Source: Hyalangium minutum (GTDB lineage Bacteria > Myxococcota > Myxococcia > Myxococcales > Myxococcaceae). From it: a stretch of 64,000 nt of DNA. Location of the stretch: contig NZ_JMCB01000020.1 in assembly GCF_000737315.1 (NCBI RefSeq), positions 166,253 to 230,252 on the forward strand, in the 5' to 3' direction. Below, in pieces: positions 1 to 64,000 of this stretch (positions are counted from its first letter, which is position 1; each line of letters starts with the position of its first letter). The translations under genes were made by a program, and so were the position numbers. Under the pieces are notes generated by a model. That model saw nothing but the letters and a program-made list of their open reading frames with translations. It was not told where the DNA came from and did no database searches.

Positions 1-107
1 TCGAACTCGAGGGGCAGCTTGAGCGCCTCGAGAACCCGGATGGTGGCCGCCATGACCTCGGGGCCGATGCCGTCGCCATTGATGATTGTAACCGTGCGGT
101 TCGCCAT
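1..107 (-). CDS. Isocitrate/isopropylmalate dehydrogenase family protein, 5' end (runs off window)
   Basis: Manual translation from ATG at 107: MANRTVTIINGDGIGPEVMAATIRVLEAL; GDGIGPEV is the family N-terminal motif. Confidence 0.85.
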   Translation of the reverse strand, partial: MANRTVTIINGDGIGPEVMAATIRVLEALKLPLEF

Positions 108-194
108 GGGCCGGATTCAAGGCACAAAAGCCCGGGGCTCGAAAGCAGGAAAAGGCCCCCGCCTCGCCCGCACTGATGGAAACCACAAGCAGCC

Positions 195-989
195 CTAGTG
201 GGTCGAAGGGATGATGGGTGGGGGGCGGCCGGACGGCGGCGCGGGAGGCTGGTCAGGCCGGGTGCGGCGGGGCCGGCGCACGGCATAGGGCCGGTAGAAC
301 GACTCCAAGAGCGTATAGCGGCGGGTTCTGTGGCGTGGGCGCAGCTCGCCCAGCGGAGCGCGGACGAAGTACGAGGAGATGAAGAGGTAGGCCGCCAGCA
401 GGGACAGCACCGCGACGATGATCATGATCACGCTGCCCGGCATCGGGCCGACGTGGGCCCGGTCCACGAACTCGCGGAAGGTGACCGGCGGCTGCGGGTG
501 GCTGTAGACCTTCACGAACCAGCTCAGCAGCAGGACGATGAGGATGGGCCCGTACGTGCGGTTGAGCCGCGTGGAGATGGCGGAGAACAGCGACAGGTGG
601 ATCTGCGGCCGTGACAGCTCCACGGCCAGCTCGCGCAGGGCGTCTGGATCCACCGGCTCGTGGCGCAGCATGGGCGCCCAGTAGCCATCCTCGAGCAGGC
701 GGACGCGCCGGTTCCACAAGTCGTAGTAGCGGTAGCGGCGCGCCTCGACCATGAGGAAGGAGATCACCATCCAGATGCCCACCAGGAATGTCACGTGGGG
801 GCTGGAGGCGTTGGCGAAGCCGAAGGAGATCACCGCCGCCGTGGTGGTGAGCGCCCAGTTCGTCGTGGTGTCGAGGCGCGTGCGCCACTTGTCCGAGCGG
901 CTGAGCTCCCCCCGGTAAAGCTGGGCCATGGCCGCGTCCGAGAGGTTGAGCGACTCGAGCCCGTTCTTGTCCCGTCCATTGACTCGCAT
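195..989 (-). CDS. DUF2270 family membrane protein
   Basis: LYRGELSRSDKWRTRLDTTTNWA motif plus several TM helices; start moved to ATG 989 (MRVNGRD). Confidence 0.8.
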   Translation of the reverse strand: MRVNGRDKNGLESLNLSDAAMAQLYRGELSRSDKWRTRLDTTTNWALTTTAAVISFGFANASSPHVTFLVGIWMVISFLMVEARRYRYYDLWNRRVRLLEDGYWAPMLRHEPVDPDALRELAVELSRPQIHLSLFSAISTRLNRTYGPILIVLLLSWFVKVYSHPQPPVTFREFVDRAHVGPMPGSVIMIIVAVLSLLAAYLFISSYFVRAPLGELRPRHRTRRYTLLESFYRPYAVRRPRRTRPDQPPAPPSGRPPPIIPSTH

Positions 990-1108
990 TCCTAACCGGA
1001 AAGGTAAGGGTGCCAGCCGAGAACGTGCCGCCAGCCGGGAGTAGCTTGGCTGCCTGCCTGCTCGGGGGTGGCCTCGCCCGCCTGCCGTGGCCACCTTGCT
1101 GTCCTGAC

Positions 1109-3160
1109 GTGACACCGAACGAGACCATCGACACGCTGGCGGAGCTGGTCCAGGAGGAGCGCGAGCGTTTGACGCGCCTGTGGGCCAAGCGCCTCCGCGA
1201 AGAGCTGTACGAGATAGACCTCCCGGGCCGGGATCTGCGCGCACCGCTGCGGCGGCTGATCGATGAGCTTGCCCGCCTGCTGAGCGATCGGCCGGATGAG
1301 GTGCTGCGGCTGTGGCCCGAGGTGGTGCGGGCCCACGGGGCCTTCCGGTACGACCAGCGCTTCGAGCCCGAGGACCTGGTGCGCGAGTTCAAGGCGCTGG
1401 AGGAGGTGCTGCTGCGCGTCTACTCCCGCCGCCACGAGGGCCGGCTGGAGCCGGAGGTGGCCGAGTTCATCACCGAGCTGGTGGGCGAGGCCAACGCCTC
1501 GGCGCAGGCCTCGTATGCGCGCGTGCTGAGGACGGAGGAGGTGCGTTTCCGCGAGGCGGCGGTGATGGAGTCCATCCTCTACCACATGGATGTGGGCATC
1601 CTGCTGGCGGAGGTGGATGGGAGCGTGTCCTTCGCCACTCAGCCGGTGAGCAGGCTGATGGGGGTGCCCATGCGCTCGGTGGTGGGGGCGCGCACGGCGA
1701 ACTCGCTGGCGCCGGTGCTGGCGCAGGTGCGCGCGCACCACCCCTCGGGGGAACCGTTCAAGGTGACGGACCTGCCCTTCATGCGGGCGCTCCAGGAGCG
1801 CGGGCCGGTGCGTGGAGTGATGATGGTGGTGGAGCGGCCCGGAGGCGGAGAGGCCTGGCTGGAGATGAGCGCCACGCCCATCTGGGAGGAGGGCGGCGAG
1901 CTGGCCGGCGTCATCCAGACGCTCACGGATCGCACCGAGGCGGCCACGAAGACGCGGGAGCTGACGAACGCGCAAGACGAGCTGCGGCGGCTGCAGGGGC
2001 GGCTGCTGCAGCGCACCCGGGCGCAGGCGCTGGGGCAGCTGGCCAGCGGGGCGGCGCACGCGCTCAACAACTTCCTCAACGTGCTGCGCCTGCGCATCAC
2101 CCTGCTGCGGCGCGAGTTCAAGCCCGAGCACCTGGACGCGCTGGACCGGACGGTGGGGCAGATTGGCGAGCTGGTGGGGCGGCTGCAGGAGTTCAACGTG
2201 CAGCGCACCGAGGAGGTGCTGAAGGACGTGCCCCTCGATGCGGTGGTGCGCGAGGCGCTGGAGTTGGTGCGCGGCGAACTGGAGCGGGGAGGGCATCCGG
2301 TGGCGGTGGATCTGCACCTGGGAGATCCGGGCATGGTGCATGCCGATACCGGCTTCCTGCGCGAGCTGGTGGTGAGCCTGCTGCTGGCGGCCCGGGACCG
2401 GATGCAGCAGGGTGGCCGGTTGGATCTCACCACGCAGGCGGAGGGCACGGATCGCGTCACCTTGCGCATCCAGGACGAGGGCCCGCCCTATGCGGTGGAG
2501 GAGCTGTCGAGGTTGTTCGATCCGCTCAACCGGGAGGCGGGGGCGCCTCAGGTGGCCTTGCAGCTGGCGGTGGTGCGGGCCCAGGTGCAGCGCTGGGGCG
2601 GTGAACTGACGGTGGAGAATTCGCAGAGCGGGACGGGCGGCGCCTTCGTGGTGCGGCTGCCTCGCGCGAAGGCCGCGCATGAGCAGGAGCCCCGTCCCGA
2701 GGCGGTGACGACGGGGCCACGCCGCTTCCAGCAGACGCGCCGCGTGCTGGTGGTGGACGACGACATGGACAACGCGCGGATGCTGGCGGAGGTGCTCGGG
2801 GACGAGGGCTATGACGTGCAGGTGGCCCAGAGCGCGGAGGTGGCGCTGCAGCTGTGGGAGCGCCGCCGCTACGACGCGGCCCTGCTGGACGCGCTGATGC
2901 CAGACAAGACCGGCTGGGAGCTCGCGAAGGAGCTGCGCCAGCGGACGCCGCAGGCCCTGCTGGCCATCGTCACCGGCATGGACGTCCGGGGGCAGAGCCG
3001 CGCCACGCTGGCGCTCGTGGACGCGGTGTTCCGGAAGCCGATCGACGTGGGCGCGCTGGACGAGTTCCTCTCTCAGTCGGAGACGCCCGCCACCCCCTCC
3101 GAGCCGTCTGCTCCGGCGTCCGGTGGGGAGAAGGTTGGGGAGGGCCCGTTGACCCATTAG
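1109..3160 (+). CDS. Hybrid sensor protein (RsbRD-N-like, PAS, HisKA, degenerate HATPase, C-terminal receiver)
   Basis: H-box ASGAAHALNN; receiver LVVDDD...LLDALMP...FRKP; ATP-binding boxes degenerate; GTG 1109 chosen as start. Confidence 0.8.
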   Translation: MTPNETIDTLAELVQEERERLTRLWAKRLREELYEIDLPGRDLRAPLRRLIDELARLLSDRPDEVLRLWPEVVRAHGAFRYDQRFEPEDLVREFKALEEVLLRVYSRRHEGRLEPEVAEFITELVGEANASAQASYARVLRTEEVRFREAAVMESILYHMDVGILLAEVDGSVSFATQPVSRLMGVPMRSVVGARTANSLAPVLAQVRAHHPSGEPFKVTDLPFMRALQERGPVRGVMMVVERPGGGEAWLEMSATPIWEEGGELAGVIQTLTDRTEAATKTRELTNAQDELRRLQGRLLQRTRAQALGQLASGAAHALNNFLNVLRLRITLLRREFKPEHLDALDRTVGQIGELVGRLQEFNVQRTEEVLKDVPLDAVVREALELVRGELERGGHPVAVDLHLGDPGMVHADTGFLRELVVSLLLAARDRMQQGGRLDLTTQAEGTDRVTLRIQDEGPPYAVEELSRLFDPLNREAGAPQVALQLAVVRAQVQRWGGELTVENSQSGTGGAFVVRLPRAKAAHEQEPRPEAVTTGPRRFQQTRRVLVVDDDMDNARMLAEVLGDEGYDVQVAQSAEVALQLWERRRYDAALLDALMPDKTGWELAKELRQRTPQALLAIVTGMDVRGQSRATLALVDAVFRKPIDVGALDEFLSQSETPATPSEPSAPASGGEKVGEGPLTH

Positions 3161-3169
3161 AGTCGTGCC

Positions 3170-4417
3170 GTGAGCGCCAACCTGGAGAGCATTCGCCGCA
3201 AGGTGGAGGCGGGCGAGGTCTTGAGTGACGCGGAGCTGACCGCGCTGCGCGACGTAGCCGCGGGCAGTGAGGGCCCCACGCTGTGGCTGGCGGTGGCGCA
3301 CGCGCTCGTCAACGCAGGGGCCGAGCGCGAGGCGCTGCCCCTGATGGAGCGGCTGCGGCGGGACTTCCCTCAAGACTTGCAGGTGCGGCTGGGGCTGGCG
3401 CGGGCGCTGCTTGGGCTGGAGCGGCACGGAGACGCAGAGGAGGTGCTGCGCGAGGCGCTGGTTCTCAGCCCGGGAGACCCCGAGGCAGTGAAAGTGCTGG
3501 CGGTGCTCGCACTGCGCCGGGGCGAGAAGGGCCGCGCACAGCAGTACGTGACGGACGTGCTGGAGCGGGATCCGTTTGATCCGGAGGCGCGGCTCCTGAA
3601 GGAAGAGCTGGAGGCGGTGGAGCTGCCCTCGCACGCGCCCGTCGAGGAGCAGGTGCTGCGCCCGGAGTTCAACGCGGCGCTGGCCGCGGCCCTGCGCAGG
3701 GCGGGCCTCCAGTTCCGCCTGCAGGGACGGGATGTGCTGGTGAAGCTGTCCTCGGGCGAGGTGGCGCGGGTGAATGTGGCCTCGCTCTACTCGGCCTATC
3801 AGGGGGGGAAGCGCGGGCTGACGGAGTACGTGGAGAAGCTGGCCGCGCAGATCGGCGGCATGCGCACGGAGCTGGGAGAGGACGCCACGCCCCTGTTGCG
3901 CCGGCTGCGCCCCGTGCTCCGGCCCAGCGGCTTCGAGGCCCAGGCGGTGGGCTCGCTGCACCGCGCGGGGCCCGCGGGGCTCGAGGTGTTCTACGTGCTG
4001 GAGGATCCGGAGTACGTGCGCTACCTGCCCGAGTCGGCCTTGAAGGCCATGGGGCTGACGGTGGAGGCGGCGGACAGCGCCGCGTGGAGCCACCTGGAGG
4101 CGAGCCCTGCCCCCGTGCGTCCGGTGGTGGTGGACCGGGGCGTGGTGCGGCTGGCGGAGACGTTCAGCGGACTCTGGGCCGTGGCGGAGGGAGACGGGCA
4201 TGACGCGGCGCGACTGCTCACCTCGGAGCAGCGGCGGCGTCTGGCGCTCCAAGCAGGGGAGGGGGCTCTTCGTGTGAATCTCGGCTGGCGGGAATTCGCG
4301 CTCCTCTGCCGCGAGTCGGACGCAGCCGAGTGTGAGGCGCTCTCGAAGCTGGGACACGCCCCGGACGGCATCCCCGGCGTGTTTCGCCTCTCTGCTGAGG
4401 GACTGACCAAGCTCTGA
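3170..4417 (+). CDS. TPR-repeat protein with C-terminal domain of unknown function
   Basis: Helical TPR-like repeats in the N-terminal ~150 aa; directly downstream of the sensor gene; strong GC3 bias. Confidence 0.7.
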   Translation: MSANLESIRRKVEAGEVLSDAELTALRDVAAGSEGPTLWLAVAHALVNAGAEREALPLMERLRRDFPQDLQVRLGLARALLGLERHGDAEEVLREALVLSPGDPEAVKVLAVLALRRGEKGRAQQYVTDVLERDPFDPEARLLKEELEAVELPSHAPVEEQVLRPEFNAALAAALRRAGLQFRLQGRDVLVKLSSGEVARVNVASLYSAYQGGKRGLTEYVEKLAAQIGGMRTELGEDATPLLRRLRPVLRPSGFEAQAVGSLHRAGPAGLEVFYVLEDPEYVRYLPESALKAMGLTVEAADSAAWSHLEASPAPVRPVVVDRGVVRLAETFSGLWAVAEGDGHDAARLLTSEQRRRLALQAGEGALRVNLGWREFALLCRESDAAECEALSKLGHAPDGIPGVFRLSAEGLTKL

Positions 4418-4475
4418 GCGGGGCTCAGAGGCCGCGGCGGTGGGTTACACTCGGGAAAGACAAAGGAGCCGCCCC

Positions 4476-5552
4476 ATGCATGAGCGTCTGTTACCGCCCT
4501 CCGCCGCTCCCAACGCGTGGGAGACCGTCCCTGACGCCGAGCAGAACTTCACCGTCTCCGTGCCGCGAGGCTGGCGGAGCCGGGCCTGGGTTCAGAGCAA
4601 CGGGACCATCCCCGTGCAGCTCGTGAAGACCGAGAGTCCGGACGGAGAGACGTCGCTGTTCTTGGGCGATCCGACGATTCCCCAGTTCATGGATCCCGCC
4701 GCGGTGGTGTTCAGCCCACCTCCGGGAGTGGTGGTCCGGCCGTACATCTCCATCGAGCACTTCCTGCCCTTCTATGCGCAGCAGCGCTTTGGCGGACTGC
4801 CCGGCTTCAAGATGGGCTCGATGGCGCCGTCGCCGGAGCTGTTCCAGCTGCTGCTGCAGTCGGCCCAGCGCACGGGCGCGCAGGTGGGAATCACAGCGGG
4901 CCGGTTCACCTTCTCGTTCGATGAGGGTCCTCGCCGGGTGCAGGCACTCCTCTTTGGCGCCTGTACGAACTTTGGGCCAATCTGGTTCGCCGAAGTGTAC
5001 GGCGTCTCCACGGTGGGACAGGCCGAGGCCTTTGCCCCGGCGCTGCTGGAGATGCTGGCCTCGCGGCGGACGAACCCGGCCGTCATCCGGCGCCTGCAGG
5101 AGGAGCGCGCGCGGTCAGCGGCGCAGCACCAGGCCACCATGGCGATGATCAACCAGAACACCGCCTTCCTTCAGTCCCAACACCAGCAGAACATGTCGGC
5201 CCTGCGGGGCATGGCGGCGAGCCACCAGGCCCATATGGACTCGCTCCACGCGAGCCACGATGCGCACAACGCCGCCTGGCAGAGCCAGCAGGCGGCACAG
5301 TCCGCGGCCCACTCCGCCTACATGCACAGCCACAGCTCCGATGACTCGCACCGCCGCTCCATCAACGCCATCACCGAGGAGCGCACCGTGATGGACAGAG
5401 AGGGCAACACCTATCAGGTGGCCGACGGCTACGACCGTTACTTCCGCCGCCGCTCGGACGGCGCGTGGATTGGCACCCCCGCTCACCGCGACCTGCGCGA
5501 CATCCCCGGGGTGAATCCCGACGACTACGAAGAGGTGAAGATCAAGGTGTAG
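4476..5552 (+). CDS. Hypothetical protein with His/Gln/Ala/Ser-rich helical segment
   Basis: GGAG RBS before ATG 4476; typical codon bias; segment ASHQAHMDSLHASHDAHNAAW. Confidence 0.7.
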   Translation: MHERLLPPSAAPNAWETVPDAEQNFTVSVPRGWRSRAWVQSNGTIPVQLVKTESPDGETSLFLGDPTIPQFMDPAAVVFSPPPGVVVRPYISIEHFLPFYAQQRFGGLPGFKMGSMAPSPELFQLLLQSAQRTGAQVGITAGRFTFSFDEGPRRVQALLFGACTNFGPIWFAEVYGVSTVGQAEAFAPALLEMLASRRTNPAVIRRLQEERARSAAQHQATMAMINQNTAFLQSQHQQNMSALRGMAASHQAHMDSLHASHDAHNAAWQSQQAAQSAAHSAYMHSHSSDDSHRRSINAITEERTVMDREGNTYQVADGYDRYFRRRSDGAWIGTPAHRDLRDIPGVNPDDYEEVKIKV

Positions 5553-5630
5553 CCCGCCCTTTCTCCTCGCTGCGTGACCGGACAGGTCCCAGGCGCTCCG
5601 CGTGCTAGCGTTGAAAGTCTGGAGGAGTGG

Positions 5631-6389
5631 ATGCGCTTCGAAGGAAAGTCGGCCTTGATCACCGGGGCCAGCGAGGGAATTGGGTTCGCGATCGCGGCGG
5701 GCCTGGTCAAGGAGGGCGCGCGGGTGGTGATGGTCGCCCGGCGCGAGGAGGTGCTCGCGGAGGCCGCGCGCAAGCTGGGGCCCAACGCGTCGTATCTCGT
5801 GGGAGATGTGGCGAGCACGGAGACGGCCGAGCGCGCGGTCGAGGCTGCCGTGAGCCGCCACGGAGGGTTGGACCTGCTCGTGAACAACGCGGGCATCCTG
5901 CGCCCCGGGACGGTGGCGGAGCTGTCCATGGAAGACGTGGACGCGATGCTCGCCGTGAACCTGCGCTCGGCGGTGGCGTTCACCCACTCGGCCGTGAAGC
6001 CCCTGAGCCAGCGGAAGGGCGCGGCCATCCTGATGATCTCATCCGCCGTGGGGCGCATCCCCCTGCCGGGCATGTCCGTCTACGGCGCCACGAAGGCGGC
6101 GATGCAGCACCTGACCCTGACCTGGGCCATCGAGCTCGCGGAGAAGGGGATTCGTGTGAACTGCTTGTGCCCGGGGGCCATCGAGACTCCCGCCTTCCGT
6201 GCGGCGGCTCAGCAGATTCCACACCTGGAGCAGTGGACGCTCGCCAACAGCCTGATCAAGCGCATGGCGCCCGCCGAGGAGCTGGCGCGGCATGCCTTGA
6301 CGCTGCTGGACGAGAAGGAGGGCGGGTTCGTCACGGGCGCCGTCTGGGATGTGGACGGCGGCTACCAGCTCCAGCGCTTCCTGGGGTGA
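5631..6389 (+). CDS. SDR family oxidoreductase
   Basis: TGASEGIG, NNAG, YGATK, NCLCPG motifs; GGAGGAG RBS. Confidence 0.92.
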   Translation: MRFEGKSALITGASEGIGFAIAAGLVKEGARVVMVARREEVLAEAARKLGPNASYLVGDVASTETAERAVEAAVSRHGGLDLLVNNAGILRPGTVAELSMEDVDAMLAVNLRSAVAFTHSAVKPLSQRKGAAILMISSAVGRIPLPGMSVYGATKAAMQHLTLTWAIELAEKGIRVNCLCPGAIETPAFRAAAQQIPHLEQWTLANSLIKRMAPAEELARHALTLLDEKEGGFVTGAVWDVDGGYQLQRFLG

Positions 6390-6430
6390 GGGAAGCCTTG
6401 CTCGCTCACCGGGGGGCTCCTGCTCGGAGC

Positions 6431-6727
6431 CTACTGCTGCGTGCAGCAGGTCCAGGTGATGGTGTGGTAGGTGCTCGCGGAACACTGCCCCAACAGGTTG
6501 TAGCTCTGGCGGTACTCGTTGGCCTGACACGTGGCCAGCCCCAGCAGGTTCATTTCGTGGACACAGGACGCGAACTGGCGCGCGTCACTCCGGCAGGTCT
6601 CCAGCGCGCTCTTCTCCTGCGCCAGCGCCTCCGTTCCCTGCGCCTCCTCGACTCCGCCGCAGGCCGTCATCAGCAACAGCCCTCCTACCAGCGCACCCCG
6701 CGTCATCCTCTGAAAAGCGTTCTTCAT
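6431..6727 (-). CDS. Small Cys-rich lipoprotein (98 aa)
   Basis: Signal peptide with lipobox LMTAC; six further Cys; GAGGAG RBS. Confidence 0.75.
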   Translation of the reverse strand: MKNAFQRMTRGALVGGLLLMTACGGVEEAQGTEALAQEKSALETCRSDARQFASCVHEMNLLGLATCQANEYRQSYNLLGQCSASTYHTITWTCCTQQ

Positions 6728-6865
6728 GGCGAGCTCTCCTCTGCTGCGAACGGTCTGCAATGAGAATGGAAATCCATGTTAATCAATAAAAACAAGAAAA
6801 ATAAGTCCAGGGGGCGTTCTCGGGCACCTGCCGCAGGAAGCGCTGACGGGCCACCTTGTCCGGGG

Positions 6866-6895
6866 TGTCCTGCGCGCGCTCGCGCACGCAGGACA
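6866..6895. promoter_or_regulatory. Inverted repeat TGTCCTGCG-N12-CGCAGGACA, candidate activator binding site
   Basis: Perfect 9-bp arms in the divergent intergenic region between the lipoprotein and the sigma54 activator. Confidence 0.4.
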
Positions 6896-7029
6896 ACGCA
6901 TGGAGCGGAGTCCAGAGTGACGCCCCACAGCAGGCGGGGCCCCGCAGCAGGTTGCCGCACACTTGAGGGACTGGGAGTGACATCCTGGGGATTCGTTTTC
7001 GAGGAACCCGTACCCCTTGAGGAGGGGAG

Positions 7030-8781
7030 ATGTCCGAGGAACTCCAGGCCCTGGCGTCCGCGCTGCATGCGGCCAGGCACTTCGAGCAGGCTGCGCTCGC
7101 CACGCTCCATCCCTTGCTGCGGATGGCCGAGCAGGCGCTGCAAGCCAGCCGCTTCGCTGGCAAGGGCCGCCTGCTGCGAGGCATGGTGCACCTGCGGCCC
7201 GCGGAGTCCTACCGGCGGTTGGTGGCGCTGGAGCGCGAGGCGCTGGACACCCCCGCTCCGAGCGAGGATTCGCTGCTGCTGGCCGATGGCCCTCGGGTGT
7301 CGTTGCTGGCCTCGGCCTCCGCGTGGCGTGCGGTGGTGGAGCACGGCTGCGCGGTCTCCATCGACGTGGGCCAGGGGACGCTGCAGCCCCACGAGGGGCC
7401 CGCACGGAGCCTCTCCGCGCCCAGCCTGGTGACGGCCTTCACTCAGGAGAGCCAGCAGCGGCTGTTGAGCCGTGAGGCCACCCACGTCTGCGTCTTCCCG
7501 CTGCGCGTGCCGGGCGAGCGCATCGACGGGATGATCGCGCTGGAGGCCAGCTGCATGGCCGCGCTCGGCCAGGAGTTCATCTGGAGAGAGGCGAGTCCCC
7601 GGCTGCAGCTCATCGTGGACATGGCCGCCCCCTACCTGTCGGCCCTGCCCCCTCGCCCCGTGAAGCTCCCGGAGACGGACGAGTTCCTTCCCGTGGTGGG
7701 CTCGTCCATGGCCAACCTCGTCGGGGTGCTCCGCATCTTCGCGCAGCAGGATGAGACGATCCTGGTCAGCGGTCCCACGGGCGCTGGCAAGTCCCGGCTG
7801 GCCCGTTGGTGCCACGAGCGCTCCGCCCGCAGGCAGCGCCGCTTCGAGAGCCTTGATTTGATGACGGTCCCCGAGGAGCTTCAGATGTCCGAGCTCTTCG
7901 GCTGGCGCAAGGGAGCGTTCTCGGGCGCGGTGAAGGACAACCCCGGCTGTCTGGCGCGGGCCGAGGGCGGCACGCTGTTCATCGACGAGATCGACAAGCT
8001 GTCGCTCAAGGCGCAGGCGGGGCTGCTGCATGTGCTGGAGGACCGCACCTACCGCGCGCTGGGCGATGCGGGGAGCGAGCAGCGGGCCAACGTGCGCTTC
8101 ATCGTGGGCACCAACGCGGATCTGCTCGACGCGGTTCGCAGAGGCACCTTCCGGGAGGACCTCTACTACCGCATCAACGTGCTGCCCGTGCGGGTGCCTC
8201 CGCTGGACGAGCGCCGGGACGAGGTGGGCCCGTGGGCGCGCTACATGCTGGCGCGGCACCACCGGGAGAAGAACCCTGCGGGGGTGGCGCGGCTGGCCTC
8301 GGAAGCCGAGCAGCGGCTGGAGCAGAGCCCCTGGCCCGGTAACTTGCGGCAGCTCGACAACATCATCCGCCGCGCCTACACGCTCGCCATGGTGGAGCTG
8401 GGTGGCGCCAGCCAGGAGCTGGAGCTGCGAGAGGCCCACATCCGGCAGGCGCTGGCGTACGAGGGCGGGGCGCAGAGCTCCGCGCTGGTGGATGCGCTGT
8501 CCCTGGCCGCGCGAGCCTTCGTGCTCGAGGCGCAGCGCCGCCAGGCTCCGCTCGACATCGACTTGGCGGAGAGCTTCCGAGGTTTCGTGCTGGCCGAGGC
8601 CGTGCAGCAGGTGGGGCGCGAGGAGGCCTTCAAGCTGGTGGGGCGCGAATCCTTGGTGCGGAGCCGCAACCACCTCAAGGCGCTGCGGCAGGAGCTGAAG
8701 AAGGCGGAGGCGCTGTGCGCCGAGGTGAAGCAGCCGGTCCCGGCCTCGCTGAGCAAGGCCGGGAGCGACGAGGCTTCGTGA
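7030..8781 (+). CDS. Sigma54-interacting AAA+ transcriptional regulator (bEBP) with GAF-like N-terminus
   Basis: Walker A GPTGAGKS, ELFG..GAFSGA, Walker B LFIDEID, FREDLYYRINV, WPGNLRQL. Confidence 0.88.
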   Translation: MSEELQALASALHAARHFEQAALATLHPLLRMAEQALQASRFAGKGRLLRGMVHLRPAESYRRLVALEREALDTPAPSEDSLLLADGPRVSLLASASAWRAVVEHGCAVSIDVGQGTLQPHEGPARSLSAPSLVTAFTQESQQRLLSREATHVCVFPLRVPGERIDGMIALEASCMAALGQEFIWREASPRLQLIVDMAAPYLSALPPRPVKLPETDEFLPVVGSSMANLVGVLRIFAQQDETILVSGPTGAGKSRLARWCHERSARRQRRFESLDLMTVPEELQMSELFGWRKGAFSGAVKDNPGCLARAEGGTLFIDEIDKLSLKAQAGLLHVLEDRTYRALGDAGSEQRANVRFIVGTNADLLDAVRRGTFREDLYYRINVLPVRVPPLDERRDEVGPWARYMLARHHREKNPAGVARLASEAEQRLEQSPWPGNLRQLDNIIRRAYTLAMVELGGASQELELREAHIRQALAYEGGAQSSALVDALSLAARAFVLEAQRRQAPLDIDLAESFRGFVLAEAVQQVGREEAFKLVGRESLVRSRNHLKALRQELKKAEALCAEVKQPVPASLSKAGSDEAS

Positions 8782-8790
8782 GCGGAGGGA

Positions 8791-9960
8791 CTACGGCATC
8801 ACGTCCGAGAGTGACCGGCCCATGACGAAGTTGTCGTGGTACACCACGCCCGTCTGAGTGATGGTCGAGTTCCGGTACAGGCCCATCTTCAGGTAGTTCA
8901 CCTGTCCGGAGAACTGGGTGGCGCAGGAGCGCTTGGGAAGCACGAGCTGGCCCTGGTGGTAGAGCTCCACGAAGCCGGCGCTCGCGTTGGGCGACCACTT
9001 CACGTGGAAGACGAAGTCATTCCAGGTGCTGCGCACCAAGGGGGTGCGCCACACCTCGGTGCTGCTGCAGTAGAGGATGATGTTGCCGTTGTTGACGGCG
9101 AACTCCACCGGAGGCGAGCCGCTGCTGCCCGTGTGGTGCCACTGGGTGAAGAGCTGCCAGGTGGCCGGGGAGGGGAAGTCCGCCGCGAACATCGTGCTCC
9201 AGCGGTAGTAGTACTCGGAGTTCTCAGGTTCGTACGTCAGGCGCACCATCTCGTTGCGGTTGCCGCTGGCGCCAATGGGGTTGTCGCCCTGCTTCACGGT
9301 GGCCTTGAGCGCATAGCTGCCTTGCCGCAACGGCGACGTGACGAGCTGCAGCCGATCCGCGCTCACCATCTGCGTCGAGCTCCACTGCGAGAGGTTGCCC
9401 GTCTCGAAGTCGCCGCGCCACACCTCCGTGGAGGGGGGCGCCGCGCACGGACGCGCCTCGGCGATGCTGGCCCATTCGTTCAGGTTGTTGCCCAGCACGG
9501 TGATGCGCAGCCGACGCGCGGTGCGAGCGGGGAACGTATAGGTCTCCGCCGCCAGGGTCGCGCTGTTCTGCCCGCTGTAGACCTGGGTGTAGTTGATGCC
9601 GTCGAGCGTGGTCTGGAGGATGAATTTGTTGGTCTGCGTGGTTCCCAGGTGCCACGCGATGGCGGCACCCGCCACTGTCTTCTCCGAGCCCAGGTCGTAG
9701 TCGATCCAGGAACCCTTGCCGAGATTGCTCCAGCGCGTCTCCAGCCGGTCATCCAGGGTGTTGGTGGCAGGGTTTCCAGTTTCACTGCCAGAGACGAGCA
9801 CCGAGGTCGCGGTGAGGGGCGTGCAGTTCTGCACGGTGAGTTCCTCCCCCTCGGAGGCTGTGCCCAGGCCTGGGAGCTCGTCGGAGAGGGTGTCCTGCGG
9901 ACTGCAGGCCACGAAGCCGAGAATGAGAAGGAGTCCAATCCCAATAAAAACTTTCGTCAT
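8791..9960 (-). CDS. Lipoprotein with discoidin (F5/8 type C) domain and polysaccharide-lyase-like domain
   Basis: Lipobox FVAC; TLDDRLETRWS..W discoidin motif; RNEM, FTQWH, YLKMGLYR lyase-like motifs. Confidence 0.8.
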   Translation of the reverse strand: MTKVFIGIGLLLILGFVACSPQDTLSDELPGLGTASEGEELTVQNCTPLTATSVLVSGSETGNPATNTLDDRLETRWSNLGKGSWIDYDLGSEKTVAGAAIAWHLGTTQTNKFILQTTLDGINYTQVYSGQNSATLAAETYTFPARTARRLRITVLGNNLNEWASIAEARPCAAPPSTEVWRGDFETGNLSQWSSTQMVSADRLQLVTSPLRQGSYALKATVKQGDNPIGASGNRNEMVRLTYEPENSEYYYRWSTMFAADFPSPATWQLFTQWHHTGSSGSPPVEFAVNNGNIILYCSSTEVWRTPLVRSTWNDFVFHVKWSPNASAGFVELYHQGQLVLPKRSCATQFSGQVNYLKMGLYRNSTITQTGVVYHDNFVMGRSLSDVMP

Positions 9961-10276
9961 TTTCGCTCTGTAAAAAAGACAGACGGGGGTATGCCGGGCC
10001 GCGGAGCGGTCGGCGGAGACGGGTCTCAGGTGTGTCAGGGTTCAGCTTTCCTACGTGCTCGAGGCCAAAGGCCAAAGCATCACATCAGAGGAGGATGTAT
10101 GTGTTTGGAGGAGCCCTTCTCCCGTTTGAGCCGGCTGCGGAATGCGGTCTCGCTGTGGCCAAGCAAAGCCAAGCGAGATGTCTGTTTTGTACTCAACATT
10201 TCTCGCGATGAGAAGTTACTGCGAGAGCAGGCAAGCAGTCCTCTCAGAGTGATACATGTCTCAGTGCGCTTGTTCC

Positions 10277-10891
10277 TCACCCCGGAGTGACGGGCGCTAG
10301 CCGGTCCACGATCCGCACCTCGGTGAAGCCCAGCGAGAGGAAGAGGGCGCGCAGGGAGCGCTCCGCGGACTGGCGCGCGCGGTCCCTCAGCCGTTGATCA
10401 TTCCGCACCTCGTACTCGAAGGCGGACCGGGCCCGCTCCAGCAGGTGCGCCGTTTGCTGGCTGTCCAGGTTGGAGTCGATCACCTCGGTCTCCCCAGGCT
10501 TCAGCTCCACCTTCACCTCCAGCGGAGGCAGCACCACGTCCACCTTCGTCCCCGTCACCCGCAGCGACGAGGTGTCGATGCGCTGGAAGTCGTAGCCCAG
10601 GTGCACATCCGCGAAGACGATGGCCCGGCCCCGCGGCGTGTTCAGCTTGTAGGACGCCCAGTTGATGACGTCCTTCCACAGCGCGTCCTCCGCCCTGGGC
10701 TCCGGGCTGAAGGTCACCTTCTTGTAGAGCGCCACATCCAGCGTCTCCAGCCGCGCCACCTCGCGCATCTGGAGCACCAGCGCCGGTGGGTCAGGCAGGG
10801 TCCGCGCCTGCTCTCGCAGGAAGAAGAAGGTCCCCAGCGCCCCGAGTGCCACGGCGCCAGCCACGAGGAGGATGCGCAGGACGAGCTTCAT
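10277..10891 (-). CDS. DUF4230 family membrane-anchored protein
   Basis: N-terminal TM; VHLGYDF..ID..L.V.G..V.V.LPP pattern. Confidence 0.75.
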   Translation of the reverse strand: MKLVLRILLVAGAVALGALGTFFFLREQARTLPDPPALVLQMREVARLETLDVALYKKVTFSPEPRAEDALWKDVINWASYKLNTPRGRAIVFADVHLGYDFQRIDTSSLRVTGTKVDVVLPPLEVKVELKPGETEVIDSNLDSQQTAHLLERARSAFEYEVRNDQRLRDRARQSAERSLRALFLSLGFTEVRIVDRLAPVTPG

Positions 10892-10952
10892 GTCCGGAAG
10901 TCTACCCTGGCTGACAGCGCGTGGCCTCTGAGGCACGGTGCGGGGTGAACAG

Positions 10953-11555
10953 ATGGAGCTCAAGGACGACGAAATCGAAGCGCTGGGCACCCACGGCTTC
11001 TTCATGCGGGATGGCTTCTTGGGGCCGGAGCGGGCGAGCACGGTCCACGCGGAGGCCCAGGCTCTCGTGGGGGCGGGTGGCCTGAGGCCCGCCAGCATCC
11101 GGCGCGGCGCGGACCGGACCGAGGACACCTCCGTCCGCAGCGACTTCATCACCTGGGTCCAGCCCCAGCCGGGGACGGCACTTGGGGAGCTATGGGACGC
11201 CTTCGTGCAGCTGGGAGAGGCGCTCTCCGCGGGGGCGTACCTGGGACTGGGCCGGTTCGATCTGCAGCTCGCTCACTACCCAGGCGGCGGAGCGCACTAC
11301 CAGCGCCACCGGGACGCCTTCCCCGGCCAGTCGAACCGCCGCGTGACGGCCATTTACTACGTCAACCCGGACTGGCGGCCAGAGCACGGCGGTAAGCTTC
11401 GGCTGTACCTGGACTCCGGGACGCGGGACGTAGAGCCCACCCTGGACCGGCTGGTGGTCTTCCTCAGCGAGCAGCTGGACCATGAGGTGCTGCCCGCACA
11501 CGCGCCCAGGCTCGCACTGACAGCATGGTTCTACGGGAGAGACGTGGCACGATGA
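10953..11555 (+). CDS. 2OG-Fe(II) oxygenase (prolyl-hydroxylase/SM-20 like)
   Basis: HRD, YYVN..W..E.GG.L, HEV...R.A motifs. Confidence 0.88.
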   Translation: MELKDDEIEALGTHGFFMRDGFLGPERASTVHAEAQALVGAGGLRPASIRRGADRTEDTSVRSDFITWVQPQPGTALGELWDAFVQLGEALSAGAYLGLGRFDLQLAHYPGGGAHYQRHRDAFPGQSNRRVTAIYYVNPDWRPEHGGKLRLYLDSGTRDVEPTLDRLVVFLSEQLDHEVLPAHAPRLALTAWFYGRDVAR

Positions 11556-12403
11556 CGACTCTCATGGCCGAGCGTCCTCCCAGCTTCGAGAAGGGAACCC
11601 TCTGGAGCACCATCGTCGAGCGCACCGCCCGGGCGCTCGCCAGCGGTGCCCTTGTTCCCATCCGCACCGAAGTGGAGGTCATCGAGGACGAGGGCGTCCC
11701 CTTCCTCGTCCGGGTCGTCTCCAATCTGGAGCGCAAGGCGAAGGCCGCACCGCCTCCGTCGGACGGCAAGCCCCCGAAGAACCCCTTCATCCCTCCTTAT
11801 GAGGAGGAGCTCTTCGTCACGCTCGTGCCGCCCGCCCACGCGTGCCTGCTCAACAAGTTCAACGTCTTCGACCACCACGCGCTGCTCGTCACCCGCGCCT
11901 ACGAGGAGCAGGACTCCCTCCTCACCGCCGCCGACTTCGAGGCGCTCCTCCACTGCACCGCCGAGGTCGACGCACTCTCCTTCTATAACGGTGGCCGCGT
12001 TGCGGGCGCGAGCCAGCCCCACAAGCACCTTCAGTTCGTTCAGGTGCCGCTGGCCGCGGACGGACGCCGCACGCCCATGGATGAAGTCATCGGCCGACGC
12101 CCGCTGCCGTTCCGCCACGCGCTGGGCCCGCCGCTCCAAACGCCCGAGCAGGCGCACTCCACTTATATGGACCTGCTGCGCGAGGTGGGCTGCGAGCAGC
12201 CGGGGACGCCCTACAACCTCCTGGCCACGCGCGACTGGACGATGGTGGTGCCCCGCACCCATGAGTGCTTCGGCCCCATCTCGCTCAACGCGCTCGCCTT
12301 CGCTGGCTCCTTGCTGGTGAAGAACCGAGAGCAGCTCGAGCACGTGCGCGCCGTGGGCCCCATGTCCGTGCTCCGCGCCGTGACGGGCTCCTCCCAGGCG
12401 TGA
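11552..12403 (+). CDS. ATP adenylyltransferase / Ap4A phosphorylase family
   Basis: NPF.P, LLNKFNV..HH, FYNGG..AGASQPHKHLQ; ATGA overlap with upstream gene. Confidence 0.88.
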   Translation: MTTLMAERPPSFEKGTLWSTIVERTARALASGALVPIRTEVEVIEDEGVPFLVRVVSNLERKAKAAPPPSDGKPPKNPFIPPYEEELFVTLVPPAHACLLNKFNVFDHHALLVTRAYEEQDSLLTAADFEALLHCTAEVDALSFYNGGRVAGASQPHKHLQFVQVPLAADGRRTPMDEVIGRRPLPFRHALGPPLQTPEQAHSTYMDLLREVGCEQPGTPYNLLATRDWTMVVPRTHECFGPISLNALAFAGSLLVKNREQLEHVRAVGPMSVLRAVTGSSQA

Positions 12404-12410
12404 GCCCGGC

Positions 12411-12971
12411 TCAGGTCAGCGGGGGCGCCAGCAGCACCACCGAGTAGCCCACCGCGGTCCGGTCCCCCGGGTTCTCGTACGAGTGCTTCTGGTCCCCCCG
12501 GAACACCACCACGTCCCCCGTCTGCAGCACGAAGCGCTCCCCGCTGGCCACCAGCGCCAGCTGCCCGGACTCGCAGGCCAGGTATTCGCGCGTGCCCGGC
12601 GTATGCGGCACTCCGGAGATGCGCGCCCGCGGCGGTAACTCCAGCCGGTCGAACTCCATCCCCGGCAGCGGATCCGGCAACAGCTTGCGCAGGAAGCCCG
12701 CTCCCCGCTGCCGCACCGGCAAGCTCTCGCGCGGGTAGTGCCGGGCATTGGCTCGGGGCCGGGCCACCAGCTCCTCCAGTGTCACCTGGAGGGCGCTCGC
12801 CACGCGGTGCAGCACGGCGAGGGTCGGGTTGCTCGCCCCGGACTCCAGGTGGGCCCACGTCGCCCGGGGGATGCCCGCAAGCTTCGACAGCTGGGCCTGC
12901 GTCGCCCCGCGCGCTTCCCGGAGCGCCTTGATGTTGCGCGCCAGCCATCCCGCCAGCTCCTCGTCGTTCAT
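12411..12971 (-). CDS. XRE-family HTH regulator with cupin domain
   Basis: TQAQLSKLAGI..LESG.SNPTL HTH; C-terminal cupin GD...F.GD..H.Y.N. Confidence 0.88.
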   Translation of the reverse strand: MNDEELAGWLARNIKALREARGATQAQLSKLAGIPRATWAHLESGASNPTLAVLHRVASALQVTLEELVARPRANARHYPRESLPVRQRGAGFLRKLLPDPLPGMEFDRLELPPRARISGVPHTPGTREYLACESGQLALVASGERFVLQTGDVVVFRGDQKHSYENPGDRTAVGYSVVLLAPPLT

Positions 12972-13056
12972 GAAGCAGCATTCTGCCAATCCATTGGCAA
13001 ACCGGACGAAGAATCGGCCAGCCCCGTGTACCTCTCATGGCACAGGAGGAGACACG

Positions 13057-13782
13057 ATGAAGCTCGAAGGCAAGGCAGTGCTGGTGACGGGGGCAAGCCG
13101 GGGACTGGGCGAGGCCCTCATGAAGCGCCTGGCGCGCAAGGGCGCCCGCGTGGTGGGCGTCTCTCGCAACGCCCAGGAGATGGAGGCCGTGGCGGCGGCC
13201 CTCCGCGCGGAGGGCCATGTGGCTCATGCGCTCGCATACGACGTGGGGGACAAGGAGGCCATCTACCCGCTGGTGGGCGCGGCCTCGGCGCTGGTGGGGC
13301 CCCTCGACGTGCTGGTGCACAATGCCAGCACGCTCGGGCCCACGCCCCTGCCGCTGCTGCTCGACACCGCCTGCGAGGACCTCTCGAAGGTGCTCGAGGT
13401 GAACCTCGTGGGGCCCTTCCGGCTCACCAAGGCGGTGGCCGGCGCCATGGCCATGCGCGGCAGCGGGGTGGTGGTGCACCTCAGCTCGGACGCGGCTGTG
13501 TCCGCTTACCCGCGCTGGGGCGCGTACTCCGTCTCGAAGCTGGCCTTGGAGCACCTGGGCCGCATCTGGGCCGCCGAGCTGGAGGGCACCGGTGTCCGCT
13601 TCTTCAACGTGGACCCGGGTGAGATGGACACGAAGATGCACGCCGACGCCATTCCGGATGCGGACCGCGCCACGCTCTCGCGCCCGGACGATGTGGCTGC
13701 CCGGCTCCTCGGGCTGCTGGAGCGCGCCGAGAACGTTCCCTCAGGCAGCCGCCTCGAGGCAGCCCGGCTGGAGGCGGCATGA
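13057..13782 (+). CDS. SDR family oxidoreductase
   Basis: TGASRGLG, HNA, YSVSK, VDPG motifs; AGGAGG RBS. Confidence 0.9.
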   Translation: MKLEGKAVLVTGASRGLGEALMKRLARKGARVVGVSRNAQEMEAVAAALRAEGHVAHALAYDVGDKEAIYPLVGAASALVGPLDVLVHNASTLGPTPLPLLLDTACEDLSKVLEVNLVGPFRLTKAVAGAMAMRGSGVVVHLSSDAAVSAYPRWGAYSVSKLALEHLGRIWAAELEGTGVRFFNVDPGEMDTKMHADAIPDADRATLSRPDDVAARLLGLLERAENVPSGSRLEAARLEAA

Positions 13783-14804
13783 ACCCCGCACACTGGCCTC
13801 GTGAGCACCCCGAGGCAAACCGCCTGCTGCACGTCTCCCCGTCCTCTGGACGCATCTCGGACCGGCGCGTGGAGCACCTCCCGGAGTTGCTGCGCTCCGG
13901 AGACCTCCTGGTGGTGAACGACGCCGCCACCCTCCCAAGCTCCCTGCACGGCCTCACCGTGGCGGGGGGCCCCATTGAGCTGCGGCTGCTCGCGAGGGAA
14001 GAGGAGGGCACCTGGACGGCGGTGCTCTTCGGCGCGGGCGACTGGCGGATGCGCACCGAGGATCGGCCTGCGCCTCCCTTGCTCACCGTGGGAACGCAGC
14101 TCGTGCTGGGCACGTTGAAGGCGTGCGTAGTGGAGGTGCTCCCGCCTTCGCCTCGCCTGCTCCGCGTGGCCTTCGAGGCCCAGGGCGCCGAGCTGTGGGC
14201 CGGCCTCTACCGCTCGGGCAAGCCCGTCCAGTACTCCTATCTCTCGGGACCGCTCGCGCTCTGGCACATCCAGACCGCCTACGCCGCCCGGCCCTGGGCC
14301 GCCGAAGCCCCCTCCGCCGGACTGCCCCTCACCTGGGCGCTGCTGCTCGAGCTCCGGCGCCGGGGCGTGCGCTTCGCCTCGCTCACCCACGCCGCTGGGC
14401 TGTCCTCCACCGGAGACGCCGCGCTCGACGCCGCGCTGCCTCGTCCAGAGCGCTTCGAGCTTCCCGCCTCCACCGTGGAAGCCATCCACGCCACGCGCGC
14501 CTCGGGAGGCCGCGTGGTCGCCGTGGGCACCACCGTGGTGCGAGCGCTCGAGGGACGTGCCGCTCAGGCCGGTGGAAGGCTCACGGCTGGCGAGGGCGTG
14601 ACGGATCTGCTCATGGGGCCAGGCTTCATCCCCAAGGTCGTGAGTGGACTCCTGACGGGTGTGCACGAGCCTGCGACAAGTCACTACATGCTCCTCCAGG
14701 CCTTTGCGCCGCTCGCATTGCTCCGCGAGGCCGCCCAAATCGCGGAAAAACGCGGTTACCTGGGCCACGAGTTCGGCGATTCGTGCCTGATCCTGGACGC
14801 CTGA
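13779..14804 (+). CDS. QueA-like SAM:tRNA ribosyltransferase-isomerase family protein (divergent)
   Basis: GDLLVVND..T.P, APSAGL, VAVGTTVVRALE, EFGDS.L; ATGA overlap with the SDR gene. Confidence 0.8.
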   Translation: MNPAHWPREHPEANRLLHVSPSSGRISDRRVEHLPELLRSGDLLVVNDAATLPSSLHGLTVAGGPIELRLLAREEEGTWTAVLFGAGDWRMRTEDRPAPPLLTVGTQLVLGTLKACVVEVLPPSPRLLRVAFEAQGAELWAGLYRSGKPVQYSYLSGPLALWHIQTAYAARPWAAEAPSAGLPLTWALLLELRRRGVRFASLTHAAGLSSTGDAALDAALPRPERFELPASTVEAIHATRASGGRVVAVGTTVVRALEGRAAQAGGRLTAGEGVTDLLMGPGFIPKVVSGLLTGVHEPATSHYMLLQAFAPLALLREAAQIAEKRGYLGHEFGDSCLILDA

Positions 14805-14955
14805 GGCGGGATGCCAGGCGGCTGGAGTCACGCTTCGCGCCCTCCGTGTGGCGCACAAACCCTTAAAATCACTCGGAATCAATCGGAAGGAGGCAGGCGA
14901 GGGGCCTGAAATCCGATTTTTGTCGGACCGTGGTGTTGTAAAGGTTTAGCCAGGC

Positions 14956-14984
14956 TTGACGGGATTTCGGGTTTGATGCATAAA
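14956..14984 (+). promoter_or_regulatory. Sigma70-type promoter of the large Ig-repeat lipoprotein
   Basis: TTGACG-N17-CATAAT in an AT-rich patch about 70 nt upstream of ATG 15052. Confidence 0.7.
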
Positions 14985-15051
14985 TAACGTAACTTTAGCG
15001 GGTGGCTGGAATTCCCCTTCGAGCCTCTCGCTTTCGCCCCGGAGTCACCCC

Positions 15052-18000
15052 ATGAGCCGGAACCCCCTGAGCAGAGCGGCGATGTTGGTGGTCACGCTGG
15101 CAGTGATGGCGTGCGGTCAGGAGTCGCAGCAAGCGGCCTCGGAGGCGGCCGCCCCGACGACTCGTCAGGATGAACTCGCCCAGTTCAAGGCGCTGATCCT
15201 GGCGCGCACCGTGGCGGGTGGCACGGAGAGCGTGGAGTACCAGGCCGCGAAGAACATGGGCTTTCCGGTGACGCTGGCCTCGGACGAGCAGTGGGCGGGA
15301 ATGACGGCGGAGCAGTTCGCCGAGTACCGCGTCATCATCCTGGGCGATGCCAACTGCGCCAGCCTGAACGTGGCGTCCGCGGCGCTGGCCAACCGCCACG
15401 TGTGGGGCCCGGTCATCAACGGCAACGTGCTGATCGCCGGCACGGCGCCGGTGGCCAACGGGGCGACGTCGGTGACGGAGCAGGCCATCCAGTTCGCCGC
15501 GTACTCGCCCGGCCAGACGGGCCTGTACCTGTCCCTGAGCTGCTACTACCAGAACGCGGCTCCCGAGACGCACGTGGAGTTGCTGGAGTCGTTCGGCGAG
15601 TTCTCGGTGCAGGGCGGTGGCTGCCACGCCAGCGCGCATGTCGTCGGCGAGCACCCGGCGCTTGCGAATGTGACGGACGCTGCCATGTCCAACTGGCCCT
15701 GCTCGGTGAACGCGCAGTTCGACCGCTTCCCGAAGGCCAACTTCGCGCCCCTGTCCGTGGCCGAGTACTCGGAGAGCTCGCGTGGCTCCGCTCCGGTGCA
15801 CGAGTTCACGGATGGCCGGATGGGCGCTCCCTACATTCTGGCGCGCGGCGTGAACCTGCTGGGCTGTGGCAACTACGAGCAGGAGGTGGGTGAGGAGTGC
15901 GACTACGGCTACGAGTCCAACGGCCTGGCTGGTTCGGAGTGCTCCGCGACGTGCCAGCTGAACTGGTGCGGTGACGGCATCGTGAATCCGGGCGAGGACT
16001 GCGACCTGGGCTCGGAGAACGGCCAGGGCGTCTGCCCGCGCTCCTGCCGGACCATTCCCGCGCCGCCCCCGCCGCCTCCGCCCACGAACCGTCCCCCGGT
16101 GGCCCGCTGCCGCCCGGTGCACCTGAGCGCCGGCCCGTCCTGCGGTGGCGTGGGTGCCTCCATCAACGACGGCTCCTTCGACCCGGATGACAACCTGGTG
16201 GGCTGCGTGCAGAGCGCGACGGCGTTCGAGGTGGGCTCCACCCAGGCCACGCTGACGTGCACGGACGCGGGCGGGCAGGTGTCCTCCTGCACGGCTCTGG
16301 TGAACGTGGTGGATGACAGCGCCCCGAGCATCTCCTGCCCGGCAGCGAGCTCCTTCGAGTGCGGCACGGCCCAGGCGGCGGTGCTCCCCGCCCACGCGAA
16401 CGACAACTGCGTGGCTCCCTTCGTGACGCACACCCTGCAGGGCGAGGGCTACACGCTGGGCACGCCGCGCACGGTGCGCTGGCTGGCGAGCGACGGTACC
16501 AACGAGGCGACGTGCTCCACCTCCATCACCATGGTGGACACGCTGGCCCCGAGCCTCACGCTGCGCGGTGCGGCGCAGCAGCAGCTGGAGTGCGGCGTGG
16601 GCAGCTACAGCGAGGCGGGCTACACGGCGAGCGACCTGTGCGCCGGGAACCTGGTGGACAGCGTCTCGGTGTCCAGCACGGTGAACGCCAAGGCGGTGGG
16701 CACCTACGGGGTGAGCTACCGGGTGGTGGATGGCGCGGGCCAGGAGGCCACGGCGTCCCGCTCGGTGAAGGTGGTGGACACGCTGGCCCCGGTCCTCTCG
16801 CTGGTGGGTGCGCAGTCCCTGAAGCTGGAGTGCGGCGTGGACGGCTTCACCCACGCGGGCGCCACGGCGGTGGATGCGTGCTCCGGCACCCTGACGGACG
16901 CCATCACCTACAGCGGCACGGTGGACACGAAGGCGGTGGGCAACTACAGCGTGACGGCGCGCGTGGTGGACGGCGCGGGCCTGGCGGCCACGGCGGTGCG
17001 CTCGGTCGAGGTGGCGGACACGAAGGCTCCGGTCCTCTCGCTGGTGGGTGCGCAGTCCATGCAGGTGGAGTGCGGTGGCAGCTTCACCAACCCGGGCGCC
17101 ACGGCGACGGACGCGTGCTCCGGCCCCCTGACGGGCGCCATCACCTACAGCAGCACGGTGAACACGGCGGCGGTGGGGAGCTACAACGTGACGGCGCGCG
17201 TGGTGGACGGTGCCGGCCTGGAGTCCACGGCGGTGCGCACGGTGGCGGTGGCGGACACGAAGGCCCCGGTCGTCACCCTCTCGGGCGCCAGCCTGGTGAA
17301 CGTGGAGTGCGGCGTGGGCAGCTACACGGAGGCGGGCGCCTCGGCCACCGACGTGTGCACCGGTGACGTGAGCAACCGGCTGAGCATCAGCGGCACGGTA
17401 AACACGGCGGCCCGCGGCACGTACACGAAGACCTACAGCGTGACGGACGTCTCCGGCAACCAGGCCTCGGCCACCCGCACGGTGAAGGTGAACGACACGC
17501 TGGCCCCGAGCATCGCCCTGGTGGGTGCGCAGTCCCTGAAGCTGGAGTGCGGCGTGGACAGCTTCACCAACCCGGGCGCCACGGCGGTGGATGCGTGCGC
17601 TGGCAACCTGACGGGCGCCATCGCCTACAGCGGCGCGGTGAACACGGCGGTGGTGGGCAACTACACGGTGAACGCCAGCGTGGCGGACGCGGTGGGCCTG
17701 TCGGCCACGGCGGTGCGCTCGGTGCAGGTGGCGGACACGAAGGCCCCGGTCATCACGCTCAACGGCGCCAGCGCGATGACGCTGGAGTGCGGCGTGGGCA
17801 CCTACACGGAGCAGAGCGCCACGGCGGCGGACGCGTGCACGGGCAACGTGACCAGCCGGCTGAACATCACCGGCACGGTGAACACGGCGGTCCGCGGCAC
17901 GTACACGAAGAACTACAGCGTGACGGATGTGTCCGGCAACGTGGCCACGGCGACGCGCACGGTGACGGTGAACGACACGCTGGCCCCGACGGTGACGCTG

Positions 18001-18663
18001 GCAGGCTCGGCCACCATGTCCCTCCAGGTGGGCAGCGCCTACGTGGAGCCGGGCTCCTCGGCCACGGACTCCTGCTCCGGGACCCTGACCGTCACCAAGA
18101 CGGGCACGGTGAACACGGCAGTGCCCGGTACCTACACGCTGACCTACACGGCGCGCGATGCGGCGGGCCTGAGCGCCTCCAAGACGCGCACGGTGACGGT
18201 GGTGGGCAACACCTGCAACACCACCATCACGGTGAAGCCGACCCAGCAGATCTGGCCGCCGAACCACAACTACCAGACGTTCACCCTGTCTGACTGCGCC
18301 GCCGTGACGACCAACTGCGGCCCCGATGATGACGGTGGCTGCGGCCACGGTGGCTCGGCCATCGATGAGATGGGCAAGATCCTCTCCATCTACAGCGACG
18401 AGGTGGAGGATGCGAATGGCAACGGCGACGGCAAGACGGACGACGACATCGTCATCACCGGCCCGAGCAGCTTCAAGCTGCGCGCCGAGCGCCAGGGCAA
18501 GGGCAACGGCCGCATCTACGGCGTGCGCTTCAAGGTGACGGACACCTCCGGTACCATCAAGACGGCCACCTGCAAGTTCGTGGTGCCGCACGACCAGTCG
18601 GACCGCCAGGGCATCGATGACGGCGCCGCCGCGGGCTACACGGTGAACGCCCCGAACTGGTAG
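15052..18663 (+). CDS. Large surface lipoprotein with Cys-rich repeat, HYR-like and seven DUF5011-like Ig domains
   Basis: Lipobox VMAC; CGDGIVNPGEDCD myxobacterial Cys-rich repeat; DT.AP...L.G...EC repeats; WPPNH..LRAER C-terminal domain. Confidence 0.85.
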   Translation: MSRNPLSRAAMLVVTLAVMACGQESQQAASEAAAPTTRQDELAQFKALILARTVAGGTESVEYQAAKNMGFPVTLASDEQWAGMTAEQFAEYRVIILGDANCASLNVASAALANRHVWGPVINGNVLIAGTAPVANGATSVTEQAIQFAAYSPGQTGLYLSLSCYYQNAAPETHVELLESFGEFSVQGGGCHASAHVVGEHPALANVTDAAMSNWPCSVNAQFDRFPKANFAPLSVAEYSESSRGSAPVHEFTDGRMGAPYILARGVNLLGCGNYEQEVGEECDYGYESNGLAGSECSATCQLNWCGDGIVNPGEDCDLGSENGQGVCPRSCRTIPAPPPPPPPTNRPPVARCRPVHLSAGPSCGGVGASINDGSFDPDDNLVGCVQSATAFEVGSTQATLTCTDAGGQVSSCTALVNVVDDSAPSISCPAASSFECGTAQAAVLPAHANDNCVAPFVTHTLQGEGYTLGTPRTVRWLASDGTNEATCSTSITMVDTLAPSLTLRGAAQQQLECGVGSYSEAGYTASDLCAGNLVDSVSVSSTVNAKAVGTYGVSYRVVDGAGQEATASRSVKVVDTLAPVLSLVGAQSLKLECGVDGFTHAGATAVDACSGTLTDAITYSGTVDTKAVGNYSVTARVVDGAGLAATAVRSVEVADTKAPVLSLVGAQSMQVECGGSFTNPGATATDACSGPLTGAITYSSTVNTAAVGSYNVTARVVDGAGLESTAVRTVAVADTKAPVVTLSGASLVNVECGVGSYTEAGASATDVCTGDVSNRLSISGTVNTAARGTYTKTYSVTDVSGNQASATRTVKVNDTLAPSIALVGAQSLKLECGVDSFTNPGATAVDACAGNLTGAIAYSGAVNTAVVGNYTVNASVADAVGLSATAVRSVQVADTKAPVITLNGASAMTLECGVGTYTEQSATAADACTGNVTSRLNITGTVNTAVRGTYTKNYSVTDVSGNVATATRTVTVNDTLAPTVTLAGSATMSLQVGSAYVEPGSSATDSCSGTLTVTKTGTVNTAVPGTYTLTYTARDAAGLSASKTRTVTVVGNTCNTTITVKPTQQIWPPNHNYQTFTLSDCAAVTTNCGPDDDGGCGHGGSAIDEMGKILSIYSDEVEDANGNGDGKTDDDIVITGPSSFKLRAERQGKGNGRIYGVRFKVTDTSGTIKTATCKFVVPHDQSDRQGIDDGAAAGYTVNAPNW
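16534..18207 (+). repeat. Seven tandem ~240-bp coding repeats (Ig-like domains)
   Basis: Units start at 16534, 16774, 17014, 17251, 17491, 17731, 17971. Confidence 0.85.
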
Positions 18664-18693
18664 TCAGTCAGCGCTGAGCGCGTCTCTCGCGCC

Positions 18694-18738
18694 AGACGCC
18701 CGGCAATCCCTCGGGGTTGCCGGGCGTCTTCATTTTCA
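18694..18738 (+). terminator. Intrinsic terminator, possibly bidirectional
   Basis: Hairpin AGACGCCCGGCAA...TTGCCGGGCGTCT followed by TCATTTT between convergent genes. Confidence 0.75.
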
Positions 18739-18749
18739 GGGAGCGGGGC

Positions 18750-19970
18750 TCAGGTGAGCATGGGCGGCTCGAGCTCCACCTTGAGCCAGCCCGGCTTGCG
18801 CAGGTCGAAGTTGCGGTAGGCGTCGATGGCGCTCGTGATGGACTCCACGCGCGAGAGGATGGCGGTGGGGTCCACTTCTCCGGTGCGCACCAGCTCCAGC
18901 AGCTTGGGGATGTACTTGCGGTGGTTGCAGTTGCCCATCCGCAGGGTGAGGTTCTTGTTCATCGCCTCGCCGATGGGGAACGTGCGGGCCGTCTGCGGGT
19001 AGACGCCGATGATGGACAGCGTGCCTGCCTTGGCCAGGGCCTGCACGGCCCACAGCAGCGCCTGCGCGGGCGCGTCGCCGGGCACCCAGTTGCCGCCGTC
19101 CGGGTTCGTCTTGGGCGCCACCTCCTTCACCTCGCGCTTGAACTCGGCGGCCTCCTTCTTGGCCTCCTTGGCCGCGGGCCCATGGTGCGGGTGCATGGCG
19201 TCCACGCCCACCGCATCAATGGCCCGGTCCACGCCGATGCCGCCAGTGAGCCGGCGCAGCGTCTCCACGGGGTCCTCCTGCTCGAAGTGGATGATCTCGG
19301 CGCCCTGGGTCCGGGCCATTTCCAGCCGGTCCTCGAAGCAGTCGATGGCGAACACGCGGCCGGCGCCCAGCAGCTTGGCGCTCACGATGGCGAACTGGCC
19401 CACCGGCCCGCAGCCGAACACGGCCACGGTGTCGCCGGGTTTGATCTCCGCCAGCTCCGCGCCGAAGTAGCCCGTGGGGAAGATGTCCGACACGAGGATG
19501 GCCTGCTCATCCGTGACGCCCTCGGGGATGCGCACCAGGCCTACGTGGGCGAACGGCACGCGCACCTTCTCCGCCTGCATGCCGTGGAAGGGCCCGGTCA
19601 TCATCGGGCCGCCGAAGAAGGCGGTGCCCGCCAGCGGGCCCTGGGGGTTGGCCTCGTTGCACTGTGCGTAGTAGCCGGAGCGGCAGTACACGCAGCTTCC
19701 GCACGCGATGGTGGAGGGGATGACGACGCGATCTCCCACGGAGAAGTTGCGCACGTCCTCGCCCAGCTCCTCGATGTAGCCGACGCCCTCGTGGCCGAGG
19801 ATGGTGCCCGGCTTCATGCCCGGCAGGGTGCCGCGAATCATGTGCAGGTCCGTGCCGCAGATGGCACTGGCACTCAGGCGCACGATGGCGTCCGTGGGCT
19901 TCTCAATCCTGGGCTCCTCGACGTCATCGAGCCGGATGTCCCCGATTCCATGGAAAACGACGGCTTTCAT
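18750..19970 (-). CDS. Zinc-dependent alcohol dehydrogenase (glutathione-independent formaldehyde dehydrogenase-like)
   Basis: ICGTDLH, GHEGVG, CGSCVYC...C, LVSDIFPTG, GCGPVG. Confidence 0.9.
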   Translation of the reverse strand: MKAVVFHGIGDIRLDDVEEPRIEKPTDAIVRLSASAICGTDLHMIRGTLPGMKPGTILGHEGVGYIEELGEDVRNFSVGDRVVIPSTIACGSCVYCRSGYYAQCNEANPQGPLAGTAFFGGPMMTGPFHGMQAEKVRVPFAHVGLVRIPEGVTDEQAILVSDIFPTGYFGAELAEIKPGDTVAVFGCGPVGQFAIVSAKLLGAGRVFAIDCFEDRLEMARTQGAEIIHFEQEDPVETLRRLTGGIGVDRAIDAVGVDAMHPHHGPAAKEAKKEAAEFKREVKEVAPKTNPDGGNWVPGDAPAQALLWAVQALAKAGTLSIIGVYPQTARTFPIGEAMNKNLTLRMGNCNHRKYIPKLLELVRTGEVDPTAILSRVESITSAIDAYRNFDLRKPGWLKVELEPPMLT

Positions 19971-20118
19971 CGCGCGCGACTCCTTCCCCAGTAGGGCGCT
20001 GTGGTGCGAAGGGCCTCGTCCACACGGCGAGTCCCTGCGCCTTGGAGCGTGGCCATCCACGGAAGGAGGGGCAAAGCGCGGAGCCGCCCTCTCTGGAGGG
20101 CAGGGAGGGGAGCGGGCG

Positions 20119-21621
20119 CTAGCGGCTGACGTGGAAGAAGAGCCGCTTGCCGAAGACGCTGCGGAAGTTGTTCGTCTGCCGCTCCGCGTTCCACAGCTCC
20201 AGGTCCAGCGGCTGCTTGGTGCGCAGGTGGAGCGTGACACCCTCGCGGCCCTGGGAGGCCTTGAGCTCCTTGATGGCCTGCTGGTGGCTGTGGTCCAGCG
20301 CGTTGGCCACGCGCAGCAGGGTGGCGAGCTTGCGCACCGTGCGCGCCTCGGAGGGGAGCAGCCCCTCCATCCCGGAGTGCCTCAAGTCGGGCGCGCTGCG
20401 GCGGTGGTAGCGGGCCACGCGGGCCACCAGCTCGCGCTCGCGCTCGGAGAGGCCGGGGAGGTCCGCGTGGTGGATGAGGTAGTACGTGTGCTTGTGGTGG
20501 CGCTCGTAGTTCACCGCGAGGCCGATGTCGTGCAGCAACGCGGCTACTTCGAGGTAGGGCCGGGTGGACAGCGGCAGCTGGTGCAGCGCCGCGAGCTGAT
20601 CGAAGAGGGTGAGCGCGAGCCGGGCCACCTGACGCGCGTGCTTCTCGTCGAAGTAGAAGCGCTGGCCGATGGCGAGCACCGCGTCCGTGAGGCTGGAGTC
20701 ATCCCTCGAGGTGTCCTGCCGGTAGAGCAGGTCCACGAGCAGGCCATCGCGCAGGCCGCGGTTGACGGCGGCCACCGCGTCCACGCCCAGGTGCTTCACC
20801 ACGCCCTCGAGGATGATGGCGCCGGAGACGATGATGTCCGCGCGGCGCGGATCAAAGCGCTTGCGGCGGCGCTCGGGAGGCATCTCCGCCAGGGTCTCCA
20901 CGGCGTGGGAGAGCTGCCGCGCGGAGGCGATGCCCGCGTTGTCGCTGGCGGCGAAGGACACCACGGCGTTGATGGTGCCAGAGGAGCCGAGCGCCACGCG
21001 GGGCAGCCGGGGGAGCTTCTCCGGGAGCGTCTTGCGGACCACCTCGGCCACGAAGCTGCGGATGAGTCGCAGCTGCTTGGGCGTCAGGGTGCGCGAGGCG
21101 TTGAACACCTCGGTGAGCCGCACGGCACCGAGCGCGAGGCTCCAGAGGTTGTCGGGCTTCTCGCCGGTGGCGGTGGCGACCTCGGTGGAGCCGCCGCCAA
21201 TGTCCACGAGCAGGGAGCGGGTGCTGGGCGGCTTGCGGTGGAGCACGCCCAGGCAGATGAGGCGCGCCTCCTCCTTGCCGCTCACCACTTCGAGATCCAA
21301 TCCCGCCTCTTCGCGCACGCGGCGGACGATCTCGGCACTGTTGCGGGCTTCGCGGAGGGCGCTGGTGGCCACGGCGCGGACGCGGGCCTTGTGGCGGCGG
21401 CACAAGGCGGCGTAGCGGCGCAGGGTGGACAGCAGCCGGTCCGCGGTCTCGCGCGGCATGGAGCCGGTGGCGAAGACGCCCTCTCCGGGGCGGATGGGGT
21501 CTCGCTCCTGGTGGAGCGTCTCGAGCGCTCCATCGGGGTCGGGCCGGGCGAGCTCCAGCCGGACGGCATTGGTACCCACGTCGATGGCGGCGAGGACGGG
21601 CGGAAGGGCAGGGGAGGGCAT
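20119..21621 (-). CDS. ppx: Exopolyphosphatase Ppx/GppA family
   Basis: AAIDVGTNA, ATSALREA, EEARL, DIGGGSTE, C-terminal HD region HDIG; divergent from ppk1. Confidence 0.9.
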   Translation of the reverse strand: MPSPALPPVLAAIDVGTNAVRLELARPDPDGALETLHQERDPIRPGEGVFATGSMPRETADRLLSTLRRYAALCRRHKARVRAVATSALREARNSAEIVRRVREEAGLDLEVVSGKEEARLICLGVLHRKPPSTRSLLVDIGGGSTEVATATGEKPDNLWSLALGAVRLTEVFNASRTLTPKQLRLIRSFVAEVVRKTLPEKLPRLPRVALGSSGTINAVVSFAASDNAGIASARQLSHAVETLAEMPPERRRKRFDPRRADIIVSGAIILEGVVKHLGVDAVAAVNRGLRDGLLVDLLYRQDTSRDDSSLTDAVLAIGQRFYFDEKHARQVARLALTLFDQLAALHQLPLSTRPYLEVAALLHDIGLAVNYERHHKHTYYLIHHADLPGLSERERELVARVARYHRRSAPDLRHSGMEGLLPSEARTVRKLATLLRVANALDHSHQQAIKELKASQGREGVTLHLRTKQPLDLELWNAERQTNNFRSVFGKRLFFHVSR

Positions 21622-21733
21622 GGCCGAGGGGAGCAGTGTAGCGTTTCGAACCCTGGTGTACGGAATTCATGCCAGGGGGGAGGTCAAAGTAGGCTCTATC
21701 GTGACATCCCCGTGACGTGACGTGGGGGGTTCC

Positions 21734-23923
21734 ATGCAAGAGTCTGGCACCGTGGATCTCAACGACCCCCAGCTCTTCATCAACCGCGAGCTGTCCTGGC
21801 TCGCTTTCAACGCGCGGGTGCTCGCGGACGTGAAGGACGTGAGCCTGCCGATTTACGAGCGGCTGAAGTTCTTCGCCATCACCACCTCGAACCTGGACGA
21901 GTTCTTCATGGTTCGGGTGGCGGGCCTGAAGCAGCAGCTGGCCAGCGGGGTGGCGGAGACGGCGGCGGACGGCATGCTGCCGGCGGATCAGCTGGCGGCC
22001 ATCAGCGATCGCGTGCACGCCATGGTGGATGATGTGTACCGGGTGTGGCGGGAGGAGCTGCTGCCGAAGCTGGCCTCGCACGGGGTGGCGGTGCTGACGC
22101 GGGACAAGCTGACGGCGGAGCAGAAGGCGGCGGCGAAAACGTACTTCACCTCTTCGGTGTTCCCGGCGCTGACGCCGCTGGCGGTGGATCCGGGGCACCC
22201 GTTCCCGCACCTGCGGAACAAGTCGCTGAACGTGGCGGTGCTGCTGCGGCGCGAGGGCCCCAAGCGCAAGCGCAACGTGCGGGAGACATCGCTGGCGGTG
22301 GTGCAGGTGCCGAGCGTGCTCAGCCGTCTGGTGTCGCTGCCGCCGCTGCAGGGGACGATGTTGGCGGTGCTGCCGCTGGAGGAGCTGATCTCCCTGTGCG
22401 CGGCGGACCTGTTCCCTGGGTACGCGGTGGAGCAGACGGCGTCCTTCCGCGTGACGCGCAACTGGGACTTGAACGTGGACGAGGAGGAGAGCGCGGACTT
22501 GCTCTCCACCATCCAGGAGGAGCTGCGGCGGCGGGACCGTGGCGCGGCGGTGCGGCTGGAGCTGGATGCGGCGGCGAGCGCGGAGCTGGAGACGGCGCTG
22601 ACAGCGGCGCTGAAGCTGGGGACGCCGGACGTGTATCGCCTGCAGGGGCCGCTGCAGCCGTCGGATCTGATGATGCTGACGGACCTGGACGCGCGGCCGG
22701 AGCTGCGGGTGGAGCCGTTCGTGCCGGCGGTGCCTCCGGCGCTGCGGGACGAAGATCCGGTGATGAGCGTCATCGCCAAGCGGGACATCCTGCTGCACCA
22801 CCCCTACGAGTCGTTTGATCCGGTGGTGCGGTTCCTGGAGGAGGCGGCGGAGGATCCGAACGTCCTGGCCATCAAGCAGACGCTGTACAGGACGAGCGGA
22901 GACAGTCCGATTGCGCGGGCGCTGACGCGGGCGGTGGAGAACGGCAAGCAGGTGGCGGTGCTGGTGGAGATCAAGGCGCGGCTGGACGAGGCGAACAACA
23001 TCGCCTGGGCGCGGCGGATGGAGGAGAGCGGAGTGCACGTGGTCTACGGGCTGATTGGCCTGAAGACGCACTGCAAGGTGGCGCTGGTGGTGCGGCGCGA
23101 GGGCAACGGCATCCGGCGGTACGTGCACTTGGGGACGGGGAACTACAACCCGACGACGGCGCGGCAATACACGGACCTGTCGCTGTTCACGGCGCGGCAG
23201 GAGATTGCCGAGGATGTGACGGCGCTGTTCAACATGCTGACGGGGTACTCGACGGCGCCGCAGTGGAAGCGGCTGTCAGTGGCGCCGGTGGGGTTGCAGG
23301 AGAAGGTGCTGGGGCTGATCCAGCGGGAGACGGAGAAGGCGAAGAAGGGGGAGTCGGCGCGGATCGTGGCGAAGATGAACTCGCTGGTGGACGCGAGCGT
23401 CATCAAGGCGCTGTACGCGGCGAGCCAGGCGGGGGTGAAGATCGAGCTGTTGGTGCGCGGCATCTGCTGCCTGCGGCCTGGGGTGCCGGGGGTGAGCGAG
23501 AACATCCGGGTGACGAGCGTGGTGGATCGCTTCCTGGAGCACAGCCGGGTGTTCGCGTTCGGGGAGGGGGCGCAGACGGAGGTGTGGGCGTCGAGCGCGG
23601 ACTGGATGCCGCGGAACTTCGTGCGGCGCATCGAGACGATGTTCCCAGTGGAGGACCCGGCGTTGCGCCAGCGGCTGTTGGACGAGGTGCTGGGGGTGGG
23701 GCTGAAGGACAACGTGAAGGCGCGGCGGCTTCAGCGGGACGGCTCGTACGTGCCGGTGGGGCAGGAGGGAGCGCCGGTGCGCAGCCAGGTGGTGTTGCTG
23801 GAGCTGGCGCGGCGGGTGGTGGACCCGAAGCCCATCGAGTCGCTGATCCGGCACGCGGCGGCACCGGAGCTGCCCGCCGAGACGCTGCGCTCGCCCACGG
23901 CGCCGGTGCCTCCGGCGTCGTGA
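21734..23923 (+). CDS. ppk1: Polyphosphate kinase 1
   Basis: INRELSWL.FN.RV, NLDEFFMVRVAGL, LHHPYESF, TLYRTS, KTHCK, RFLEHSR. Confidence 0.96.
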   Translation: MQESGTVDLNDPQLFINRELSWLAFNARVLADVKDVSLPIYERLKFFAITTSNLDEFFMVRVAGLKQQLASGVAETAADGMLPADQLAAISDRVHAMVDDVYRVWREELLPKLASHGVAVLTRDKLTAEQKAAAKTYFTSSVFPALTPLAVDPGHPFPHLRNKSLNVAVLLRREGPKRKRNVRETSLAVVQVPSVLSRLVSLPPLQGTMLAVLPLEELISLCAADLFPGYAVEQTASFRVTRNWDLNVDEEESADLLSTIQEELRRRDRGAAVRLELDAAASAELETALTAALKLGTPDVYRLQGPLQPSDLMMLTDLDARPELRVEPFVPAVPPALRDEDPVMSVIAKRDILLHHPYESFDPVVRFLEEAAEDPNVLAIKQTLYRTSGDSPIARALTRAVENGKQVAVLVEIKARLDEANNIAWARRMEESGVHVVYGLIGLKTHCKVALVVRREGNGIRRYVHLGTGNYNPTTARQYTDLSLFTARQEIAEDVTALFNMLTGYSTAPQWKRLSVAPVGLQEKVLGLIQRETEKAKKGESARIVAKMNSLVDASVIKALYAASQAGVKIELLVRGICCLRPGVPGVSENIRVTSVVDRFLEHSRVFAFGEGAQTEVWASSADWMPRNFVRRIETMFPVEDPALRQRLLDEVLGVGLKDNVKARRLQRDGSYVPVGQEGAPVRSQVVLLELARRVVDPKPIESLIRHAAAPELPAETLRSPTAPVPPAS

Positions 23924-23965
23924 GAGGCACTGTACCGGGGCCTGGGGAGATCTACCGGGGGCCCA

Positions 23966-23999
23966 GGCGAGGGAGGGGGGCTTCACCCCTCCCCACGCC
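23966..23999. terminator. GC-rich hairpin between ppk1 and the convergent lipoprotein gene
   Basis: GGCGAGGGAGGGG..CCCCTCCCCACGCC imperfect stem. Confidence 0.4.
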
Positions 24000-24005
24000 G
24001 GAGTG

Positions 24006-25520
24006 CTACTCCTTGACGCCGGAGATGAAGTTGCTGGCCTCAACCGCAGGGTATGCATGCTCCTTCAGAAAGCACGCGGACGTACTGGGGACGTACGTGT
24101 AAGCGCGGCACCGTTGCTGGTTAGCGCAGGCGACCTGGCATTCCTCGACACCACTATGTGTCGTGATCTGGCCGTAGTCCCCGCCCCTGCGATCCTTGCC
24201 GGATTCCTGGGTGAAGGTGACGCTGCAAGTTGGCGTCATGGACGCCTCGAAGGTCTTGGTGGAGGACAACCCCAGCGCGTTGCTAACCTTGATCTTGATA
24301 GTGGGCACTGTGCCGGGCAACGTGCAAGCGGGCGCGGTCCAGATCACTTCACTCTCCAGGGCGCTCTCCGAGGGGGGCGACAACGTGCCTGCGGATTCCT
24401 TCCAGTGGAAGGAGAGGGAACTGCCCTGGGGATCCTGCGCGCGCACCCGGAAGACGATGGTTCCTCCAGGAGCCACGTTTCGGAGGGACTGGAAGGTCTC
24501 TACCACCTCGGGCGGCAACTGCACGGCCGGCCTGGGCCCCACGCAGAGGGTGAGCGTGCCCGTGGCCGTGCCCTCACGGCCATCGTTCGCGGTCACTGTG
24601 AGAGAGCAGGGCTCGCAGGTGTTTCCGCCCGAAGTCATGGTGGGCGTGAAGGTGGCCGGGTTCGAGGTCTCCTGTGACCAGGTGCCTTCGCACGAGGCGC
24701 TCCATCTATAGGTGAGAGCGTCACCATCCTGGTCGCTGGCCATCGCCGTCAGCGTGGTGCTCTCACCCACCTCGACCACGGTGAAATCGGCGGAGACGTT
24801 CGTCACGCGGGGCCAGTTGTTGACCGAGATGTCGACCTCGGCCGCTCCGGTGGCGCTTCGGACCTGTATGGAGAAGGTCACCACCGTCTTGGCACCCTTG
24901 GAGTCCGTGACGGTCAGGGTCAGAGAAACGGAGCCGGTCTCCGCGGGCGCCGTCCACTGGGTGGAGGTGGAAGAGGGCGACTCAAAAGTCCCCGCGAGCG
25001 CCGTCCACGCATAGGTGAGGCTGTCGCCCGGGTTCGCGTCCGACGCGGCGGCGGTCAGCGTGAGGGTGTCTCCCGGCGTCACGGAGGCCGAGTTCGCCAC
25101 GAGCGAGGTAATGACGGGGGCCGCGTTCTCGAAGGGGGGCGTCGGTGACAACTCCTGGAGCGCCAGCATGAGGATGGTGGTTTGCCCCTCCTCGATGGAG
25201 ATGTCCGGGGCCAAGCCTGCATACAACCGGGTGCCAGTCGAGTCGAAAGCGGTCGCCTTGAAGGTCCGCCCCTGGCCTACGGGCAGCTCGCCCAGGATGC
25301 CTCCCCAATGGTTGCCCGTCTTCACGAGCATTTCGGTCCGGGGTTGCATGTCCGGAGCACTGACCTCTACCTCGACCTGGGCGATGTCCGCCATGGAGAC
25401 TGCTTGTTGGAGGCTCGCCAGCAGTTGCGCCCTGCCGGCGGGGGGTTGCATCTGGCAGCCCGTTACAGCAGCGCACATCAACAGTGAGAGTCCCAGGAGC
25501 CACTTGTCGTGAATGGCCAT
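24006..25520 (-). CDS. Lipoprotein with Ig/PKD-like domains and C-terminal PAN/Apple domain
   Basis: Lipobox VTGC; repeated A.D..GD.LTY.W units; CQVACANQQRCRAYTYVPSTSACFLKE PAN signature. Confidence 0.8.
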   Translation of the reverse strand: MAIHDKWLLGLSLLMCAAVTGCQMQPPAGRAQLLASLQQAVSMADIAQVEVEVSAPDMQPRTEMLVKTGNHWGGILGELPVGQGRTFKATAFDSTGTRLYAGLAPDISIEEGQTTILMLALQELSPTPPFENAAPVITSLVANSASVTPGDTLTLTAAASDANPGDSLTYAWTALAGTFESPSSTSTQWTAPAETGSVSLTLTVTDSKGAKTVVTFSIQVRSATGAAEVDISVNNWPRVTNVSADFTVVEVGESTTLTAMASDQDGDALTYRWSASCEGTWSQETSNPATFTPTMTSGGNTCEPCSLTVTANDGREGTATGTLTLCVGPRPAVQLPPEVVETFQSLRNVAPGGTIVFRVRAQDPQGSSLSFHWKESAGTLSPPSESALESEVIWTAPACTLPGTVPTIKIKVSNALGLSSTKTFEASMTPTCSVTFTQESGKDRRGGDYGQITTHSGVEECQVACANQQRCRAYTYVPSTSACFLKEHAYPAVEASNFISGVKE

Positions 25521-25714
25521 TGTTCTTCCTTCCCTTGCGTGAGAGGAGCCAGGTGTTCGCGTTGGTCAGGGAGGGGCTCTTGGCCCCCCTGACGCCGCGA
25601 ACTCTCTGACGAAGGTCCCTGCTGACGCTGTGAGGCGGCTCGCTCCGCGCTCATGAACTCGTTCACTGCGCCTGCGGCCGTGTCGCCAGCGGGGAAGGTC
25701 TTTCGGTGTCGCCG

Positions 25715-26839
25715 CTACCGCCGGTGCCGCCGTCCGATGAAGTTCGCGAAGCCCTCCGCGAGGCGCGCTCCAGCCAGCCCCAGGATGTCCAGCAGCCACG
25801 CCTGCAGCCCTGTGCGTGCGCAGTCTTCCAGGAAGATGGCCCGCGCCGTCTTCAGGTGCTTGTCCAGCCACGCCGTGGCTTGCGCCGCCACCCTCTCGTC
25901 CTCCACGTCCACCAGCGTCTCCAGGTTCACCATCGACAGGGGATCCAGGTTGAAGCTGCCCACCAGCAGCCGCCTCCCGTCCACCACCGCCGCCTTCGCG
26001 TGCAGCGTGGAGTCCATCCACTCGTGGATGTGCACCCCACGTTTCAAGAAGTACCGGTACAGCCGCATCGTCGCCGCCCGAGCGAACGGCACGTCACTGC
26101 GGCCCGTGAGCAGCAGGTGCACCGACACGCCCCGCTTCGCCGCTTTCGTCAGCGCCCGCATGAAGCCCTGATCCGGCAGGAAGTACGCGTGCGCCAGCAC
26201 CACCGTGTGCTTCGCCTGCTTCAGCGCCTGCAGGTAGCGCTTCCGCAGCCGCCCTCCACCGCCAAATCCCGATAGCAGCACCCGCACCGGCCCCGAGGTT
26301 AGCTCCACTCGGCCCGCCTGCAGCTTCGCCCCCAGCTGCACGCAGATGTCCCCGCGCAACTCCAGCACCAGGTCCGCCCACCCCGGATTGCCCTCCGAGC
26401 CTCGGTACTCGTCGCCGATGTTCACTCCGCCGATGAAGGCCACCTGCTCGTCCACCAGCAGAATCTTCCGGTGGTTGCGCCACGCCCGGCCCGTGAAGAT
26501 CGACGTCAGCGGGTTGTAGATGCGCACCTTCGCCCCGGCCGCCCGCAGCGTCGCCCGCAGCGGGCCGCTCTCGCCGATGCTGCCCCAGCCATCGACGATG
26601 ACCTTCACCTCCACGCCTCGCAGTGCCGCCGCCGTGAGCGCCGCCAGGAACAGCGAGCCCACCCCCTCGCGCTCGAAGGTGTAGACCTCCAGGTGCACCC
26701 GCCGCGTGGCCGCCTCGATGGCCGCCAGCATGCGCGGATACGCCTCGGCGCCGCCGTCCAGCAGCGTCACCGGGTCGCCAGCGCCCTCTGCTCTGGGGCT
26801 AGGCGCGGGCACCACCGTGAGTGAAGGTTCAGGGGACAA
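25715..26839 (-). CDS. Cardiolipin synthase-like phospholipase D (ClsB type)
   Basis: Two HKD motifs: NHRKILLVD and LHAKAAVVD..GSFN. Confidence 0.88.
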   Translation of the reverse strand: MSPEPSLTVVPAPSPRAEGAGDPVTLLDGGAEAYPRMLAAIEAATRRVHLEVYTFEREGVGSLFLAALTAAALRGVEVKVIVDGWGSIGESGPLRATLRAAGAKVRIYNPLTSIFTGRAWRNHRKILLVDEQVAFIGGVNIGDEYRGSEGNPGWADLVLELRGDICVQLGAKLQAGRVELTSGPVRVLLSGFGGGGRLRKRYLQALKQAKHTVVLAHAYFLPDQGFMRALTKAAKRGVSVHLLLTGRSDVPFARAATMRLYRYFLKRGVHIHEWMDSTLHAKAAVVDGRRLLVGSFNLDPLSMVNLETLVDVEDERVAAQATAWLDKHLKTARAIFLEDCARTGLQAWLLDILGLAGARLAEGFANFIGRRHRR

Positions 26840-26887
26840 GGGTGTTGTTCTTGGAACTTTTTTCCACGGACAGAACGAGCGAGCGCG

Positions 26888-27082
26888 TCAGCTGTCGTGC
26901 TTGCGCGCGCCCTTACCCTGGCCCTTGTGGCGGCACTGGTCGCCATCCCAGTACTGGCTCGGGTGGCAGGACTTCTGAGCCTTGGCCGGCTTCACGACGG
27001 TCGTCCGGTCCCGGACCACGATGCAGCCTGGGAGCGAGAGCGAGAACAGCGCGACGACAGGCAGGAACAGTCGAAGGTTCAT
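26888..27082 (-). CDS. Small basic lipoprotein (64 aa)
   Basis: MNLRLFLPVVALFSLSLPGC lipobox; CHPSQYWDGDQC. Confidence 0.6.
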   Translation of the reverse strand: MNLRLFLPVVALFSLSLPGCIVVRDRTTVVKPAKAQKSCHPSQYWDGDQCRHKGQGKGARKHDS

Positions 27083-27193
27083 GGCGCGCAGCCTACCGGG
27101 AGTCGGCCCCAATGTGAGGGGCTGCTCGCTTCTCCGGCAGGAAGGCTTGCGCGGCTGTCGACGGTCCGCGAACAACTCGCTACCGTGCGGGCC

Positions 27194-28357
27194 GTGGCTG
27201 CCACGGACAGGGACAAGTTGGAGAAGGCGCCGACCAAGCATCGGAAGATCGGCGCGTACCGCGTACTCGGGGAACTGGGTCGCGGAGGCATGGCCCAGGT
27301 GTACAAGGGCCTCCACGAGACCATCCAGCGCGAGGTGGCCATCAAGGAACTGCTCCCGGACGCCCAGAAGGACAAGGAGTCCTTGTCCCGCTTCCACCGC
27401 GAGGCGCTCGCTCTGGCTGCCTTCCGGCACCAGAACATCGTCACGCTCTATGACCTGGTGGAGAAGAACGACTCGCTCTTCATGGTCATGGAGTACGTGG
27501 ATGGGCCCACGCTCCAGGATCTCATCAAGGACGGGTATCTTCCTCCAGATGTTGCCGCCGTCGTCGGCGCGCGCATCGCCAGCGCGCTGGACCACGCGCA
27601 CTTCCGCCACATCATCCACCGCGACCTGAAGCCCGGGAACGTCATGCTCACCAAGACCGGTGAGGTGAAGCTGATGGACTTCGGCATCGCCAAGGACGTG
27701 GACCTGGTGGCGCTCACCCAGCAGGGCATGGCGGTGGGCACGCCGGCTTATATGTCTCCGGAGCAGGTGACGGGCGTGCAGCTGGATCCGCGCACGGACA
27801 TCTTCTCGCTCGGCGTGTTGCTCTACGAGGCGCTCACCGGCACGCGTCCCTTCCAGGGCAGGACGGCCGGAGAGATCTTCGCGAAGATCCGCGACGGAAA
27901 GTACACGCCGCTGGCCAAGGCGGCGCCCCACGTGCCCGCGCCGCTGGCCAACGTGGTGAAGCGGGCGCTCGAGGTGAGTCCGGAGAAGCGCTTCCCGGAC
28001 GCGGCGGCCATGCGGCGCGAGCTGGACCTGTTCCTCGCGCACGTGGTGAAGGTGTCCCACCCGGCGCTGCTGATGGGCTTCCTGCACCAGCGGCAGAAGC
28101 TCACGGAGACGGAGGCCCTGGCGCACCTGACGCACGCGGAGCTGGGCGTGCTCAAGGAGAACGCAGCCGAGCAGCGCTACCGGATGCCCACCGGCAAGCT
28201 CAAGTGGGTGGCCGCCGTGGTGCTGCTCAGCCTGGCCACCGCCACGGGTGTCTACCTCACCCAGGACAAGTGGGCGCCCGTGGTGGAGAAGAAGGTCGCG
28301 GACCAACCCGCTCCCGCGTCTCCGCCCGCGCCCACCCGCTCTCCGGGGAAGAAGTAG
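27194..28357 (+). CDS. Ser/Thr protein kinase with C-terminal TM
   Basis: LGRGGMAQVY, VAIK, HRDLKPGN, DFG, GTPAYMSPE; start uncertain (GTG 27194 or TTG 27218). Confidence 0.9.
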   Translation: MAATDRDKLEKAPTKHRKIGAYRVLGELGRGGMAQVYKGLHETIQREVAIKELLPDAQKDKESLSRFHREALALAAFRHQNIVTLYDLVEKNDSLFMVMEYVDGPTLQDLIKDGYLPPDVAAVVGARIASALDHAHFRHIIHRDLKPGNVMLTKTGEVKLMDFGIAKDVDLVALTQQGMAVGTPAYMSPEQVTGVQLDPRTDIFSLGVLLYEALTGTRPFQGRTAGEIFAKIRDGKYTPLAKAAPHVPAPLANVVKRALEVSPEKRFPDAAAMRRELDLFLAHVVKVSHPALLMGFLHQRQKLTETEALAHLTHAELGVLKENAAEQRYRMPTGKLKWVAAVVLLSLATATGVYLTQDKWAPVVEKKVADQPAPASPPAPTRSPGKK

Positions 28358-28362
28358 GAGGC

Positions 28363-29379
28363 TCAGTACACGTTGTACTTCACGCGCAGCGCCTCATGCT
28401 CCTCGGCGTTGCGCGAGGGGTGCAGCTTCTTCTCCGCGTCGTGCAGGTAGTACCAGTAGTCGCTCGGCGTGGGCCGCAGCGCCGCGACGAGCGAGTCCAC
28501 CGTCGGCGCGCCGATGGGGCTCGGCGGCAGGCCTGCGCGCGTGCGGGTGTTGTACTCGTCCGTGTTGTCGCGCAGCTTCTTGAGGAACTCCTTGCGGTCG
28601 TTCCAGTCCGCCAGCTCGTAGCGGCTCGTGGCGTCCACACCGAGCGGGAAGTTCTTGTCGATCCGCTTCCACAGGATGCCCGCCACCAGCGGGCGCTGCT
28701 CGGGCTTGGGCTCCTCGCGCTCGAGCATGGAGGCCATCACGACGAGGTCGTGCAGGCTGCGCTTGCCCTTGGAAATCTCGCCCTTGTGCCCGTCGTAGAA
28801 GCGCGCGCCGAAGGTGTCGAGCTGCCGCTGGATGAAGGCCTCCACGTTGAAGCCCTCCGGCACCACGGCGTAGGTCTCCGGGTAGAGGTAGCCCTCGAGG
28901 CTGCGCGTGGGCAGCGGGAAGGAGGCCTTGAAGCGCTCGGGACGCTTGGCGGCGGCGATGTACTCGCCCGGCTTGATGAGCCCCTTGGCGGCCAGGGCCT
29001 CGTCCGTGTCTCGCAGGCGCCAGCCTTCAATCATCACGAAGGGCACGTCCTCGGGGAGCGGCGGGCCCTCGAGCGTCTTCGCCAACTCGGCAATGGACAT
29101 GGAGGCGCTGAGCTTGAAGCGGCCGGCCTTCAGCGCGAGCCCACCGCGACGCCACAGGTGGAAGCGCCACAGCCGCGCGTCGTCGATGAGCCCTTCGGAC
29201 TGGAGCTCCGGGCCGAGCGCCCGCGCCGTCGTGCCCTTCTTCACGGCGAACGTCACCTCGGGCGCGCCCGGGGCGGCCTTCGGCGTCGTCGTGCCCTTCT
29301 CCGCCCACATGAAGACACCGCCGCCGGCGGCGCCGGCCAGCACGGCGAGGACCAGGACCCCAATGAGCAACTTCTTCAT
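28363..29379 (-). CDS. mltG: Endolytic transglycosylase MltG
   Basis: N-terminal TM, LEGYLYPETY, ASMLERE, YNT...GLPPSPI. Confidence 0.9.
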   Translation of the reverse strand: MKKLLIGVLVLAVLAGAAGGGVFMWAEKGTTTPKAAPGAPEVTFAVKKGTTARALGPELQSEGLIDDARLWRFHLWRRGGLALKAGRFKLSASMSIAELAKTLEGPPLPEDVPFVMIEGWRLRDTDEALAAKGLIKPGEYIAAAKRPERFKASFPLPTRSLEGYLYPETYAVVPEGFNVEAFIQRQLDTFGARFYDGHKGEISKGKRSLHDLVVMASMLEREEPKPEQRPLVAGILWKRIDKNFPLGVDATSRYELADWNDRKEFLKKLRDNTDEYNTRTRAGLPPSPIGAPTVDSLVAALRPTPSDYWYYLHDAEKKLHPSRNAEEHEALRVKYNVY

Positions 29380-29524
29380 GCGATGAAAGCTACCAAAGCT
29401 TCGCCGCACTGGGGCGGAAGGAAGCAGGGTCCGGTCGCACAGTGAGCAGCCATGCCGTCAGGGGGATGGCCTTGTGTCACAGGAGCAGCAAAAGGACTGT
29501 GAAGTGCGGGAGGGGGTTGGGAGG

Positions 29525-30433
29525 ATGGCGCGCGTGCTGACGCCCGGCATCTATCTGGCCCACAAGCCCGTAGGCGAGACGAGCTTCTCGGTGGTGCGCG
29601 CCTTCATGGAGGAGCTCCAGGCGGCGCGTCCCGGCAAGCGCGTCCCCGTCTGCCACGGGGGCACGCTGGACCCGTTCGCCGAGGGACTCCTGCTGCTGCT
29701 CGTGGGGCAGGCCACGCGGCTGATGGACCTGCACCACGCCATCCCCAAGCGCTACGTGGCGGAGGTCCGCTGGGGCGTGGAGACGGACAACGGCGATCTG
29801 CTCGGGCGCGTGGTCCATCAGGGCGATGCCTCGCACCTCACCCCGGAGGCGCTGGATGCGGCGCTCGCGCCCTTCCAGGGCTGGCACGACCAGGTGCCTC
29901 CGGCCACCAGCGCCAAGAAGGTGGACGGAGAGCCGGCCTACCGGAAAGCCCACCGGGGCGAGGAGGTGGTGTTGCCGCCCTCGCGCGTGTACCTCCACGA
30001 GGCGCGCTGGCTCGCGCATGACTTGCCGCGCTCCAGCCGCTTGGAGCTGACGTGCCGCGGCGGCTTCTACGTGCGCTCGCTGGCGAGAGAGCTGGGACGG
30101 GCGCTCGGCTGTGGCGCGCACCTGTCCCGGCTGCACCGCACGGCCATTGGCCCGTGGGAGGACCCAGGCCCCGGCAAGCGCACGGAGCTGCATGGGCGCG
30201 AGCTATTGTCCTGGTGCGCCACCCGTGAGCTCTCGGATGCGGAGCTGGGCGACCTGCGGCGAGAGAGGCCCGTGCCTCGAGGCCGGCTCCTCCCGCCCTC
30301 CTGGAGGCTGCCTCCAGGGTTTCCTGATCCCGAGGCCCCTGTGCGCGGCTTCCACCAGGGGCGCTTGGTGATGCTGCTGCGCGCCAGGGACGGGCTGCTC
30401 GAGGCCGTCTCGGAGCTGCGCGGCGGGCTCTAG
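29525..30433 (+). CDS. truB: tRNA pseudouridine(55) synthase TruB family
   Basis: KPVG.TSF, HGGTLDPFAEGLL, PPATSAKKVDGEPAY, GFYVRSLARELG. Confidence 0.8.
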   Translation: MARVLTPGIYLAHKPVGETSFSVVRAFMEELQAARPGKRVPVCHGGTLDPFAEGLLLLLVGQATRLMDLHHAIPKRYVAEVRWGVETDNGDLLGRVVHQGDASHLTPEALDAALAPFQGWHDQVPPATSAKKVDGEPAYRKAHRGEEVVLPPSRVYLHEARWLAHDLPRSSRLELTCRGGFYVRSLARELGRALGCGAHLSRLHRTAIGPWEDPGPGKRTELHGRELLSWCATRELSDAELGDLRRERPVPRGRLLPPSWRLPPGFPDPEAPVRGFHQGRLVMLLRARDGLLEAVSELRGGL

Positions 30434-30441
30434 CGGGCGCT

Positions 30442-30804
30442 TTAGCCCTTCTTCTTCTCGTGCGTCACGGTGATGACGGTGCCGATGCCGCCGCGCACGA
30501 AGAAGTCACCCTCCACCACGAGCTTGCGCGGCTGGATGGCCTTGATGATGTCGTCCGCGATGGTGTTGGTCACCTTCTCGTGGAACGCGCCCTCGTTGCG
30601 GTAGGCCCACATGTAGAGCTTCAGGCTCTTCAGCTCCACGCACAGCTCGTCCGGCACGTAGCGGATCTTGAACCGCGCGAAGTCAGGCTGCCCGGTCAGT
30701 GGGCACAGGCACGTGAACTCCGGGACGTCGAACGCGATCTCGTAGTCCCGCTCGGCGGCCGGGTTGGGGAAGGTCTTCAGTTCCTTGGAAGGCTGTGTGG
30801 ACAT
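30442..30804 (-). CDS. queF: NADPH-dependent preQ0 reductase (type I)
   Basis: PEFTCLCPLTGQPDFA, ELKSLKLY, FHE, RGGI. Confidence 0.95.
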   Translation of the reverse strand: MSTQPSKELKTFPNPAAERDYEIAFDVPEFTCLCPLTGQPDFARFKIRYVPDELCVELKSLKLYMWAYRNEGAFHEKVTNTIADDIIKAIQPRKLVVEGDFFVRGGIGTVITVTHEKKKG

Positions 30805-31015
30805 GGCGGCCTGTCGTCTAACACACAGAACGCCACTTGCATGGGTTCCGCGCAAAATGCTCGCCCGTCCGGCAGGCAGCCGCAGGTGTTGAAACCCGGA
30901 GAGATCGGCGCGTAACAGTGTCGCCCCGCTAACGGCCAGTCCGTCCGATCCTCCGGAATTGCCGGGGGGTGGCTTGTCGCTCCCCGGAGGGCCCCCTTAT
31001 CTCGGTGCTGGCCCC

Positions 31016-32911
31016 ATGCTGCCTCCTGACTTCGAGAATGTGCTCGCACATCTTCCCCAGGCCACGCTGCGCGTGGGGCCGGATCTCAAAGTCCAATGGC
31101 TCGAGGCGGACTTCGCCCGAAAAGTAGGTGTGGCTCCTACCGTGGAGCGAGGTCTGCTCGAAATCCTGGAGTACGGCCGGAGCCGGGATGCGCTGGAGCG
31201 CGCCGTGCGCGAGGGCCGCGAGCACGAGGGCCACGTCATCACCAGCACGATGCGTCAGGTGCGCGTGCAGGTGCGGCGGCCGCAGGACGGCGAGCCGCCT
31301 GGGGCGTGGATTCTCTTCGAGCCCTCGGGGCTGGACGACGAGGGCGCTTTCTCGCAGGTGGTGCAGGACATCGCGCGCGCGGTGGGCGAGACGCTGGAGG
31401 TGGACAGCGTGTGCTCCGCGGCGGTGACGGCCCTGGTGCGCTGTGCCCGGGTGCGGCGTGCGGAGGTGTTCCTCTGCGAGGCCGAGGGCCAGGGGACGCT
31501 GCGCCGCGCCGCGGTGTCGGACCTGGCCGAAAGTGAGTCTCCCGAGGACGCGTTTGATCCGACGGCGGATCCCTTCGTCCAGGCGCTGGGCACCCGCCGG
31601 GCGCAGATTGGCATCCAGCGTGGCTATGGCGACTCGATGGGCTCCATCTTCGCCGCGGTGCCGCTGTGCGCGCCCAAGCGCACGGTGGGGTTGTTGCTGC
31701 TGTACAAGGAGCAGGGCGCCTCGTTCTCCGCCAAGGAGCTGGACTTGTGGACGGCGGCGGCCGGCCAGCTTGCGGTGGCGGTGGAGAACGCGCGGCTCTT
31801 GAGGGAGGCGCAGGCGGCGCTGCGGGTGCGCGAGGAGTTCATGTCCATCGCCTCGCACGAGCTGAAGACGCCGCTCACGCCGCTCAAGCTGAGCCTCTTC
31901 ACGATGGAGCGCCGGCTGGCCACGGGGCAGGCGGTGGAGCTCTCCAGCATTTTCAAGTCCAAGCGGCAGGTGGACCGGCTGGTGGGGCTGGTGGATGACC
32001 TGCTGGACGCCTCGCGGCTGGAGCTGGGCAAGCTGGAGGTGAAGCGCGCGCCGCTGGAGATGGGGCAACTGGTGGCGGAGGTGGTGGATCAGTTCCGCCA
32101 GGCCTTCGACCGGCCCTTCATGGTGGACGTGCCGCGCCAGCGCGTCTGGGTGCAGGGCGATCGGAACCGGCTGGAGCAGGTGATGGTGAACCTGCTGGAG
32201 AACGCGCACAAGTACAGCAACGCGGGCGAGCTCATCAACGTGGAGGTGGAGGAGGCAGGCGACGAGGTCCGGATCCACGTGAAGGATCGCGGCATCGGCA
32301 TTCCGGGGGCGGATCAGGCGCAGGTGTTCCAGCGCTTCTACAAGGCGCGCAACGTCTCGCACCGCAACTTCGGAGGGCTGGGGCTGGGGCTCTTCATCAG
32401 CCACTCCATCTGCAATCTGCACGGCGGCAACCTGACGCTGTCGAGTGCGGAGGGACAGGGTTCCACCTTCACGGTGACGATGCCGCGCATGTCGCAGCGC
32501 GAGGTGCGGGAGCTGCCGCCGCGGGTGCTGCTGCTGGACGAAGATAAGGAGCACGAGGCCGAGGCCGAGCGCGTGCTGCGCTCCGAGGGCTTCGAGGTGC
32601 TCACGGTGCGCACAGGAGACGAGGCGCTGCGCAACGCGGCGGCGCTGCCGGTGGACATCATCCTGCTGTCGGCGACGGCGTCACAGCAGGAAGTGGGCAT
32701 CTTCCTGGAGACGTTCGCCACGCTGCCACGGGCCCGGCCGGTGCCGATTCTGCTGGCGGGAGCGCGGCGGCCGGCCTGGGCGTGGGAGGGCACGGTGCTG
32801 TGCTCGAGGCCCTACCGCGCGGACGAGCTGATCGCCCGGGTGCGCAACACGCTGGCGCTGACGCCCGAGCCGGGCTGGCCCGTGGCGGAAGAGGCTACCG
32901 TCCGGATGTGA
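31016..32911 (+). CDS. Sensor histidine kinase (PAS-like, GAF, HisKA, HATPase, atypical receiver)
   Basis: IASHELKTPLT, NLLENAHKY, DRGIGI, GLGLGL; C-terminal receiver-like domain. Confidence 0.9.
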   Translation: MLPPDFENVLAHLPQATLRVGPDLKVQWLEADFARKVGVAPTVERGLLEILEYGRSRDALERAVREGREHEGHVITSTMRQVRVQVRRPQDGEPPGAWILFEPSGLDDEGAFSQVVQDIARAVGETLEVDSVCSAAVTALVRCARVRRAEVFLCEAEGQGTLRRAAVSDLAESESPEDAFDPTADPFVQALGTRRAQIGIQRGYGDSMGSIFAAVPLCAPKRTVGLLLLYKEQGASFSAKELDLWTAAAGQLAVAVENARLLREAQAALRVREEFMSIASHELKTPLTPLKLSLFTMERRLATGQAVELSSIFKSKRQVDRLVGLVDDLLDASRLELGKLEVKRAPLEMGQLVAEVVDQFRQAFDRPFMVDVPRQRVWVQGDRNRLEQVMVNLLENAHKYSNAGELINVEVEEAGDEVRIHVKDRGIGIPGADQAQVFQRFYKARNVSHRNFGGLGLGLFISHSICNLHGGNLTLSSAEGQGSTFTVTMPRMSQREVRELPPRVLLLDEDKEHEAEAERVLRSEGFEVLTVRTGDEALRNAAALPVDIILLSATASQQEVGIFLETFATLPRARPVPILLAGARRPAWAWEGTVLCSRPYRADELIARVRNTLALTPEPGWPVAEEATVRM

Positions 32912-32957
32912 GGACGCCGAAGCCCGTGGGGGTGATGCCCGCGCGGGCCAGCGCCTC
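32879..32957 (+). repeat. 79-bp direct repeat, copy 1
   Basis: Identical to 34249-34327 (CCCGTGGCGGAAGAGGCTACC...GGGCCAGCGCCTC). Confidence 0.95.
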
Positions 32958-33024
32958 GGAAGAGGCCGCCCACGCAGCGCCAGGATTGCGGCACCTTTTC
33001 GCCTACCTGTAGCATGGGGCTTGA

Positions 33025-33591
33025 ATGAACGCCCTGGTTCGCGAGGGTTGTCGCTCGGGTACGTCCTGCGGACCCGTGTCCGCATGCTGGATGTGGCCCA
33101 CTGCCACGGGGGCATTGGCGCTTGGTTTTTCTCTTGTGACGGGGTGTGTTGCTCAGCAGCCTCATGAGCATGTGGGACCCCTGATGCGGACGGATTGCCC
33201 TTCCTCGCTGGATATCCCCTCTGTCGAGGAGTGCCGTGAGGCGGCTTGGGGCATCAGTGATGAACTGTTGAGGATCTGTGTGCAGGGGCAGTGCGGCAGT
33301 ATTCAGGTCAAGTGCAGCGAGCGAGCCCGCCTGCAATGCAAGGCAGACAATCGAATCTATGGATTTACCATGCTCGCTTATACGCCCACGCCCAACTACT
33401 ACGGGACGTTGAATTATTTCTTTCCAGTTGGGGAAACATATTGGTGTGAAGAGCCGCTTTCCCACGAGTGCATCGTCAAGGCGCTGATTCACGAACTGGC
33501 TCATTCTTGTGGGTGGGAGCACCGAGGTGGGCGGAACGTGCCAGGGAACGATCCACCCCGTGAGTCCATCCCTGAATGCAGGCCGGGGTAG
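33025..33591 (+). CDS. Cys-rich lipoprotein with metzincin-type zinc motif
   Basis: Lipobox LVTGC; HELAHSCGWEH fits HExxHxxGxxH; alternative start ATG 33091. Confidence 0.7.
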   Translation: MNALVREGCRSGTSCGPVSACWMWPTATGALALGFSLVTGCVAQQPHEHVGPLMRTDCPSSLDIPSVEECREAAWGISDELLRICVQGQCGSIQVKCSERARLQCKADNRIYGFTMLAYTPTPNYYGTLNYFFPVGETYWCEEPLSHECIVKALIHELAHSCGWEHRGGRNVPGNDPPRESIPECRPG

Positions 33592-33596
33592 AGGCG

Positions 33597-34214
33597 ATGC
33601 TCCGGGCTCACAGCCATCGAGAATGGCTCATCCTCGCGCCGCTGATTTTGCTTCTAGCGGGGGCGTGTAAGGCATTCGGTCCTTTTGGGGAGCAAAAGAC
33701 GGCGGGCGCTGAGAAGGGGCGGGCCGCGGTTCCTTGTGACGTCGCCGGAGGCCAAGAGCGCTCTCCTGTCAAACTGGAGATGCAGGACGTGCAGTATGAC
33801 GGGGCGTGGCTTTCGGGGAGATTGCTCATCAGCCCCGGGGCCGAGAGCGTCAGTCTGGATAAGAGGCTGCTTCCGTATCACAGTGTCTACATTCATTCCG
33901 TTTCGGACTGCGGCACGGGGCGGCCCGTAAAATACATCGAGTGGAATGGAGTGCCGCCTCCTGCTCGCGAGGCGGATCTCCTGACCCTGGAGTGTGGCTA
34001 TTGGTATGGAGCGATGGTGCGTTTCCACGTGTTCGTGGATTGGGTCTCAGGGCCAGGACCCGAGTGCATCAACGCGGAGCTCACGATCTTTTCGTCAGAA
34101 GGGCGGCCTCTGGGGCACCTGCCGGTTCGTGCCGAACGGGCTTCGACGAGCCCAGTGGATGGTGGCTCGTCGGGAGAGATACCTCCCGCCCCAGATGCAG
34201 GCCCATGGCAATAG
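33597..34214 (+). CDS. Hypothetical lipoprotein (partner of the metallopeptidase)
   Basis: GAGG RBS; lipobox LAGAC; starts 5 nt after the upstream stop. Confidence 0.7.
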   Translation: MLRAHSHREWLILAPLILLLAGACKAFGPFGEQKTAGAEKGRAAVPCDVAGGQERSPVKLEMQDVQYDGAWLSGRLLISPGAESVSLDKRLLPYHSVYIHSVSDCGTGRPVKYIEWNGVPPPAREADLLTLECGYWYGAMVRFHVFVDWVSGPGPECINAELTIFSSEGRPLGHLPVRAERASTSPVDGGSSGEIPPAPDAGPWQ

Positions 34215-34248
34215 GGCAAGAGCTGTAGGGGACGCAGCGCTCGACGGT

Positions 34249-34327
34249 CCCGTGGCGGAAGAGGCTACCGTCCGGATGTGAGGACGCCGAAGCCCGTGGG
34301 GGTGATGCCCGCGCGGGCCAGCGCCTC
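34249..34327 (+). repeat. 79-bp direct repeat, copy 2
   Basis: Identical to 32879-32957. Confidence 0.95.
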
Positions 34328-35011
34328 TCGGGCCTTGGGGTGGACGAAGGTGGACAGCTCCACCTCGCGTTGAGCCGAGTAGCCGCTCTTCACAGCCTCA
34401 GGGGTGTAGCCGGGGTGGCACATCAGTTCGATGACGCCCGAGACGGGAAGAGTGGCCATGGCGGACTCGAAGCGCTCCAACGTCCAGTAGGCCTCCGCGC
34501 CCGCGTCTCCAATGAAGTGCGCGTTGGTGGCGACGCCCTGGGCCTGGAGCTCGCGACGCATGGGCTCGTTGATGGAGCGCACGGGCAGGCCCTGCTCGCG
34601 GGCCACCTGGGCGAGCCCCGCGAGCACGTTCGGGTGGAGGTGCAGGTGCTTGTGCACGTCCACGTGGGTGGCGGGGCGGCCCAGCATCGAGGCCAGCCGC
34701 TCCAACTGGGCGCGCACTTCGTGCACCACCGCTTCCGTGGGGAGTGTGGCGGCGCGGGGCTCGGCGAAGGCACCCTTCTCCAGGAACTCTCGAGGGAAGC
34801 CGGGCCACACGGGCTCGCCCCGGGCCAGGTTGAGGTGCAGTCCGATGTGGAGCCCGTGAGCCTCGCGCGCGGCGGCCTCGGAGTAGGGCGTGTTCACCAT
34901 GAAGGTGGCCGACGACACGACGCCCTCGCGCATCGAGCGGAGGATGCCGCGGGTGACGGCCGGGTCATACCCGAGGTCATCGGCGTTGATGATGAGGGCG
35001 CGGGTGTTCAT
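34265..35011 (-). CDS. ChbG/HpnK (YdjC) family deacetylase
   Basis: LIINADDLG, GLHLNL, THVDVHKH, ELMCHPG. Confidence 0.9.
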   Translation of the reverse strand: MNTRALIINADDLGYDPAVTRGILRSMREGVVSSATFMVNTPYSEAAAREAHGLHIGLHLNLARGEPVWPGFPREFLEKGAFAEPRAATLPTEAVVHEVRAQLERLASMLGRPATHVDVHKHLHLHPNVLAGLAQVAREQGLPVRSINEPMRRELQAQGVATNAHFIGDAGAEAYWTLERFESAMATLPVSGVIELMCHPGYTPEAVKSGYSAQREVELSTFVHPKAREALARAGITPTGFGVLTSGR

Positions 35012-35018
35012 GGGGCTC

Positions 35019-36032
35019 TCAGGGGCGAGGGTGGGCCTCGAAGAAGCGCCACATCTCTCGCGTGGCGTCCAGATCCTTCGTGGTGTAGCCGTACTCAGGG
35101 GGCATGAGGCCGCCGGGCCAGGTGTGGCCTCCGTTCAGGACAGTGCAGAGCGTGGCGGGGGCAGTGCAGCCGGAGTGCGTGCGGCAGGTGCTGTCGCCCA
35201 CGCTGTAGGTCTGCTGGAGCGGGCCGGTGCAGTCGTTGCGCTCAGCCCACTTAACCACCGTGTTGGGCGCGGAGGGGTAAGGACGGCCGAAGGGAATGAC
35301 GCCTCCGTCATAGGAGATGGTGGGATCGGCGGTGCCGTGGAAGTGCATCACTGGCACAGGGCGGGTGGGGTTGCAGGGAAGAACGTTCTCACTGCCTGCC
35401 ACGGGGGCGATGGCAGCAAAGCGCGCGGCGCGATCGCAGGCCAGCCGGTAGGCGAAGAAGGCGCCATTGGAGAGCCCGGTGGCGTAGGTGCGGCGGGTGT
35501 CCACGCAGACGCGCTTGTCGAGGTCCGCGAAGAGCTTCTCCACGAAATCCACGTCGTTCACGCCGTAGATCTGCGCGGGGCCGCAGCAGCCGCCCGCGTT
35601 CCAGCTGCGAGTGTCTTCGGTGCCACCGTCCTGGCGCAGCGCCTCGGGGAAGTTCACACCGAAGGGGTAGACGGCGATGAAGCCCTTCTCATCCGCGACC
35701 TGGGAGATGCGGCTGAGGGCCTCCTGCTCCAGGGCATCCGAGGAGAACCCATGGAAGGCCACCACGACGGGCGTGGGGCTCGTCGCCACATAGGTGGGAG
35801 GGATGTGGATCCGGTAGGTGCGGTCCCGCTCTTCGTGGCGGAGCACGAAGGTATGGGTGCCTGCTCCCAGAGTGAGCCCGGAGCAGGCGGTGCGATCCAC
35901 GATGGGTGGGTAGGGATCCACGGGCGTCACGCCCGCATCCGGAGTGTTGGAAGGAGGATCCTCGGTGCAGCCCGTGGCGCCAGCGAGCAGTACGAGGGCG
36001 CCAGCACACACCAGGCGGAAGAGCAGAGGCAT
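35019..36032 (-). CDS. PHB-depolymerase/LpqC-type esterase lipoprotein
   Basis: Lipobox ATGC; VAFHG, YATGLSNG nucleophile, FHGTAD, GGHTWPG. Confidence 0.85.
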   Translation of the reverse strand: MPLLFRLVCAGALVLLAGATGCTEDPPSNTPDAGVTPVDPYPPIVDRTACSGLTLGAGTHTFVLRHEERDRTYRIHIPPTYVATSPTPVVVAFHGFSSDALEQEALSRISQVADEKGFIAVYPFGVNFPEALRQDGGTEDTRSWNAGGCCGPAQIYGVNDVDFVEKLFADLDKRVCVDTRRTYATGLSNGAFFAYRLACDRAARFAAIAPVAGSENVLPCNPTRPVPVMHFHGTADPTISYDGGVIPFGRPYPSAPNTVVKWAERNDCTGPLQQTYSVGDSTCRTHSGCTAPATLCTVLNGGHTWPGGLMPPEYGYTTKDLDATREMWRFFEAHPRP

Positions 36033-36118
36033 GGGTGCGAAGATTTAATCCGAACCGGTCAGGGTTCCCAGGAACCCGTGGTGGCACCTTCTCGGCCTGT
36101 TTGAAAAACGGCGCTGAG

Positions 36119-36454
36119 TCAGGGCTGAGGGGACTCGCATTCCCACTGTAGGTCATCGGCGTTTGCTTGCTCGAAGGGGGTGAGCTGTCCGCAGGGGACT
36201 CGCTCCTCGGTGACTCCCGAGCAAGTACCGATCGCGGCGCTCTTCCGGTGCGCGACGATGTGCTCGCCGTTGATGCACTCCCAGAAAGCGATGTCGTGAC
36301 CCGCCTCCACTCCCGTCTGACACTCGCGATCAGGAGGGGTGTCCAGTGCATCCCGCGGATGGTCGCCGCAGCAGGCTTGGAGCGCGAGCAGCAGTGGAGC
36401 GAGGAGCAGACTGTGGGACACGCGGCTTCCCAGAGCAGTTCGAGCGTTGGCCAT
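36119..36454 (-). CDS. Small Cys-rich lipoprotein
   Basis: LLLAPLLLALQAC lipobox; multiple Cys. Confidence 0.55.
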   Translation of the reverse strand: MANARTALGSRVSHSLLLAPLLLALQACCGDHPRDALDTPPDRECQTGVEAGHDIAFWECINGEHIVAHRKSAAIGTCSGVTEERVPCGQLTPFEQANADDLQWECESPQP

Positions 36455-36577
36455 GCGCCCGAGGTTAGCACCTCGCGGTGAGGCTCCGTGAGAGCCCTTC
36501 GAGGCGCAGCTTCCTCGTGCAGGTGCCGTCCCGCTAGGATTCGGGCAGGCCTCGCCTGCCTCTCAGGAGCGCTCCAT

Positions 36578-36994
36578 ATGACTTGGGTGACCTATGCGTT
36601 GCTCTCGGCCGGCTTTGCGGCGGCTACGGCAATCCTTGCCAAGGTGGGAGTGGAAGGCGTGCCTTCGAACCTCGCCACGGCCATCCGGACAGGGGTGGTG
36701 CTCGTGTTCTCCTGGGGCATTGTGCTTACTCGCCGAGAGCATGAGGCGTTGCCCGCCCTCAGCCACAAGACGGTGCTCTTCCTGGTGCTCTCCGGTGTGG
36801 CCACCGGCCTGTCCTGGCTCGCCTATTTCCGTGCGCTCCAGCTCGGGCCGGCCTCACGGGTGGCGCCCATCGACAAGCTCAGTCTCGCGATGACCCTGGT
36901 GCTCGCCGTGGTGGTGCTGAAAGAGCCCCTGTCGTGGAAGCTAGCGCTCGGTGTCGCCCTCATGGTGGCCGGGGCGCTGCTGACCCTGAAGTGA
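36578..36994 (+). CDS. EamA family transporter (single domain)
   Basis: ALLSAGFAA.TAILAKVG, LSG.ATGLSWL.YFRAL, APIDKLS. Confidence 0.88.
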   Translation: MTWVTYALLSAGFAAATAILAKVGVEGVPSNLATAIRTGVVLVFSWGIVLTRREHEALPALSHKTVLFLVLSGVATGLSWLAYFRALQLGPASRVAPIDKLSLAMTLVLAVVVLKEPLSWKLALGVALMVAGALLTLK

Positions 36995-37019
36995 AGGGGA
37001 GAATGCTAGGGTTCCGAGC

Positions 37020-37694
37020 GTGTCCATCTTGATCGTCGAAGATGAGCTGCGGGTCAGGGCCTTCATTGCTCGAGGCCTCACGGAAGAGGGCTTCCGCATC
37101 CGCGAGTCCGTGGACGGGTTGCAGGCCCAGGAGCTGCTGCGTCACGAGCGCTTCGATCTCATCTTGCTCGATTGGATGCTCCCGGGACTTCCTGGGCTGG
37201 ACCTGCTCCAAGCGCTGCGGGGACGGCGGGACACGACCCCAGTCCTCATGCTCACGGCCCGGGACGCAGTCGCGGAGCGAATCGCAGCCCTCAATGCCGG
37301 CGCGGACGACTACCTCGTCAAGCCCTTCGCCTTCGAGGAGCTGCTCGCGCGCATCCGGGCCATCCTCCGCCGCGTCTCCAACCGGGCCAGTCCCATCCTC
37401 AGCCATGCGGATCTCACGCTCGATCCGGTCTCGCGAAAGGTGGTGAGAGCGGGAGTGGAGATCTCGCTGACCGCGCGTGAGTACGCGCTGCTTCAATTCC
37501 TCCTGGAGCACGCGGGAGAGGTCGTCTCCCGGACGCGGATCGTCCAGGCCGTGTGGGACCACGACTTCGAGACCTTCTCGAATGTGGTGGAGGTGTACAT
37601 CCGTTATCTCCGCGCCAAGGTAGACGATCCCTTTGGCGTCAAACTCATTCATACCGTGCGCGGCGTGGGCTATGTCCTGCGGAGCGGTGCGTGA
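37020..37694 (+). CDS. OmpR-family response regulator
   Basis: LIVEDE, LLDWMLPG, LTARD, GADDYLVKPF, HTVRGVGY. Confidence 0.93.
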   Translation: MSILIVEDELRVRAFIARGLTEEGFRIRESVDGLQAQELLRHERFDLILLDWMLPGLPGLDLLQALRGRRDTTPVLMLTARDAVAERIAALNAGADDYLVKPFAFEELLARIRAILRRVSNRASPILSHADLTLDPVSRKVVRAGVEISLTAREYALLQFLLEHAGEVVSRTRIVQAVWDHDFETFSNVVEVYIRYLRAKVDDPFGVKLIHTVRGVGYVLRSGA

Positions 37695-38773
37695 GGGGTC
37701 CCAAGACGCTGAGTGCCCGGTTGACGCTCTTCTTCGCCGGGGCTGTTCTGGGCACCATCCTTCTTCATGGCGGGTTGGTGGCCACGGTCCTCATCAGCGT
37801 GGAGTGGCTCGAGCGGCGCGCAGCCCCTCCGGGAGCGCCAGAGGATAGCCTTTTCGACGAGCTCGGGCCTGTGCTCGGCGCCCTGGCCTTCACGGCGCCA
37901 TTCACCGTACTCGGTGCAGCGGCGCTCGGGCGTGCGTTGGCACGGCAAGCCTTGGCTCCCATGCGCGAGGCCAGCACGCGCACCCGCGCCGCACGCGCCT
38001 CGGCATTCGACCTGAGCCTTCCTGTCCGGGGCTCTGGAGATGAGTGGGACGAGCTTGCCTCCACGCTCAACGCGCTCCTTTCGGACGCACGCAGTGCATA
38101 TGAGCGCACCCGCCGCTTTACCTCGGACGCCGCACATGAGCTGCGTACACCTCTGACCATCATCATGGGAGAGACAGAGGTTGTCCTGCGTCGTGAGCGC
38201 GCGGCGGAGGAGTATCGCCGCTCGCTGGAGGTCATTCAGGCGGAGAGCCGCGGGCTCTCGGAGCTGGTGGAGGCGCTGCTCACCCTGGCGCGCGCGGATG
38301 CCGGCCAGCTCGTGACGGCGGGAGAGGCTGTGGACCTGTATCTGCTCGCCCAGAAAGCCACCCAGCGGGCCGAGCGGCTGCTGGCGGTGCAGGCCCGTAC
38401 CGTGCAAGTCGAGCTCTCGGGGACCTCCGCGCTGGTTCGCGGTGATCCCGTGCTCTTGGCCCGGGTGCTGGACAACCTCCTGTCCAATGCGCTCCGGCAC
38501 TGCCAGGGGCGGGTCCGTATCGAAGTCCGTACTGCCGAAGAGGGCGCGCAGGTGAGCGTGGTGGACAACGGTCCCGGCGTCGAGCCCTCCTTCGCGCCAC
38601 GGCTCTTTCAGCGCTTCGCGCGAGCCGACACCATGCGTGGGCAGGAAGGAACGGGGCTTGGGCTAGCGCTCTCACGCACCCTCATCGAAGCACACGGCGG
38701 AGCCCTCACTTACTCTTGCTCTCCGGCGGGCGAGAGTGTCTTCACCGTCTGCCTCCCGGTGCTCCCAGAGTAA
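37691..38773 (+). CDS. Sensor histidine kinase with HAMP domain and short extracytoplasmic loop
   Basis: Two close TMs; DAAHELRTPL, NLLSNALRH, DNGPG, GTGLGL; GTGA overlap with the regulator. Confidence 0.9.
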   Translation: MRGPKTLSARLTLFFAGAVLGTILLHGGLVATVLISVEWLERRAAPPGAPEDSLFDELGPVLGALAFTAPFTVLGAAALGRALARQALAPMREASTRTRAARASAFDLSLPVRGSGDEWDELASTLNALLSDARSAYERTRRFTSDAAHELRTPLTIIMGETEVVLRRERAAEEYRRSLEVIQAESRGLSELVEALLTLARADAGQLVTAGEAVDLYLLAQKATQRAERLLAVQARTVQVELSGTSALVRGDPVLLARVLDNLLSNALRHCQGRVRIEVRTAEEGAQVSVVDNGPGVEPSFAPRLFQRFARADTMRGQEGTGLGLALSRTLIEAHGGALTYSCSPAGESVFTVCLPVLPE

Positions 38774-40343
38774 TTTCGGGTGGGCGCTCAGCGGCTTGCC
38801 CCGTGAGATGCCACTGCGAGCAGTACCAAAGGTGGAAGGTCGTCACGGCTCGCTCGCCCCGGTGTACCGTGACGGGAGGGAGTTCTCGTACTGCCCCGCA
38901 GTGAGCCGGCAGGCGCGTGGCCGCGTCGCGGAGCGGTTGCCGGGCATCCGCCACGACGATCGCGTCCTGGCCACGGCCCACGCGGTCGATCCAGAAGTCA
39001 TAGGCAAGCCCCGGACCGCCCAGCGCCGTGTCCGATTGGGTCTCGGGGTGGTCTGGCAGGTAGAAGGCCAGCTCGCTCGCCGTCTTGTAGCTCCAGCCCA
39101 CCACCAGTGGTTGTGTCCCTTCGGAGCCCGCCTGCTCGCGAAAGCGCTGAACATGGCTGGCCAGTTCGCGCCAGCCGCTCACCAGGTTGTCACGCTCTCG
39201 GAACGGAATGAGGGGCCACAGCGGCATCAGGTACATGCCCAAGACGAGCAGGGCGCCAACGCCCATGGAGGCGAGCCCATAGCCCAGCCGCCCACCCCGC
39301 TGCCGAGACTCGTACCAACCGGACGCGGCTGCGACCAGAAGGCCGAGATAGGCAGGCGCCACCCAGTTCATCTTCACCCAGTGACAGGGACTCACCACCG
39401 TGAAGAGCACAAGCCCCGGCACGCTGGAGAGACACAACAGCCGGGCTCTTGGGTCATCCAAGAGTGAGCGGCGCACAAGGAGCGCCGCCGTGAAGAGGAG
39501 CTCCAGGTAGAGGAGCGGTCCCACGGCGACGGCCTGCAACCCGAAGTACCGCCCGGCGAGGTGGGGCTGAAAGCCGGTCACGGACTGGAGCCGGCCTTGC
39601 GTCTGGAAGCTGAAGGATGCCCAGGCGTGCTGGGCGTTCCAGATGAAGACGGGAGAGAAGACCGCCAGCGCCAGGACGAGGCCGAGGTAGGGATGAGGGA
39701 GGCGGAGGGCGGCGCGGCCGCGAGGAAGCAGCAGCGCCGTCACGAGGATCTGCGGCGGCAGCAAGGCGGCGGTGTACTTCGACAGCATCGCCAGCCCGCA
39801 GAGCAGTCCTAGCAGGTACCAGCGGAATCCGGCCCGGCCAGCCCCCGCTCCGTCCGGCAGGACCAGTTCACAGAGCACCCGGAGCGCCGCCGCCCAGAAG
39901 AGCACGAGAGGGACGTCGGGGGTCATCACCACAGCGCCCAGCCCCAAGAGCACGGTGGTGTTGGCAGCCAGCGCCGTGAGCGCTCCCACCGCGGGCGAAT
40001 ACAGACGGGCCCCGAGCGAATAGAGCACCCACGTCAGGAGGGCACCCGACACCACCGCGGGCAGGCGAACACCCAGCTCCGTCACGCCGATCAGTCTCAC
40101 GGACAAGGCAATCAGCCATGCGCTCATCGGCGGATGATCGAAGTACGACAGCTCCAAATGGCGGGAGTACTGCCAATAGTACGCCTCCTGAGGAGCGAGC
40201 TCCACCAGGGACGCGTAGAAGAGCCGGAGCACGGCCAGGACACAGCTCGCGAGCAGGACCCAGCGCCCCCACGAGGGAGCGGCGAGGGGTGGAGCCGTGA
40301 AGGCCCGCGGAGATGGCCCTGACCGCTTCATTGCGTGCTCCAC
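38742..40343 (-). CDS. Glycosyltransferase family 39 (ArnT/PMT-like)
   Basis: EAYYWQYSRHL..SYFDHPP, TPD, GLAMLSKYT, WNAQH.W; multi-pass. Confidence 0.85.
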   Translation of the reverse strand: MEHAMKRSGPSPRAFTAPPLAAPSWGRWVLLASCVLAVLRLFYASLVELAPQEAYYWQYSRHLELSYFDHPPMSAWLIALSVRLIGVTELGVRLPAVVSGALLTWVLYSLGARLYSPAVGALTALAANTTVLLGLGAVVMTPDVPLVLFWAAALRVLCELVLPDGAGAGRAGFRWYLLGLLCGLAMLSKYTAALLPPQILVTALLLPRGRAALRLPHPYLGLVLALAVFSPVFIWNAQHAWASFSFQTQGRLQSVTGFQPHLAGRYFGLQAVAVGPLLYLELLFTAALLVRRSLLDDPRARLLCLSSVPGLVLFTVVSPCHWVKMNWVAPAYLGLLVAAASGWYESRQRGGRLGYGLASMGVGALLVLGMYLMPLWPLIPFRERDNLVSGWRELASHVQRFREQAGSEGTQPLVVGWSYKTASELAFYLPDHPETQSDTALGGPGLAYDFWIDRVGRGQDAIVVADARQPLRDAATRLPAHCGAVRELPPVTVHRGERAVTTFHLWYCSQWHLTGQAAERPPEITLGAPGGRR

Positions 40344-40465
40344 TTCCAGGCGCTCGAACGTCCGCGCACCGGTCTCAGAGGGACAGCGATGATTGATGCC
40401 GGTTGCCAGCCCCTGGCGCCATCTCTCTCCAGGAGCATGAGGGCCTTCTCATCTGATCCTCATGC

Positions 40466-43400
40466 TCAGGACACCTGCGGCCCGCGCTCGCGCCTGCGGA
40501 CCAGCACATAAGCGGGGGGGAGTCCCAGCAGCACCACCAGCGTGGAGATGGATAGCCCCCCCAGGACGGTGATGGCGAGCGGGCGCTGCAGCTCCGCGCC
40601 CTCGCCCAGCCCGAGCGCCAGAGGAACGAGCCCGAGCAGCGTCGCCAGTGTCGTCATCAGGATGGGGCGCAGGCGCACGGCCGCCGCGCGTTCGACCGCC
40701 TCGCGTGCTCCGAACCCTTCCTCACGCTCCTTCTCCGCGTGGTCGAGCAGCAGGATGCCGTTCTTCACGACGAGGCCGACCAACAGGATGGAACCCATCA
40801 ACGAGGAGACATTGAGCGGCACACCCGTGAGGCGCAGGATCGCCAGCCCCGAGACGAGAGCGACCGGCGCCACCCCCAAGATAAGCAGCGGGAGCACCAG
40901 GCTGCGGAAGTGGAACGTCAAGATGAGGAAGACGCCGAACGTGGCGAGCGCGAGAACGAGCAGCAGCCCACGAAAGGACGCTTGTTGGCTGTCGCGCTGC
41001 CCCCCTACGCGCAGCTCTACCCCTTCCGGAGGCTTCAGGTCCGCGAGCCGTGCTTGCACGTCCGCCGTCACGCTGCCCAGATCCCGGCTCTCCAGCCGCC
41101 CAGTCACGGGGACGAGCGGGCGCAAGTTCTCAGACAGCAGCTCCGCGGGTAGGCACTTCCGCCGGAGCTGGGCCACCTGAGACAACGGAGCCGTGGTGCC
41201 GGAGGGCGTCCTCAGCCGGAGCTGTTCGAGGACCTGAGCATCAAGACGATCCTCATCGCGCAGGCGCACCCGTACGTTCACCCACCGGCCGGTGCGGGGA
41301 ATCGCGCTCACCACCTGCCCGAGCAAGGCCGTGCGGACCTGGGCCGTCACCTCTTGCGCGGTGAGTCCAGCCCGGCCCGCGGATGCGAGCTGGAGCTCCA
41401 GGTGGATCTCCGGCGTGCACCCCGAGACGCCATCATAGAGGTCCACCAAGCCGGGGATGTCCTGCAGGCGCTCGGCCACCTGCGGCGCGAAGCTCCGGAG
41501 CACGCTGACATCCTCACCCTGGAGCTTGACCTCGATCGGGTCGGGATTTCCCTCCAGATCGGAGAGCACATCCTGCAGCAGCTCGATGAATTCCACCCGG
41601 ACGCCCGGAGCTACTGACTCCACGCGCGTGCGGGCCTCCTCGATGACTTGCGGTCCGGAGCGAGTACGGCGGTGTTTCAGCTCCACCGTGATGTCCCCCA
41701 CGTAGGACTCGGTGGCCGCGGGGGGGCCCAGCTCCGCGCCGAGGCGCCTGCTGGTACTTGCGACCTCTGGCAAGGCCGCGACGGCTGCTTCTATCTGCCG
41801 CCCGAGCCGGTCCGCTTCGTTGAGCGAGGTGCCGGTGGGCGTGAAGTAATCCACCACGAACGCGCCCTCGTCGAGCTCGGGAAGGAAGCCGGTCCCCACG
41901 CCGCTGGCGATCCCAGCGAACAGCACCGTGATTGCTGCCCCCACCGCCACCGTCCGCCACGGCCGTGAGAGCAGCCGTGAGAGCACGCGGTCATAGAGAC
42001 CTCGAGGAGTCCGCGCATGAGTGGCCTGGGGCAGGAGCAGCCAGCCGCACAGCAGCGGTGTCAGCGTGACTGCCACCGCGAGGGAGATCAGCACCGCAGC
42101 TGAGAGCGTGAACGCGAGCGCGGCGAAGAACTGGCCAGAGACGCCCGACAACAGCGACAGCGGCGCGAAGACCACGACCGTGGTGAGCGTGGAGTTGGTC
42201 ACGGGCCATGCAATCTCCCGAAGGGCGTCGGCCGTCGCAGCCCATCTCTCCATTCCGCTGGTGACACGGCGGTACACGGCCTCAACCACCACGACCGCGT
42301 CGTCCACGACGAGCCCAATCGCCACGGCGAGTCCGCCGAGCGACATGAGATTCATCGTTCCCCCCGAGAGCTCCAGGGCGGCACAGGTCATGAGCAGGGT
42401 GACGGGGAGCGCGGCCGCCGCGGCGACCATCGCTCGCCAGGATCTCAGGAAGAGTCCCACCACGATGAGCGTGAGGAGTCCTCCCAGCGCCACGGCGTCA
42501 CGCACGTTCCTCACGGACCGGGCGATGAGACCGGCCTGATCATAGGTGACGAGCACTTCGATGCCTGGAGGCAGCCCCGCCCGTATGCTCTCTAGCTCCG
42601 TGCGGATCGCCTGGGCCAGCGCGATGGCGTCAGCCCCGGGCCGCCGTCCGATGTTGACCAGCGCCGCGGGCTTGCCGTTGGCGGAGGTGAGGGACAAGCG
42701 ATCGGCGCGCCCCTCCTCCACGCGCGCCACGTCCCCCAGCAGGACCGGTGACTCGGGGCTGCCCCCCACCATGATCTGGGAGAGCAAGTCGAGGTCTTCC
42801 ACCGGTCCCTGGACCACCACCAGCTCTTGCCGGTAGTGGACGTCCAGCCGGCCCACGGGCTCGAGCTTGAGCGCGTCCGCCACCGCGCTGGCCAGCCGGG
42901 ACATGTCGAGCTGCGCTTGCTCCAGGCGCACGGGATCGACGGTGATCTCCACCTCTCGCGTGTCGCCACCGATGACGTCCACGCGGCCTACGCCCGGCAA
43001 GCCCGCCATCCGTGGGCGCAAGGTATAGAGCGCGAAGTCGCGCAGTTGTACGGGCTGCGCCGTGCCTGTTACCGCGAGCGTCTGGATGGGGAAGGACGAA
43101 GGGGTCAACCGCTCGGCAGTGAGGGTGACTTCCTGTGGAAGCTCTCCCCGGAGCTCGGCGAGCCGTGCGTTGATGAGGCTCAGCGCCTGGTCCATGTCGG
43201 CGCCGGGATCGAACCAGAGCGACACCTCCGACGCAGCCCGGATGGTTCTCGAGCGGACCCGCTGTACGCCCAAGACCGTGGATAGGCCCTCCTCCACGGG
43301 GCGTGTCACCGACAGCTGCATCGTCTCCGCGCTGGCGCCGGACAGGGTCGCCGCGACGACGACGCGCGGAAAGGACACCTCTGGATAGAGCCCTCCTGGC

Positions 43401-43495
43401 AGCGTGACCAGCGAGATGCCGCCGAAGACGCAGAGGGCCACCGCCAGCGCGGCCAGCCCGGGGGCGTGCCGCCGCAGAAACCCCACCAGGCTCAA
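40466..43495 (-). CDS. RND efflux permease (AcrB/CusA superfamily)
   Basis: GLVVDDAVVVVE (TM4), VKNGILL (TM10), RLRPILMT; TTG start overlapping the MFP stop. Confidence 0.92.
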   Translation of the reverse strand: MSLVGFLRRHAPGLAALAVALCVFGGISLVTLPGGLYPEVSFPRVVVAATLSGASAETMQLSVTRPVEEGLSTVLGVQRVRSRTIRAASEVSLWFDPGADMDQALSLINARLAELRGELPQEVTLTAERLTPSSFPIQTLAVTGTAQPVQLRDFALYTLRPRMAGLPGVGRVDVIGGDTREVEITVDPVRLEQAQLDMSRLASAVADALKLEPVGRLDVHYRQELVVVQGPVEDLDLLSQIMVGGSPESPVLLGDVARVEEGRADRLSLTSANGKPAALVNIGRRPGADAIALAQAIRTELESIRAGLPPGIEVLVTYDQAGLIARSVRNVRDAVALGGLLTLIVVGLFLRSWRAMVAAAAALPVTLLMTCAALELSGGTMNLMSLGGLAVAIGLVVDDAVVVVEAVYRRVTSGMERWAATADALREIAWPVTNSTLTTVVVFAPLSLLSGVSGQFFAALAFTLSAAVLISLAVAVTLTPLLCGWLLLPQATHARTPRGLYDRVLSRLLSRPWRTVAVGAAITVLFAGIASGVGTGFLPELDEGAFVVDYFTPTGTSLNEADRLGRQIEAAVAALPEVASTSRRLGAELGPPAATESYVGDITVELKHRRTRSGPQVIEEARTRVESVAPGVRVEFIELLQDVLSDLEGNPDPIEVKLQGEDVSVLRSFAPQVAERLQDIPGLVDLYDGVSGCTPEIHLELQLASAGRAGLTAQEVTAQVRTALLGQVVSAIPRTGRWVNVRVRLRDEDRLDAQVLEQLRLRTPSGTTAPLSQVAQLRRKCLPAELLSENLRPLVPVTGRLESRDLGSVTADVQARLADLKPPEGVELRVGGQRDSQQASFRGLLLVLALATFGVFLILTFHFRSLVLPLLILGVAPVALVSGLAILRLTGVPLNVSSLMGSILLVGLVVKNGILLLDHAEKEREEGFGAREAVERAAAVRLRPILMTTLATLLGLVPLALGLGEGAELQRPLAITVLGGLSISTLVVLLGLPPAYVLVRRRERGPQVS

Positions 43496-44580
43496 CGCAC
43501 CACCTCCACTTCGGTCCCTTCGGGCAACGAGTAGCCCCCCTCCACGATGACGCTCTCACCGCCCTTGAGCGGCCCCGTCACCACCGCCTGACCCTCCTCC
43601 TCCGAGAGCACCGTGACTGGCAGGAGGTGCACCTTGCCCGCTTCGATCTCCGCTACGCCCAGCCCACCGTCCTCCAGAGGGAGAAGCGCAGTGGAGGGCA
43701 CCGTCACCGCTCCGCTCTCCTCGCCCGTGATGATGCGAGCCCGGCCGAGGCTGCCGATCCGCAGCTCCGCCGACGGATTGGGAAAGCGGCAGCGAACCAG
43801 GACGTTGCCGTTTTGCGCGTTGATGGAGGGTGAGACGCGGAGCACCTCACCGGTAGCCTCATGGCTGACAGCGTCTGGCAGTCCCTCGACGCTCAACGTC
43901 GCACGCATGCCAGAGCGGATGCGCGCGGCTTGTGCGGGTGTTACGAACGCGCGGAGTTCCAGTGGGTCGATCTCCGCCACTTGGACGACGGGCTGGCTGG
44001 TGCCGTCCACCACCTCTCCTTGCCGGATGAACACGGCCGTCACGACTCCGGCAAAGGGGGCCTTGAACTCGCTGTAGCCCACCTTGCGGCGAGCCAGATC
44101 GAGAGCGGCGCGGGCGCGCTGCTCCGCGGCTCGTGCAGCCACCTCGGCGGCGCGAGCCTGCTCTACTTCCTCCCTCGCCGCGACCCCGTGCTCCAAGAGC
44201 ACCTCGGACCTCGCGCGCTTGGACTCCGCCGCCTGCGTGGCGGCCCTGGCCTCTTGGGCGGTCGCCTCTGCCTGCAGGTACTCGTCGGACACAGGCCCTG
44301 TCTCCACCTCTCCGAGCACCTGGCCTGCCCGGACCACATCCCCCTCGGAGACCTGGAGCCTGGCGAGCCTGCCAGGCACGAGAGGCCCCAGCTTGACGTC
44401 CCGGCCCGGTGGCGCGGCGAGCACGCCGGTTGCCGTCACGGCCTGTGCGGCGGGGCCCTGTCGCACCAGCCCCTCGCGTACCCGGGGGAGAGGAGGGGGC
44501 TCGCCCCCCGCCGGACGAGCCTCCTGGCAGGCGGCAGTGGCCCCAACACAGAGGAGGCAGCATACGAGGCTAGTTCTCAT
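43492..44580 (-). CDS. RND periplasmic adaptor (MFP) lipoprotein
   Basis: Lipobox TAAC; G...L.V.EGD.V..GQ.L, KAPFAGVV. Confidence 0.88.
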   Translation of the reverse strand: MRTSLVCCLLCVGATAACQEARPAGGEPPPLPRVREGLVRQGPAAQAVTATGVLAAPPGRDVKLGPLVPGRLARLQVSEGDVVRAGQVLGEVETGPVSDEYLQAEATAQEARAATQAAESKRARSEVLLEHGVAAREEVEQARAAEVAARAAEQRARAALDLARRKVGYSEFKAPFAGVVTAVFIRQGEVVDGTSQPVVQVAEIDPLELRAFVTPAQAARIRSGMRATLSVEGLPDAVSHEATGEVLRVSPSINAQNGNVLVRCRFPNPSAELRIGSLGRARIITGEESGAVTVPSTALLPLEDGGLGVAEIEAGKVHLLPVTVLSEEEGQAVVTGPLKGGESVIVEGGYSLPEGTEVEVVR

Positions 44581-45778
44581 CGAGAGCGGCTCCGGCAGCG
44601 AGTTCCAGCGCGGCGAAAGCAGCCTGCGCGTTGAAGGACGCCTCGATGGCCTGTGCGCGGGTGTCCGTGGCTGCGCGCCGGGCGTCGTTGAGAGAGGCCA
44701 GCGCACTTCGTCCGGCGCGGTAAGACTCCAGGGCCATTCGCTCCGTGGCCTCGGTGGCCGGCAGGATGTCCGCCGAGAAGCGCTCGAGCGCCGCGAGGGC
44801 CGCGCCGAGCCGCTGATGTGCCGCGACGAGTTCCGACAACCTGCGCTGGCGGTCGTCCGCCGCGAGGACATGGGCTACGCGCAACGAGGCCTCCGCCCGA
44901 TCGAGCTCCCCGCGCCCCAGGCCTGGCACCGGCACCTCGAAGTCGAGCGAGCCTCGGAGAAAGACACTTGCGCCCCGAGGCCCTTCACCTTCCGCCGCGA
45001 CACCCAGGCTGGGAGCGGGCCAGCGCTCCAGGCGAGCCGCCCGGAGCGTTGCCTCCGCGGCCAGGATGTCTGCTTGCCTTGCCTGCGCAAGGGGGGCTTG
45101 GCTTGCGCGGGAGAGGATTTCCTCGAGCGAGAGGAGCCGGGGCGGAGGGCCAGACACGGGCTGCAGCAGGCGGCGAGGATCACGTCCCAGGAGGAGAGCC
45201 AACTCGGCGGAGAGTGCCCCTACTTCTCCCTGCTGTGTCAGCAGCTGCGCCTCGGCGGAGGCGCGGGCAAGCCTGGCCTGCACGAGATCCAACTCTGGTG
45301 CGGCTCCGGTCTGGAAGCGCAGCTGGGCTGCCTCTTCGGCCTCACGGGCAATCGCCAGCGCGCGGCTGGCGGTGTTGGCGAGCTGCGTGGCGCGGAGCAG
45401 CGAGAAGTACGCCCGTCTCGCTTCTGCTCGGGACTGGACCTCGCTCGCGTGCCGCTCACCCTGGGCGCTGTGCACGCCGTGCTCGGCGGCGCGGACGCGG
45501 GCTGCCCGTGCGCCGGGGATGGGGAGCCGCTGGGAGATACCCGCCGACCAGTGGGGATCGTTCCACCCTCCTCCCAGCGACACCGCCAGCGGCGCCAGCG
45601 TCCGGGCTCCTTCCACCTCTCCCTGGGCCACAGCTTCCCGGGCGCGTGCTTCGGACACGCCCGGGGCCTTGGCGGCAGCCTCGGCCAGCGCGGCCTTCAA
45701 TGGCAGCTCTTCCGGGGCCTTTGCGAGCACTCCGCTCTTCAGGACGATGATGAGTGATGCGATGCTGGCAAGGTGCAT
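44570..45778 (-). CDS. TolC-family outer membrane factor
   Basis: Helical repeats, F..GAAPELDLVQA, Y..G..AL; first gene of the OMF-MFP-RND operon. Confidence 0.85.
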   Translation of the reverse strand: MHLASIASLIIVLKSGVLAKAPEELPLKAALAEAAAKAPGVSEARAREAVAQGEVEGARTLAPLAVSLGGGWNDPHWSAGISQRLPIPGARAARVRAAEHGVHSAQGERHASEVQSRAEARRAYFSLLRATQLANTASRALAIAREAEEAAQLRFQTGAAPELDLVQARLARASAEAQLLTQQGEVGALSAELALLLGRDPRRLLQPVSGPPPRLLSLEEILSRASQAPLAQARQADILAAEATLRAARLERWPAPSLGVAAEGEGPRGASVFLRGSLDFEVPVPGLGRGELDRAEASLRVAHVLAADDRQRRLSELVAAHQRLGAALAALERFSADILPATEATERMALESYRAGRSALASLNDARRAATDTRAQAIEASFNAQAAFAALELAAGAALDEN

Positions 45779-45976
45779 CGGCTTCTCTCGGAGAAGAAAC
45801 GCGCGGTGGCTGTAACACGCGCCATTCCAGCGTTGAATCCGATGAGAGATTTCTCATCCTCCACCCAACTCAGTGACACCTCGGGGTGTTGAGGAGCCTT
45901 CTCATGGGCCACGTGTGAGAGTCTTCTCATTTGCGGCTCAGGCCTCATTTACCTGGAAAGGACATCGTGCTCGCTC

Positions 45977-46498
45977 ATGCACGAGGCAGGTGGGCAACTC
46001 CTCTTCGCGGGCTGGATGGTCGATTGGTATTACGCGAGTGTTGTCCCTACAACTGCCAGCGGCAGTTCACTGCGAGTCCGCAGCTACCAGGGCTCTCGGC
46101 CTGCTCACACCGAGCTCACCTGGAAGGGGCCGGCACTTCGGGACACTGGCTACAAGGTTCGAGAGGAGCTCTCCACGGTGGTCGCGGAGGAGCAGGCCCT
46201 GATGGAAATCTTGCAACGGCTTGGATTCACAGTGACGCGAATCCTGGAGCGCGAGGTGATCCAATATTCGTGCGCTGGAGCCCTGATTCGCTTCGAGCAG
46301 TTTCCATTGATGGACACGCTCGTCGAGGTGGAAGGTGAACCCGAGTCCATTGAGCGTGTCATCCAGTGGATGGGGCTTCCGCGAGCCGGCTTCACCTCGG
46401 AACCCCTGGCGAAATTTGTCAGCCGTTTCGAGGAGCGCACAGGGCGAAACGCGCTGCTCGCGCGGTCACACCTCATGGCCCACGCGCCGGTGGCTTGA
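45977..46498 (+). pseudogene. CYTH-domain (class IV adenylate cyclase-like) protein, apparently N-terminally truncated
   Basis: LRVR, LTWKGP, K.REE, LGF, VEVEG motifs present; the family N-terminal ExExK motif is absent in frame. Confidence 0.55.
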
Positions 46499-46550
46499 TC
46501 TGTTGATGTTCAGAACACTGCCGAGACACGGCGGCCACTGGCAGCTTTCG

Positions 46551-48662
46551 TCAATCGCTCGCGGTGCACTGGGCTGCCAGCGCTTCGGCCCGGTCCGGGA
46601 AGCGGGAGGCCAGCTCGCGCTTCACCTCCGCCACCGTGGCCTCGTTGCCCCGGCGGGCGTACATCTGGCAGCGGGCGGCCAGCGCTCGTGGATCCTGCGG
46701 CTCCAGCTGATCCGCCTCGCGGTAGGCCCGCTCGGCACCCGCCGTGTCTCCCTGCCGGAAGAGCACCGCGCCCAGGTAGTAGTGGGCTACGGCCAGCTTC
46801 GGGGACTTCTTCAGCGCCCGCTTGAGCAGCGCCGCCGCGTCCTCCACGCGCTCCTGGCGGTAGCGCACGAAGGCCAGCTCGGCCAGGGACTCCGCATCGC
46901 CGTGGTCCTTCGTCCACGTCCCGAGCACCTCGGAGGCTTCGTCCAGCTTCCCGCTGTGCGAGAGCAGCCGCCCGTAGCGCGGAGTGATCTGCGCGTCCTT
47001 CGGGCGCTTCTCGTAGGCCTTCGATAGCGCCGCCAGCGCCCCCGGCACGTCGCCCTGCCGCTCGCGCAGCGCGGCCATCGTCAGCAGGGGACGCACATCC
47101 CCAGGTGCCAGTGTCGTGGCCTCCTCGATGGCTCGCTCGGCCCGCTTGCCTTTGCGCAGCTCGGTGGCGGCTCGCGCGGCCAGCAGGTGCGCGTCCGCCT
47201 CCTTCGGGAAGCGCCGGATGAACGCCTCGGCGAGGTCGAGCGCCGCGTCGTGTTCACCCGCCTCCATCAGCAGCTCGCCCGCCCGTGCCAGCTCCGAAGC
47301 CGTGGCACGCTCATCCTCCTCCATCCCCTTCAGCGCGGACCTTCGCTCCTTGCCCGTGGACAAGGCCTCGGCGGCGGTGATCCGCTCCGCGGGAGACAGG
47401 GTGGGGCGCATCAGCCACCATGCCACGCCCGCGCCACCCATGAGCAGCGCCAGCACCACGGCGCCCACCACTCGCAGCCGCCCACGGGACTTCGGCGCTG
47501 CGAGGTTGGCGGGCACCGTGGCCGGCTCGGGTCCCAGCATGGCGGGCCCGGGAGGCAAGGTCTTCGCAGTCGAAGGACTCTGCGCAGGCGGTGTCGAGCC
47601 CCGGCTTGAGCTCGAGGACAGTGAGGAAGCACGAGACAGATCCACCGGTATCCGAGGCCCGGGTGAGCCCGCATCGGACGGGTCCGCCGAACGCGCGCGC
47701 TGCAGCGCCTGCCGCTTCGAGTCACGGTCCAGTGGGAAGAGGTGCTCCACGTAGGCGGCCACCTGCTCGTGGGTGGCGACCTCCGCCTGGCCTCCTACGC
47801 TCTCGATGGCCTCGGTGAACACCTGGAGTGACTCGAAGCGCGCCTCCGGATCCCTGTGCAGCGCCGTCAGGCAGATGTGCTCAAGCGCGAGGGGCACCGC
47901 CGGATCAAACGCGGTGGGTGGCTTGGGGCGGCCCTCGGCGATGCGCGTCAGCACCTCCTCGGGGTTCAGCCCCGTGAAGGGCCGCCGGCCGCAGAGCTGC
48001 TCGTAGAGCATCACCCCCGCTGCGAAGATGTCCGCACGGTGATCCACCGTGTTGCCGACGATCATCTCCGGCGACATGTAGAAGAACTTGCCCTTGAGCG
48101 TCCCGGGCTCCGTCCCCGAGCCCAGCGTCTCCGCCTTGGCTATTCCGAAGTCGATCACCTTGATGGAGCCGTTCACCCCCACGTGGATGTTGTCCGGCGT
48201 GAAGTCGCGGTGGACGATGCGCAGCGGCCGCCCCGCCTCGTCCACGGCGCGGTGCGCGGCATCCAAGCCTCGGCACGCGTCCACCAGCACCCGCAGCGTC
48301 ACCCCCGTCGGCACCCGCTGGCCGCGCTCGGCGGCCTCGGCACGCAGCTCCGCGAACGAGCGTCCCTCCAACAACTCCATGGCGATGAAGGGCTCGGTGT
48401 CCGCCAGCCCCAGCTCGAGGATGCTGATCACATTCGGGTGGTGCACCTGCGCGGTGATGCGCGCCTCGTTCAGGAACATCTGGACGATGCGCCGATCCGA
48501 CACCAGGTGCGGCAGCAGCCGCTTCACCGCCACCGCCGGGCCGCGCCGCCCGTCCTCGTCGATGTGGCGCCCCAGGTACACCTCGGCCATGCCGCCTGTC
48601 GCGATGCGCGCGCTCAGGCGGTAGCGGCCCAGCCAGTACGGGTTCTGTTCGGGAGCGCCCAC
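46551..48662 (-). CDS. Ser/Thr protein kinase with TM and C-terminal TPRs
   Basis: IATGGMAEVY, VAVK, HRDFTPDN, DFG, GTLKGKFFYMSPE; TM followed by TPR repeats. Confidence 0.9.
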   Translation of the reverse strand: MGAPEQNPYWLGRYRLSARIATGGMAEVYLGRHIDEDGRRGPAVAVKRLLPHLVSDRRIVQMFLNEARITAQVHHPNVISILELGLADTEPFIAMELLEGRSFAELRAEAAERGQRVPTGVTLRVLVDACRGLDAAHRAVDEAGRPLRIVHRDFTPDNIHVGVNGSIKVIDFGIAKAETLGSGTEPGTLKGKFFYMSPEMIVGNTVDHRADIFAAGVMLYEQLCGRRPFTGLNPEEVLTRIAEGRPKPPTAFDPAVPLALEHICLTALHRDPEARFESLQVFTEAIESVGGQAEVATHEQVAAYVEHLFPLDRDSKRQALQRARSADPSDAGSPGPRIPVDLSRASSLSSSSSRGSTPPAQSPSTAKTLPPGPAMLGPEPATVPANLAAPKSRGRLRVVGAVVLALLMGGAGVAWWLMRPTLSPAERITAAEALSTGKERRSALKGMEEDERATASELARAGELLMEAGEHDAALDLAEAFIRRFPKEADAHLLAARAATELRKGKRAERAIEEATTLAPGDVRPLLTMAALRERQGDVPGALAALSKAYEKRPKDAQITPRYGRLLSHSGKLDEASEVLGTWTKDHGDAESLAELAFVRYRQERVEDAAALLKRALKKSPKLAVAHYYLGAVLFRQGDTAGAERAYREADQLEPQDPRALAARCQMYARRGNEATVAEVKRELASRFPDRAEALAAQCTASD

Positions 48663-48808
48663 GCCGGGTGCAGTCTATGTAGCGGCGCGTCCGGCTCCTA
48701 CTGCCCTCTGATCTTTTGCCGCTCCTCCGGAGGGCAGGGAGACGGAAAGGCCGGAAATTTGCCCCCGTGTACTTCCCAGCCCACGCTTGCTGCCCGCGGT
48801 AACGGAGG

Positions 48809-49273
48809 ATGAAGCGCATGGCTGGTCGGCTGGGTTTGCTACTGGGAGTCGTCGTCGCCCTCACGGGGTGCACGACCGTGGACGTAGCGAGAGCCCCGGA
48901 CACGGGCCGGGGGCGCGACGTGTTCGTCACCACGAGCGATCTCCCGGGCCCCTACAAGAGCCTCGGCGTGGTGCAGGCCACCCGTCGCGGGGTGCTCCTG
49001 TTCGGCTTCGCGGATCCGGCGGGCACGGATCTCCAGGGCGACTTGGACGAGCAGCTGCTGCCACAGGTCCGCATGATGGGCGGCGACGGAGTGATCAACG
49101 CGCGCTTCCAGCAGACGCAGTACACGCTGGCCACCCGCATCCTCTTCGCCGTCCTGTTCTTCATCCCACTGCCGAGCGAGGCCACCATCACCGGTGAGGT
49201 GGTGAAGCTCGAGGCCGGCGGCCAGCCCCCCGGCATGGGCGGAAGCGCCACGGCTCCGGCGGCGGCCCGCTGA
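48809..49273 (+). CDS. YbjQ/UPF0145-like lipoprotein 1
   Basis: Lipobox LTGC; PYKSLGVV, MGGDGVIN.RF. Confidence 0.7.
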   Translation: MKRMAGRLGLLLGVVVALTGCTTVDVARAPDTGRGRDVFVTTSDLPGPYKSLGVVQATRRGVLLFGFADPAGTDLQGDLDEQLLPQVRMMGGDGVINARFQQTQYTLATRILFAVLFFIPLPSEATITGEVVKLEAGGQPPGMGGSATAPAAAR

Positions 49274-49302
49274 ACCTTGCCTTCCTTCCTGGAGAGACCT
49301 TC

Positions 49303-49749
49303 GTGAGACTCCTGCTCCTCCTTTCCTTGGTGGCGTGGGCCACCGGCTGCGGCGCCACGGTGCGTGGCTCGCCGCTGTCCAGCCGCCCGCCGAATGACAA
49401 CGTCCGCGGCATCTTCCTCAGCACGGGCACCTCCCCGCGCCCGTACCGCACCGTGGGCTTCACCCAGGTGACGGGCTACGGCGCCACCGTGGCGGGCTTC
49501 CATGATGTCGGTGAGGCGGGCCTGGACAGCACCATCCGCGGCACGCTCTCGCAGGTGGCTGCCCGCATGGGCGGCGACGGCGTCATCAACATCGAGTTCA
49601 TCGACGAGAACCCACCCACCGAGGTGGAGCGCATCGCGGATCTCTCCAACACCGTCTCCAGCGTGGCCAGCGGCAGGGGCGAGGTGAAGACCCGTAACCG
49701 CGCCGTCATCGTCACCGGCGAAGTCATCCAGTTCCTGTCCGCTCCATGA
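49303..49749 (+). CDS. YbjQ/UPF0145-like lipoprotein 2
   Basis: Lipobox ATGC; PYRTVGF, MGGDGVINIEF, VTGEVI. Confidence 0.7.
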   Translation: MRLLLLLSLVAWATGCGATVRGSPLSSRPPNDNVRGIFLSTGTSPRPYRTVGFTQVTGYGATVAGFHDVGEAGLDSTIRGTLSQVAARMGGDGVINIEFIDENPPTEVERIADLSNTVSSVASGRGEVKTRNRAVIVTGEVIQFLSAP

Positions 49750-50207
49750 GGCTCTCTTCCATGCGTCTGCTGCTCGTGCTCAGTCTGGCGGCCCTCACGG
49801 GCTGCACCGTCATCAACACCGCGGCCGTGCCCTCGGATCGCAGCGGCCAGGACATCTTCGTCTCGGCGGGGGACATCCCCGAGCCCTACGAGTCGCTCGG
49901 CATGGTGCAGGCCACGCGCTCGGGCGTGCTGCTGTTCGGCTTCATCGACGTGGTGGGCACCGACATCCAGGCGGGCCTGGCCGAAGTGCTGATCCCCCAA
50001 ATTCGCGAGATGGGCGGAGATGGCGCCATCAACGTGCGCTTCCGGCAGACGCAGTACCTGCCCGTGCAGCAGGTGCTGGGGGCCATCTTCTTCTTCGCCC
50101 CCCTGCCCACCAGTGTGACGGTGACCGCCGAGGTGGTGAAGCTGCGCCGGGGCAGCGCCGAGCGGCCGGATCAGTCTCCCGTGGCTCCGCCGGTGGCGGC
50201 GCGCTGA
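49746..50207 (+). CDS. YbjQ/UPF0145-like lipoprotein 3
   Basis: Lipobox LTGC; PYESLGMV, MGGDGAINVRF; clearly paralogous to 48809-49273. Confidence 0.7.
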   Translation: MRLSSMRLLLVLSLAALTGCTVINTAAVPSDRSGQDIFVSAGDIPEPYESLGMVQATRSGVLLFGFIDVVGTDIQAGLAEVLIPQIREMGGDGAINVRFRQTQYLPVQQVLGAIFFFAPLPTSVTVTAEVVKLRRGSAERPDQSPVAPPVAAR

Positions 50208-50303
50208 GGGGCCGTAGGACCTACCTTGTCCCCCTGTCTGCTCGCGCGGTGAGGGGGACAGGGTGGTAACGTCCGCGCGAGTCTTTCCTGGGCCGTTTCC
50301 GAG

Positions 50304-51596
50304 GTGGGAGCGACGGTGGGCATCGTCCTCAAAGGTGGAAATGTCGTCGAGCTCGAGCCAGCCACCGTGGAGCGGGTGGATCTGCGCATCGAGGATGCGC
50401 GCGTCGTGGCCCGCGGGCCCGATGTGCAGCCGCAGCCGGGTGACGAGGTGGTGGCGCTGTCGGGCAAGCTCGTCTTCCCGGGGCTGGTGAGCGCGCACCA
50501 CCGGCTGCACATGTCGCTGGGCCGCGGCATGCCCGAGCCCAAGCTGGACAGCTACCAGGAGGCGCTGGAGCAGGTGCGCTGGAAGTACGAGGGCGCGCTG
50601 GATCTGGACGCCGTGCAGGTGGCGGCCACGGCGGGCGGGCTCGAGGCGCTGCAGTGTGGCACCACCACGGTGTTCGACTTGCACTCGTCGCCCCGAGAGA
50701 TTCTTGGGTCGCTGACGCGGGTGGCGCGCGGGCTCCACGAGGTGGGCGTGCGCGGGGTGCTCTCCTACGCGGTGACGGACCGCGCCGGGGCCGTGGGGCG
50801 CGAGGAGGGGCTGGAGGAGACCGTCTCCTTCGCGCAGAAGGCGAAGGGGCGCTTCCGGGGGCAGGTGGGCGCGGGGCAGACGTTCACGCTCGGCGGTGAC
50901 GCGCTGGAGGGGCTGAAGCAGGCGCTGAGCACCACGGGCACCGGGCTGCACGTGCCGCTGGCGGAGGATCCGCTGGACGAGAAGCTCTCGGTGGAGCGGC
51001 ATGGCAGCGCTCCGGTGGCGCGGCTGCTGGAGGCGGGGCTGCTGTCGCCTCAGAGCCTGGTGGCGCATGCGGGGCACCTGGGCTGGGGCGACCTGGCGCA
51101 GGTGATCAGCACGGGCACGTGGCTGGTGCACACGCCGCGCTCCAACCAGCGGCTCGAGGTGGGCTATGCGCCGGCGCTGAAGTTCGGCGCGCGCGCGACA
51201 CTGGGGGCGGACGGCCTGTCCGCGGATCTGTTCGCGGAGGCCCAGGCGGCGTACCTGCGCTCGCGCGAGGCGGGGCAGCCCATCGATGTGCTGCGCTACC
51301 TGGCCAACGGGCACCGGCTGGCGGCGCAGGCGTTCGGGCAGCAGGTGGGGATGCTGCGCGAGGGCGCCCTGGCGGATCTGCTCGTCCTGGACTACCTGCC
51401 GGCCACGCCGCTCACGGCGGAGAACCTGGCCTGGCACGTGGTGTACGGCCTGGGAGCCCGGCACGTGGAGGCGGTGATGGTGGATGGCATCTGGCGCGTC
51501 TGGGCGCGCCGGCCGCTGTCGGTGAACCCGATGGTGGTGGCGGACCAGGCGCGAGAGGCGGCTGGCGCGGTATGGGCGAGGATGGCGGGTAAGTGA
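50304..51596 (+). CDS. Amidohydrolase superfamily protein (SsnA/AtzA-like) with altered metal ligands
   Basis: VFPGLVSAHH, GTTTVFD, LGADG, G.L..G..ADL. Confidence 0.8.
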   Translation: MGATVGIVLKGGNVVELEPATVERVDLRIEDARVVARGPDVQPQPGDEVVALSGKLVFPGLVSAHHRLHMSLGRGMPEPKLDSYQEALEQVRWKYEGALDLDAVQVAATAGGLEALQCGTTTVFDLHSSPREILGSLTRVARGLHEVGVRGVLSYAVTDRAGAVGREEGLEETVSFAQKAKGRFRGQVGAGQTFTLGGDALEGLKQALSTTGTGLHVPLAEDPLDEKLSVERHGSAPVARLLEAGLLSPQSLVAHAGHLGWGDLAQVISTGTWLVHTPRSNQRLEVGYAPALKFGARATLGADGLSADLFAEAQAAYLRSREAGQPIDVLRYLANGHRLAAQAFGQQVGMLREGALADLLVLDYLPATPLTAENLAWHVVYGLGARHVEAVMVDGIWRVWARRPLSVNPMVVADQAREAAGAVWARMAGK

Positions 51597-51650
51597 CAGT
51601 GAGCGCTTGAGGGCTTGCCTTCCTGGCCTGCAGGCCATTAAGACCGGCCC

Positions 51651-52187
51651 ATGATTCTCCCCCTTCTGGTGACAGGCTTCTTCTTGAGTGCCGTCCCTCA
51701 GGTGGGTGACACGGCTCCGGACTTCACCGTGACGGACACCGACGGCAAGCAGCACACGCTGTCGGAGCTGGTGAAGCAGGGCCCGGTCATCCTGGCGTTC
51801 TTCCCCAAGGCGTTCACATCGGGTTGCACGCGCGAGCTCACGGCGTATCGGGACCGTTACGCGGACATCGAGAAGCTCAAAGGCCAGGTCCTGGCCATCT
51901 CCATGGATGATGCAGAGACGTTGAAGCGGTTCAAGGCAGAGCTGAAGGCGCCGTTTGCCTTCATCCCCGACCCTGATGGGAAGGTGGTGAAGGACTACGA
52001 CGTGAAGACACCGGTCGTGTCCTTCGCGCAGCGCTACACCTTCGTCATTGGCGAAGGCCGGAAGATCCTCAAGGTGGACTCGGGCAAGGACGCCATCGAT
52101 CCTTCGGGAGCGGTGGCGGCGTGCCCTCTGAGCAAGCCGGGCTCGAAGCCCGACGCGAGGACTCCGCCGGACGCGAGAGCCCCCTGA
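51651..52187 (+). CDS. Peroxiredoxin (BCP/PrxQ-like)
   Basis: [18 protein letters not shown] fits PxxxTxxC. Confidence 0.88.
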
Positions 52188-52244
52188 GCGCTGGCCGTAC
52201 GGGAGCCGGATCCAGGATGACGGATCCGGCTCACCGGCTCGGCG

Positions 52245-52553
52245 TCAGTGCTTCAGCGCATGCGCGTGTTCGCGCAGGGCGATCCTGCTTGTGGGATTCC
52301 CCAGCCGAGCCAGCTCTTGCTTGGTGGCATCGCGCTCGAATTGCCACGGGTTGACCCCGTTGTCGTTGACGTCGCCCGGGCATTGCCCGGAGTCCACCCA
52401 CTCGGTGTTGAAGTAGATCCTCCCGTCGAAGATGACGTGAAAGCGCTCATCCTTGGTGCTCTGTTGCCCATTCCAGGCGGCCAGGGGCTGATCGGTGCTC
52501 GCCAACTGTTGGCCACGCTTCTTCAGGTCCTCCAGCGTCTCAGGCTTCTGCAT
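52245..52553 (-). CDS. Hypothetical protein (102 aa)
   Basis: GGAGGG RBS before ATG 52553; good codon bias. Confidence 0.55.
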   Translation of the reverse strand: MQKPETLEDLKKRGQQLASTDQPLAAWNGQQSTKDERFHVIFDGRIYFNTEWVDSGQCPGDVNDNGVNPWQFERDATKQELARLGNPTSRIALREHAHALKH

Positions 52554-52745
52554 GGGACTCCCTCCTTGGGTTCTAGGGTGGGCACTCCCCGTGAGAGAGG
52601 GGACGCTTGGAGGGAGAGGCCAAGGCCGCCCGGACCTCCACCGTGCGAGCAAGCAAGGCACAGGCACGCCGCCTCTGGGGCTTGATCAGCTGGTGGTTTC
52701 TAGTGCGCCGCGTCATTTGGCCTGCTGACACGAACACTCTGGAGG

Positions 52746-52759
52746 TGAAAGCGTTTTCT
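52746..52759. promoter_or_regulatory. LacI-family (cre-like) operator candidate TGAAAGCGTTTTCT
   Basis: 13/14 match to TGWAARCGYTWNCA, about 60 nt upstream of the GH16 gene. Confidence 0.5.
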
Positions 52760-52820
52760 TCACTTATCCAGTGAATTCATGTATTGAAGGGACTTCGCCC
52801 TTTCCACCGCAGGCCCCGCT

Positions 52821-54188
52821 ATGTCCCGACAGACTCTCTCCACGAAGTTCCTGGCTCTCTGTTGTCTGACAGCGCTTTCCGGATGCGCAATGGACCCCTC
52901 CGAGGAGGGCGCCCTGGACACCCCGCCCGAGGCCGTGGGGCAGACCCAGGGCGAGCTTGAGTACAACCCGGGCTCGGGCTGGAACCTGGCCTGGTCGGAT
53001 GAGTTCGAGGGCTCCGCCCTGAACACCAACAACTGGACCACGCTCAACAGCGACTTCGATCCAGTCACCAACAACTGCCAGTTCGGCACGGGCGAGATCG
53101 AGTACCCCCGGACGCAGAACGTCTCGGTGAGCGGCGGCAAGCTCATCCTCAAGGCCGAGCGCACCGCCGCCACCACGGTGTCCGACACCCGCTGTGGCGC
53201 AGCGCAGCGCACGCTCTTCTCCGGCCGCCTGCACACCAAGGGCAAGGTGGAGAAGACCTACGGAAAGATTGTCGCGAGCATCAAGGTGCCCTCCGGCTAC
53301 GGCATGTGGCCGGCGTTCTGGACGCTGGGCGCCAACGTCCAGTCGGTAGGCTGGCCCGCCAGCGGGGAGATCGACATCCTCGAGTGGCACTCCAACGAGC
53401 CCAACTGGATGAAGTCCGCCACGCACTGGTCCGTCGGCTCCCAGGCCGACTGGGGCACGGGCCAGAGCGGCGGCTACAACCTGGCCGACTCCTTCCACAC
53501 CTATGAGGTGGAGTGGAACGCCAACTCCATGGTGTTCCGGCTGGATGGCACGTACGTGGGCGCGACCTACGGCCACAACGAGACCGAGTTCCAGCAGAAC
53601 CACTACATCATCCTGAACCTGGCGCTGGGCGGGAACTGGTATGGCTTCCCGGCCGCCAGCAGCATCGCGCTGACGCAGGGCCAGCCGAAGACCATGGAGG
53701 TCGAGTGGGTTCGCTGGTACCAGCCGGGCAGCACGCCTCCGTCGGGTATCTCGGTGGCCAACCCCAGCTTCGAGTCGGGCCTGTCCAACTGGACGACGTG
53801 GACGCCCAACGGCACCGCGGGCGCGGCCTTCAGCGAGACGTACAACGGCGGGCACTCGGGCTCCTACCACCTGACGCACTATAGCGGCTCGCCCTTCGAG
53901 ACCTGGACGTATCAGGTGAAGACGGGCCTGGCGAACGGCAACTACAAGGTTCGCGCCTGGGTGCGGAAGGGCGGCTCGTTCAACATCTCCCGGCTGCAGG
54001 GCAAGACGAGCGGCTCCGCCGCGCCGGTGTACACGTCGCTTGGCACGTATGGGAACTGGACGCTGGTGGAGACGCCCGTCATCAACGTCACCAGCGGCTA
54101 CCTGGAGTTCGGCTTCCACACCCAGGCCACCACGGGCAACACCGCCAACTTCATCCACATGGATGATGTGGAGATCGTGAAGCTCTAG
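52821..54188 (+). CDS. GH16 beta-glucanase (laminarinase-like) lipoprotein with C-terminal carbohydrate-binding module
   Basis: Lipobox LSGC; WSDEF, GMWPAFW, EIDILE catalytic motif; NPSFE CBM. Confidence 0.9.
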   Translation: MSRQTLSTKFLALCCLTALSGCAMDPSEEGALDTPPEAVGQTQGELEYNPGSGWNLAWSDEFEGSALNTNNWTTLNSDFDPVTNNCQFGTGEIEYPRTQNVSVSGGKLILKAERTAATTVSDTRCGAAQRTLFSGRLHTKGKVEKTYGKIVASIKVPSGYGMWPAFWTLGANVQSVGWPASGEIDILEWHSNEPNWMKSATHWSVGSQADWGTGQSGGYNLADSFHTYEVEWNANSMVFRLDGTYVGATYGHNETEFQQNHYIILNLALGGNWYGFPAASSIALTQGQPKTMEVEWVRWYQPGSTPPSGISVANPSFESGLSNWTTWTPNGTAGAAFSETYNGGHSGSYHLTHYSGSPFETWTYQVKTGLANGNYKVRAWVRKGGSFNISRLQGKTSGSAAPVYTSLGTYGNWTLVETPVINVTSGYLEFGFHTQATTGNTANFIHMDDVEIVKL

Positions 54189-54241
54189 TTTGTAGTGCAG
54201 GGGCAGAGGAGTGATTCTGGGGAGCGCGGAGCTCCTCTGCC

Positions 54242-56650
54242 TCAGGTCCTGGCGGTGAGGCGGGCCATGGAGGGCGCCACCAGGGCCAGCAGGCCGTAGA
54301 CGCCCGCCGCGCAGGCGAGCGTCGCGCCGATTCCCCAGGACACCGAGAGGAAGACCGCCGCCCCAGAGCCCACGACGGACAGCACGCCGTTGACACCCCA
54401 GCACCACGCGGCCGCTTCCGGTGCGACGGCCAGGACGCGGCGCAGCCCCAGTGGGAACAGGAAGCCCAGGACGATCCCCGGCAGGCCCGCCACCAGCACG
54501 CACACCAGTGCGCGCTCCACGAAGGAGCGGGCCAGCACCGCCGAGATGACGCTCGAGGGCACCACGGACCACAGGGCGATGACCCCTGCGGCGAGGCCCG
54601 GCAGCAGCAGCAGGGTCCGCCCCGAGGTAGGGTCCAGTCGCTCGGACAGCGTGGAACCCAGCCCGGCGGCCAGCGTCAGCGGTGCCAGCGTCAGGGCCAG
54701 CGCCCAGGTGGGATCTCCCAGCAGCAGGTGGAGCCGCTGCGCCGTGGCAATCTCAAAGAGCATGAACCCCAGCCCGAGCGCGGCGAACCATGCCGGGATG
54801 ATCAGCTTGCCCACCGGGCCCAGGGGGGCCAGCGTGCCCTTCTTCCGCCACAGCGGAGGGAGGATCCACGCAACCGCCAAGAGCGCCGCGAGCCCGAAGG
54901 CAATCGCCATCGCTCCCACTGCCACCACGTTGCCCCGGAGCATGCCGCCGCCGCCGGAGCTCAGCAGCTCCTGGATCTTCGCGGGGGACAGCCAGGCCGA
55001 CAGCGGCACCTGGAGGAAGAAGAACGGCCGGTCATCCGTGGTCGCGGTCAGATCGACGCCGGCCTCAGCGGACAGGGCCTCGAGCTTCGAGTCATCGGCC
55101 GCCTCCGCCACCGCCGCGAGCCAGGGTGAGGCGGGCGGCTCTCCCGGGACGAGCAGCAGGCGCAGCCCTCCGGAGAGGGCCCGCTCGCGCACCACCGCGA
55201 CATCCTCGGGACGCAGGGGGGAGGGGCTGACAAGGATGTTGGCCAGCTCGCCGCGGGCCACCAACAGCAGGTGGCGCGAGGGGTCGGCGATCCCCCGGTC
55301 TCGCAGGGCCGCGGAGGCCAGGGCCACCAGGCGGGCCACCTCGAGGGGGCGCTCCGGATCGTACCAGCGCGAGAAGCTCACGATGCCGTCGGGCTGGAGC
55401 TTGTCCAGGAACAGCCGCCACGCCTCGCGCGTGTAGAGCGAGTTCTCCGTGAGCGTCATCGCGCCCATGCCCGTGGAGGCCCACGTGTCCACCAGCGAGG
55501 CCACGATGACCTGGAAGCGCTGGGGGCTCCGGGCCAGCCAGGAGCGGCCATCCTCCGCGTACAGGGAGACGCCCGGCTGCCGGGCCAGCGGCGCGTGCTC
55601 CGCGAGCGGCCCGCGCAGCATGTCCAAGATGAGGGGATTGACCTCGACGCCCGTCACGGAGGGGTGCCGGTAGAGGAGCGCCGTGGCAATGTCCCGCCCG
55701 CCGCCGACCCCGATGACGAGCACCTGGCCGGGCGGGCGGAGCCAGTGCGCCGCGCTGGTCAGGTCATAGCGCAGGTAGTCCAGGTCCGAGCGCAGGTCCT
55801 GGAAGGCGCAGCTCGCGGTGCCGGCCTCGCCATCGATCAACAGGAAGGCCTGGGGCGTCAGCGTCTGGGGTGCATCCTGGAGCGGCCCCCAGTAGATGGG
55901 GGGGACGCGGTGGAAGCGGCTGACCCGCACGTGGGAGATGGAGTTCCAGCCCTCCGCGGCGGCGGCTCCATCCTCGGGCGGGTGTCCCTTCACGTGGCGC
56001 AGCGCCAGAGCCTCCTGGGAGAGCACCGGCGCCAGCACGAGGAGCCCCATGAGCCCGGCCTTCAGGCGGGCGCCTCGGGAGTCCGCCAACGTGAGCAGGG
56101 CGAGCGCCGGTAGCACGGCCGTGGCCGCCAGCGCCCGGGGCGCTCCGAGCAGCGAGATGGCGGGGGCAGCCAGAAGGGCTCCCAGCGCGGATCCAGCGAG
56201 GTCCGCGCCGTAGACGAGCCCGGGCCGCTGAGCGCGCGTGAGCAGGGCCGCCAGGGCCGCGCCGCCCGCGGCAAACGGGAGCGCGATGATGACGGAGAGC
56301 TGCAGCAGGCTGACGAGTGTGCTCGGCAGGCGGGTGAGGTCCAGCACCACGGGGACGCGCACGAGCCACACCGAGGCCGCGCAGGTCAGCAGCGAGCCTA
56401 GGGTCAGCGCCACCGCGAGCGAGGCGCCCATGCGTTCGGGAGAGAAGCCTCGCGGCCAGAGGTGGACGGCGAGCGCGCCCACGCTCATGCCCAGCAGCCC
56501 CAGCGAGAGCGCGAGGTAGCCCAGCGAGTACCACGTCGTGACCGACAGCAGCCGGGCGAGGAGGACCTCCTGGGCCAACAGGGCGGAGGCGATCAGCGCC
56601 GCGGCTGCGGGAGCGTGCCGGAGAGGAGCGGCGGCGGACGGAGGAGCCAT
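54242..56650 (-). CDS. Membrane protein with central spermidine-synthase-like SAM-binding domain
   Basis: N- and C-terminal multi-TM blocks; VLVIGVGGGRD, GVEVNP, EDGRSWL, TDDRPFF. Confidence 0.8.
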   Translation of the reverse strand: MAPPSAAAPLRHAPAAAALIASALLAQEVLLARLLSVTTWYSLGYLALSLGLLGMSVGALAVHLWPRGFSPERMGASLAVALTLGSLLTCAASVWLVRVPVVLDLTRLPSTLVSLLQLSVIIALPFAAGGAALAALLTRAQRPGLVYGADLAGSALGALLAAPAISLLGAPRALAATAVLPALALLTLADSRGARLKAGLMGLLVLAPVLSQEALALRHVKGHPPEDGAAAAEGWNSISHVRVSRFHRVPPIYWGPLQDAPQTLTPQAFLLIDGEAGTASCAFQDLRSDLDYLRYDLTSAAHWLRPPGQVLVIGVGGGRDIATALLYRHPSVTGVEVNPLILDMLRGPLAEHAPLARQPGVSLYAEDGRSWLARSPQRFQVIVASLVDTWASTGMGAMTLTENSLYTREAWRLFLDKLQPDGIVSFSRWYDPERPLEVARLVALASAALRDRGIADPSRHLLLVARGELANILVSPSPLRPEDVAVVRERALSGGLRLLLVPGEPPASPWLAAVAEAADDSKLEALSAEAGVDLTATTDDRPFFFLQVPLSAWLSPAKIQELLSSGGGGMLRGNVVAVGAMAIAFGLAALLAVAWILPPLWRKKGTLAPLGPVGKLIIPAWFAALGLGFMLFEIATAQRLHLLLGDPTWALALTLAPLTLAAGLGSTLSERLDPTSGRTLLLLPGLAAGVIALWSVVPSSVISAVLARSFVERALVCVLVAGLPGIVLGFLFPLGLRRVLAVAPEAAAWCWGVNGVLSVVGSGAAVFLSVSWGIGATLACAAGVYGLLALVAPSMARLTART

Positions 56651-56757
56651 GAGCGCCCCACCTTAGCACCCCGGTCTTCCTCTGGCCGAGGAGCCTACCG
56701 CGCGTACCAGGCGCACTCGCTGCTGCAGCGTAGGCCGGGCAGCAGGCCCGGACCGGC

Positions 56758-57132
56758 TCACTGCCCGGTGTAGGTGATCAGAGAGGCCGTGACGTTGACG
56801 CGGTCATGGTCCTCCTCGGTGAACAGCAGGGCATCGGCGCCCAGCTCGCAGGCCTTGGGCCGGAGCGCCTCGATGGCCTCCCGGCGCGAGCCGCTGTTGG
56901 TGCTGGCGCCGCCGACCATGGTCTTCACAGCCTGCTTGTAGGAGATCTCCCCGTACACCTCGTGTGCCCGATCCGGGGGATTCTTGACGAAGATGTCCAG
57001 CTGGCAGTCCGCGGGCTTGGGCTCGGGGAGCCGGCTCTCATCCACGTACCGCACCTTCACGCCTCCACACGCGCAGAGCACCGCGCTGGCGGCGAGGGCG
57101 GGCAGCAGCATGCGCTTCGACGAGGGCTTCAT
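56758..57132 (-). CDS. Small lipoprotein, YbjQ-like fold suspected
   Basis: Lipobox LCAC; YGEI, KACELGADALL. Confidence 0.65.
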   Translation of the reverse strand: MKPSSKRMLLPALAASAVLCACGGVKVRYVDESRLPEPKPADCQLDIFVKNPPDRAHEVYGEISYKQAVKTMVGGASTNSGSRREAIEALRPKACELGADALLFTEEDHDRVNVTASLITYTGQ

Positions 57133-57469
57133 GAGAGCGGCTCCTGAGGGAGAAGAGGAAGCCGCGTCATAGCACACGCTCGCAGGAGCCTGCGCTCCGG
57201 CAAGCAGCGCTTCAACGCTGATCCGAAGACGTACTCGTTGCTGTCACCGAATGCGACCACGTTGGGCAAGCGGACTCCCCCGGCTCCGGAGCAGACAGCG
57301 GCTCCAAGCATGCTTCCGGGTTCAACTCTCAACAGCTCCGCGCCCCGCCGCTTCATCCCACCTATGCGCCGGCGCGTCGGCAGCGGCTCGAAGTGGTTTG
57401 CACGCCCGGAACTTCTCGCAAGAGGATGCGCGCCCGGGTCACTCATCCGCCACGGCAATGGAGACACAC

Positions 57470-58083
57470 ATGGTTCGCTGGATTCAGGGAGCGCTGGTCG
57501 GAGTCATTGCGGTGGTGAGCTGTGCAGTGATGGGTGGATGCGCCGCCATGCGCGGCCAGGGACAAACGAGAGAATTGCCCGCATGGTGAGCGAGTACGAC
57601 GAGGGCATGTCCGCCGCCGAGAGAGTCTTGCCCGACTCGCCCGACGCAGCCGCAAACATCCGAGTGCCCTACCAGCAAGTCCGCCGCTGCCGGGAGGACC
57701 ACCCAAGCGAGGTTCAGGACTATCCGGATGTCGAGGTGCAGACCTCCCGCGGCACCCGCGGCTGTGGCGAGAGGCGCATCTCCCTGACGAGTAATGTGGA
57801 TGGGACGGGTGCCTGGACGCGCCCGATTCGCCAGGCGCAGGATGACGACTACATTCCGAAGCCGTGCGACAAGATGGAGAAGGCGGCCCCGCCTCCGCCC
57901 GGCAAGGATTTCGAATCGGCGCACGCTGGCATCCAGGGCCTCTGCGGCCCGACCGCGCGCATCTATTACCAGGAGTGGCAGCACCGGACGAATGCCCTGG
58001 GCGTGGCGGTGCAGCGCCAAGCGGGCGTCATCTGCCAGGTGGTCGACGAGACGCGTCCGAAGTGGTGGATGGAGAGCTTCTAG
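57470..58083 (+). pseudogene. Frameshifted Cys-containing lipoprotein gene
   Basis: Signal peptide and lipobox VMGGC in one frame (ATG 57470, GGAG RBS); body continues in another frame; one extra G in CAGGGA (~57560) would join them. Confidence 0.55.
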
Positions 58084-58089
58084 CCCTCA

Positions 58090-58385
58090 GCGCGAAGCGG
58101 AGCTCGCCGGGGCCGGCGGGCACCGCCGTGGGCGGCTCGTCCATGGGCGGCCTGGCCGCGCTCTATGCGCACTTCCGCCATCCGGACCTGTTCGGCGCCG
58201 CGCTGTGCATGTCACCGTCCCTGGGGTTCGCGGACAGAAAGATCTTCGACTACGTCGCCGCGCAGCCCAAGCCGTGGACCTCGCGCATCTACATCGACGC
58301 GGGCGCCAAGGAAGACGGGGGCTCCATGGTCGCCGACGCGGAGCGCCTGGTCCACCACCTGCGCGAGCGCGGCTGGGACGGCGGG
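58090..58385 (+). pseudogene. Internal fragment of an alpha/beta-hydrolase (putative esterase family)
   Basis: TAVGGSSMGGLAALY..F.HPDLFG...MSPS, IYIDAG.KE; no start codon, N-terminus or C-terminal catalytic His. Confidence 0.7.
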
Positions 58386-58538
58386 GTCCGTCAGCGGCCT
58401 CCTCGGCCCCTGTGCTCCCTCCCTCCCCCTCAACTGGGACCCCATCCCTCTATGCGCTTGCCTGTTTTTTCATTTTTTTTGGGACGACCGGGAATTCGGG
58501 CCCTCTTCCTCATGAACTCGCCGGTCACAGGAAGAACG

Positions 58539-59033
58539 ATGCGCAAAACGATGATGCCCCTCTTGGCGTTTGCGTCGCTGGCGCTCGTCCCCACGGCCTT
58601 GGCCGGCAACACCGTCCTGGCGCCGCACTCCGGCACGGTGACGGCCACTACGTACAACCCGGATGGCTCGTTCCACGGCGCTGTGGACATCACCCCCAGC
58701 GCCCCCTGCGGCTACTGGGGCGTCTCGACAGGGTTCGTGGGCTCTCTCTTGTGGAACATCACCATCAACAGCACCGCGACCACGTGCACGGCCGCCACCG
58801 GCAACGTGGCCCTGCACACCTTCGCGGACGGAATGGCGTTCCGCGTCAAGGACTTCCTCAGGACCCCCGCCTCGGCCGACAAGACGTGCGATCGCTGCCA
58901 GATCGGAGACTCGGGCATCAACACTCACCTCCAGGTCAACAAGAGCGGCACCAAGGACACCTCCTGGTACTCGGGCTACACCACCCAGGGTGAGGTCATC
59001 GATCTCGGAGAGATCATCGGCGTCATCAACTAG
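58539..59033 (+). CDS. Secreted M23-like protein P1 (catalytically degenerate)
   Basis: Sec signal; HGAVD; TCDRC; HxH position reads NTH; paralog of three neighbours. Confidence 0.7.
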   Translation: MRKTMMPLLAFASLALVPTALAGNTVLAPHSGTVTATTYNPDGSFHGAVDITPSAPCGYWGVSTGFVGSLLWNITINSTATTCTAATGNVALHTFADGMAFRVKDFLRTPASADKTCDRCQIGDSGINTHLQVNKSGTKDTSWYSGYTTQGEVIDLGEIIGVIN

Positions 59034-59096
59034 CGCGCTCCCGTTCCCGAAGTTTCCCCACACACGGGCCGGGAGACCGGCCGAGAGGCACTCACG

Positions 59097-59624
59097 ATGC
59101 GCAACATGATGAAGATGGCCCTGGCGGCGCTGGTTTCCCTGGCGCTCATTCCCACCGCGGCGGCCGCGCACACGGTCAAGGGGCCGTACTCCGGCACGGT
59201 GACGGCCACCACCTATTACCCGAGCGGCGGGTACCACGGCGCCATTGACGTCGCCAGCAGCAATGGCTGCGGCTACTGGGGCGTCGAGACGGCCGTGGTG
59301 GGCTCGGTCTCCTGGAACGTGACCATCATGACCACCGGCACCGTCTGCTACGGCAACGGCTACGAGAACGCGAACACAGCAGTGCACACCTGGGCGGACG
59401 GCTGGAAGTTCCACCTGAAGCACTTCCTCAAGACCGCCAGCTCGTACGACCGGACGTGCGACCGCTGCCAGGTCGGCGACGAGGGCGGAACCGGCCAGGC
59501 CACCGGCCCACACACCCACCTCATGCAGGAGAAGAACGGCACCAAGGACACCTCCTGGTACTCGGGCTACACCACCCAGGGTGAGTTCGTGGACCGCACC
59601 GAGACCCTCGGCGTCCTCGACTGA
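59097..59624 (+). CDS. Secreted M23-like metallopeptidase P2
   Basis: Sec signal; HGAID, LKHF, GGTGQATGPHTH resembling the M23 G.TG.STGPHLH motif. Confidence 0.75.
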   Translation: MRNMMKMALAALVSLALIPTAAAAHTVKGPYSGTVTATTYYPSGGYHGAIDVASSNGCGYWGVETAVVGSVSWNVTIMTTGTVCYGNGYENANTAVHTWADGWKFHLKHFLKTASSYDRTCDRCQVGDEGGTGQATGPHTHLMQEKNGTKDTSWYSGYTTQGEFVDRTETLGVLD

Positions 59625-59756
59625 GCGGCCGCCGCGGAAGCACGCGCCCCCGGGCGCCGAGGCCCTTCGTGAGGACCTGCTCCTCACGCGGGGCCTCTGT
59701 CTTTCCGGGCATTTACGCACTGTGCGCAAACATCCTAGATGCCTCGATTCGCTTGA

Positions 59757-59785
59757 TATCCAAGAATTTAATTATTTCTTGGGAT
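59757..59785. promoter_or_regulatory. AT-rich imperfect palindrome upstream of the HEAT gene pair
   Basis: ATCCAAGAATTTAATTATTTCTTGGGAT, preceded by TTGATA. Confidence 0.4.
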
Positions 59786-59840
59786 GGCGGTGAGTTCGGG
59801 GGCTCTACAGGGATGGAACCCCTCCACCAGGCCCACCGCC

Positions 59841-61055
59841 ATGACTTCAGCATCCAGCTCTTCCCCTCCGTCAGGCACCTCGAGCCGGCGCAAGCCGCTG
59901 CTGGTGGCCGGGGCCGGCCTCGCCGCCCTGCTGGCCGGAGTGGCGCTGATCGGCCGCGGTGGGAGCCAGGAGCGCCCGGCTGAGACGGAGCCCGCCGCCG
60001 CCGCGCAGCAGGCCCAGGCGAAGCAGGACCCGGCGCGCAAGACGGGCACCCCCGGCCCGGCCGCGCCCCTGGCCCCGGGCGAGGAGGCCAAGGCCCCGCG
60101 CTTCACCTCCACCCTCTGCTGGCAGGAACTGGAGCGCTTCAACGAGGGGGTGACGATCCACAACTTCCGCGAGTGGGCCGCGCCCCTGTTGAACTCGCGC
60201 GATGGGCTCGTCCGGGACTTTCTGCAGGAGCGCCTCACGGAGCTCATCGGCAAGAACCCGGCGAATGCGATCGAGGTGCTGGAGTGGTCCCGCGATGCCC
60301 AGGGCAAGTCCTTCAAGGTGTACCTGACGGCCGTGAGGGACTCCGAGGCCGTGCACCAGCCCCAGGTGGCCACGCGGCTCATGGACATGGGCCTGGACAA
60401 CACCCTCCCAGCCGAGCGGCGCGCGGGCCTGATCTCCGCCCTGGACACGCAGAAGCGGCTGGCACCGGCGGCGCTCGACAAGCTCACCACCCTCGCCAAT
60501 GATCCCGCCTCCGTCGATGCGGGCTGGGCCGCGGCCCGCACCATCGCGCGGGTCATGAAGCGCGAGTTCAAGCAGAACGCGAGCATCACCCCCTACATGG
60601 ACAAGCTGCTCACCATCGGGGCCCAGTCGCCCGACGAGCAGGTCCGCTATCTGGGACAGATGATGCCCATGCACGCCGCGCCCCTCCTCGATGCGACGGA
60701 GACCGAGCGGTTCGCGAAGATCCTCGTGGGCGAGGGCAACGAGGACGGCCGGGACGCGGCGGCGCACAACCTCTCCCTGTCCCTGGACAAGGGGAAGGTG
60801 CTGGACCTGTTCGCCAAGACCTTCGAGACCGAGCAGTCGCTGTGCGTGAAATGGGCCCTCTTCCGCTTCTCCGCGCGCACCGCCGGCAAGCGCGCCCTGC
60901 CCGTCATGGCGAACATGGTCGCCATGGACCCGCGCTTCCAGGCCATCTACCAGGACTTCGAGCGCATCTACGCCAGCGGCACCCTGGACTTCGTGCGGCT
61001 CTACAACAGCCTGCCCAACCAGGATCCCTTCAACTGCCTGGATCGCCACGAATGA
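59841..61055 (+). CDS. Membrane-anchored HEAT/ARM-like helical repeat protein
   Basis: N-terminal TM after RRK, Ala/Pro linker, then an all-helical body; ATGA overlap with the next gene. Confidence 0.65.
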   Translation: MTSASSSSPPSGTSSRRKPLLVAGAGLAALLAGVALIGRGGSQERPAETEPAAAAQQAQAKQDPARKTGTPGPAAPLAPGEEAKAPRFTSTLCWQELERFNEGVTIHNFREWAAPLLNSRDGLVRDFLQERLTELIGKNPANAIEVLEWSRDAQGKSFKVYLTAVRDSEAVHQPQVATRLMDMGLDNTLPAERRAGLISALDTQKRLAPAALDKLTTLANDPASVDAGWAAARTIARVMKREFKQNASITPYMDKLLTIGAQSPDEQVRYLGQMMPMHAAPLLDATETERFAKILVGEGNEDGRDAAAHNLSLSLDKGKVLDLFAKTFETEQSLCVKWALFRFSARTAGKRALPVMANMVAMDPRFQAIYQDFERIYASGTLDFVRLYNSLPNQDPFNCLDRHE

Positions 61056-62062
61056 GCACGGGAACTCCCATGACACGCACCTTGTGTTTCCGCACCGGCA
61101 CCCTCCTGCTCGCGCTCACGCTCTGCCCGCTGCTGCCTGGCACCGCCGCAGCCCAGGTGATCGCCCCGGGCCCCGCGCTTCAGGGCGAGAGCTGCTCGGT
61201 CGCAGGGTTGATGGACTCCATCCGCCACGGGCTCAAGTCGAACTCCGAGGCCTACAAGAAGTACCTGCGCACGCTGCTGCGCGAGTCCGCCGTCACCCTG
61301 CCCGATCAGGAGCTGCGGGCCGCGTTCGAGCGGGAGACAGACCCCGTCATGGCCGAGCACCTGGCAGCCGCCATGGTGGCGCGGACCGAGCGCGGGGCGG
61401 ACCCCGAGGCGATCAAGGCCGTGGCGAAGCGGGCCCTGGAGGAGCACGACCCGGCCCTGCGGTCCGCCGCGGTCCGCTCGATGCGGCGCACCAGCGCCCT
61501 GGAGAGCACGGACGGCGCGTACGAGAAGCTGGTGCGCGACGCCTCCCCCGAGGTGCGCCAGGAGGCCGCGACGAACATCGTCGAGGACATCCAGGAGGTC
61601 TACTCGGGCTATCACGGCGTGGCCTCGGACGCCGCGGTGTCGGCCGCGGCCGCCGCCACGGATCCCAAGGTGACGGCGAAGATCCTCGGCAACATGGACA
61701 CCCAGATGATCAGCGCCGGCTCGGCCGGCAAGATTCAGTCGCTGCTGCGCAGCGATGATGCCGAGGTGCGCAGGGCGGCGGCGCTCGCGCTGGGCGGGGT
61801 GCCCGCGGAGCAGATGGCCAACGCCCGGCAGTCGGTGCTCGCCATGTACCGCGACGAGCAGGACGCCAGCGTGCGCAAGGCGCTCCTGCAGAGCATCGCC
61901 CAGTTGGGCTTCTTTGGCGCGATCCCCGAGCTGCAGCGGCTGCGGAGCACCGACCCCAGCCTGGCTCCGGAGATCGACGCATGGATTCGAGTTCTCAGCT
62001 TGGACCTTCAGGAGTGGAACCTGATCCTGAGGGAGAAGCAGCGGCTGCAGCAGGTTCCGTAG
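61052..62062 (+). CDS. Secreted HEAT-repeat protein
   Basis: Signal peptide ending TAAA-Q; D.SPEVRQEAA, DDAEVRRAAALALG, DASVRKALL HEAT motifs. Confidence 0.75.
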   Translation: MSTGTPMTRTLCFRTGTLLLALTLCPLLPGTAAAQVIAPGPALQGESCSVAGLMDSIRHGLKSNSEAYKKYLRTLLRESAVTLPDQELRAAFERETDPVMAEHLAAAMVARTERGADPEAIKAVAKRALEEHDPALRSAAVRSMRRTSALESTDGAYEKLVRDASPEVRQEAATNIVEDIQEVYSGYHGVASDAAVSAAAAATDPKVTAKILGNMDTQMISAGSAGKIQSLLRSDDAEVRRAAALALGGVPAEQMANARQSVLAMYRDEQDASVRKALLQSIAQLGFFGAIPELQRLRSTDPSLAPEIDAWIRVLSLDLQEWNLILREKQRLQQVP

Positions 62063-62112
62063 AGACGTCCATCCCCCCCCAGGGCCGTGAACCGGCTCGA
62101 GAGGAAAAACCG

Positions 62113-62640
62113 ATGCGTAAGACGATGAAGCTGCCCCTGGCAGCCCTGGCTTCCCTGGCGCTTGTCCCCGCGACCGTGACCGCGCACACCGTGAAGGCGC
62201 CGTACACCGCCACGGTCACCACCACCACGTACTACTCGAGCGGCTCGTTCCACGGCGCCGTCGACGTCTCCAGCGGCAGCTGCGACTACTGGGGCGTGGA
62301 GACGGGCGTGGTGGGCTCGGTCTCCTGGAACGTGTCCATCCGGACCACCGCCCACTACTGCAACTCGGGCAACGGCAGCGGCAACCAGAACGAGGCGCTG
62401 CACACCTGGGCGGACGGCTGGCAGTTCCGCATCTGGCACTTCAACAAGACCGCCGCCTCGGTGGACAAGACCTGCGACCGCTGCCAGGTCGGCGACGAGG
62501 GCTCCACCGGTAACTCCACGGGCGCCCACACCCACATGCAGCAGACCAAGAGCGGCACCTACGACACCTCCTGGTACTCGGGCTACACCACCAAGGGTGA
62601 GGCCGTGGACCGCACCGAGACCCTCGGCGTCCTCGACTGA
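62113..62640 (+). CDS. Secreted M23-like metallopeptidase P3
   Basis: Sec signal; HGAVD, IWHF, GSTGNSTGAHTH; closest paralog of P2. Confidence 0.75.
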   Translation: MRKTMKLPLAALASLALVPATVTAHTVKAPYTATVTTTTYYSSGSFHGAVDVSSGSCDYWGVETGVVGSVSWNVSIRTTAHYCNSGNGSGNQNEALHTWADGWQFRIWHFNKTAASVDKTCDRCQVGDEGSTGNSTGAHTHMQQTKSGTYDTSWYSGYTTKGEAVDRTETLGVLD

Positions 62641-62771
62641 TTCAAGCAGCTCGAGGTGAAGCACCGCCTCGGCCAGGGAGCGGGACTTCCCGGTTCCGCT
62701 CTCCGGCCGGCTCTCCGCGGGACTTCCCGCACCTTCCCCACGGGGCTGGGATACCGGCCCGGAACCCTCCC

Positions 62772-63293
62772 ATGCCACGAACGCTGAAGGCCCTGGGCGC
62801 GCTCGCCGCGCTGGCCGCACTCGCCCCCTCCCCCGCTCCCGCCCGCAACGTCGAAGCGCCCCTGGCTGGCACGGTGACAGCCACCACGTACTCCTCGAGC
62901 GGCGCGTTCCACGGCGCCGTGGACATCTCCGGCGGCACTTGCGGCACAACCAACGTCACCACGGCGGTCTTCGGCTCGCTGGCGTGGAACGTGGTCATCA
63001 ACACCGCTAACACCATCTGCTACGCGAACCTCGCCATCCCGCAGAACGAGGTGCGGCACACCTTCGCCGACGGCTTCACGTTCCGCCTGATGCACTTCAA
63101 CCCGTCGGCGGCCTCGTATGACCGGACGTGTGATCGCTGCAACATCGGCAAGGCCAGCTCGCCCGGCAACCCGGACTCCGACATCCACCTCCAGTTGGAC
63201 AAGAGCGGTACCAAGGACACCTCCTGGTACTCGGGCTCCACCACCAAGGGCGAGGCCCTGTCCCTGGGCGAGCGCGTCGGCGTCCTCGACTGA
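62772..63293 (+). CDS. Secreted M23-like protein P4 (partly degenerate)
   Basis: Sec signal; HGAVD, LMHF, TCDRC; HxH position reads DIH. Confidence 0.7.
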   Translation: MPRTLKALGALAALAALAPSPAPARNVEAPLAGTVTATTYSSSGAFHGAVDISGGTCGTTNVTTAVFGSLAWNVVINTANTICYANLAIPQNEVRHTFADGFTFRLMHFNPSAASYDRTCDRCNIGKASSPGNPDSDIHLQLDKSGTKDTSWYSGSTTKGEALSLGERVGVLD

Positions 63294-63548
63294 GCCACCG
63301 TTTTTGGGAGGCTGTCATCTGGGCTCTCTCGCCTTCAGGAGACGTCACCATCAGGGTCCGGCTCCTTCTCGCCAGGTAGGGTGAGGGATGGGAATTTGGA
63401 AAGCAGGTGGTCGCTGTAGAGCGAGACGACATCTTCCAGTGTCTCCGATGCTCACGTGGCCTTGTACGCCCAGCAGATGGAGGACGGGTCGGCCCCGTGG
63501 CGGAAGAAGCTCGGCCTCTGAGCACGCCTCACGGGGACGTTCCAGCGC

Positions 63549-64000
63549 CTACGGCACCATCCCCTCCAGGGCACTCTGCATGATCGCATCATGCCCGTAG
63601 TCAGGAAGGTGGATCCTGTCCGCAGGCGGCGATAGCAGCTTGCCCGCAAGCCTGCTCAAGCCGGGTTTTGTCGCGAGGCTGAGCGCGGCCTGCTGAAGCG
63701 CGATACCGGTGCGAGTCTGCGGCTGGGCAATGCGCGGGCCGAGCTTGGGCACGTCCTGCGCCTGCTCCACGTAGGGCCGCATGATCCGCTCGTAGGCGGC
63801 GAAGGCTTCGGCATGATCCTCGTGTCGGCCAAGCTCGCCGGCGAGCACATAGGCACCGACAAGGGCCAAGCTGGTCCCCATGCCGCTAATGGGGGAGGCG
63901 CACCAGGCGGCATCGCCGGTCAGGACGACGCGGCCGATGGACCACCGATCCATCTTCACCTGGCCAATCGCCTCGAAGTAGAAGTCCCTCGCATCGTCGA
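63549..64000 (-). CDS. FAD-dependent monooxygenase, 3' part (runs off window)
   Basis: RWS.GRVVLTGDAAWCASPISGMGTSLAL.GAYVLAGEL. Confidence 0.88.
   Translation of the reverse strand, partial: DDARDFYFEAIGQVKMDRWSIGRVVLTGDAAWCASPISGMGTSLALVGAYVLAGELGRHEDHAEAFAAYERIMRPYVEQAQDVPKLGPRIAQPQTRTGIALQQAALSLATKPGLSRLAGKLLSPPADRIHLPDYGHDAIMQSALEGMVP

Follow-up and report, generated by a model that had tools for sequence, protein, structure and literature searches.

A probable toxin-immunity gene pair inserted with an exact 79-bp duplication into the 3′ overlap of a histidine kinase gene and a ydjC-family gene

Introduction

Genomic islands flanked by att sites occur at gene 3′ ends, and derivatives of them that carry no recombinase include the CIME, Xer-dependent IMEX, and pdif modules. 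Insertion with duplication can also result from template switching, or from tandem duplication followed by deletion, and such events are of the FoSTeS/MMBIR type. The SitA/SitI systems of myxobacteria comprise lipoprotein toxins for which outer membrane exchange is the delivery route (PMC5562445, PMC8546572).

In this study, a 64-kb window (the whole stretch of DNA that was analysed) was found to contain a cassette of two lipoprotein genes, ORF1 and ORF2, between exact direct repeats at the ends of two convergent genes. The cassette resembles SitA/SitI in its myxobacterial host, its candidate lipoprotein toxin (ORF1), its adjacent immunity candidate (ORF2), and its small, polymorphic form; it differs in that ORF2 is itself a lipoprotein, and the likeness drawn here is one of organisation (PMC5562445, PMC8546572). 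No description of this insertion architecture or of the ORF1 toxin family was found in the literature.

An exact duplication completes two convergent genes

As the first-pass annotation had reported, the sequences at 32879-32957 (copy 1) and 34249-34327 (copy 2) form a direct repeat that is identical at 79 of 79 positions, with an offset of 1370 bp. A match of 79 bp was absent from all of 100 shuffles, and the repeat is the sole exact long repeat within the window. The left flank is occupied by a plus-strand gene (30959-32911) for a histidine kinase with Pfam matches to GAF, HisKA, and HATPase_c, whose last 11 codons and stop codon lie inside copy 1. Offsets 1-33 of copy 1 thus encode the kinase C-terminus and its stop (TGA at 32909-32911, offsets 31-33), and offsets 34-79 duplicate the 3′ end of the gene on the other side without coding for protein. 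This right-flank gene, on the minus strand at 34265-35011, encodes a YdjC-family carbohydrate deacetylase (Pfam PF04794, E 5e-52; NCBIfam matches under curated cut-offs). Its C-terminus and stop occupy offsets 17-79 of copy 2, with the stop codon at 34265-34267 (offsets 17-19), and offsets 1-16 of this copy duplicate, likewise without coding, the 3′ end of the kinase gene. Beyond ydjC lies a minus-strand gene for a PHA-depolymerase-like esterase (35019-36032). The gene coordinates therefore agree with the earlier statement that copy 1 holds the kinase stop and copy 2 the end of ydjC. Both reading frames are complete, as had also been claimed, and they are so only because of the duplication.

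The earlier annotation had further stated that collapse of the repeat would leave the two genes overlapping by 17 bp, and had suggested that an empty site be sought in related genomes. Recomputation with a single copy gave the same 17-bp overlap, and cassette-free sites with this overlap, almost identical in sequence to the collapsed repeat, are present in five relatives (L001, L004, L082, L087, and L117). The arrangement in the window is therefore a real insertion. The base next to the repeat is G after copy 1 and T after copy 2 (34328), and at the latter position L081, L082, L004, and L006 have G and the genomes L001, L087, L117, and L003 have C. Because G is found at the corresponding base in relatives, the duplication may originally have been 80 bp.

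An assembly error, in which the second 79-mer copy or the placement of the cassette would not be real, was also considered. The repeat is perfectly exact, 79 is a default k value of MEGAHIT, and the window's own proteins were missing from the protein collection, so that there was no other assembly of this genome for comparison. However, in an independent assembly, that of L081, the cassette likewise lies between the kinase gene and ydjC, and the junctions 79-mer|GGAAGAGG and GACGGT|79-mer could not be built from an empty allele and an L081-like allele. In addition, an assembly graph with k=79 would be interrupted by the repeat instead of traversing it twice, and an artefact would have to account for flanking genes that are both whole only through the duplication. 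Such an error is therefore very improbable.

Junctions and other copies of the cassette in relatives

The closest relative, L081, has a kinase orthologue with 95% nucleotide identity to that of the window (the orthologue in L001 shows 91% amino acid identity). In L081 the repeat is reduced to 13 bp (TCCGGATGTGAGG) and the junctions are unlike those of the window, although the cassette ends of the two nearly coincide. The right junction of L081 can be derived from that of the window by deletions: removal of 34243-34266 from the window gives GCGCTCACCGTCC, which supplies an in-frame TGA for ydjC and differs from L081 by one nucleotide. Five further copies of the gene pair (L082-L086) are located at other loci, with neither a flanking repeat nor a 79-mer-like sequence beside the cassette, and the pair is scattered across unrelated loci in Myxococcaceae genomes. 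The L082 cassette lies just upstream of the esterase start, about 2 kb away from the window's site, and the L083 cassette lies about 7 kb from an esterase homologue, both in the same orientation as in the window.

The cassette alleles fall into two clades, which correspond to the two positions (the kinase-ydjC overlap in the window and L081; the esterase side in L082 and L083). The dS of the cassette was 0.62-0.85 between the window and L081, 0.62-0.65 between L082 and L083, and 1.0-1.7 between the clades, whereas that of the flanks was 0.18-0.36 between the window and L081, so that the cassette value is 2-4 times higher. The GC3 of ORF1 was 0.65 in the window allele and 0.82 in the L081 allele. 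The higher cassette dS and the GC3 difference also fit separate acquisitions at the same site, against a single shared placement. A shared placement was nevertheless preferred to independent insertions in the window and L081, given that the clades of the cassette correspond to position and that its ends are nearly the same in both.

The first-pass annotation had read the insert as a minimal integrative cassette that uses the coding overlap as an att-like landing site. In the fuller form of this explanation, a non-autonomous element, comparable to CIME or IMEX, would have the 79-bp overlap region as its att core and would be integrated and excised by a recombinase from another part of the genome. 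The long exact repeats do rebuild both target genes, as attL and attR do for islands located at the 3′ end of a gene, and the likeness extends to the direct repeats that flank the element, the rebuilt 3′ end, the lack of a recombinase inside, and a precise excision that is possible in principle. The empty sites in relatives and the frequent mobility of toxin-immunity pairs point the same way, and repeated targeting would explain why one site is filled in two lineages by alleles that have diverged beyond their flanks and differ in GC3. On the other hand, L081 has other junctions with its 13-bp repeat, the five copies elsewhere are without repeats, and the copies of the cassette, unlike the known islands, share no conserved core and show no dif-like or recombinase-binding structure. 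The 79-mer is plain, lineage-specific coding sequence and not a conserved recombinase site. No terminal inverted repeats were found at the ends of the insert, and its two ORFs bear out the earlier remark that no recombinase lies inside; none was found either among the annotated genes from 12.7 to 64 kb of the window (51 kb around the cassette). Searches of phage, viral-contig, and plasmid collections gave no copy of the gene pair, and thus no carrier. That the cassette clades track position suggests one old placement per site. Degraded repeats around the same cassette in relatives had been named beforehand as evidence contrary to the integrative reading, and the nearest relative, L081, is such a case. 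The claim of an exact duplication stands, and that of an att-like landing site is unlikely. No transposase was found in the insert. An insertion sequence or transposon was rejected for want of inverted repeats and a transposase and because the duplication is not short and fixed in length, with 79 bp in the window and 13 bp in L081.

Composition and edges of the insert

The insert is 1291 bp long, and its two ORFs gave no match in Pfam or NCBIfam. Its left unique edge, with the region upstream of ORF1 (32958-33024, plus strand), begins with GGAAGAGGC; C+GGAAGAGGC therefore repeats offsets 8-17 of the 79-mer, a 10-bp identity (CGGAAGAGGC) at the left junction that was spotted post hoc. A TTGCGG...TAGCAT stretch upstream of ORF1 is conserved with L081-L083, and a scan of 32700-34500 for promoter and terminator consensus sequences called nothing, this stretch included. 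The right unique edge (34215-34248, 34 bp) is unique in the window and contains GCGCTC, which is present too at the cassette 3′ ends of L081 and L082. No source for the two unique edge sequences was found elsewhere in the window, and a 15-mer match to the Ser/Thr kinase gene of L081 could not be extended and was attributed to chance. No other kilobase of the window is as low in GC as the cassette (0.598 compared with 0.64-0.73), and its GC3 is 0.65 compared with about 0.9. A flanking duplication was also sought around a neighbouring 10.4-kb island, and none was found.

The low GC and GC3 are consistent with the capture of foreign DNA, in which a horizontally acquired fragment would have been joined into a staggered double-strand break within the overlap by Ku/LigD end-joining, and the fill-in of overhangs of roughly 80 nt would have produced the duplication. 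The junctions bear neither a homology-based nor a site-specific signature, unique edge sequences of 19 bp and 34 bp could be filler, and the gene pair occurs at scattered, unrelated loci in Myxococcaceae. However, the nearest relatives of the cassette are located in the same 2-8 kb neighbourhood of sister genomes and in the same orientation, which favours a local origin. Overhangs of this length are not known to be a regular product of any bacterial nuclease. Foreign capture is thus a minor contender, with a somewhat better claim than an integrative element.

Proposed origin and fate of the insertion

The explanation that we favour, while giving it about an even chance of being correct, is that a toxin-immunity operon was placed once, non-site-specifically, by an accident that duplicated about 80 bp of the target, that its donor was local, and that the repeats now serve as a substrate for recombination. 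The operon would have landed in the 17-bp 3′ overlap of the kinase gene and ydjC. The route may have been a replication template switch, which is equivalent to a local tandem duplication with a later deletion, or a staggered break may have been repaired by fill-in. An insertion spares both genes only if it duplicates the overlap or more, and the duplication would therefore have let the insertion survive. Because the sister clade carries the operon towards the esterase gene and in the same orientation (about 2 kb away in L082), the donor was probably on the same chromosome, and the cassette may have moved about 2 kb from the esterase side. Such an event would resemble FoSTeS/MMBIR-type events in the insertion of a nearby segment in the same orientation, a target duplication of tens of bp, short identity at the junction, and the lack of an enzyme signature. 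It would differ in that the donor copy is gone from this genome and the event is read from sister genomes only. The esterase side of the window and of L081 has neither a donor copy nor a relic, which calls for the assumption of a second loss.

The placement probably predates the divergence of the window and L081, and L081 would later have deleted the redundant halves of the duplication. A rough estimate from the flank dS predicts about 8-14 differences between unmodified copies, and none was seen. For this reason gene conversion must be invoked to explain why the copies in the window are still identical, or else a duplication younger than it appears. The locus shows two fates of a duplication over time: it is exact in the lineage of the window, and in the sister lineage, L081, it has been cut back to 13 bp.

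As a substrate for homologous recombination, the repeats would permit both gene conversion and precise loss: a crossover between them would excise the cassette as a circle of 1370 bp and return the two genes to their exact overlapping form. Loss of the cassette in this way is plausible. A bolder version, in which the pair is a recombinase-free, reversible plug-in that carries its own landing site, leaves as the 1370-bp circle by homologous recombination, re-enters the empty sites of near-identical kin after DNA uptake, and is kept in the population, despite its deletion-prone structure, by toxin-immunity addiction, is improbable. If it were true, gene overlaps would act as safe harbours, as no gain or loss other than a precise one would be viable in them.

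Nothing in the locus points to dedicated integration machinery, and it represents neither a new kind of mobile element nor a new integration mechanism. It is instead a clean natural example of a gene pair inserted into overlapping coding sequence with neither gene damaged.

ORF1 and ORF2

ORF1 (33025-33591, plus strand) encodes a Cys-rich lipoprotein of 188 aa, much shorter than the described SitA proteins, and sequence inspection showed its lipobox (LVTGC) to be conserved in its homologues. A profile search with the ORF1 domain gave 135 matches. The motif HELAHSCGWEH...VPGN is invariant, and in alignment A3 the HExxH residues predicted for zinc binding (the histidines) and catalysis (the glutamate), followed by G and the third H, are invariant as well. 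The domain also recurs in Rhs proteins, at their extreme C-terminus, where it starts directly after DPxGL and where HExAHxCGWxH is conserved. The carriers (P0068, P0112, P0143, P0070, P0095, P0122, and P0166) all have RHS_repeat and the RHS core, and the HExxHxxGxxH core is kept in all the Rhs tails but that of P0143, which has no third histidine. The dN/dS of ORF1 (about 0.1) indicates purifying selection. Although the core of an AF2 model of ORF1 reached a pLDDT of about 90, a Foldseek search of the PDB with this model gave no significant fold match. Sequence searches with ORF1 and its homologues against Pfam (E up to 10), NCBIfam, and the PDB returned only weak similarity to zincins, reprolysin, and MMPs, and the domain family is without a Pfam or NCBIfam model. 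From its sequence, ORF1 is a candidate metallopeptidase-type toxin, and its Cys-rich HExxHxxGxxH domain, found on Rhs tips and in stand-alone Myxococcaceae lipoproteins, would be an unannotated toxin domain.

ORF2 (33597-34214, plus strand) also encodes a lipoprotein, of 205 aa from the ATG at 33597 or 212 aa from 33576, with a LAGAC lipobox and a β-sandwich core. An ORF2 homologue follows the ORF1 homologue in all seven of the contexts for which DNA was at hand. The closest relative of ORF2 is P0011 (81% identity), and the dN/dS is 0.2-0.3. No match to ORF2 was obtained in Pfam (E up to 10), in NCBIfam, or by sequence in the PDB. We infer from its position that ORF2 is a candidate lipoprotein immunity protein and, judging from sequence features, that ORF1 and ORF2 probably constitute a toxin-immunity pair. 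In agreement with polymorphic toxin-immunity modules, the ORF1 domain is located behind DPxGL at Rhs C-termini, a small downstream gene is co-conserved, and the pair is low in GC, fast evolving, and patchily distributed. In contrast to such modules, the ORF1 domain here stands alone behind a lipoprotein signal peptide, unfused to a delivery protein, and the immunity role of ORF2 is putative. As a candidate partner of ORF1, ORF2 could be assayed in kin discrimination.

At the one Rhs locus that was inspected, the downstream gene encodes an unrelated lipoprotein and not an ORF2 homologue. A Foldseek search with ORF2 returned nothing beyond generic β-sandwich folds (Brr2 Ig-like, AsaP1, and arrestin-like; TM 0.26-0.35), and among these AsaP1 is a toxic zinc metalloendopeptidase.

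Duplication at the kinase-ydjC boundary

An exact 79-bp duplication had been proposed by the first-pass annotation, and the sequences at 32879-32957 (copy 1) and 34249-34327 (copy 2) were indeed identical at an offset of 1370 bp. No match of this kind appeared in shuffled versions of the window, and a scan over the whole window detected no further exact long repeat; an assembly artefact is considered very improbable. Copy 1 contains at offsets 31-33 the TGA stop (32909-32911) of the left gene (30959-32911, + strand), which encodes a GAF-HisKA-HATPase_c histidine kinase, and copy 2 contains at offsets 17-19 the stop (34265-34267) of the right gene (34265-35011, − strand), which encodes a YdjC-family protein. 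Collapsing the repeat to one copy made the 3' ends of the kinase gene and ydjC overlap by 17 bp, just as had been claimed. A perfect 12-bp palindrome, GCCCGCGCGGGC, coding for A-R-A-G of YdjC, lies within both copies (32937-32948 and 34307-34318).

The search for empty sites that the same annotation had recommended was performed with YdjC as query on species-representative genomes and metagenome contigs. A kinase-ydjC overlap of exactly 17 bp was found in five relatives (DNA records L001, L004, L082, L087, and L117), including a Hyalangium sp. MAG (L001) whose kinase shows 91% amino acid identity, and the overlap sequence of all five is almost equal to the collapsed repeat. Therefore, the structure in the window arose by insertion into an ancestral overlap, and both flanking genes stay complete thanks to the duplication. 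As a mark left by illegitimate insertion into overlapping genes, the duplication is unusually clear. The base 3' of copy 2 is a synonymous T peculiar to the window (G in L081, L082, L004, and L006; C in L001, L087, L117, and L003), and the base 3' of copy 1 is G. These bases hint that the duplication may originally have been 80 bp, with at least one substitution since.

The 1291-bp insert between the copies carries two ORFs in the same orientation. Its GC content of 0.598 is the lowest of any kilobase of the window (0.64-0.73 elsewhere), and its GC3 is approximately 0.65 versus approximately 0.9 in the flanks. A 95-aa ORF (33994-34281, + strand) overlaps ORF2, terminates with the last 11 codons of the kinase as copied by the duplication (PVAEEATVRM), and is unlikely to be a gene.

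Cassette copies in relatives and their age

The nearest relative, L081 (95% nucleotide identity in the kinase gene and 89-91% in the remaining flanks), carries the same cassette between the kinase gene and ydjC. Its repeat is only 13 bp (TCCGGATGTGAGG, at 2334-2346 and 3541-3553), and both junctions are unlike those of the window. Three positions at the kinase end are changed, the overlap with ydjC is gone, and the ydjC stop is TGA. Deletion of 34243-34266 from the window gives GCGCTCACCGTCC, which has an in-frame TGA and is 1 nt from L081; the right junction of L081 could be derived from that of the window by deletions. In L082, where the kinase-ydjC site is empty, the cassette is located in the same orientation past ydjC and the PHA-depolymerase-like esterase gene (35019-36032 in the window, − strand), just upstream of the esterase start. 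The L083 cassette lies approximately 7 kb from an esterase homologue, and more distant copies occupy unrelated loci in L084 to L086. Neither flanking repeats nor a 79-mer-like sequence was found beside the cassette in any of L082 to L086 (0 of 5). The L083 copy (7646-9053), in which the ORF1 frame is open only from about residue 80 and ORF2 runs without a stop to 350 aa, is possibly decaying. The distant ORF1-ORF2 pair of L085 (5001-5995) is flanked on one side by the gene for a very large protein with an Eco57I domain and on the other by that for a DEAD/Helicase_C/MZB helicase, a setting that looks like a defence island.

Flank dS was 0.18-0.36 between the window and L081 and 0.29-0.38 between the window and L082, and the cassette genes were 2-4 times more diverged than the flanks at synonymous sites (0.62-0.85 for window-L081, 0.62-0.65 for L082-L083, and 1.0-1.7 between clades). 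The cassette alleles form two clades matching two chromosomal positions, which favours one old placement per position; the kinase-ydjC placement therefore probably predates the split between the window and L081. By our own rough calculation from flank dS, approximately 8-14 differences between the repeat copies would be expected at that age if they had been left alone, and none was observed. Either the copies have been kept alike by gene conversion or the duplication arose after the cassette had been placed. By established RecA biology, gene conversion would be plausible between identical 79-base repeats separated by 1.3 kb. A younger duplication is possible given the gap in ORF1 GC3 between the window allele (0.65) and the L081 allele (0.82).

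Origin of the duplication

The structure had been interpreted as a minimal integrative cassette with no recombinase inside. The gene content of the insert agrees with the latter statement, and the integrative reading found no support: inverted repeats were absent from the insert ends, neither the insert nor the gene set of window 12.7-64 kb includes a recombinase or transposase, independent cassette copies share no core sequence, and no copy was found on phage, viral-contig, or plasmid records. The sequence gives no sign of a dedicated integration system. Movement of the cassette by a recombinase acting in trans is improbable, and capture of foreign DNA by end-joining is unlikely.

At the left junction, the 10 bp CGGAAGAGGC (the last base of copy 1 and the first 9 of the insert; 32956-32966) are identical to offsets 8-17 of the 79-mer (32886-32895); CGGAAGAG is present also at the esterase start of the window (36015-36022). 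The 10-bp identity, a target duplication tens of bp long, a likely donor position approximately 2 kb away, and the unchanged orientation fit a one-off event better, and we put the chances of a one-off duplication-insertion, not dedicated integration, at about even. The event may have been template switching during replication, tandem duplication with later deletion, or the filling-in of a staggered break. Of such events, only those in which the 17-bp overlap or more was duplicated would survive selection. It is reasonable that recombination between the repeats could remove the cassette and restore the overlap, with no need for an integrase. Should the cargo be a toxin-immunity pair, its loss would leave a cell sensitive to kin, and this deletion-prone arrangement may persist for that reason.

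Candidate toxin and immunity genes

The cargo is probably a previously undescribed member of the polymorphic toxin-immunity kind. ORF1 (33025-33591) has a lipoprotein signal (LVTGC) and a Cys-rich mature part with an invariant HELAHxCGWxH...VPGN motif, which matches the metzincin pattern HExxHxxGxxH. Comparison with Pfam, NCBIfam, and PDB sequences gave only sub-threshold zincin, reprolysin, and MMP matches, and no solved fold resembled the confidently modeled core of its AlphaFold structure. Searching 1.84 billion representatives with a profile yielded 135 relatives of ORF1. In the seven checked (protein records P0068, P0112, P0143, P0070, P0095, P0122, and P0166), the domain sits at the very C-terminus of a protein with Rhs repeats; in those for which the alignment shows the end of the Rhs core, it begins right behind DPxGL. 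HExAHxCGWxH is conserved in all of these tips except that of P0143, which lacks the final histidine (6 of 7). Because the extreme C-terminal tip of Rhs-repeat proteins is the position that defines polymorphic-toxin domains, ORF1 is best read as a stand-alone, lipoprotein-anchored candidate toxin of an unannotated metallopeptidase-like family. Its dN/dS is approximately 0.1.

ORF2 (33597-34214) encodes a lipoprotein. Its β-sandwich, predicted with confidence, is similar to generic Ig-like folds only. In each of the seven genomic contexts covered by DNA records, ORF2 lies 3' of an ORF1 homologue, and its dN/dS of 0.2-0.3 indicates moderate constraint. From this linkage alone, ORF2 is a putative immunity protein. 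At the single Rhs locus examined (L167), the gene after that for P0143 with its ORF1-type tip encodes a lipoprotein of 170 aa (4285-4797) that is not related to ORF2. This lipoprotein, which represents a further candidate immunity family, fits periplasmic immunity proteins and is no proof of the ORF1-ORF2 pairing.

Genomic setting

The window belongs to the core part of a high-GC myxobacterial chromosome, with Ppk, Ppx, MltG/YceG, TruB, and QueF among the neighbours, and its closest relatives are Hyalangium and Myxococcaceae genomes. A 10.4-kb block (36110-46551) between the esterase gene and a Ser/Thr kinase-TPR gene encodes a small lipoprotein, EamA, an OmpR-type regulator and histidine kinase, a PMT_2 glycosyltransferase, an AcrB/HlyD/OEP efflux pump, and a CYTH protein. 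Neither a flanking duplication nor a recombinase was found for this block. It is missing from L081, L003, and L006, where the esterase gene directly adjoins the Ser/Thr kinase-TPR gene, and different cargo occupies this junction in L082 and L004. Within a 1203-aa ORF (15052-18663), a 240-bp coding unit occurs approximately seven times in tandem over 16537-18230, its copies being 61-93% alike. Three neighbouring paralogous genes of approximately 150 aa each, without a Pfam match, are located at 48809-50207 and are kept in L081 and L082. Diverged repeat blocks at 58550-63291, 60-82% alike and spaced approximately 560-660 bp and approximately 3016 bp, indicate duplicated paralogous genes.

Follow-up and report, generated by a model that had tools for sequence, protein, structure and literature searches.

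M23 endopeptidases play a central part in the remodelling of bacterial walls, in predation and in the design of lysins, and to our knowledge every well-studied member of the group needs latency control of some form. In beta-lytic protease, LasA and pseudoalterin, small disulfide-containing M23A enzymes of Gram-negative competitors and predators, this is provided by the large N-terminal propeptide of a proenzyme, and no HEAT partners have been described for them. Active M23 proteins are encoded alongside catalytically degenerate paralogues in the case of Csd1-Csd2 of Helicobacter pylori and of EnvC, NlpD and DipM, all of which lack HEAT partners and are furnished with coiled-coil or LysM domains; classical dLytM factors usually lack the zinc ligands. 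Two adjacent HEAT-like repeat genes are known from CpcE and CpcF, which act as a heterodimer and are cytoplasmic lyases attaching chromophores to phycobiliproteins. Finally, the Bdellovibrio ankyrin self-protection protein Bd3460 has been demonstrated to inhibit the predator's own secreted wall endopeptidases, Bd3459 and Bd0816 (PMC4686830). In the literature searched, we found no description of any M23-HEAT system, in line with the first-pass annotation of the locus analysed here.

This locus lies on the + strand, at positions 58539-63293 of a window of 64,000 nucleotides (the whole stretch of Hyalangium minutum DNA that was analysed). It comprises six co-directional genes in the order P1-P2-HEAT1-HEAT2-P3-P4, as described in the first-pass annotation, and all six ORFs were verified:

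58440-58500, + strand: possible promoter region for P1-P2, an AT/T-rich stretch 5' of P1 (inference).
58539-59033, + strand: P1, exported paralogue of predicted M23 fold, 164 aa (ORF and RBS, alignment, residue table).
59097-59624, + strand: P2, exported predicted peptidase of M23 fold, 175 aa, with H47, D51, H109, H139 and H141 complete.
59679-59694, + strand: terminator-like hairpin with a T-rich tail, 3' of P2 (consensus scan, a pattern match only).
59700-59785, + strand: likely promoter region for HEAT1-HEAT2-P3(-P4), an AT-rich intergenic stretch (read from the sequence).
59841-61055 (ORF from 59784), + strand: HEAT1, TM-anchored ARM/HEAT solenoid (homologue alignment, AF2).
61052-62062, + strand: HEAT2, signal peptide and HEAT repeats (Pfam, sequence, alignment of 68 sequences).
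62113-62640, + strand: P3, core predicted peptidase of M23 fold, 175 aa, directly after HEAT2, catalytic set complete.
62772-63293, + strand: P4, exported paralogue of predicted M23 fold, 173 aa (alignment, residue table).

The stretch upstream of P1 lies in a background of ~67-70% G+C, and a sigma-70 consensus scan of 58440-58500 gave no match. For HEAT1, homologue lengths of 400-409 aa favour the ATG at 59841, which yields 404 aa. Its stop codon and the HEAT2 start overlap by ATGA (gaATGAgc, 61052-61055), as noted at first pass; an alternative HEAT2 start, ATG 61070, matches the orthologue N-termini at least equally well, and the two genes are tightly coupled whichever start is used. Signal peptides and the HEAT1 TM anchor were assigned by reading the sequence, without a dedicated predictor. 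By this reading, every one of the six products has an export signal or an N-in TM anchor and is thus assigned to one and the same compartment.

Among themselves, P1-P4 show 52-70% identity. Alignment bore out the lengths (164-175 aa) and shared motifs reported at first pass, namely GTVT.TTY, HGA(V/I)D, four Cys including TCDRC, and DTSWYSG.TT.GE, and searches of Pfam and NCBIfam detected no LysM, SH3b or other domain in P1-P4. The signal peptide runs straight into the catalytic domain, leaving mature proteins of 141-151 aa with neither a propeptide nor an accessory domain. P2 and P3 score 11.8 and 11.6 bits against Pfam M23 (PF01551), below its cut-off of 28.7 bits; P1, P4 and the members of a sister family described below give no match to this model, no M23 match was obtained for the P proteins in NCBIfam, and the best PDB sequence match has an E value of about 1e-3. 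Although sequence similarity falls below the Pfam cut-off, the AF2 model of P2 (pLDDT 87.7) points to the M23/LytM beta-sheet fold proposed at first pass: all of the 50 PDB matches listed by Foldseek are M23/LytM proteins (probability about 1.0, best E 1.4e-4).

P proteins are predicted to share the fold of the M23B domains of zoocin A, LytM, lysostaphin, EnpA and StM23 (Foldseek probability 1.0; target-normalised TM 0.58-0.66 for EnpA and StM23), and they resemble the isolated catalytic domains in size and in the HMM-aligned HxxxD ... H ... HxH arrangement, at only 15-24% identity. Unlike M23B domains, however, they have four invariant Cys, with a CxxC where the canonical 'V.xGQ' hairpin would be, and a family-specific GT.DTSWYSG tail following the HxH; they lack SH3b or any other targeting domain, and their producer is Gram-negative. 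With the M23A proteases they align structurally over the full length (about 183 columns).

The zinc ligands H47, D51 and H141 and the four Cys are invariant in 96 of the 96 aligned copies, P1-P4 included; HxxxD, H109 and HxH are also present in two further copies inspected by eye. The non-ligand catalytic His positions (H109 and the first His of HxH) were assigned by HMM alignment to zoocin A and LytM, with whose catalytic His residues H109 and the HxH of P2 align. Both are present in P2 and P3, the only two of the four proteins that carry HxH, a refinement of the first-pass description. P1 has lost both (H109 to D and H139 to N, reading NTH), whereas P4 has lost H139 (to D, reading DIH) and retains H109, so that the idea of four M23 enzymes was an overstatement. 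H139 is also absent from the copies at the P4 position in A. lansingense (H109/D139), A. gephyra (Q/D), A. violaceum (H/L) and the MAG L017 (H/Q). Of the 96 aligned copies, 77 have the full M23 catalytic constellation, and every aligned copy directly following HEAT2 keeps both catalytic His. Judging from these residues, P1 and P4 appear to represent an intermediate state, with catalytic His lost and all three zinc ligands kept, rather than the classical dLytM pattern.

HEAT1 consists of a short basic N-terminus, one TM helix, a low-complexity linker of ~55 aa and an ARM/HEAT solenoid of ~310 aa that is predicted to face the periplasm. It has no match in Pfam, but its AF2 model shows a TM helix joined by a disordered linker to an all-alpha solenoid (pLDDT > 90 for residues 95-400), for which Foldseek returned IntS4, Vac8, importin-alpha, beta-catenin and YibA with probability 1.0 but E about 5e-3, a generic ARM/HEAT match. 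HEAT2 passes the Pfam cut-offs for both HEAT_2 (41.9 bits against 27.7; 1.3e-10) and HEAT (36.7 bits against 23.5; 3e-9). HEAT1 has 176 homologues, myxobacterial in every case where named, and its alignment shows a mean column identity of 67% and three invariant Cys; among 68 aligned HEAT2 sequences, 63 positions are at least 95% identical and one Cys, C48, is invariant. Conservation of both proteins is unusually high for solenoids. Like CpcE and CpcF they are encoded by adjacent genes, but the likeness is at the level of the repeats only, and HEAT1 and HEAT2 are exported by non-photosynthetic hosts. The automatic UniProt name of the Myxococcus xanthus protein MXAN_0550 derives from CpcE/CpcF-type 'PBS lyase HEAT-like' proteins.

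The linkage of HEAT and M23-like genes anticipated at first pass recurs in other genomes, albeit not as a six-gene unit. The conserved unit is a three-gene cassette, HEAT1-HEAT2-P, present at about 57 of 65 loci in Myxococcaceae and some Polyangia, across many genera and with differing flanks; the HEAT genes usually lie 5' of P and are translationally coupled. The six-gene locus is an Archangium-type amplification of P. With hundreds of homologues and a gene order repeated in dozens of genomes, the arrangement is far beyond chance. A profile of the P subfamily found 41 matches among 1.84 billion representative proteins. Across the homologue searches, the named organisms are all Myxococcota except for two 'Comamonas' records, which are probably mislabelled. 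Moreover, the sister M23 family, about 30% identical to P, is adjoined by its own HEAT1' (32-35%) and HEAT2' (41%) homologues. Survival of the three-way linkage through such divergence is a strong argument for physical partnership; any contact of P with HEAT proteins, like the 'multi-subunit apparatus' suggested in the first-pass annotation, is putative. Collectively, these observations reveal with high confidence a conserved envelope cassette of Myxococcota that is amplified at this locus and made up of an inner-membrane-tethered solenoid, a soluble exported HEAT2 and small, propeptide-less, disulfide-rich and very divergent M23 proteins with a predicted metallopeptidase function. An M23 fold as modelled, HEAT genes linked to it elsewhere and a locus without a description in the literature searched are the opposite of the three outcomes by which the first-pass proposal was to be abandoned.

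The number of P copies ranges from one to at least eight per locus, amplified loci holding 4-8 without a matching amplification of the HEAT genes. P3 is the most conserved paralogue (88-96% identity to other Archangium orthologues, dN/dS 0.2-0.4); P1 orthologues in other Archangium are 67-74% identical (dN/dS 0.7-1.3), and extra P copies in general evolve fast, with high dN/dS. Flanks are variable and non-syntenic even within Archangium, and several paralogous triads occur per genome. Variable copy number, changing contexts and fast extra copies are suggestive of weaponry more than of core wall machinery. In M. xanthus, the orthologues are MXAN_0551-0549, which are named in the main text of no paper in the literature searched. 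Over 96 h of development, expression of MXAN_0549, MXAN_0550 and MXAN_0551 stays at about 30-90 RPKM and varies by less than 3-fold (PMC6791715, supplement), and nutrient medium gives higher levels of MXAN_0550 and MXAN_0551 than starvation buffer does (PMC5857379, supplement); expression of the triad is constitutive and not prey-induced. Predators are termed 'constitutively toxic' in the title of the latter paper (PMC5857379).

Our best guess, offered tentatively, is that a HEAT1-HEAT2 complex restrains propeptide-less lytic M23 enzymes in the periplasm. All six products would be exported by Sec, and P2 and P3 would act as zinc endopeptidases on peptidoglycan peptide cross-links. Having no propeptide or occluding domain, these enzymes would instead be bound by a HEAT1-HEAT2 heterodimer on a flexible periplasmic tether of ~55 residues, sparing the producer's own wall either in transit or when kin have delivered the enzymes back. 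Once free outside the cell, or delivered by vesicles to the prey periplasm, they would lyse the prey wall. P1 and P4, with fold and metal site kept and catalytic His lost, may be non-catalytic binding modules, decoys or heterodimer subunits.

Several observations are consistent with restraint by the HEAT pair: the predicted M23 fold with invariant zinc ligands and Cys, the lack of any latency device in the mature P proteins, the shared compartment, the triad linkage repeated around the sister family, the leading and coupled position of the HEAT genes, the accessory-like amplification of P alone, and the constitutive expression in M. xanthus. Co-inheritance of neighbouring genes with products in one compartment, here by export signals read from sequence, is also what is expected of an effector-immunity system. 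Bd3460 provides a precedent, in that a predator encodes a wall endopeptidase and an adjacent periplasmic helical-repeat protein, which covers more than one paralogous enzyme much as one HEAT pair may serve several P proteins; however, Bd3459 and Bd0816 are PBP4-type serine DD-endopeptidases, not M23 enzymes, and Bd3460 is a single small ankyrin protein with demonstrated activity, whereas the HEAT/ARM proteins are two, large, one of them membrane-tethered, and only presumed inhibitors (PMC4686830). Against restraint, two large and highly conserved solenoids, one tethered to the membrane, suit a scaffolding or positioning role at least equally. Immunity proteins are normally single and small. 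Many secreted lysins are basic, whereas the pI of mature P proteins (5.3-5.7) is mildly acidic, like that of the HEAT domains, and comparison of pI reveals no charge complementarity between them. MXAN_0549 is not among the entries listed from an OMV proteome supplement, some P loci (L019, L040, L056 and L057) are orphans without an adjoining HEAT pair, and self-protection would be needless if only prey-type bridges (e.g., Gly-Gly) were cut.

The main rival, possible but somewhat harder to credit, is remodelling of the producer's own wall, with HEAT1-HEAT2 as a membrane-anchored scaffold or activator that positions a soluble M23 endopeptidase on peptidoglycan during growth, passage of the gliding machinery or envelope maintenance, and the degenerate paralogues as dLytM-like regulatory subunits. 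The TM anchor and long flexible linker of HEAT1, the strong conservation of both HEAT proteins, the acidic, un-lysin-like P proteins and the steady vegetative expression, higher in rich medium, all fit such a role, and retention of degenerate P paralogues recalls Csd2, EnvC, NlpD and DipM, all of which are among the Foldseek matches. However, the fluctuating number of P copies, the several triads per genome and the non-syntenic flanks are atypical of core wall machinery, dN/dS of the extra P copies is high, and housekeeping M23 proteins are unlike P in its four invariant Cys and its want of a wall-targeting or coiled-coil domain.

Two further explanations appear unlikely. The HEAT pair could be a dedicated chaperone for export, folding or metal loading of the disulfide-rich P proteins (e.g., for hand-over to a secretion system) with no inhibitory role. 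Tight linkage and translational coupling fit such a role, one pair can serve several paralogues, and the invariant Cys of all partners, of which P has four, HEAT1 three and HEAT2 one, would permit mixed-disulfide intermediates; nevertheless, orphan P loci exist, the fold matches of HEAT1 include nothing enzyme-like or metallochaperone-like, and we know of no periplasmic HEAT-repeat chaperone of M23 enzymes. It is about as improbable that P proteins are not peptidoglycan hydrolases, being instead proteases of M23 fold with protein substrates, or non-enzymes that bind metal, with the HEAT pair as substrate or receptor. Their similarity to characterised M23 enzymes is indeed marginal, and some M23A enzymes also cut elastin-type proteins, but the catalytic constellation is complete in most copies, including every one aligned directly after HEAT2, and all strong structural matches are wall-acting M23/LytM domains. 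A sporulation-specific machine stripping the wall during myxospore formation, a role raised at first pass, is very improbable: although M. xanthus degrades its own peptidoglycan in sporulation and the matches come from a largely spore-forming phylum, expression of MXAN_0549-0551 is nearly flat through development and that of the HEAT genes is higher in rich medium.

The three-gene M23-HEAT cassette of myxobacteria is undescribed so far. Its P subfamily, undetected by Pfam, has shed the built-in control elements of M23 enzymes and is co-inherited instead with two exported HEAT/ARM proteins, and since the cassette is present in the model organism M. xanthus, its role can be addressed by standard genetics. 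An inhibitory HEAT pair would represent a new route of self-protection for a predator, and a scaffolding one a new type of hydrolase-positioning complex. More speculatively, and in our judgement doubtfully, such loci may be Myxococcota-wide envelope weapon systems, in which propeptide-less M23 lysins are neutralised in producer and kin by a membrane-tethered HEAT/ARM heterodimer, a two-component inhibitor of a new kind, dead paralogues that keep the zinc site act as adaptors or decoys, and amplification and diversification of P widen the prey range. Were this true, M23 enzymes would have a new class of device for immunity or latency, and myxobacterial predation a part that has so far gone unrecognised.

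The six-gene locus occupies the final 5.5 kb of the window (G+C about 68%), with all of its open reading frames on the + strand in the order P1-P2-HEAT1-HEAT2-P3-P4. The first-pass annotation had described this arrangement and a set of motifs in the four small exported P paralogues (GTVT.TTY, HGA(V/I)D, TCDRC and DTSWYSG.TT.GE); both are confirmed, every motif being common to P1-P4, which are 52-70% identical in pairwise comparisons. The genes and their surroundings are as follows.

52821-54188, + strand: GH16 beta-glucanase-like secreted protein (Pfam Glyco_hydro_16, 4.5e-18)
54242-56650, - strand: large membrane protein with a spermidine-synthase-like domain, between the GH16 gene and P1
56758-57177, - strand: small lipoprotein-like ORF, between the GH16 gene and P1
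57864-58400 region: esterase, between the GH16 gene and P1
58470-59729, 59871-61076 and 62008-62949, - strand: long antisense ORFs of 300-420 aa, overlying the whole locus
58539-59033, + strand: P1, ORF of 164 aa
59097-59624, + strand: P2, ORF of 175 aa
59784-61055, + strand: HEAT1 ORF, 404 aa if translated from 59841, its likely start
61052-62062, + strand: HEAT2, ORF of 336 aa
62113-62640, + strand: P3, ORF of 175 aa
62772-63293, + strand: P4, ORF of 173 aa

The ATG at 59841 is taken as the HEAT1 start because homologues are 400-409 aa long and share the N-terminus MTP.S. In the window, an ATGA overlap joins the HEAT1 stop to the first ATG of HEAT2; an alternative HEAT2 start, ATG 61070, fits the orthologue N-termini equally well. 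At this junction in other genomes, the two genes lie 14-15 nt apart or overlap by 1-4 nt, so that with either HEAT2 start the coupling of the two genes is tight in every case. A terminator-like hairpin 3' of P2 (59679-59694), together with an unusually AT-rich stretch between it and HEAT1 (59700-59785), suggests that P1-P2 and HEAT1-HEAT2-P3-P4 are transcribed as separate units. The antisense ORFs are without independent support and are typical high-G+C artefacts; we do not consider them genes.

Searches of Pfam and NCBIfam with the six proteins yielded nothing usable for P1-P4 or HEAT1 and detected no accessory domains in P1-P4; the best Pfam M23 score among the P proteins was 11.8 bits, where the cut-off is 28.7. 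Profile searches of the PDB, whether built on the four paralogues or on 44 family members, matched only zoocin A (E ~1e-3) and LytM, and the P-family profile found 41 matches at E <= 1e-3 among 1.84 billion representative proteins. At the level of sequence, the P proteins are nearly orphan. It is the predicted structure that settles their identity as M23-fold proteins, as the first-pass annotation had supposed: the AF2 model of P2 (pLDDT 87.7, pTM 0.81) matched, among the PDB entries listed by Foldseek, M23/LytM domains exclusively, with probability ~1.0 (ShyA, EnpA, DipM, LasA, StM23, Csd1/2, lysostaphin, beta-lytic protease and EnvC). The HxxxD motif corresponds to H47 and D51, and HMM alignments with zoocin A and LytM identify H109 as the catalytic 'AH' histidine and H139/H141 as HxH.

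Across 96 aligned P copies drawn from 69 loci, the zinc ligands H47, D51 and H141 and the cysteines C58, C84, C121 and C124 are invariant, and 77 copies possess the full catalytic set, as do two more that fell outside the pattern-based extraction. The view of P1-P4 as four M23 paralogues holds for the zinc ligands and cysteines, which all four retain, but not for the catalytic set, which is complete in P2 and P3 and incomplete in P1 (D109, N139) and P4 (D139).

HEAT2 has an N-terminal signal peptide and exceeds the Pfam thresholds for HEAT_2 and HEAT. HEAT1 matches no Pfam or NCBIfam family; its 176 close homologues, myxobacterial wherever the source names an organism, are unnamed or annotated as 'HEAT repeat domain-containing protein'. 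In its model, a basic N-terminus and a hydrophobic helix are followed by a disordered Ala/Pro/Gly/Gln-rich linker of ~55 residues and an all-alpha solenoid of ~310 residues (pLDDT >90), for which comparison with ARM/HEAT structures gave generic matches only. The RRK ahead of the transmembrane segment implies an N-in, C-out topology, in which the solenoid would be periplasmic and membrane-tethered. No paralogy between HEAT1 and HEAT2 was detectable by BLASTP. HEAT1 has three invariant cysteines (C94, C336 and C400 in the 405-aa translation from 59838, one above the 404-aa numbering) and HEAT2 has one, C48, the sole cysteine of the mature protein; that these four might allow one HEAT1-HEAT2 intermolecular disulfide is pure speculation.

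The first-pass annotation regarded all six genes as one apparatus, and named conserved M23-HEAT linkage in other genomes as a check. The linkage does recur, but the conserved unit is the HEAT1-HEAT2-P cassette, hereafter the triad. In Stigmatella, Melittangium, Archangium violaceum and Vitiosangium, genes for ~405-aa, ~330-aa HEAT_2 and ~175-aa P proteins lie together with differing flanks. Scanning a single genome for each GTDB species recovered 65 loci, in about 57 of which HEAT1 and then HEAT2 adjoin at least one P (tblastn), in genera including Archangium, Cystobacter, Hyalangium, Corallococcus, Myxococcus, Pyxidicoccus and Citreicoccus as well as in Polyangia and Kofleriaceae MAGs; loci lacking the triad are three distant Firmicutes/Patescibacteria M23 matches and a small number of loci with P alone. 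In most genera, a single P follows HEAT2. The array of A. lansingense, P-P-H1-H2-P-P (H1 and H2 denoting HEAT1 and HEAT2), equals that of the window, and A. gephyra and A. violaceum carry H1-H2-P-P-P-H1-H2-P-P. Nucleotide similarity between the window and A. lansingense ends at 58464 and 63300, indicating that the genomic surroundings of the block vary even among members of the genus.

The weaker P-profile matches group into a further family, whose members are small, secreted and rich in Cys (motifs HxxLD, H.N, TCDRC, HVH and WY.G) and which is related to the P family with an hhalign probability of 99.9 and 30% identity. Named sources are Chondromyces, Polyangiaceae, Archangium and Corallococcus, and some members are labelled 'peptidase M23' at NCBI. 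In all four contexts recovered, the sister P is immediately flanked by genes for a protein of 388-402 aa and a HEAT_2 protein of 326-332 aa: P'-H1'-H2' in Corallococcus, H1-H2-P-H1-H2-P-P-P on a metagenome contig, and H1-H2-P in a Polyangiaceae MAG and on a second metagenome contig. The partner proteins are genuinely homologous to HEAT1 (hhalign probability 100, 32-35% identity) and HEAT2 (41% identity), indicating that the three genes have stayed together through deep divergence. This co-retention is the strongest evidence that P, HEAT1 and HEAT2 are functional, and probably physical, partners.

Several features of individual loci deserve mention. The GH16 protein has a C-terminal extension of ~150 aa and is encoded 4 kb upstream of the locus; neither its gene nor the esterase, spermidine-synthase-like or lipoprotein-like gene is kept beside the triad in other genomes. 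Ser/Thr kinases, the sole recurrent cluster of flanking ORFs, were rejected as part of the system, being non-orthologous apart from synteny limited to Myxococcus/Pyxidicoccus and to Cystobacter/Melittangium/Hyalangium. In Melittangium, Cystobacter and Hyalangium, the neighbouring gene is orthologous and encodes a zf-HC2/Ser-Thr kinase/TPR protein of ~1029 aa with 61-80% identity across the genera (L002:8567-12546; downstream of P in loci L013, L030 and L035; upstream on the opposite strand in L023 and L036), with an ECF-type sigma factor gene 3' of it in Melittangium; it is absent from the window, Archangium, Myxococcus and Corallococcus. Six loci from Archangium/Hyalangium MAGs (L019, L040, L041, L056, L057 and L061) have single or paired P genes with no HEAT pair within flanks of up to ~6 kb per side, some contigs being shorter, and MAG SMAG_U11739 has P genes without the pair plus complete triads on other contigs. 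In another MAG, the P after HEAT2 is broken into two tblastn segments that overlap but differ in frame (L016:8948-9404), which reflects either a pseudogene with a frameshift or a misassembly. SdpC-toxin-like and SdpA-like genes lie ~3 kb downstream of the Corallococcus sister triad (L071:12711-13980), and a second Corallococcus locus, otherwise syntenic, lacks them; Sdp is a cannibalism toxin system of Bacillus. Records labelled 'Comamonas sp. KCTC 72670' (L044, BNCN01000008.1) and 'Comamonas sp. JC664' contain the triad of myxobacteria together with a kinase that shares 88.6% identity with MXAN_0552, the triad neighbour in M. xanthus, and appear to stem from a Myxococcus genome that was mislabelled or contaminated.

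Catalytic loss among P copies follows gene position. All aligned copies directly 3' of HEAT2 are catalytically complete and degenerate copies are always 'extra' ones, the degenerate-active-H1-H2-active-degenerate order of the window being found also in A. lansingense, A. gephyra, A. violaceum and one MAG. Identity to other-Archangium orthologues and Nei-Gojobori dN/dS are 88-96% and 0.2-0.4 for P3, 82-86% and ~0.56 for P2, 71-90% and 0.4-0.7 for P4, and 67-74% and 0.7-1.3 for P1, the ratios being meaningful as a ranking only, since codon bias driven by G+C has probably compressed dS. The extra copies are, on these comparisons, relaxed or diversifying, and always retain the signal peptide, cysteines, zinc ligands and C-terminal motif.

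All six products carry export signals, as read from sequence. We infer that HEAT1 and HEAT2 would form a complex, that it would bind P, and what the outcome would be. Tentatively, we favour latency or self-protection for the P enzymes as the role of the HEAT pair, because the P proteins have no built-in latency device and, in the manner of secreted lysins, consist of a minimal domain stabilised by disulfides, because P genes amplify and diversify independently of the pair and occupy non-syntenic, accessory-like contexts, and because Bdellovibrio provides a precedent in a repeat-protein self-protection factor (PMC4686830). The main rival, which we regard as rather unlikely, is that the pair is a membrane-anchored scaffold or activator acting on the producer's own wall; in its favour are the tether of HEAT1, the fact that two large partner proteins are strongly conserved, the resemblance of the degenerate paralogues to dLytM factors, and the acidic pI of P. 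No charge complementarity between P and the HEAT domains was found. Chaperone and non-peptidoglycan protease readings rank lower.

The sporulation role, one option of the first-pass annotation, also ranks lower and is unlikely on expression data from M. xanthus DK1622, where exact-sequence look-up identifies MXAN_0549 as P, MXAN_0550 as HEAT2 and MXAN_0551 as HEAT1. These genes are expressed at roughly 30-90 RPKM with <3-fold change across 96 h of development (PMC6791715 supplement). In the accessible part of PMC5857379 Suppl 3A, MXAN_0550 (log DE 5.65) and MXAN_0551 (4.29) are up in 'Predator Nutrition vs Predator Starvation', a direction checked with cspC (0 FPKM in nutrient medium, high in starvation, listed down), and neither appears in the live-prey or dead-prey lists of that part. 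The flat developmental profile and the rise in nutrient medium argue against a sporulation-specific role; they do not separate predation from housekeeping. The triad genes are absent among the entries listed in the accessible part of an OMV proteome supplement and have no entry in a development-versus-predation supplement.

Finally, the components belong to known kinds, an M23 peptidase and HEAT/ARM repeat proteins. The P subfamily lies below database thresholds, and a description of the three-gene association was not found in the literature searched: main texts name neither MXAN_0549-0553 nor an M23-peptidase/HEAT-repeat association, and papers on M23, Myxococcus and predation concern other enzymes only (Lysobacter LssL, generic reviews). 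With no experimental literature found, a span across the named Myxococcota lineages sampled and direct testability in M. xanthus, the system is of moderate to high interest.

Follow-up and report, generated by a model that had tools for sequence, protein, structure and literature searches.

The window analysed here is a 64,000-nt stretch of the Hyalangium minutum genome (GCF_000737315.1, NZ_JMCB01000020.1:166253-230252). It contains a locus with four genes for small M23-type proteins (P1 to P4) and two genes for helical-repeat proteins (HEAT1 and HEAT2), all on the plus strand (Table 1). P1 to P4 are built alike, with a signal peptide followed by one domain (164-175 aa in total), and share 52-70% mutual identity in an alignment of the four ORFs. 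The complete set of active-site residues is present in P2 and P3 (live copies), whereas P1 and P4 are degenerate and predicted to be inactive (dead copies). The ORF order is dead-live (P1-P2), two helical-repeat genes, live-dead (P3-P4), which bears out the layout given in a first-pass annotation of this DNA. An amidase gene was not found within the locus. Long spurious ORFs are frequent in the window, the G+C content of which is 68%.

Table 1. Coding and non-coding features of the locus, with positions counted from the first nucleotide of the window
Feature	Position	Strand	Description
T-rich non-coding element	58464..58510	+	Just upstream of P1; conserved
P1	58539..59033	+	164-aa exported degenerate M23 domain, short-loop type; four Cys kept
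P2	59097..59624	+	175-aa exported M23-type peptidase (predicted), complete active-site set, loop GGTGQATGPHTH
16-bp G+C-rich hairpin then GTCTTTCC	59659..59697	+	Between P2 and HEAT1
HEAT1	59841..61055	+	~404 aa; N-terminal membrane anchor, Pro/Ala-rich linker, helical domain
HEAT2	61052..62062	+	336-aa HEAT-repeat protein with signal peptide
P3	62113..62640	+	175-aa exported M23-type peptidase (predicted), complete active-site set
P4	62772..63293	+	173-aa exported degenerate M23 domain

Non-coding elements and helical-repeat proteins

The T-rich element is 91-94% identical upstream of P1-type genes in three related loci (L007, L004, and L005), each with unrelated flanking genes. It probably serves as a promoter or 5' leader specific to P1, and it is followed by an AGGAAG ribosome-binding site at ~58530, ahead of P1. 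The hairpin between P2 and HEAT1 was recovered by RNAalifold from an alignment of 13 loci (-30 kcal/mol), with 16 pairs, 6 of which show compensatory changes; a consensus scan detected only its inner stem (59679-59694). This element looks like an intrinsic terminator that would set P1-P2 apart from the HEAT1-HEAT2-P3 unit, and it is followed by a promoter-like, AT-rich stretch at 59700-59783. The 50-nt spacer between HEAT2 and P3 is conserved in many loci.

HEAT2 exceeded the Pfam cut-off for PF13646 (HEAT_2; 41.9 bits, 1.3e-10, cut-off 27.7), was also matched by PF02985 (36.7 bits, 3e-9), and its matches in the PDB were alphaRep/HEAT-like designed proteins. The HEAT1 protein of the window had no Pfam match and no PDB sequence match. 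Its orthologs (~405 aa) carry PF13646 in 6 of 120 cases among the matches listed, and some of them are named HEAT repeat protein. The earlier designation of both proteins as HEAT proteins therefore stands for HEAT2, whereas for HEAT1 it applies to some orthologs and finds no Pfam match in the protein itself. No similarity between HEAT1 and HEAT2 was detectable. An alternative upstream ATG of HEAT1 at 59784 is possible, but the orthologs do not use it. The start codon of HEAT2 overlaps the stop codon of HEAT1 (ATGA), which suggests that the two genes are translationally coupled. HEAT1 adjoins an M23 gene in more than 50 loci.

Active sites and fold of P1 to P4

The active-site residues were compared in the order Tyr-equivalent, Zn-His, Zn-Asp, His 30 aa before the HxH motif, first HxH position (HxH-1), and second HxH position (HxH-2). 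P2 and P3 have the same signature, Y41 H47 D51 H109 H139 H141. The corresponding residues are N40 H46 D50 D105 N128 H130 in P1 and S41 H47 D51 H108 D137 H139 in P4. The three putative zinc ligands (His and Asp of HxxxD and the second His of HxH) are thus present in all four proteins, in agreement with the first-pass annotation, and the zinc motif HGA(V/I)D is invariant across 219 full-length family proteins. The alignment also matched the motifs described earlier for the remaining positions, namely KDF and NTH in P1, KHF/WHF and HTH in P2/P3, and DIH in P4, where MHF is present in addition. The HxH motif of P1 and P4 has accordingly kept only the zinc-ligand His. The reported loss of the G.TG.(S/A)TG loop is due to a 7-residue deletion in P1, whereas P4 has a degenerate SSPGNPDS at this site. 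A further loss, beyond those in the first-pass annotation, concerns the Tyr six residues before the Zn-His, which is gone in both P1 (N40) and P4 (S41).

In P2 and P3, H109 is located exactly 30 aa before H139, and Y41 precedes the Zn-His by six residues, the same spacing as between Tyr204 and His210 of LytM (PMC9662197). The motif spacing of P2/P3 therefore fits the definition of M23 peptidases given there. The alignment with zoocin A sets H109 on the catalytic His, and the alignment with LytM is one residue out.

The AlphaFold models of P2 and P1 had pLDDT values of 90 and 88, respectively. When these models were compared to the PDB with Foldseek, all of the best 50 matches for P2 were M23/LytM domains, including LytM, lysostaphin, LasA, and beta-lytic protease, and nearly all of the best 50 for P1 were of this type; the TM-scores of both models to M23/LytM structures were moderate (~0.4-0.6). 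The best PDB sequence match in a profile search was zoocin A (E 9e-4). The threshold of PF01551 was reached by none of the four proteins: P2/P3 gave E ~0.3 and 11.8 bits, compared to a cut-off of 28.7, and the Pfam search gave no match for P1 or P4. Across 56 family members, 25 matched PF01551 weakly and 0 scored above the threshold, and the NCBIfam search of P1-P4 gave no match. PF01551 is carried by a few distant family members. The fold, the zoocin A profile match, and the motif spacing point to the assignment of the family to M23.

Like lysostaphin, LytM, zoocin A, LasA, and beta-lytic protease, P2 and P3 combine a secretion signal with Hx3D and a Tyr ahead of it, a His located 30 aa before HxH, and the G(G/S)TGxxTG(P/A)HxH motif. 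Unlike in these enzymes, the mature domain is far smaller (~150 aa) and comes without propeptide, SH3b, or other targeting domain. P2/P3 also differ from the secreted bacteriolytic M23 enzymes in having four invariant Cys, in scoring below the Pfam and NCBIfam thresholds, in an activity that is here a prediction, and, for the P3-type gene, in its position after two HEAT-type genes. The enzyme of this module is probably a zinc endopeptidase of M23 type, small and exported, whose single domain has two probable disulfides, and peptidoglycan would be its substrate.

Distribution of the module and pairing of live and dead copies

Among 1.84 billion representatives, the family was found only in myxobacteria, where it forms 37 clusters at 50% identity. 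The commonest architecture, HEAT1-HEAT2-live M23 (38 of 74 related loci), is a conserved unit across Myxococcaceae. P3 is orthologous to the sole M23 gene that this ancestral module contains, which in M. xanthus is MXAN_0549; no mention of MXAN_0549 or its neighbours was found in the searchable literature. In 6 of the 74 loci, a live copy is present on both sides of the HEAT genes (live, HEAT1, HEAT2, live). Archangium loci have an extra live copy upstream and a variable number of degenerate copies (0-3) at the edges. The dead copies are confined to such expanded Archangium-type loci, where they occupy the cluster edges. They are missing from most genomes, and their presence is patchy among close Archangium genomes. 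P4 shares at least 90% identity with a protein of Archangium lansingense.

According to the first-pass annotation, each tandem pair couples a complete enzyme with a pseudo-enzyme, possibly as a heterodimer. The best precedent for such an arrangement comes from Helicobacter pylori, where two M23B proteins, the active and the degenerate member of the Csd1-Csd2 pair, assemble into a heterodimer (PMC5053510, PMC9662197). An obligate or regulatory heterodimer of this kind, in which the dead subunit would position the substrate or control its partner, would agree with the adjacency and co-orientation of live and dead genes in P1-P2 and P3-P4, with the selection on dead copies described below, and with live-dead adjacency in several independent contexts (L-d or d-L, e.g., L015, L057, L073, and L067). 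Moreover, the Csd1-Csd2 chains were among the best structural matches to the P1 and P2 models, and were at the top for P1.

However, 44 of the 74 loci have live enzymes without any dead copy. The dead copies vary in number, lie on either side, neighbour each other (d-d and z-z-d runs), or are located away from the HEAT genes, and in two loci (L011 and L013), a P4-type copy takes the P1 position beside P2. This variability in number, side, and type indicates that there is no fixed partner, and the adjacency within P1-P2 and P3-P4 is expected from tandem duplication alone. Csd1 and Csd2 dimerise via N-terminal helical domains, and the metal ligands of Csd2 are incomplete, with no zinc bound (PMC5053510). 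In contrast, the mature P1 and P2 models start directly with a beta-rich domain, and their sole helix is the signal peptide; P1-P4 are bare catalytic domains behind a signal peptide, without a helical dimerisation domain, and P1/P4 keep the whole zinc triad. Charge complementarity between dead and live copies was not found either. The likeness to Csd1-Csd2 thus extends to a shared LytM fold and to a degenerate protein encoded beside an active one in the window, and not to a pairing conserved across loci or to fixed partners, since the dead copies here are optional and interchangeable. The proposed coupling in pairs is not supported, and a heterodimer is unlikely. The comparison of loci indicates that P1 and P4 are optional add-ons and not fixed partners of P2 and P3.

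Selection on the degenerate copies and their possible role

Of the 223 distinct family proteins, 146 have the complete set, 74 have lost catalytic His with the zinc triad retained, and 3 lack a zinc ligand, so that the triad is kept in 74 of the 77 degenerate relatives. On a tree of the 219 full-length proteins, built without the active-site columns, the zinc ligands underwent 0 changes, whereas H109 was lost at least 13 times and H139 at least 22 times. Catalytic residues are missing in 35 of the 38 proteins of the P1-type short-loop subfamily (the other 3 keep all five residues) and in the whole P4-type clade, all members of which have D, E, or S at HxH-1. Orthologs of P1 and P4 with the catalytic His retained are thus not the rule, and the earlier description of the two proteins as pseudo-enzymes is upheld.

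We also considered that P1 and P4 might be functionless duplicates in slow decay, subject to birth-and-death turnover, with intact frames as a by-product of the high G+C content, at which long spurious ORFs are common. The patchy presence of dead copies fits this explanation, and so do relatives that have decayed further, having lost zinc ligands or become fragments (L069, L005 [L005_1], L057, L073, and L012). The uncorrected NG86 estimate of dN/dS is ~1 for P1 and also for P5-type copies, and the non-synonymous rate of P1 is ~5-fold that of P2 or P3. In contrast, a maximum-likelihood (ML) codon model that allows for a GC3 of ~0.93 (GC3 of P1 and P4, 0.91-0.92; P1, 0.92) gave dN/dS values of 0.20 for P1, 0.12 for P4, 0.10 for P3, and 0.05 for P2. 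The size of the constraint on P1 therefore depends on the codon model (~1 by NG86 vs. 0.20 by ML), and purifying selection on P1 and P4 is found when codon bias is modelled, which answers the concern that they evolve neutrally.

Decay is also at odds with the pattern of what was lost and what was kept. The many independent losses of each catalytic His are set against the unchanged zinc triad, and in the 38 short-loop proteins, all positions conserved in at least 95% of live enzymes stay conserved, except H109, T132, G133, and H139. In three independent P1 pairs, all indels (8/8) are in frame, and stop codons are absent, an absence that has a probability of ~0.008 under random substitution. P1 and P4 also retain the four Cys, signal peptides, ribosome-binding sites, and an intact reading frame. 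Decay of P1 and P4 is thus quite unlikely, and the ML dN/dS values support the view that they are maintained pseudo-enzymes.

Another explanation is that catalysis has been retained, by an altered mechanism or with altered specificity, in some dead copies and especially in P4. Other LAS-type zinc peptidases, e.g., VanX, use a carboxylate as general base. P4 keeps the zinc triad and H108, and has the acidic D137 where the water-activating His would sit; D or E occupies this position in most P4-type proteins, and their loop is near full length (14 vs. 15 residues). The constraint on P4 equals that on the live P3 (ML dN/dS 0.12 vs. 0.10), and the three short-loop proteins with all five residues also speak for this explanation. 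On the other hand, P4 has lost the Tyr (S41), and its GxTGxxTG loop is rewritten. Other P4-type proteins have S at HxH-1, as well as D, N, or Q at the other catalytic His, and loss of the first HxH His abolished the activity of EnpA (H109A in that enzyme) (PMC8269130). This explanation does not apply to P1, in which the three catalytic residues are all missing. Altogether, we consider an altered enzyme improbable.

The reading that we favour, and hold to be somewhat probable, is that the locus is an Archangium-specific expansion of a Myxococcaceae three-gene module, in which P1 and P4 are maintained, exported, non-catalytic, and probably zinc-holding optional accessories with a binding role. 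The module would consist of a membrane-anchored helical-repeat protein (HEAT1), HEAT2 with its signal peptide, and a small exported M23-type enzyme. P3 would be the original enzyme, to which P2 was added upstream as another intact enzyme. P1 and P4 would descend from two separate old paralog lineages that arose by tandem duplication and in which both catalytic His (the one 30 aa ahead of HxH and the first of HxH itself), the Tyr before HxxxD, and the groove loops were lost, while purifying selection would have held the core of the fold together with the zinc triad, cysteines, signal peptide, and an intact reading frame. It is from this catalytic loss, together with the constraint on the retained features, that we infer exported M23 domains kept for binding. 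Such domains may work in trans, either within the cell envelope or extracellularly, and may bind what the live enzymes also bind, i.e., cell-wall peptide or the HEAT proteins, and thereby modulate where or when the live peptidases act. Binding of the same substrate by P1 is a weaker proposition, because the loops of the groove for the peptidoglycan peptide are deleted or rewritten in this protein, and no P1-specific conserved surface patch was found among the 38 short-loop proteins. We count in favour of this reading that P1 has its own conserved upstream element and that a conserved putative terminator parts P1-P2 from the HEAT operon; the further-decayed relatives, which would be expected if many duplicates were on their way out, count against it, as do the patchy presence, the NG86 estimate and fast non-synonymous evolution of P1, and the lack of charge complementarity with the live copies.

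EnvC, NlpD, DipM, and ActS, some of which had been cited as precedents, are conserved housekeeping division proteins of multidomain build, with coiled-coil or LysM domains. These degenerate LytM factors activate amidases or autolysins (PMC9662197, PMC9238320), and the degenerate M23 fold is defined by the absence of catalytic motifs and/or zinc (PMC9662197). The precedent holds insofar as the M23 fold is common to all and the catalytic apparatus is lost, in those factors with retention for non-catalytic regulatory binding. The analogy is imperfect in that P1 and P4 have all three zinc ligands, are single-domain proteins without an accessory coiled-coil or LysM domain, are lineage-restricted and fast-evolving, and have no amidase gene beside them. 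A zinc-less empty groove that binds an amidase, as in EnvC, NlpD, or DipM, does not describe P1/P4, which keep the zinc ligands.

For the HEAT proteins, a possible model is offered by the predator Bdellovibrio, in which the DD-endopeptidase Bd3459 is encoded next to the ankyrin-repeat self-protection protein Bd3460 (PMC4686830). In both predatory bacteria, a gene for a cell-wall endopeptidase (predicted here) adjoins a gene for an exported alpha-helical repeat protein. The likeness is one of gene neighbourhood: the Bdellovibrio enzyme is PBP4-type and not M23, the repeats are ankyrin and not HEAT, and there is one protector instead of two.

A bolder proposal, which we regard as doubtful, is that the family repeatedly converts spare catalytic copies to zinc-retaining, non-catalytic exported domains with a selected zinc-dependent binding function, which is present in no described LytM pseudo-enzyme. 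A dead copy could then be a reader of cell-wall peptides and mark or open peptidoglycan, of the prey or of the cell itself, for the live enzymes. Alternatively, if the two HEAT proteins are inhibitors, it could titrate them as a decoy and thereby release the live peptidases. If true, the dead copies together with HEAT1-HEAT2 would make up a three-part system, so far uncharacterised, that controls a cell-wall hydrolase used in predation or development.

Catalytically dead M23/LytM domains are already known as regulators of cell-wall hydrolysis. This narrow myxobacterial family has taken a different route, in which catalytic residues and groove loops were lost many times and the zinc triad never (219 full-length proteins), and these losses occurred inside a conserved module with two exported HEAT-type proteins. 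If the dead copies do nothing measurable, the locus would still be a clean natural case of birth-and-death evolution in a secreted enzyme family. If they bind zinc and a ligand, they would represent a new functional class of LytM pseudo-enzyme and offer a way to study how myxobacteria, as predators and spore formers, control or target a peptidoglycan peptidase that they secrete.

Fold and active-site residues of the exported M23-type proteins

The six co-oriented genes at 58539-63293 lie in DNA of 68% G+C. In all six, GC3 is 0.91-0.96 and GC1 and GC2 are normal, which is the coding signature of the host genome. Four of the genes encode small exported M23-type proteins (P1-P4), each with an N-terminal signal peptide and with pairwise identities of 52-70%; the other two encode the helical-repeat proteins HEAT1 and HEAT2. 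The nearest relatives of the cluster proteins are found in Archangium. P4 shares at least 90% identity with a protein of A. lansingense; for HEAT1, identity reaches 94% with a soil-metagenome protein and 88% with A. gephyra.

Features of the six-gene cluster and its surroundings (positions within the window)
Feature	Positions	Strand	Remark
GH16 beta-glucanase gene	52821-54188		secreted; C-terminal extension
ORF containing esterase fragment	57864-59033
Esterase fragment	58060-58420		PF00756, profile positions 96-206 of 251 only
Conserved element	58464-58510		47 nt
P1	58539-59033	+
P2	59097-59624	+
Hairpin	59659-59697		16 bp, G+C-rich; T-rich tail to 59705
AT-rich stretch	59700-59783
HEAT1	59841-61055	+	alternative upstream ATG at 59784 possible
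HEAT2	61052-62062	+	ATG overlaps HEAT1 stop
P3	62113-62640	+
Direct repeat	62680-62692 and 62717-62729		13 nt, exact
P4	62772-63293	+

Scans of the six proteins against Pfam, NCBIfam, PHROGs, and PADLOC returned no above-threshold family apart from that of HEAT2. PF01551 (Pfam) matched P2 and P3 at E ~0.3 and did not match P1 and P4, and NCBIfam gave no match for P1-P4. The curated M23 sequence-family threshold is not reached, as none of the 56 family members tested scored above the Pfam M23 threshold. Because the library scans provided no such family, P1-P4 were named by fold and motifs. A four-sequence P1-P4 profile matched zoocin A in the PDB (E 9e-4), with GxTGxxTGPHxH and H109 falling on their zoocin counterparts. 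The motifs are spaced as in the M23 family definition (PMC9662197), with Hx3D, one His located exactly 30 residues ahead of HxH, and a Tyr that precedes the first His by 6 residues. The AlphaFold models of P2 (pLDDT 90) and P1 (pLDDT 88) matched essentially only M23/LytM structures in the PDB (probability 1.0, TM-scores ~0.4-0.6), among them ShyA, DipM, EnpA, LytM, lysostaphin, LasA, beta-lytic protease, Csd1-Csd2, EnvC, and SpoIIQ. On these three lines of evidence (profile match, motif spacing, and predicted structures), membership in the M23 fold can be considered established.

The residue calls of the first-pass annotation all proved correct in the P1-P4 alignment. The zinc triad, i.e., the His and Asp of HGA(V/I)D and the second His of HxH, is present in all four proteins. 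P2 and P3 also have both catalytic His residues, H109 (KHF, WHF) and H139 (HTH). P4 retains H108, with D137 (DIH) in place of the first HxH His, and P1 has D105 (KDF) and N128 (NTH) at the two catalytic positions. Seven residues of the G(G/S)TGxxTG loop are missing in P1, and SSPGNPDS takes its place in P4. A further loss concerns the oxyanion-stabilizing residue, which in LytM is Tyr204, six residues ahead of the zinc ligand His210 (PMC9662197). The equivalent residue is Y41 in P2 and P3, six residues before H47, and is replaced by N40 in P1 and S41 in P4. This Tyr is conserved in 92% of complete family members and in 34% of the P1 type (short-loop proteins), and is absent from the P4 type.

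Replacement of the first HxH His by Ala (H109A) inactivates the M23 enzyme EnpA (PMC8269130). Since none of the three catalytic residues remains in P1 and two groove loops are gone as well, P1 can safely be inferred to be inactive. The inactivity of P4 is less certain. P4 may be an enzyme with a changed catalytic mechanism, because H108 is kept and an acidic residue occupies the position of the water-activating His (Asp in P4 itself, Asp or Glu in most of its orthologs).

Degenerate lineages and their selective constraint

The dead copies form lineages and are not accidents. In a neighbour-joining tree, P1 grouped with other short-loop copies and P4 fell in a separate clade, both clades being long-branched beside the tight P2 and P3 clades. 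Members of the P4 clade occupy the P1 position in two loci (L011 and L013). Among 223 distinct pooled proteins, 146 were complete, 74 lacked one or both catalytic His residues yet kept the zinc triad, and 3 lacked a zinc ligand, some of the latter resembling truncated or frameshifted calls. The loop deletion of P1 was present in 38 proteins, and at least one catalytic His was missing in 35 of these; orthologs of P1 thus do not usually keep the full catalytic pair, and those of P4 do not either.

Parsimony was applied to 219 full-length proteins, with four aberrant-signature sequences left out, on a tree built without the motif and loop columns. No change was found at any zinc ligand and 2-3 changes at each Cys, while H109 was lost independently at least 13 times and H139 at least 22 times. 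These loss counts are probably somewhat high because the neighbour-joining tree is noisy, the loop deletion alone mapping as 4 events. H139 is replaced by more than 15 different residues, which shows independently of the tree that there were many loss events.

In the P1-type proteins (n=38), positions at least 95% conserved in the live enzymes remain at least 90% conserved, except for H109, T132, G133, and H139. Some less strictly conserved positions are also lost (Y41, the glycine loop 86-90, W108, and R167). Loss in the P1 type is confined to the catalytic centre and the groove walls; this type still has its fold core, metal site, and disulfide cysteines.

A95, D101, D151, and D166 were considered as P1-specific interface positions and rejected. 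They also occur in the window's P2 and P3 and in most Archangium copies of these, and are therefore lineage features; in the P2 of A. lansingense (L007), A95 is T. No charge or pI complementarity was found when live and dead copies were compared.

A smaller, fully degenerate class coexists with the zinc-retaining one. Paralogs that have also lost zinc ligands were observed in L069 (6799-7833), L001 (8769-9257), L057 (8556-9044), L073 (9110-9595), and L056 (8001-8504), with the signatures TVHRR, -THTR, PDHHH, -DHHH, and -DHHR.

The NG86 dN/dS values were 0.5-1.75 for P1 (median ~1.0) and 0.29-1.0 for P4; those of P2 and P3 lay mostly within 0.1-0.7, with one P3 pair at 1.3. At family-core positions, the site-split values were 0.77 for P1, 0.09 for P2, and 0.12 for P3, so that by this measure most of the constraint there was gone in P1. 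Near-neutral evolution of P1, as the NG86 median would suggest, was rejected, because the high GC3 makes NG86 undercount synonymous change and thus inflates dN/dS. The Goldman-Yang maximum-likelihood (ML) model with codon frequencies gave medians of 0.20 (0.13-0.54) for P1, 0.12 for P4, 0.10 for P3, and 0.05 for P2; absolute values depend on the model, and the ranking P1 > P4 ≈ P3 > P2 is stable, except that NG86 places P3 (0.48) above P2 (0.36). The constraint on P1 is relaxed ~2-4 fold compared to the live copies. Three independent P1 pairs, each with 80-112 nucleotide differences, contained no stop codon (joint probability ~0.008 if substitutions were random), and all 8 indels were in frame. 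P1 and P4 are thus maintained genes that do not evolve neutrally. Orthologs, selection, and the additional loss of Tyr all support the earlier proposal that P1 and P4 are pseudo-enzymes.

Locus architecture, HEAT genes, and likely transcription units

The family is tiny and myxobacterial, with 187 matches at 90% clustering and, among 1.84 billion representatives, only 37 clusters at 50% identity. Nearly all hosts belong to Archangium, Cystobacter, Hyalangium, Vitiosangium, Melittangium, Stigmatella, Myxococcus, Corallococcus, and Pyxidicoccus. The full module is also present in assemblies labelled Comamonas (L043, Comamonas sp. KCTC 72670; Comamonas sp. JC664). Their M23 protein shares a 90%-identity cluster with the Myxococcus xanthus protein, and mislabelling or contamination of myxobacterial assemblies is the probable explanation.

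All family genes and HEAT1/HEAT2 homologs were classified in 74 loci, of which 65 came from genomes and 8 from metagenomes, the remaining one being that of the window. HEAT1-HEAT2-live M23 was by far the commonest architecture (38 of 74). It was the sole form in Myxococcus, Corallococcus, and Citreicoccus loci and occurred in most Pyxidicoccus loci; its M23 gene in M. xanthus DK1622 is MXAN_0549. No literature on MXAN_0546-0550 or Q1DEV5 was found under these or related identifiers. Six loci had live-HEAT1-HEAT2-live. The window's order, dead-live-HEAT1-HEAT2-live-dead, was shared only with A. lansingense, and three more Archangium genomes had HEAT1-HEAT2-live-dead-live-HEAT1-HEAT2-live-dead. 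Other variants included dead-dead-live-HEAT1-HEAT2-live; live-HEAT1-HEAT2 followed by two copies without zinc ligands and then by another dead copy (L069); and clusters devoid of HEAT genes with the order live-dead or dead-live-dead (L015, L057, L073). P3 is thus orthologous to the ancestral enzyme and P2 is an additional intact one, whereas the degenerate copies are variable additions at the cluster periphery.

Two loci had unusual arrangements. In L072 (50-2892), a tandem degenerate pair (HDNKH, HDHKH) lies directly upstream of AHH-nuclease toxin and Imm11 immunity genes, so that dead M23 copies here neighbour a polymorphic-toxin pair. L070 (5976-8510) carries, in this order, a live M23, HEAT1, and a degenerate M23 (HDNGH), with HEAT2 missing, and was the only locus seen with a broken HEAT pair. 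Compared with the same genomes, the window's P2 (NG86 dS ~0.21-0.26, 84-89% amino acid identity) was much more divergent than its P3 (~0.04-0.16, 89-97%). Recombination or gene conversion may have given the two halves of the locus, left and right, separate histories.

HEAT2 is, by its sequence, clearly a HEAT-repeat protein with a signal peptide. HEAT1 consists of a basic N-terminus, a single hydrophobic helix, a Pro/Ala-rich linker, and a helical domain. The window's HEAT1 had no Pfam or PDB match, and no PDB sequence relative was found even with a 26-sequence profile; PF13646 is present in some orthologs. No similarity between HEAT1 and HEAT2 was detectable. Loci with two modules show joint duplication and divergence of HEAT1, HEAT2, and the downstream enzyme, which speaks for a specific link in function. 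NlpI and LbcA serve M23 endopeptidases as helical-repeat adaptors, and by analogy the HEAT proteins may be envelope regulators or adaptors of the peptidase. They may also be self-protection proteins, like the ankyrin protein Bd3460 of Bdellovibrio (PMC4686830). In M. xanthus (L049, 3947-5620), the gene directly upstream of HEAT1 encodes a Ser/Thr protein kinase, and kinase-TPR and sigma-factor genes lie upstream on the opposite strand in L067 (137-4110); these are possible regulators of the module.

The hairpin between P2 and HEAT1 is followed by GTCTTTCC and the AT-rich stretch. It is kept in 13 loci, with compensatory changes in 6 base pairs, and probably represents an intrinsic terminator followed by the HEAT-operon promoter, a regulatory leader being another possible reading. 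L001 and L005 each have two paralogous modules, and in both of these the hairpin stands ahead of HEAT1. The HEAT1 and HEAT2 genes share an ATGA overlap, and conservation of the 50-nt spacer between HEAT2 and P3 is widespread. Judged by the sequence, the likely transcription units are P1(-P2) and HEAT1-HEAT2-P3(-P4). A palindrome upstream of HEAT1, GCACTGTGC, was discarded, as it is not conserved in other loci. The direct repeat GCGGGACTTCCCG in the P3-P4 spacer has the palindromic core GGGACTTCCC and was equalled in match number in 0 of 100 shuffles; it was not found at the same position in other loci and is window-specific. Neither Rfam nor tRNA scans gave any match in the window.

Upstream of P1 and downstream of P4, nothing was shared with 15 related, mostly Archangium, loci except the 47-nt element, which is conserved upstream of P1 despite differing flanking genes. 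Gene context therefore gives no functional hint. The esterase fragment directly upstream of P1, in the same frame and with no intervening stop, is probably a truncated gene remnant from a rearrangement at the cluster edge, because the N-terminal part was not found in any frame. The GH16 gene, 4 kb upstream, is a further candidate lytic enzyme of this predatory myxobacterium; its linkage to the M23 module is not conserved.

Proposed live-dead pairing and accessory function

The first-pass annotation had proposed that live and dead copies are coupled as heterodimers, which their distribution does not support. Csd1-Csd2 is a precedent for such a pair, but that dimer is held by helical domains and its Csd2 has no metal site (PMC5053510), whereas P1-P4 retain the triad and have no helical dimerization domains. 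Obligate live-dead heterodimers are thus possible but unsupported, because pairing is not fixed across the loci and domains of the Csd1-Csd2 type are absent.

The evidence best supports a reading in which P2 and P3 are putative active exported zinc endopeptidases, with peptidoglycan as the probable target, and P1 and P4 would be exported, non-catalytic, probably zinc-holding copies kept for an accessory binding function. Degenerate LytM proteins are already a known theme. What is distinctive here is that catalysis was lost repeatedly while the zinc triad was strictly kept, in dead copies that belong to an uncharacterised, myxobacteria-specific module.
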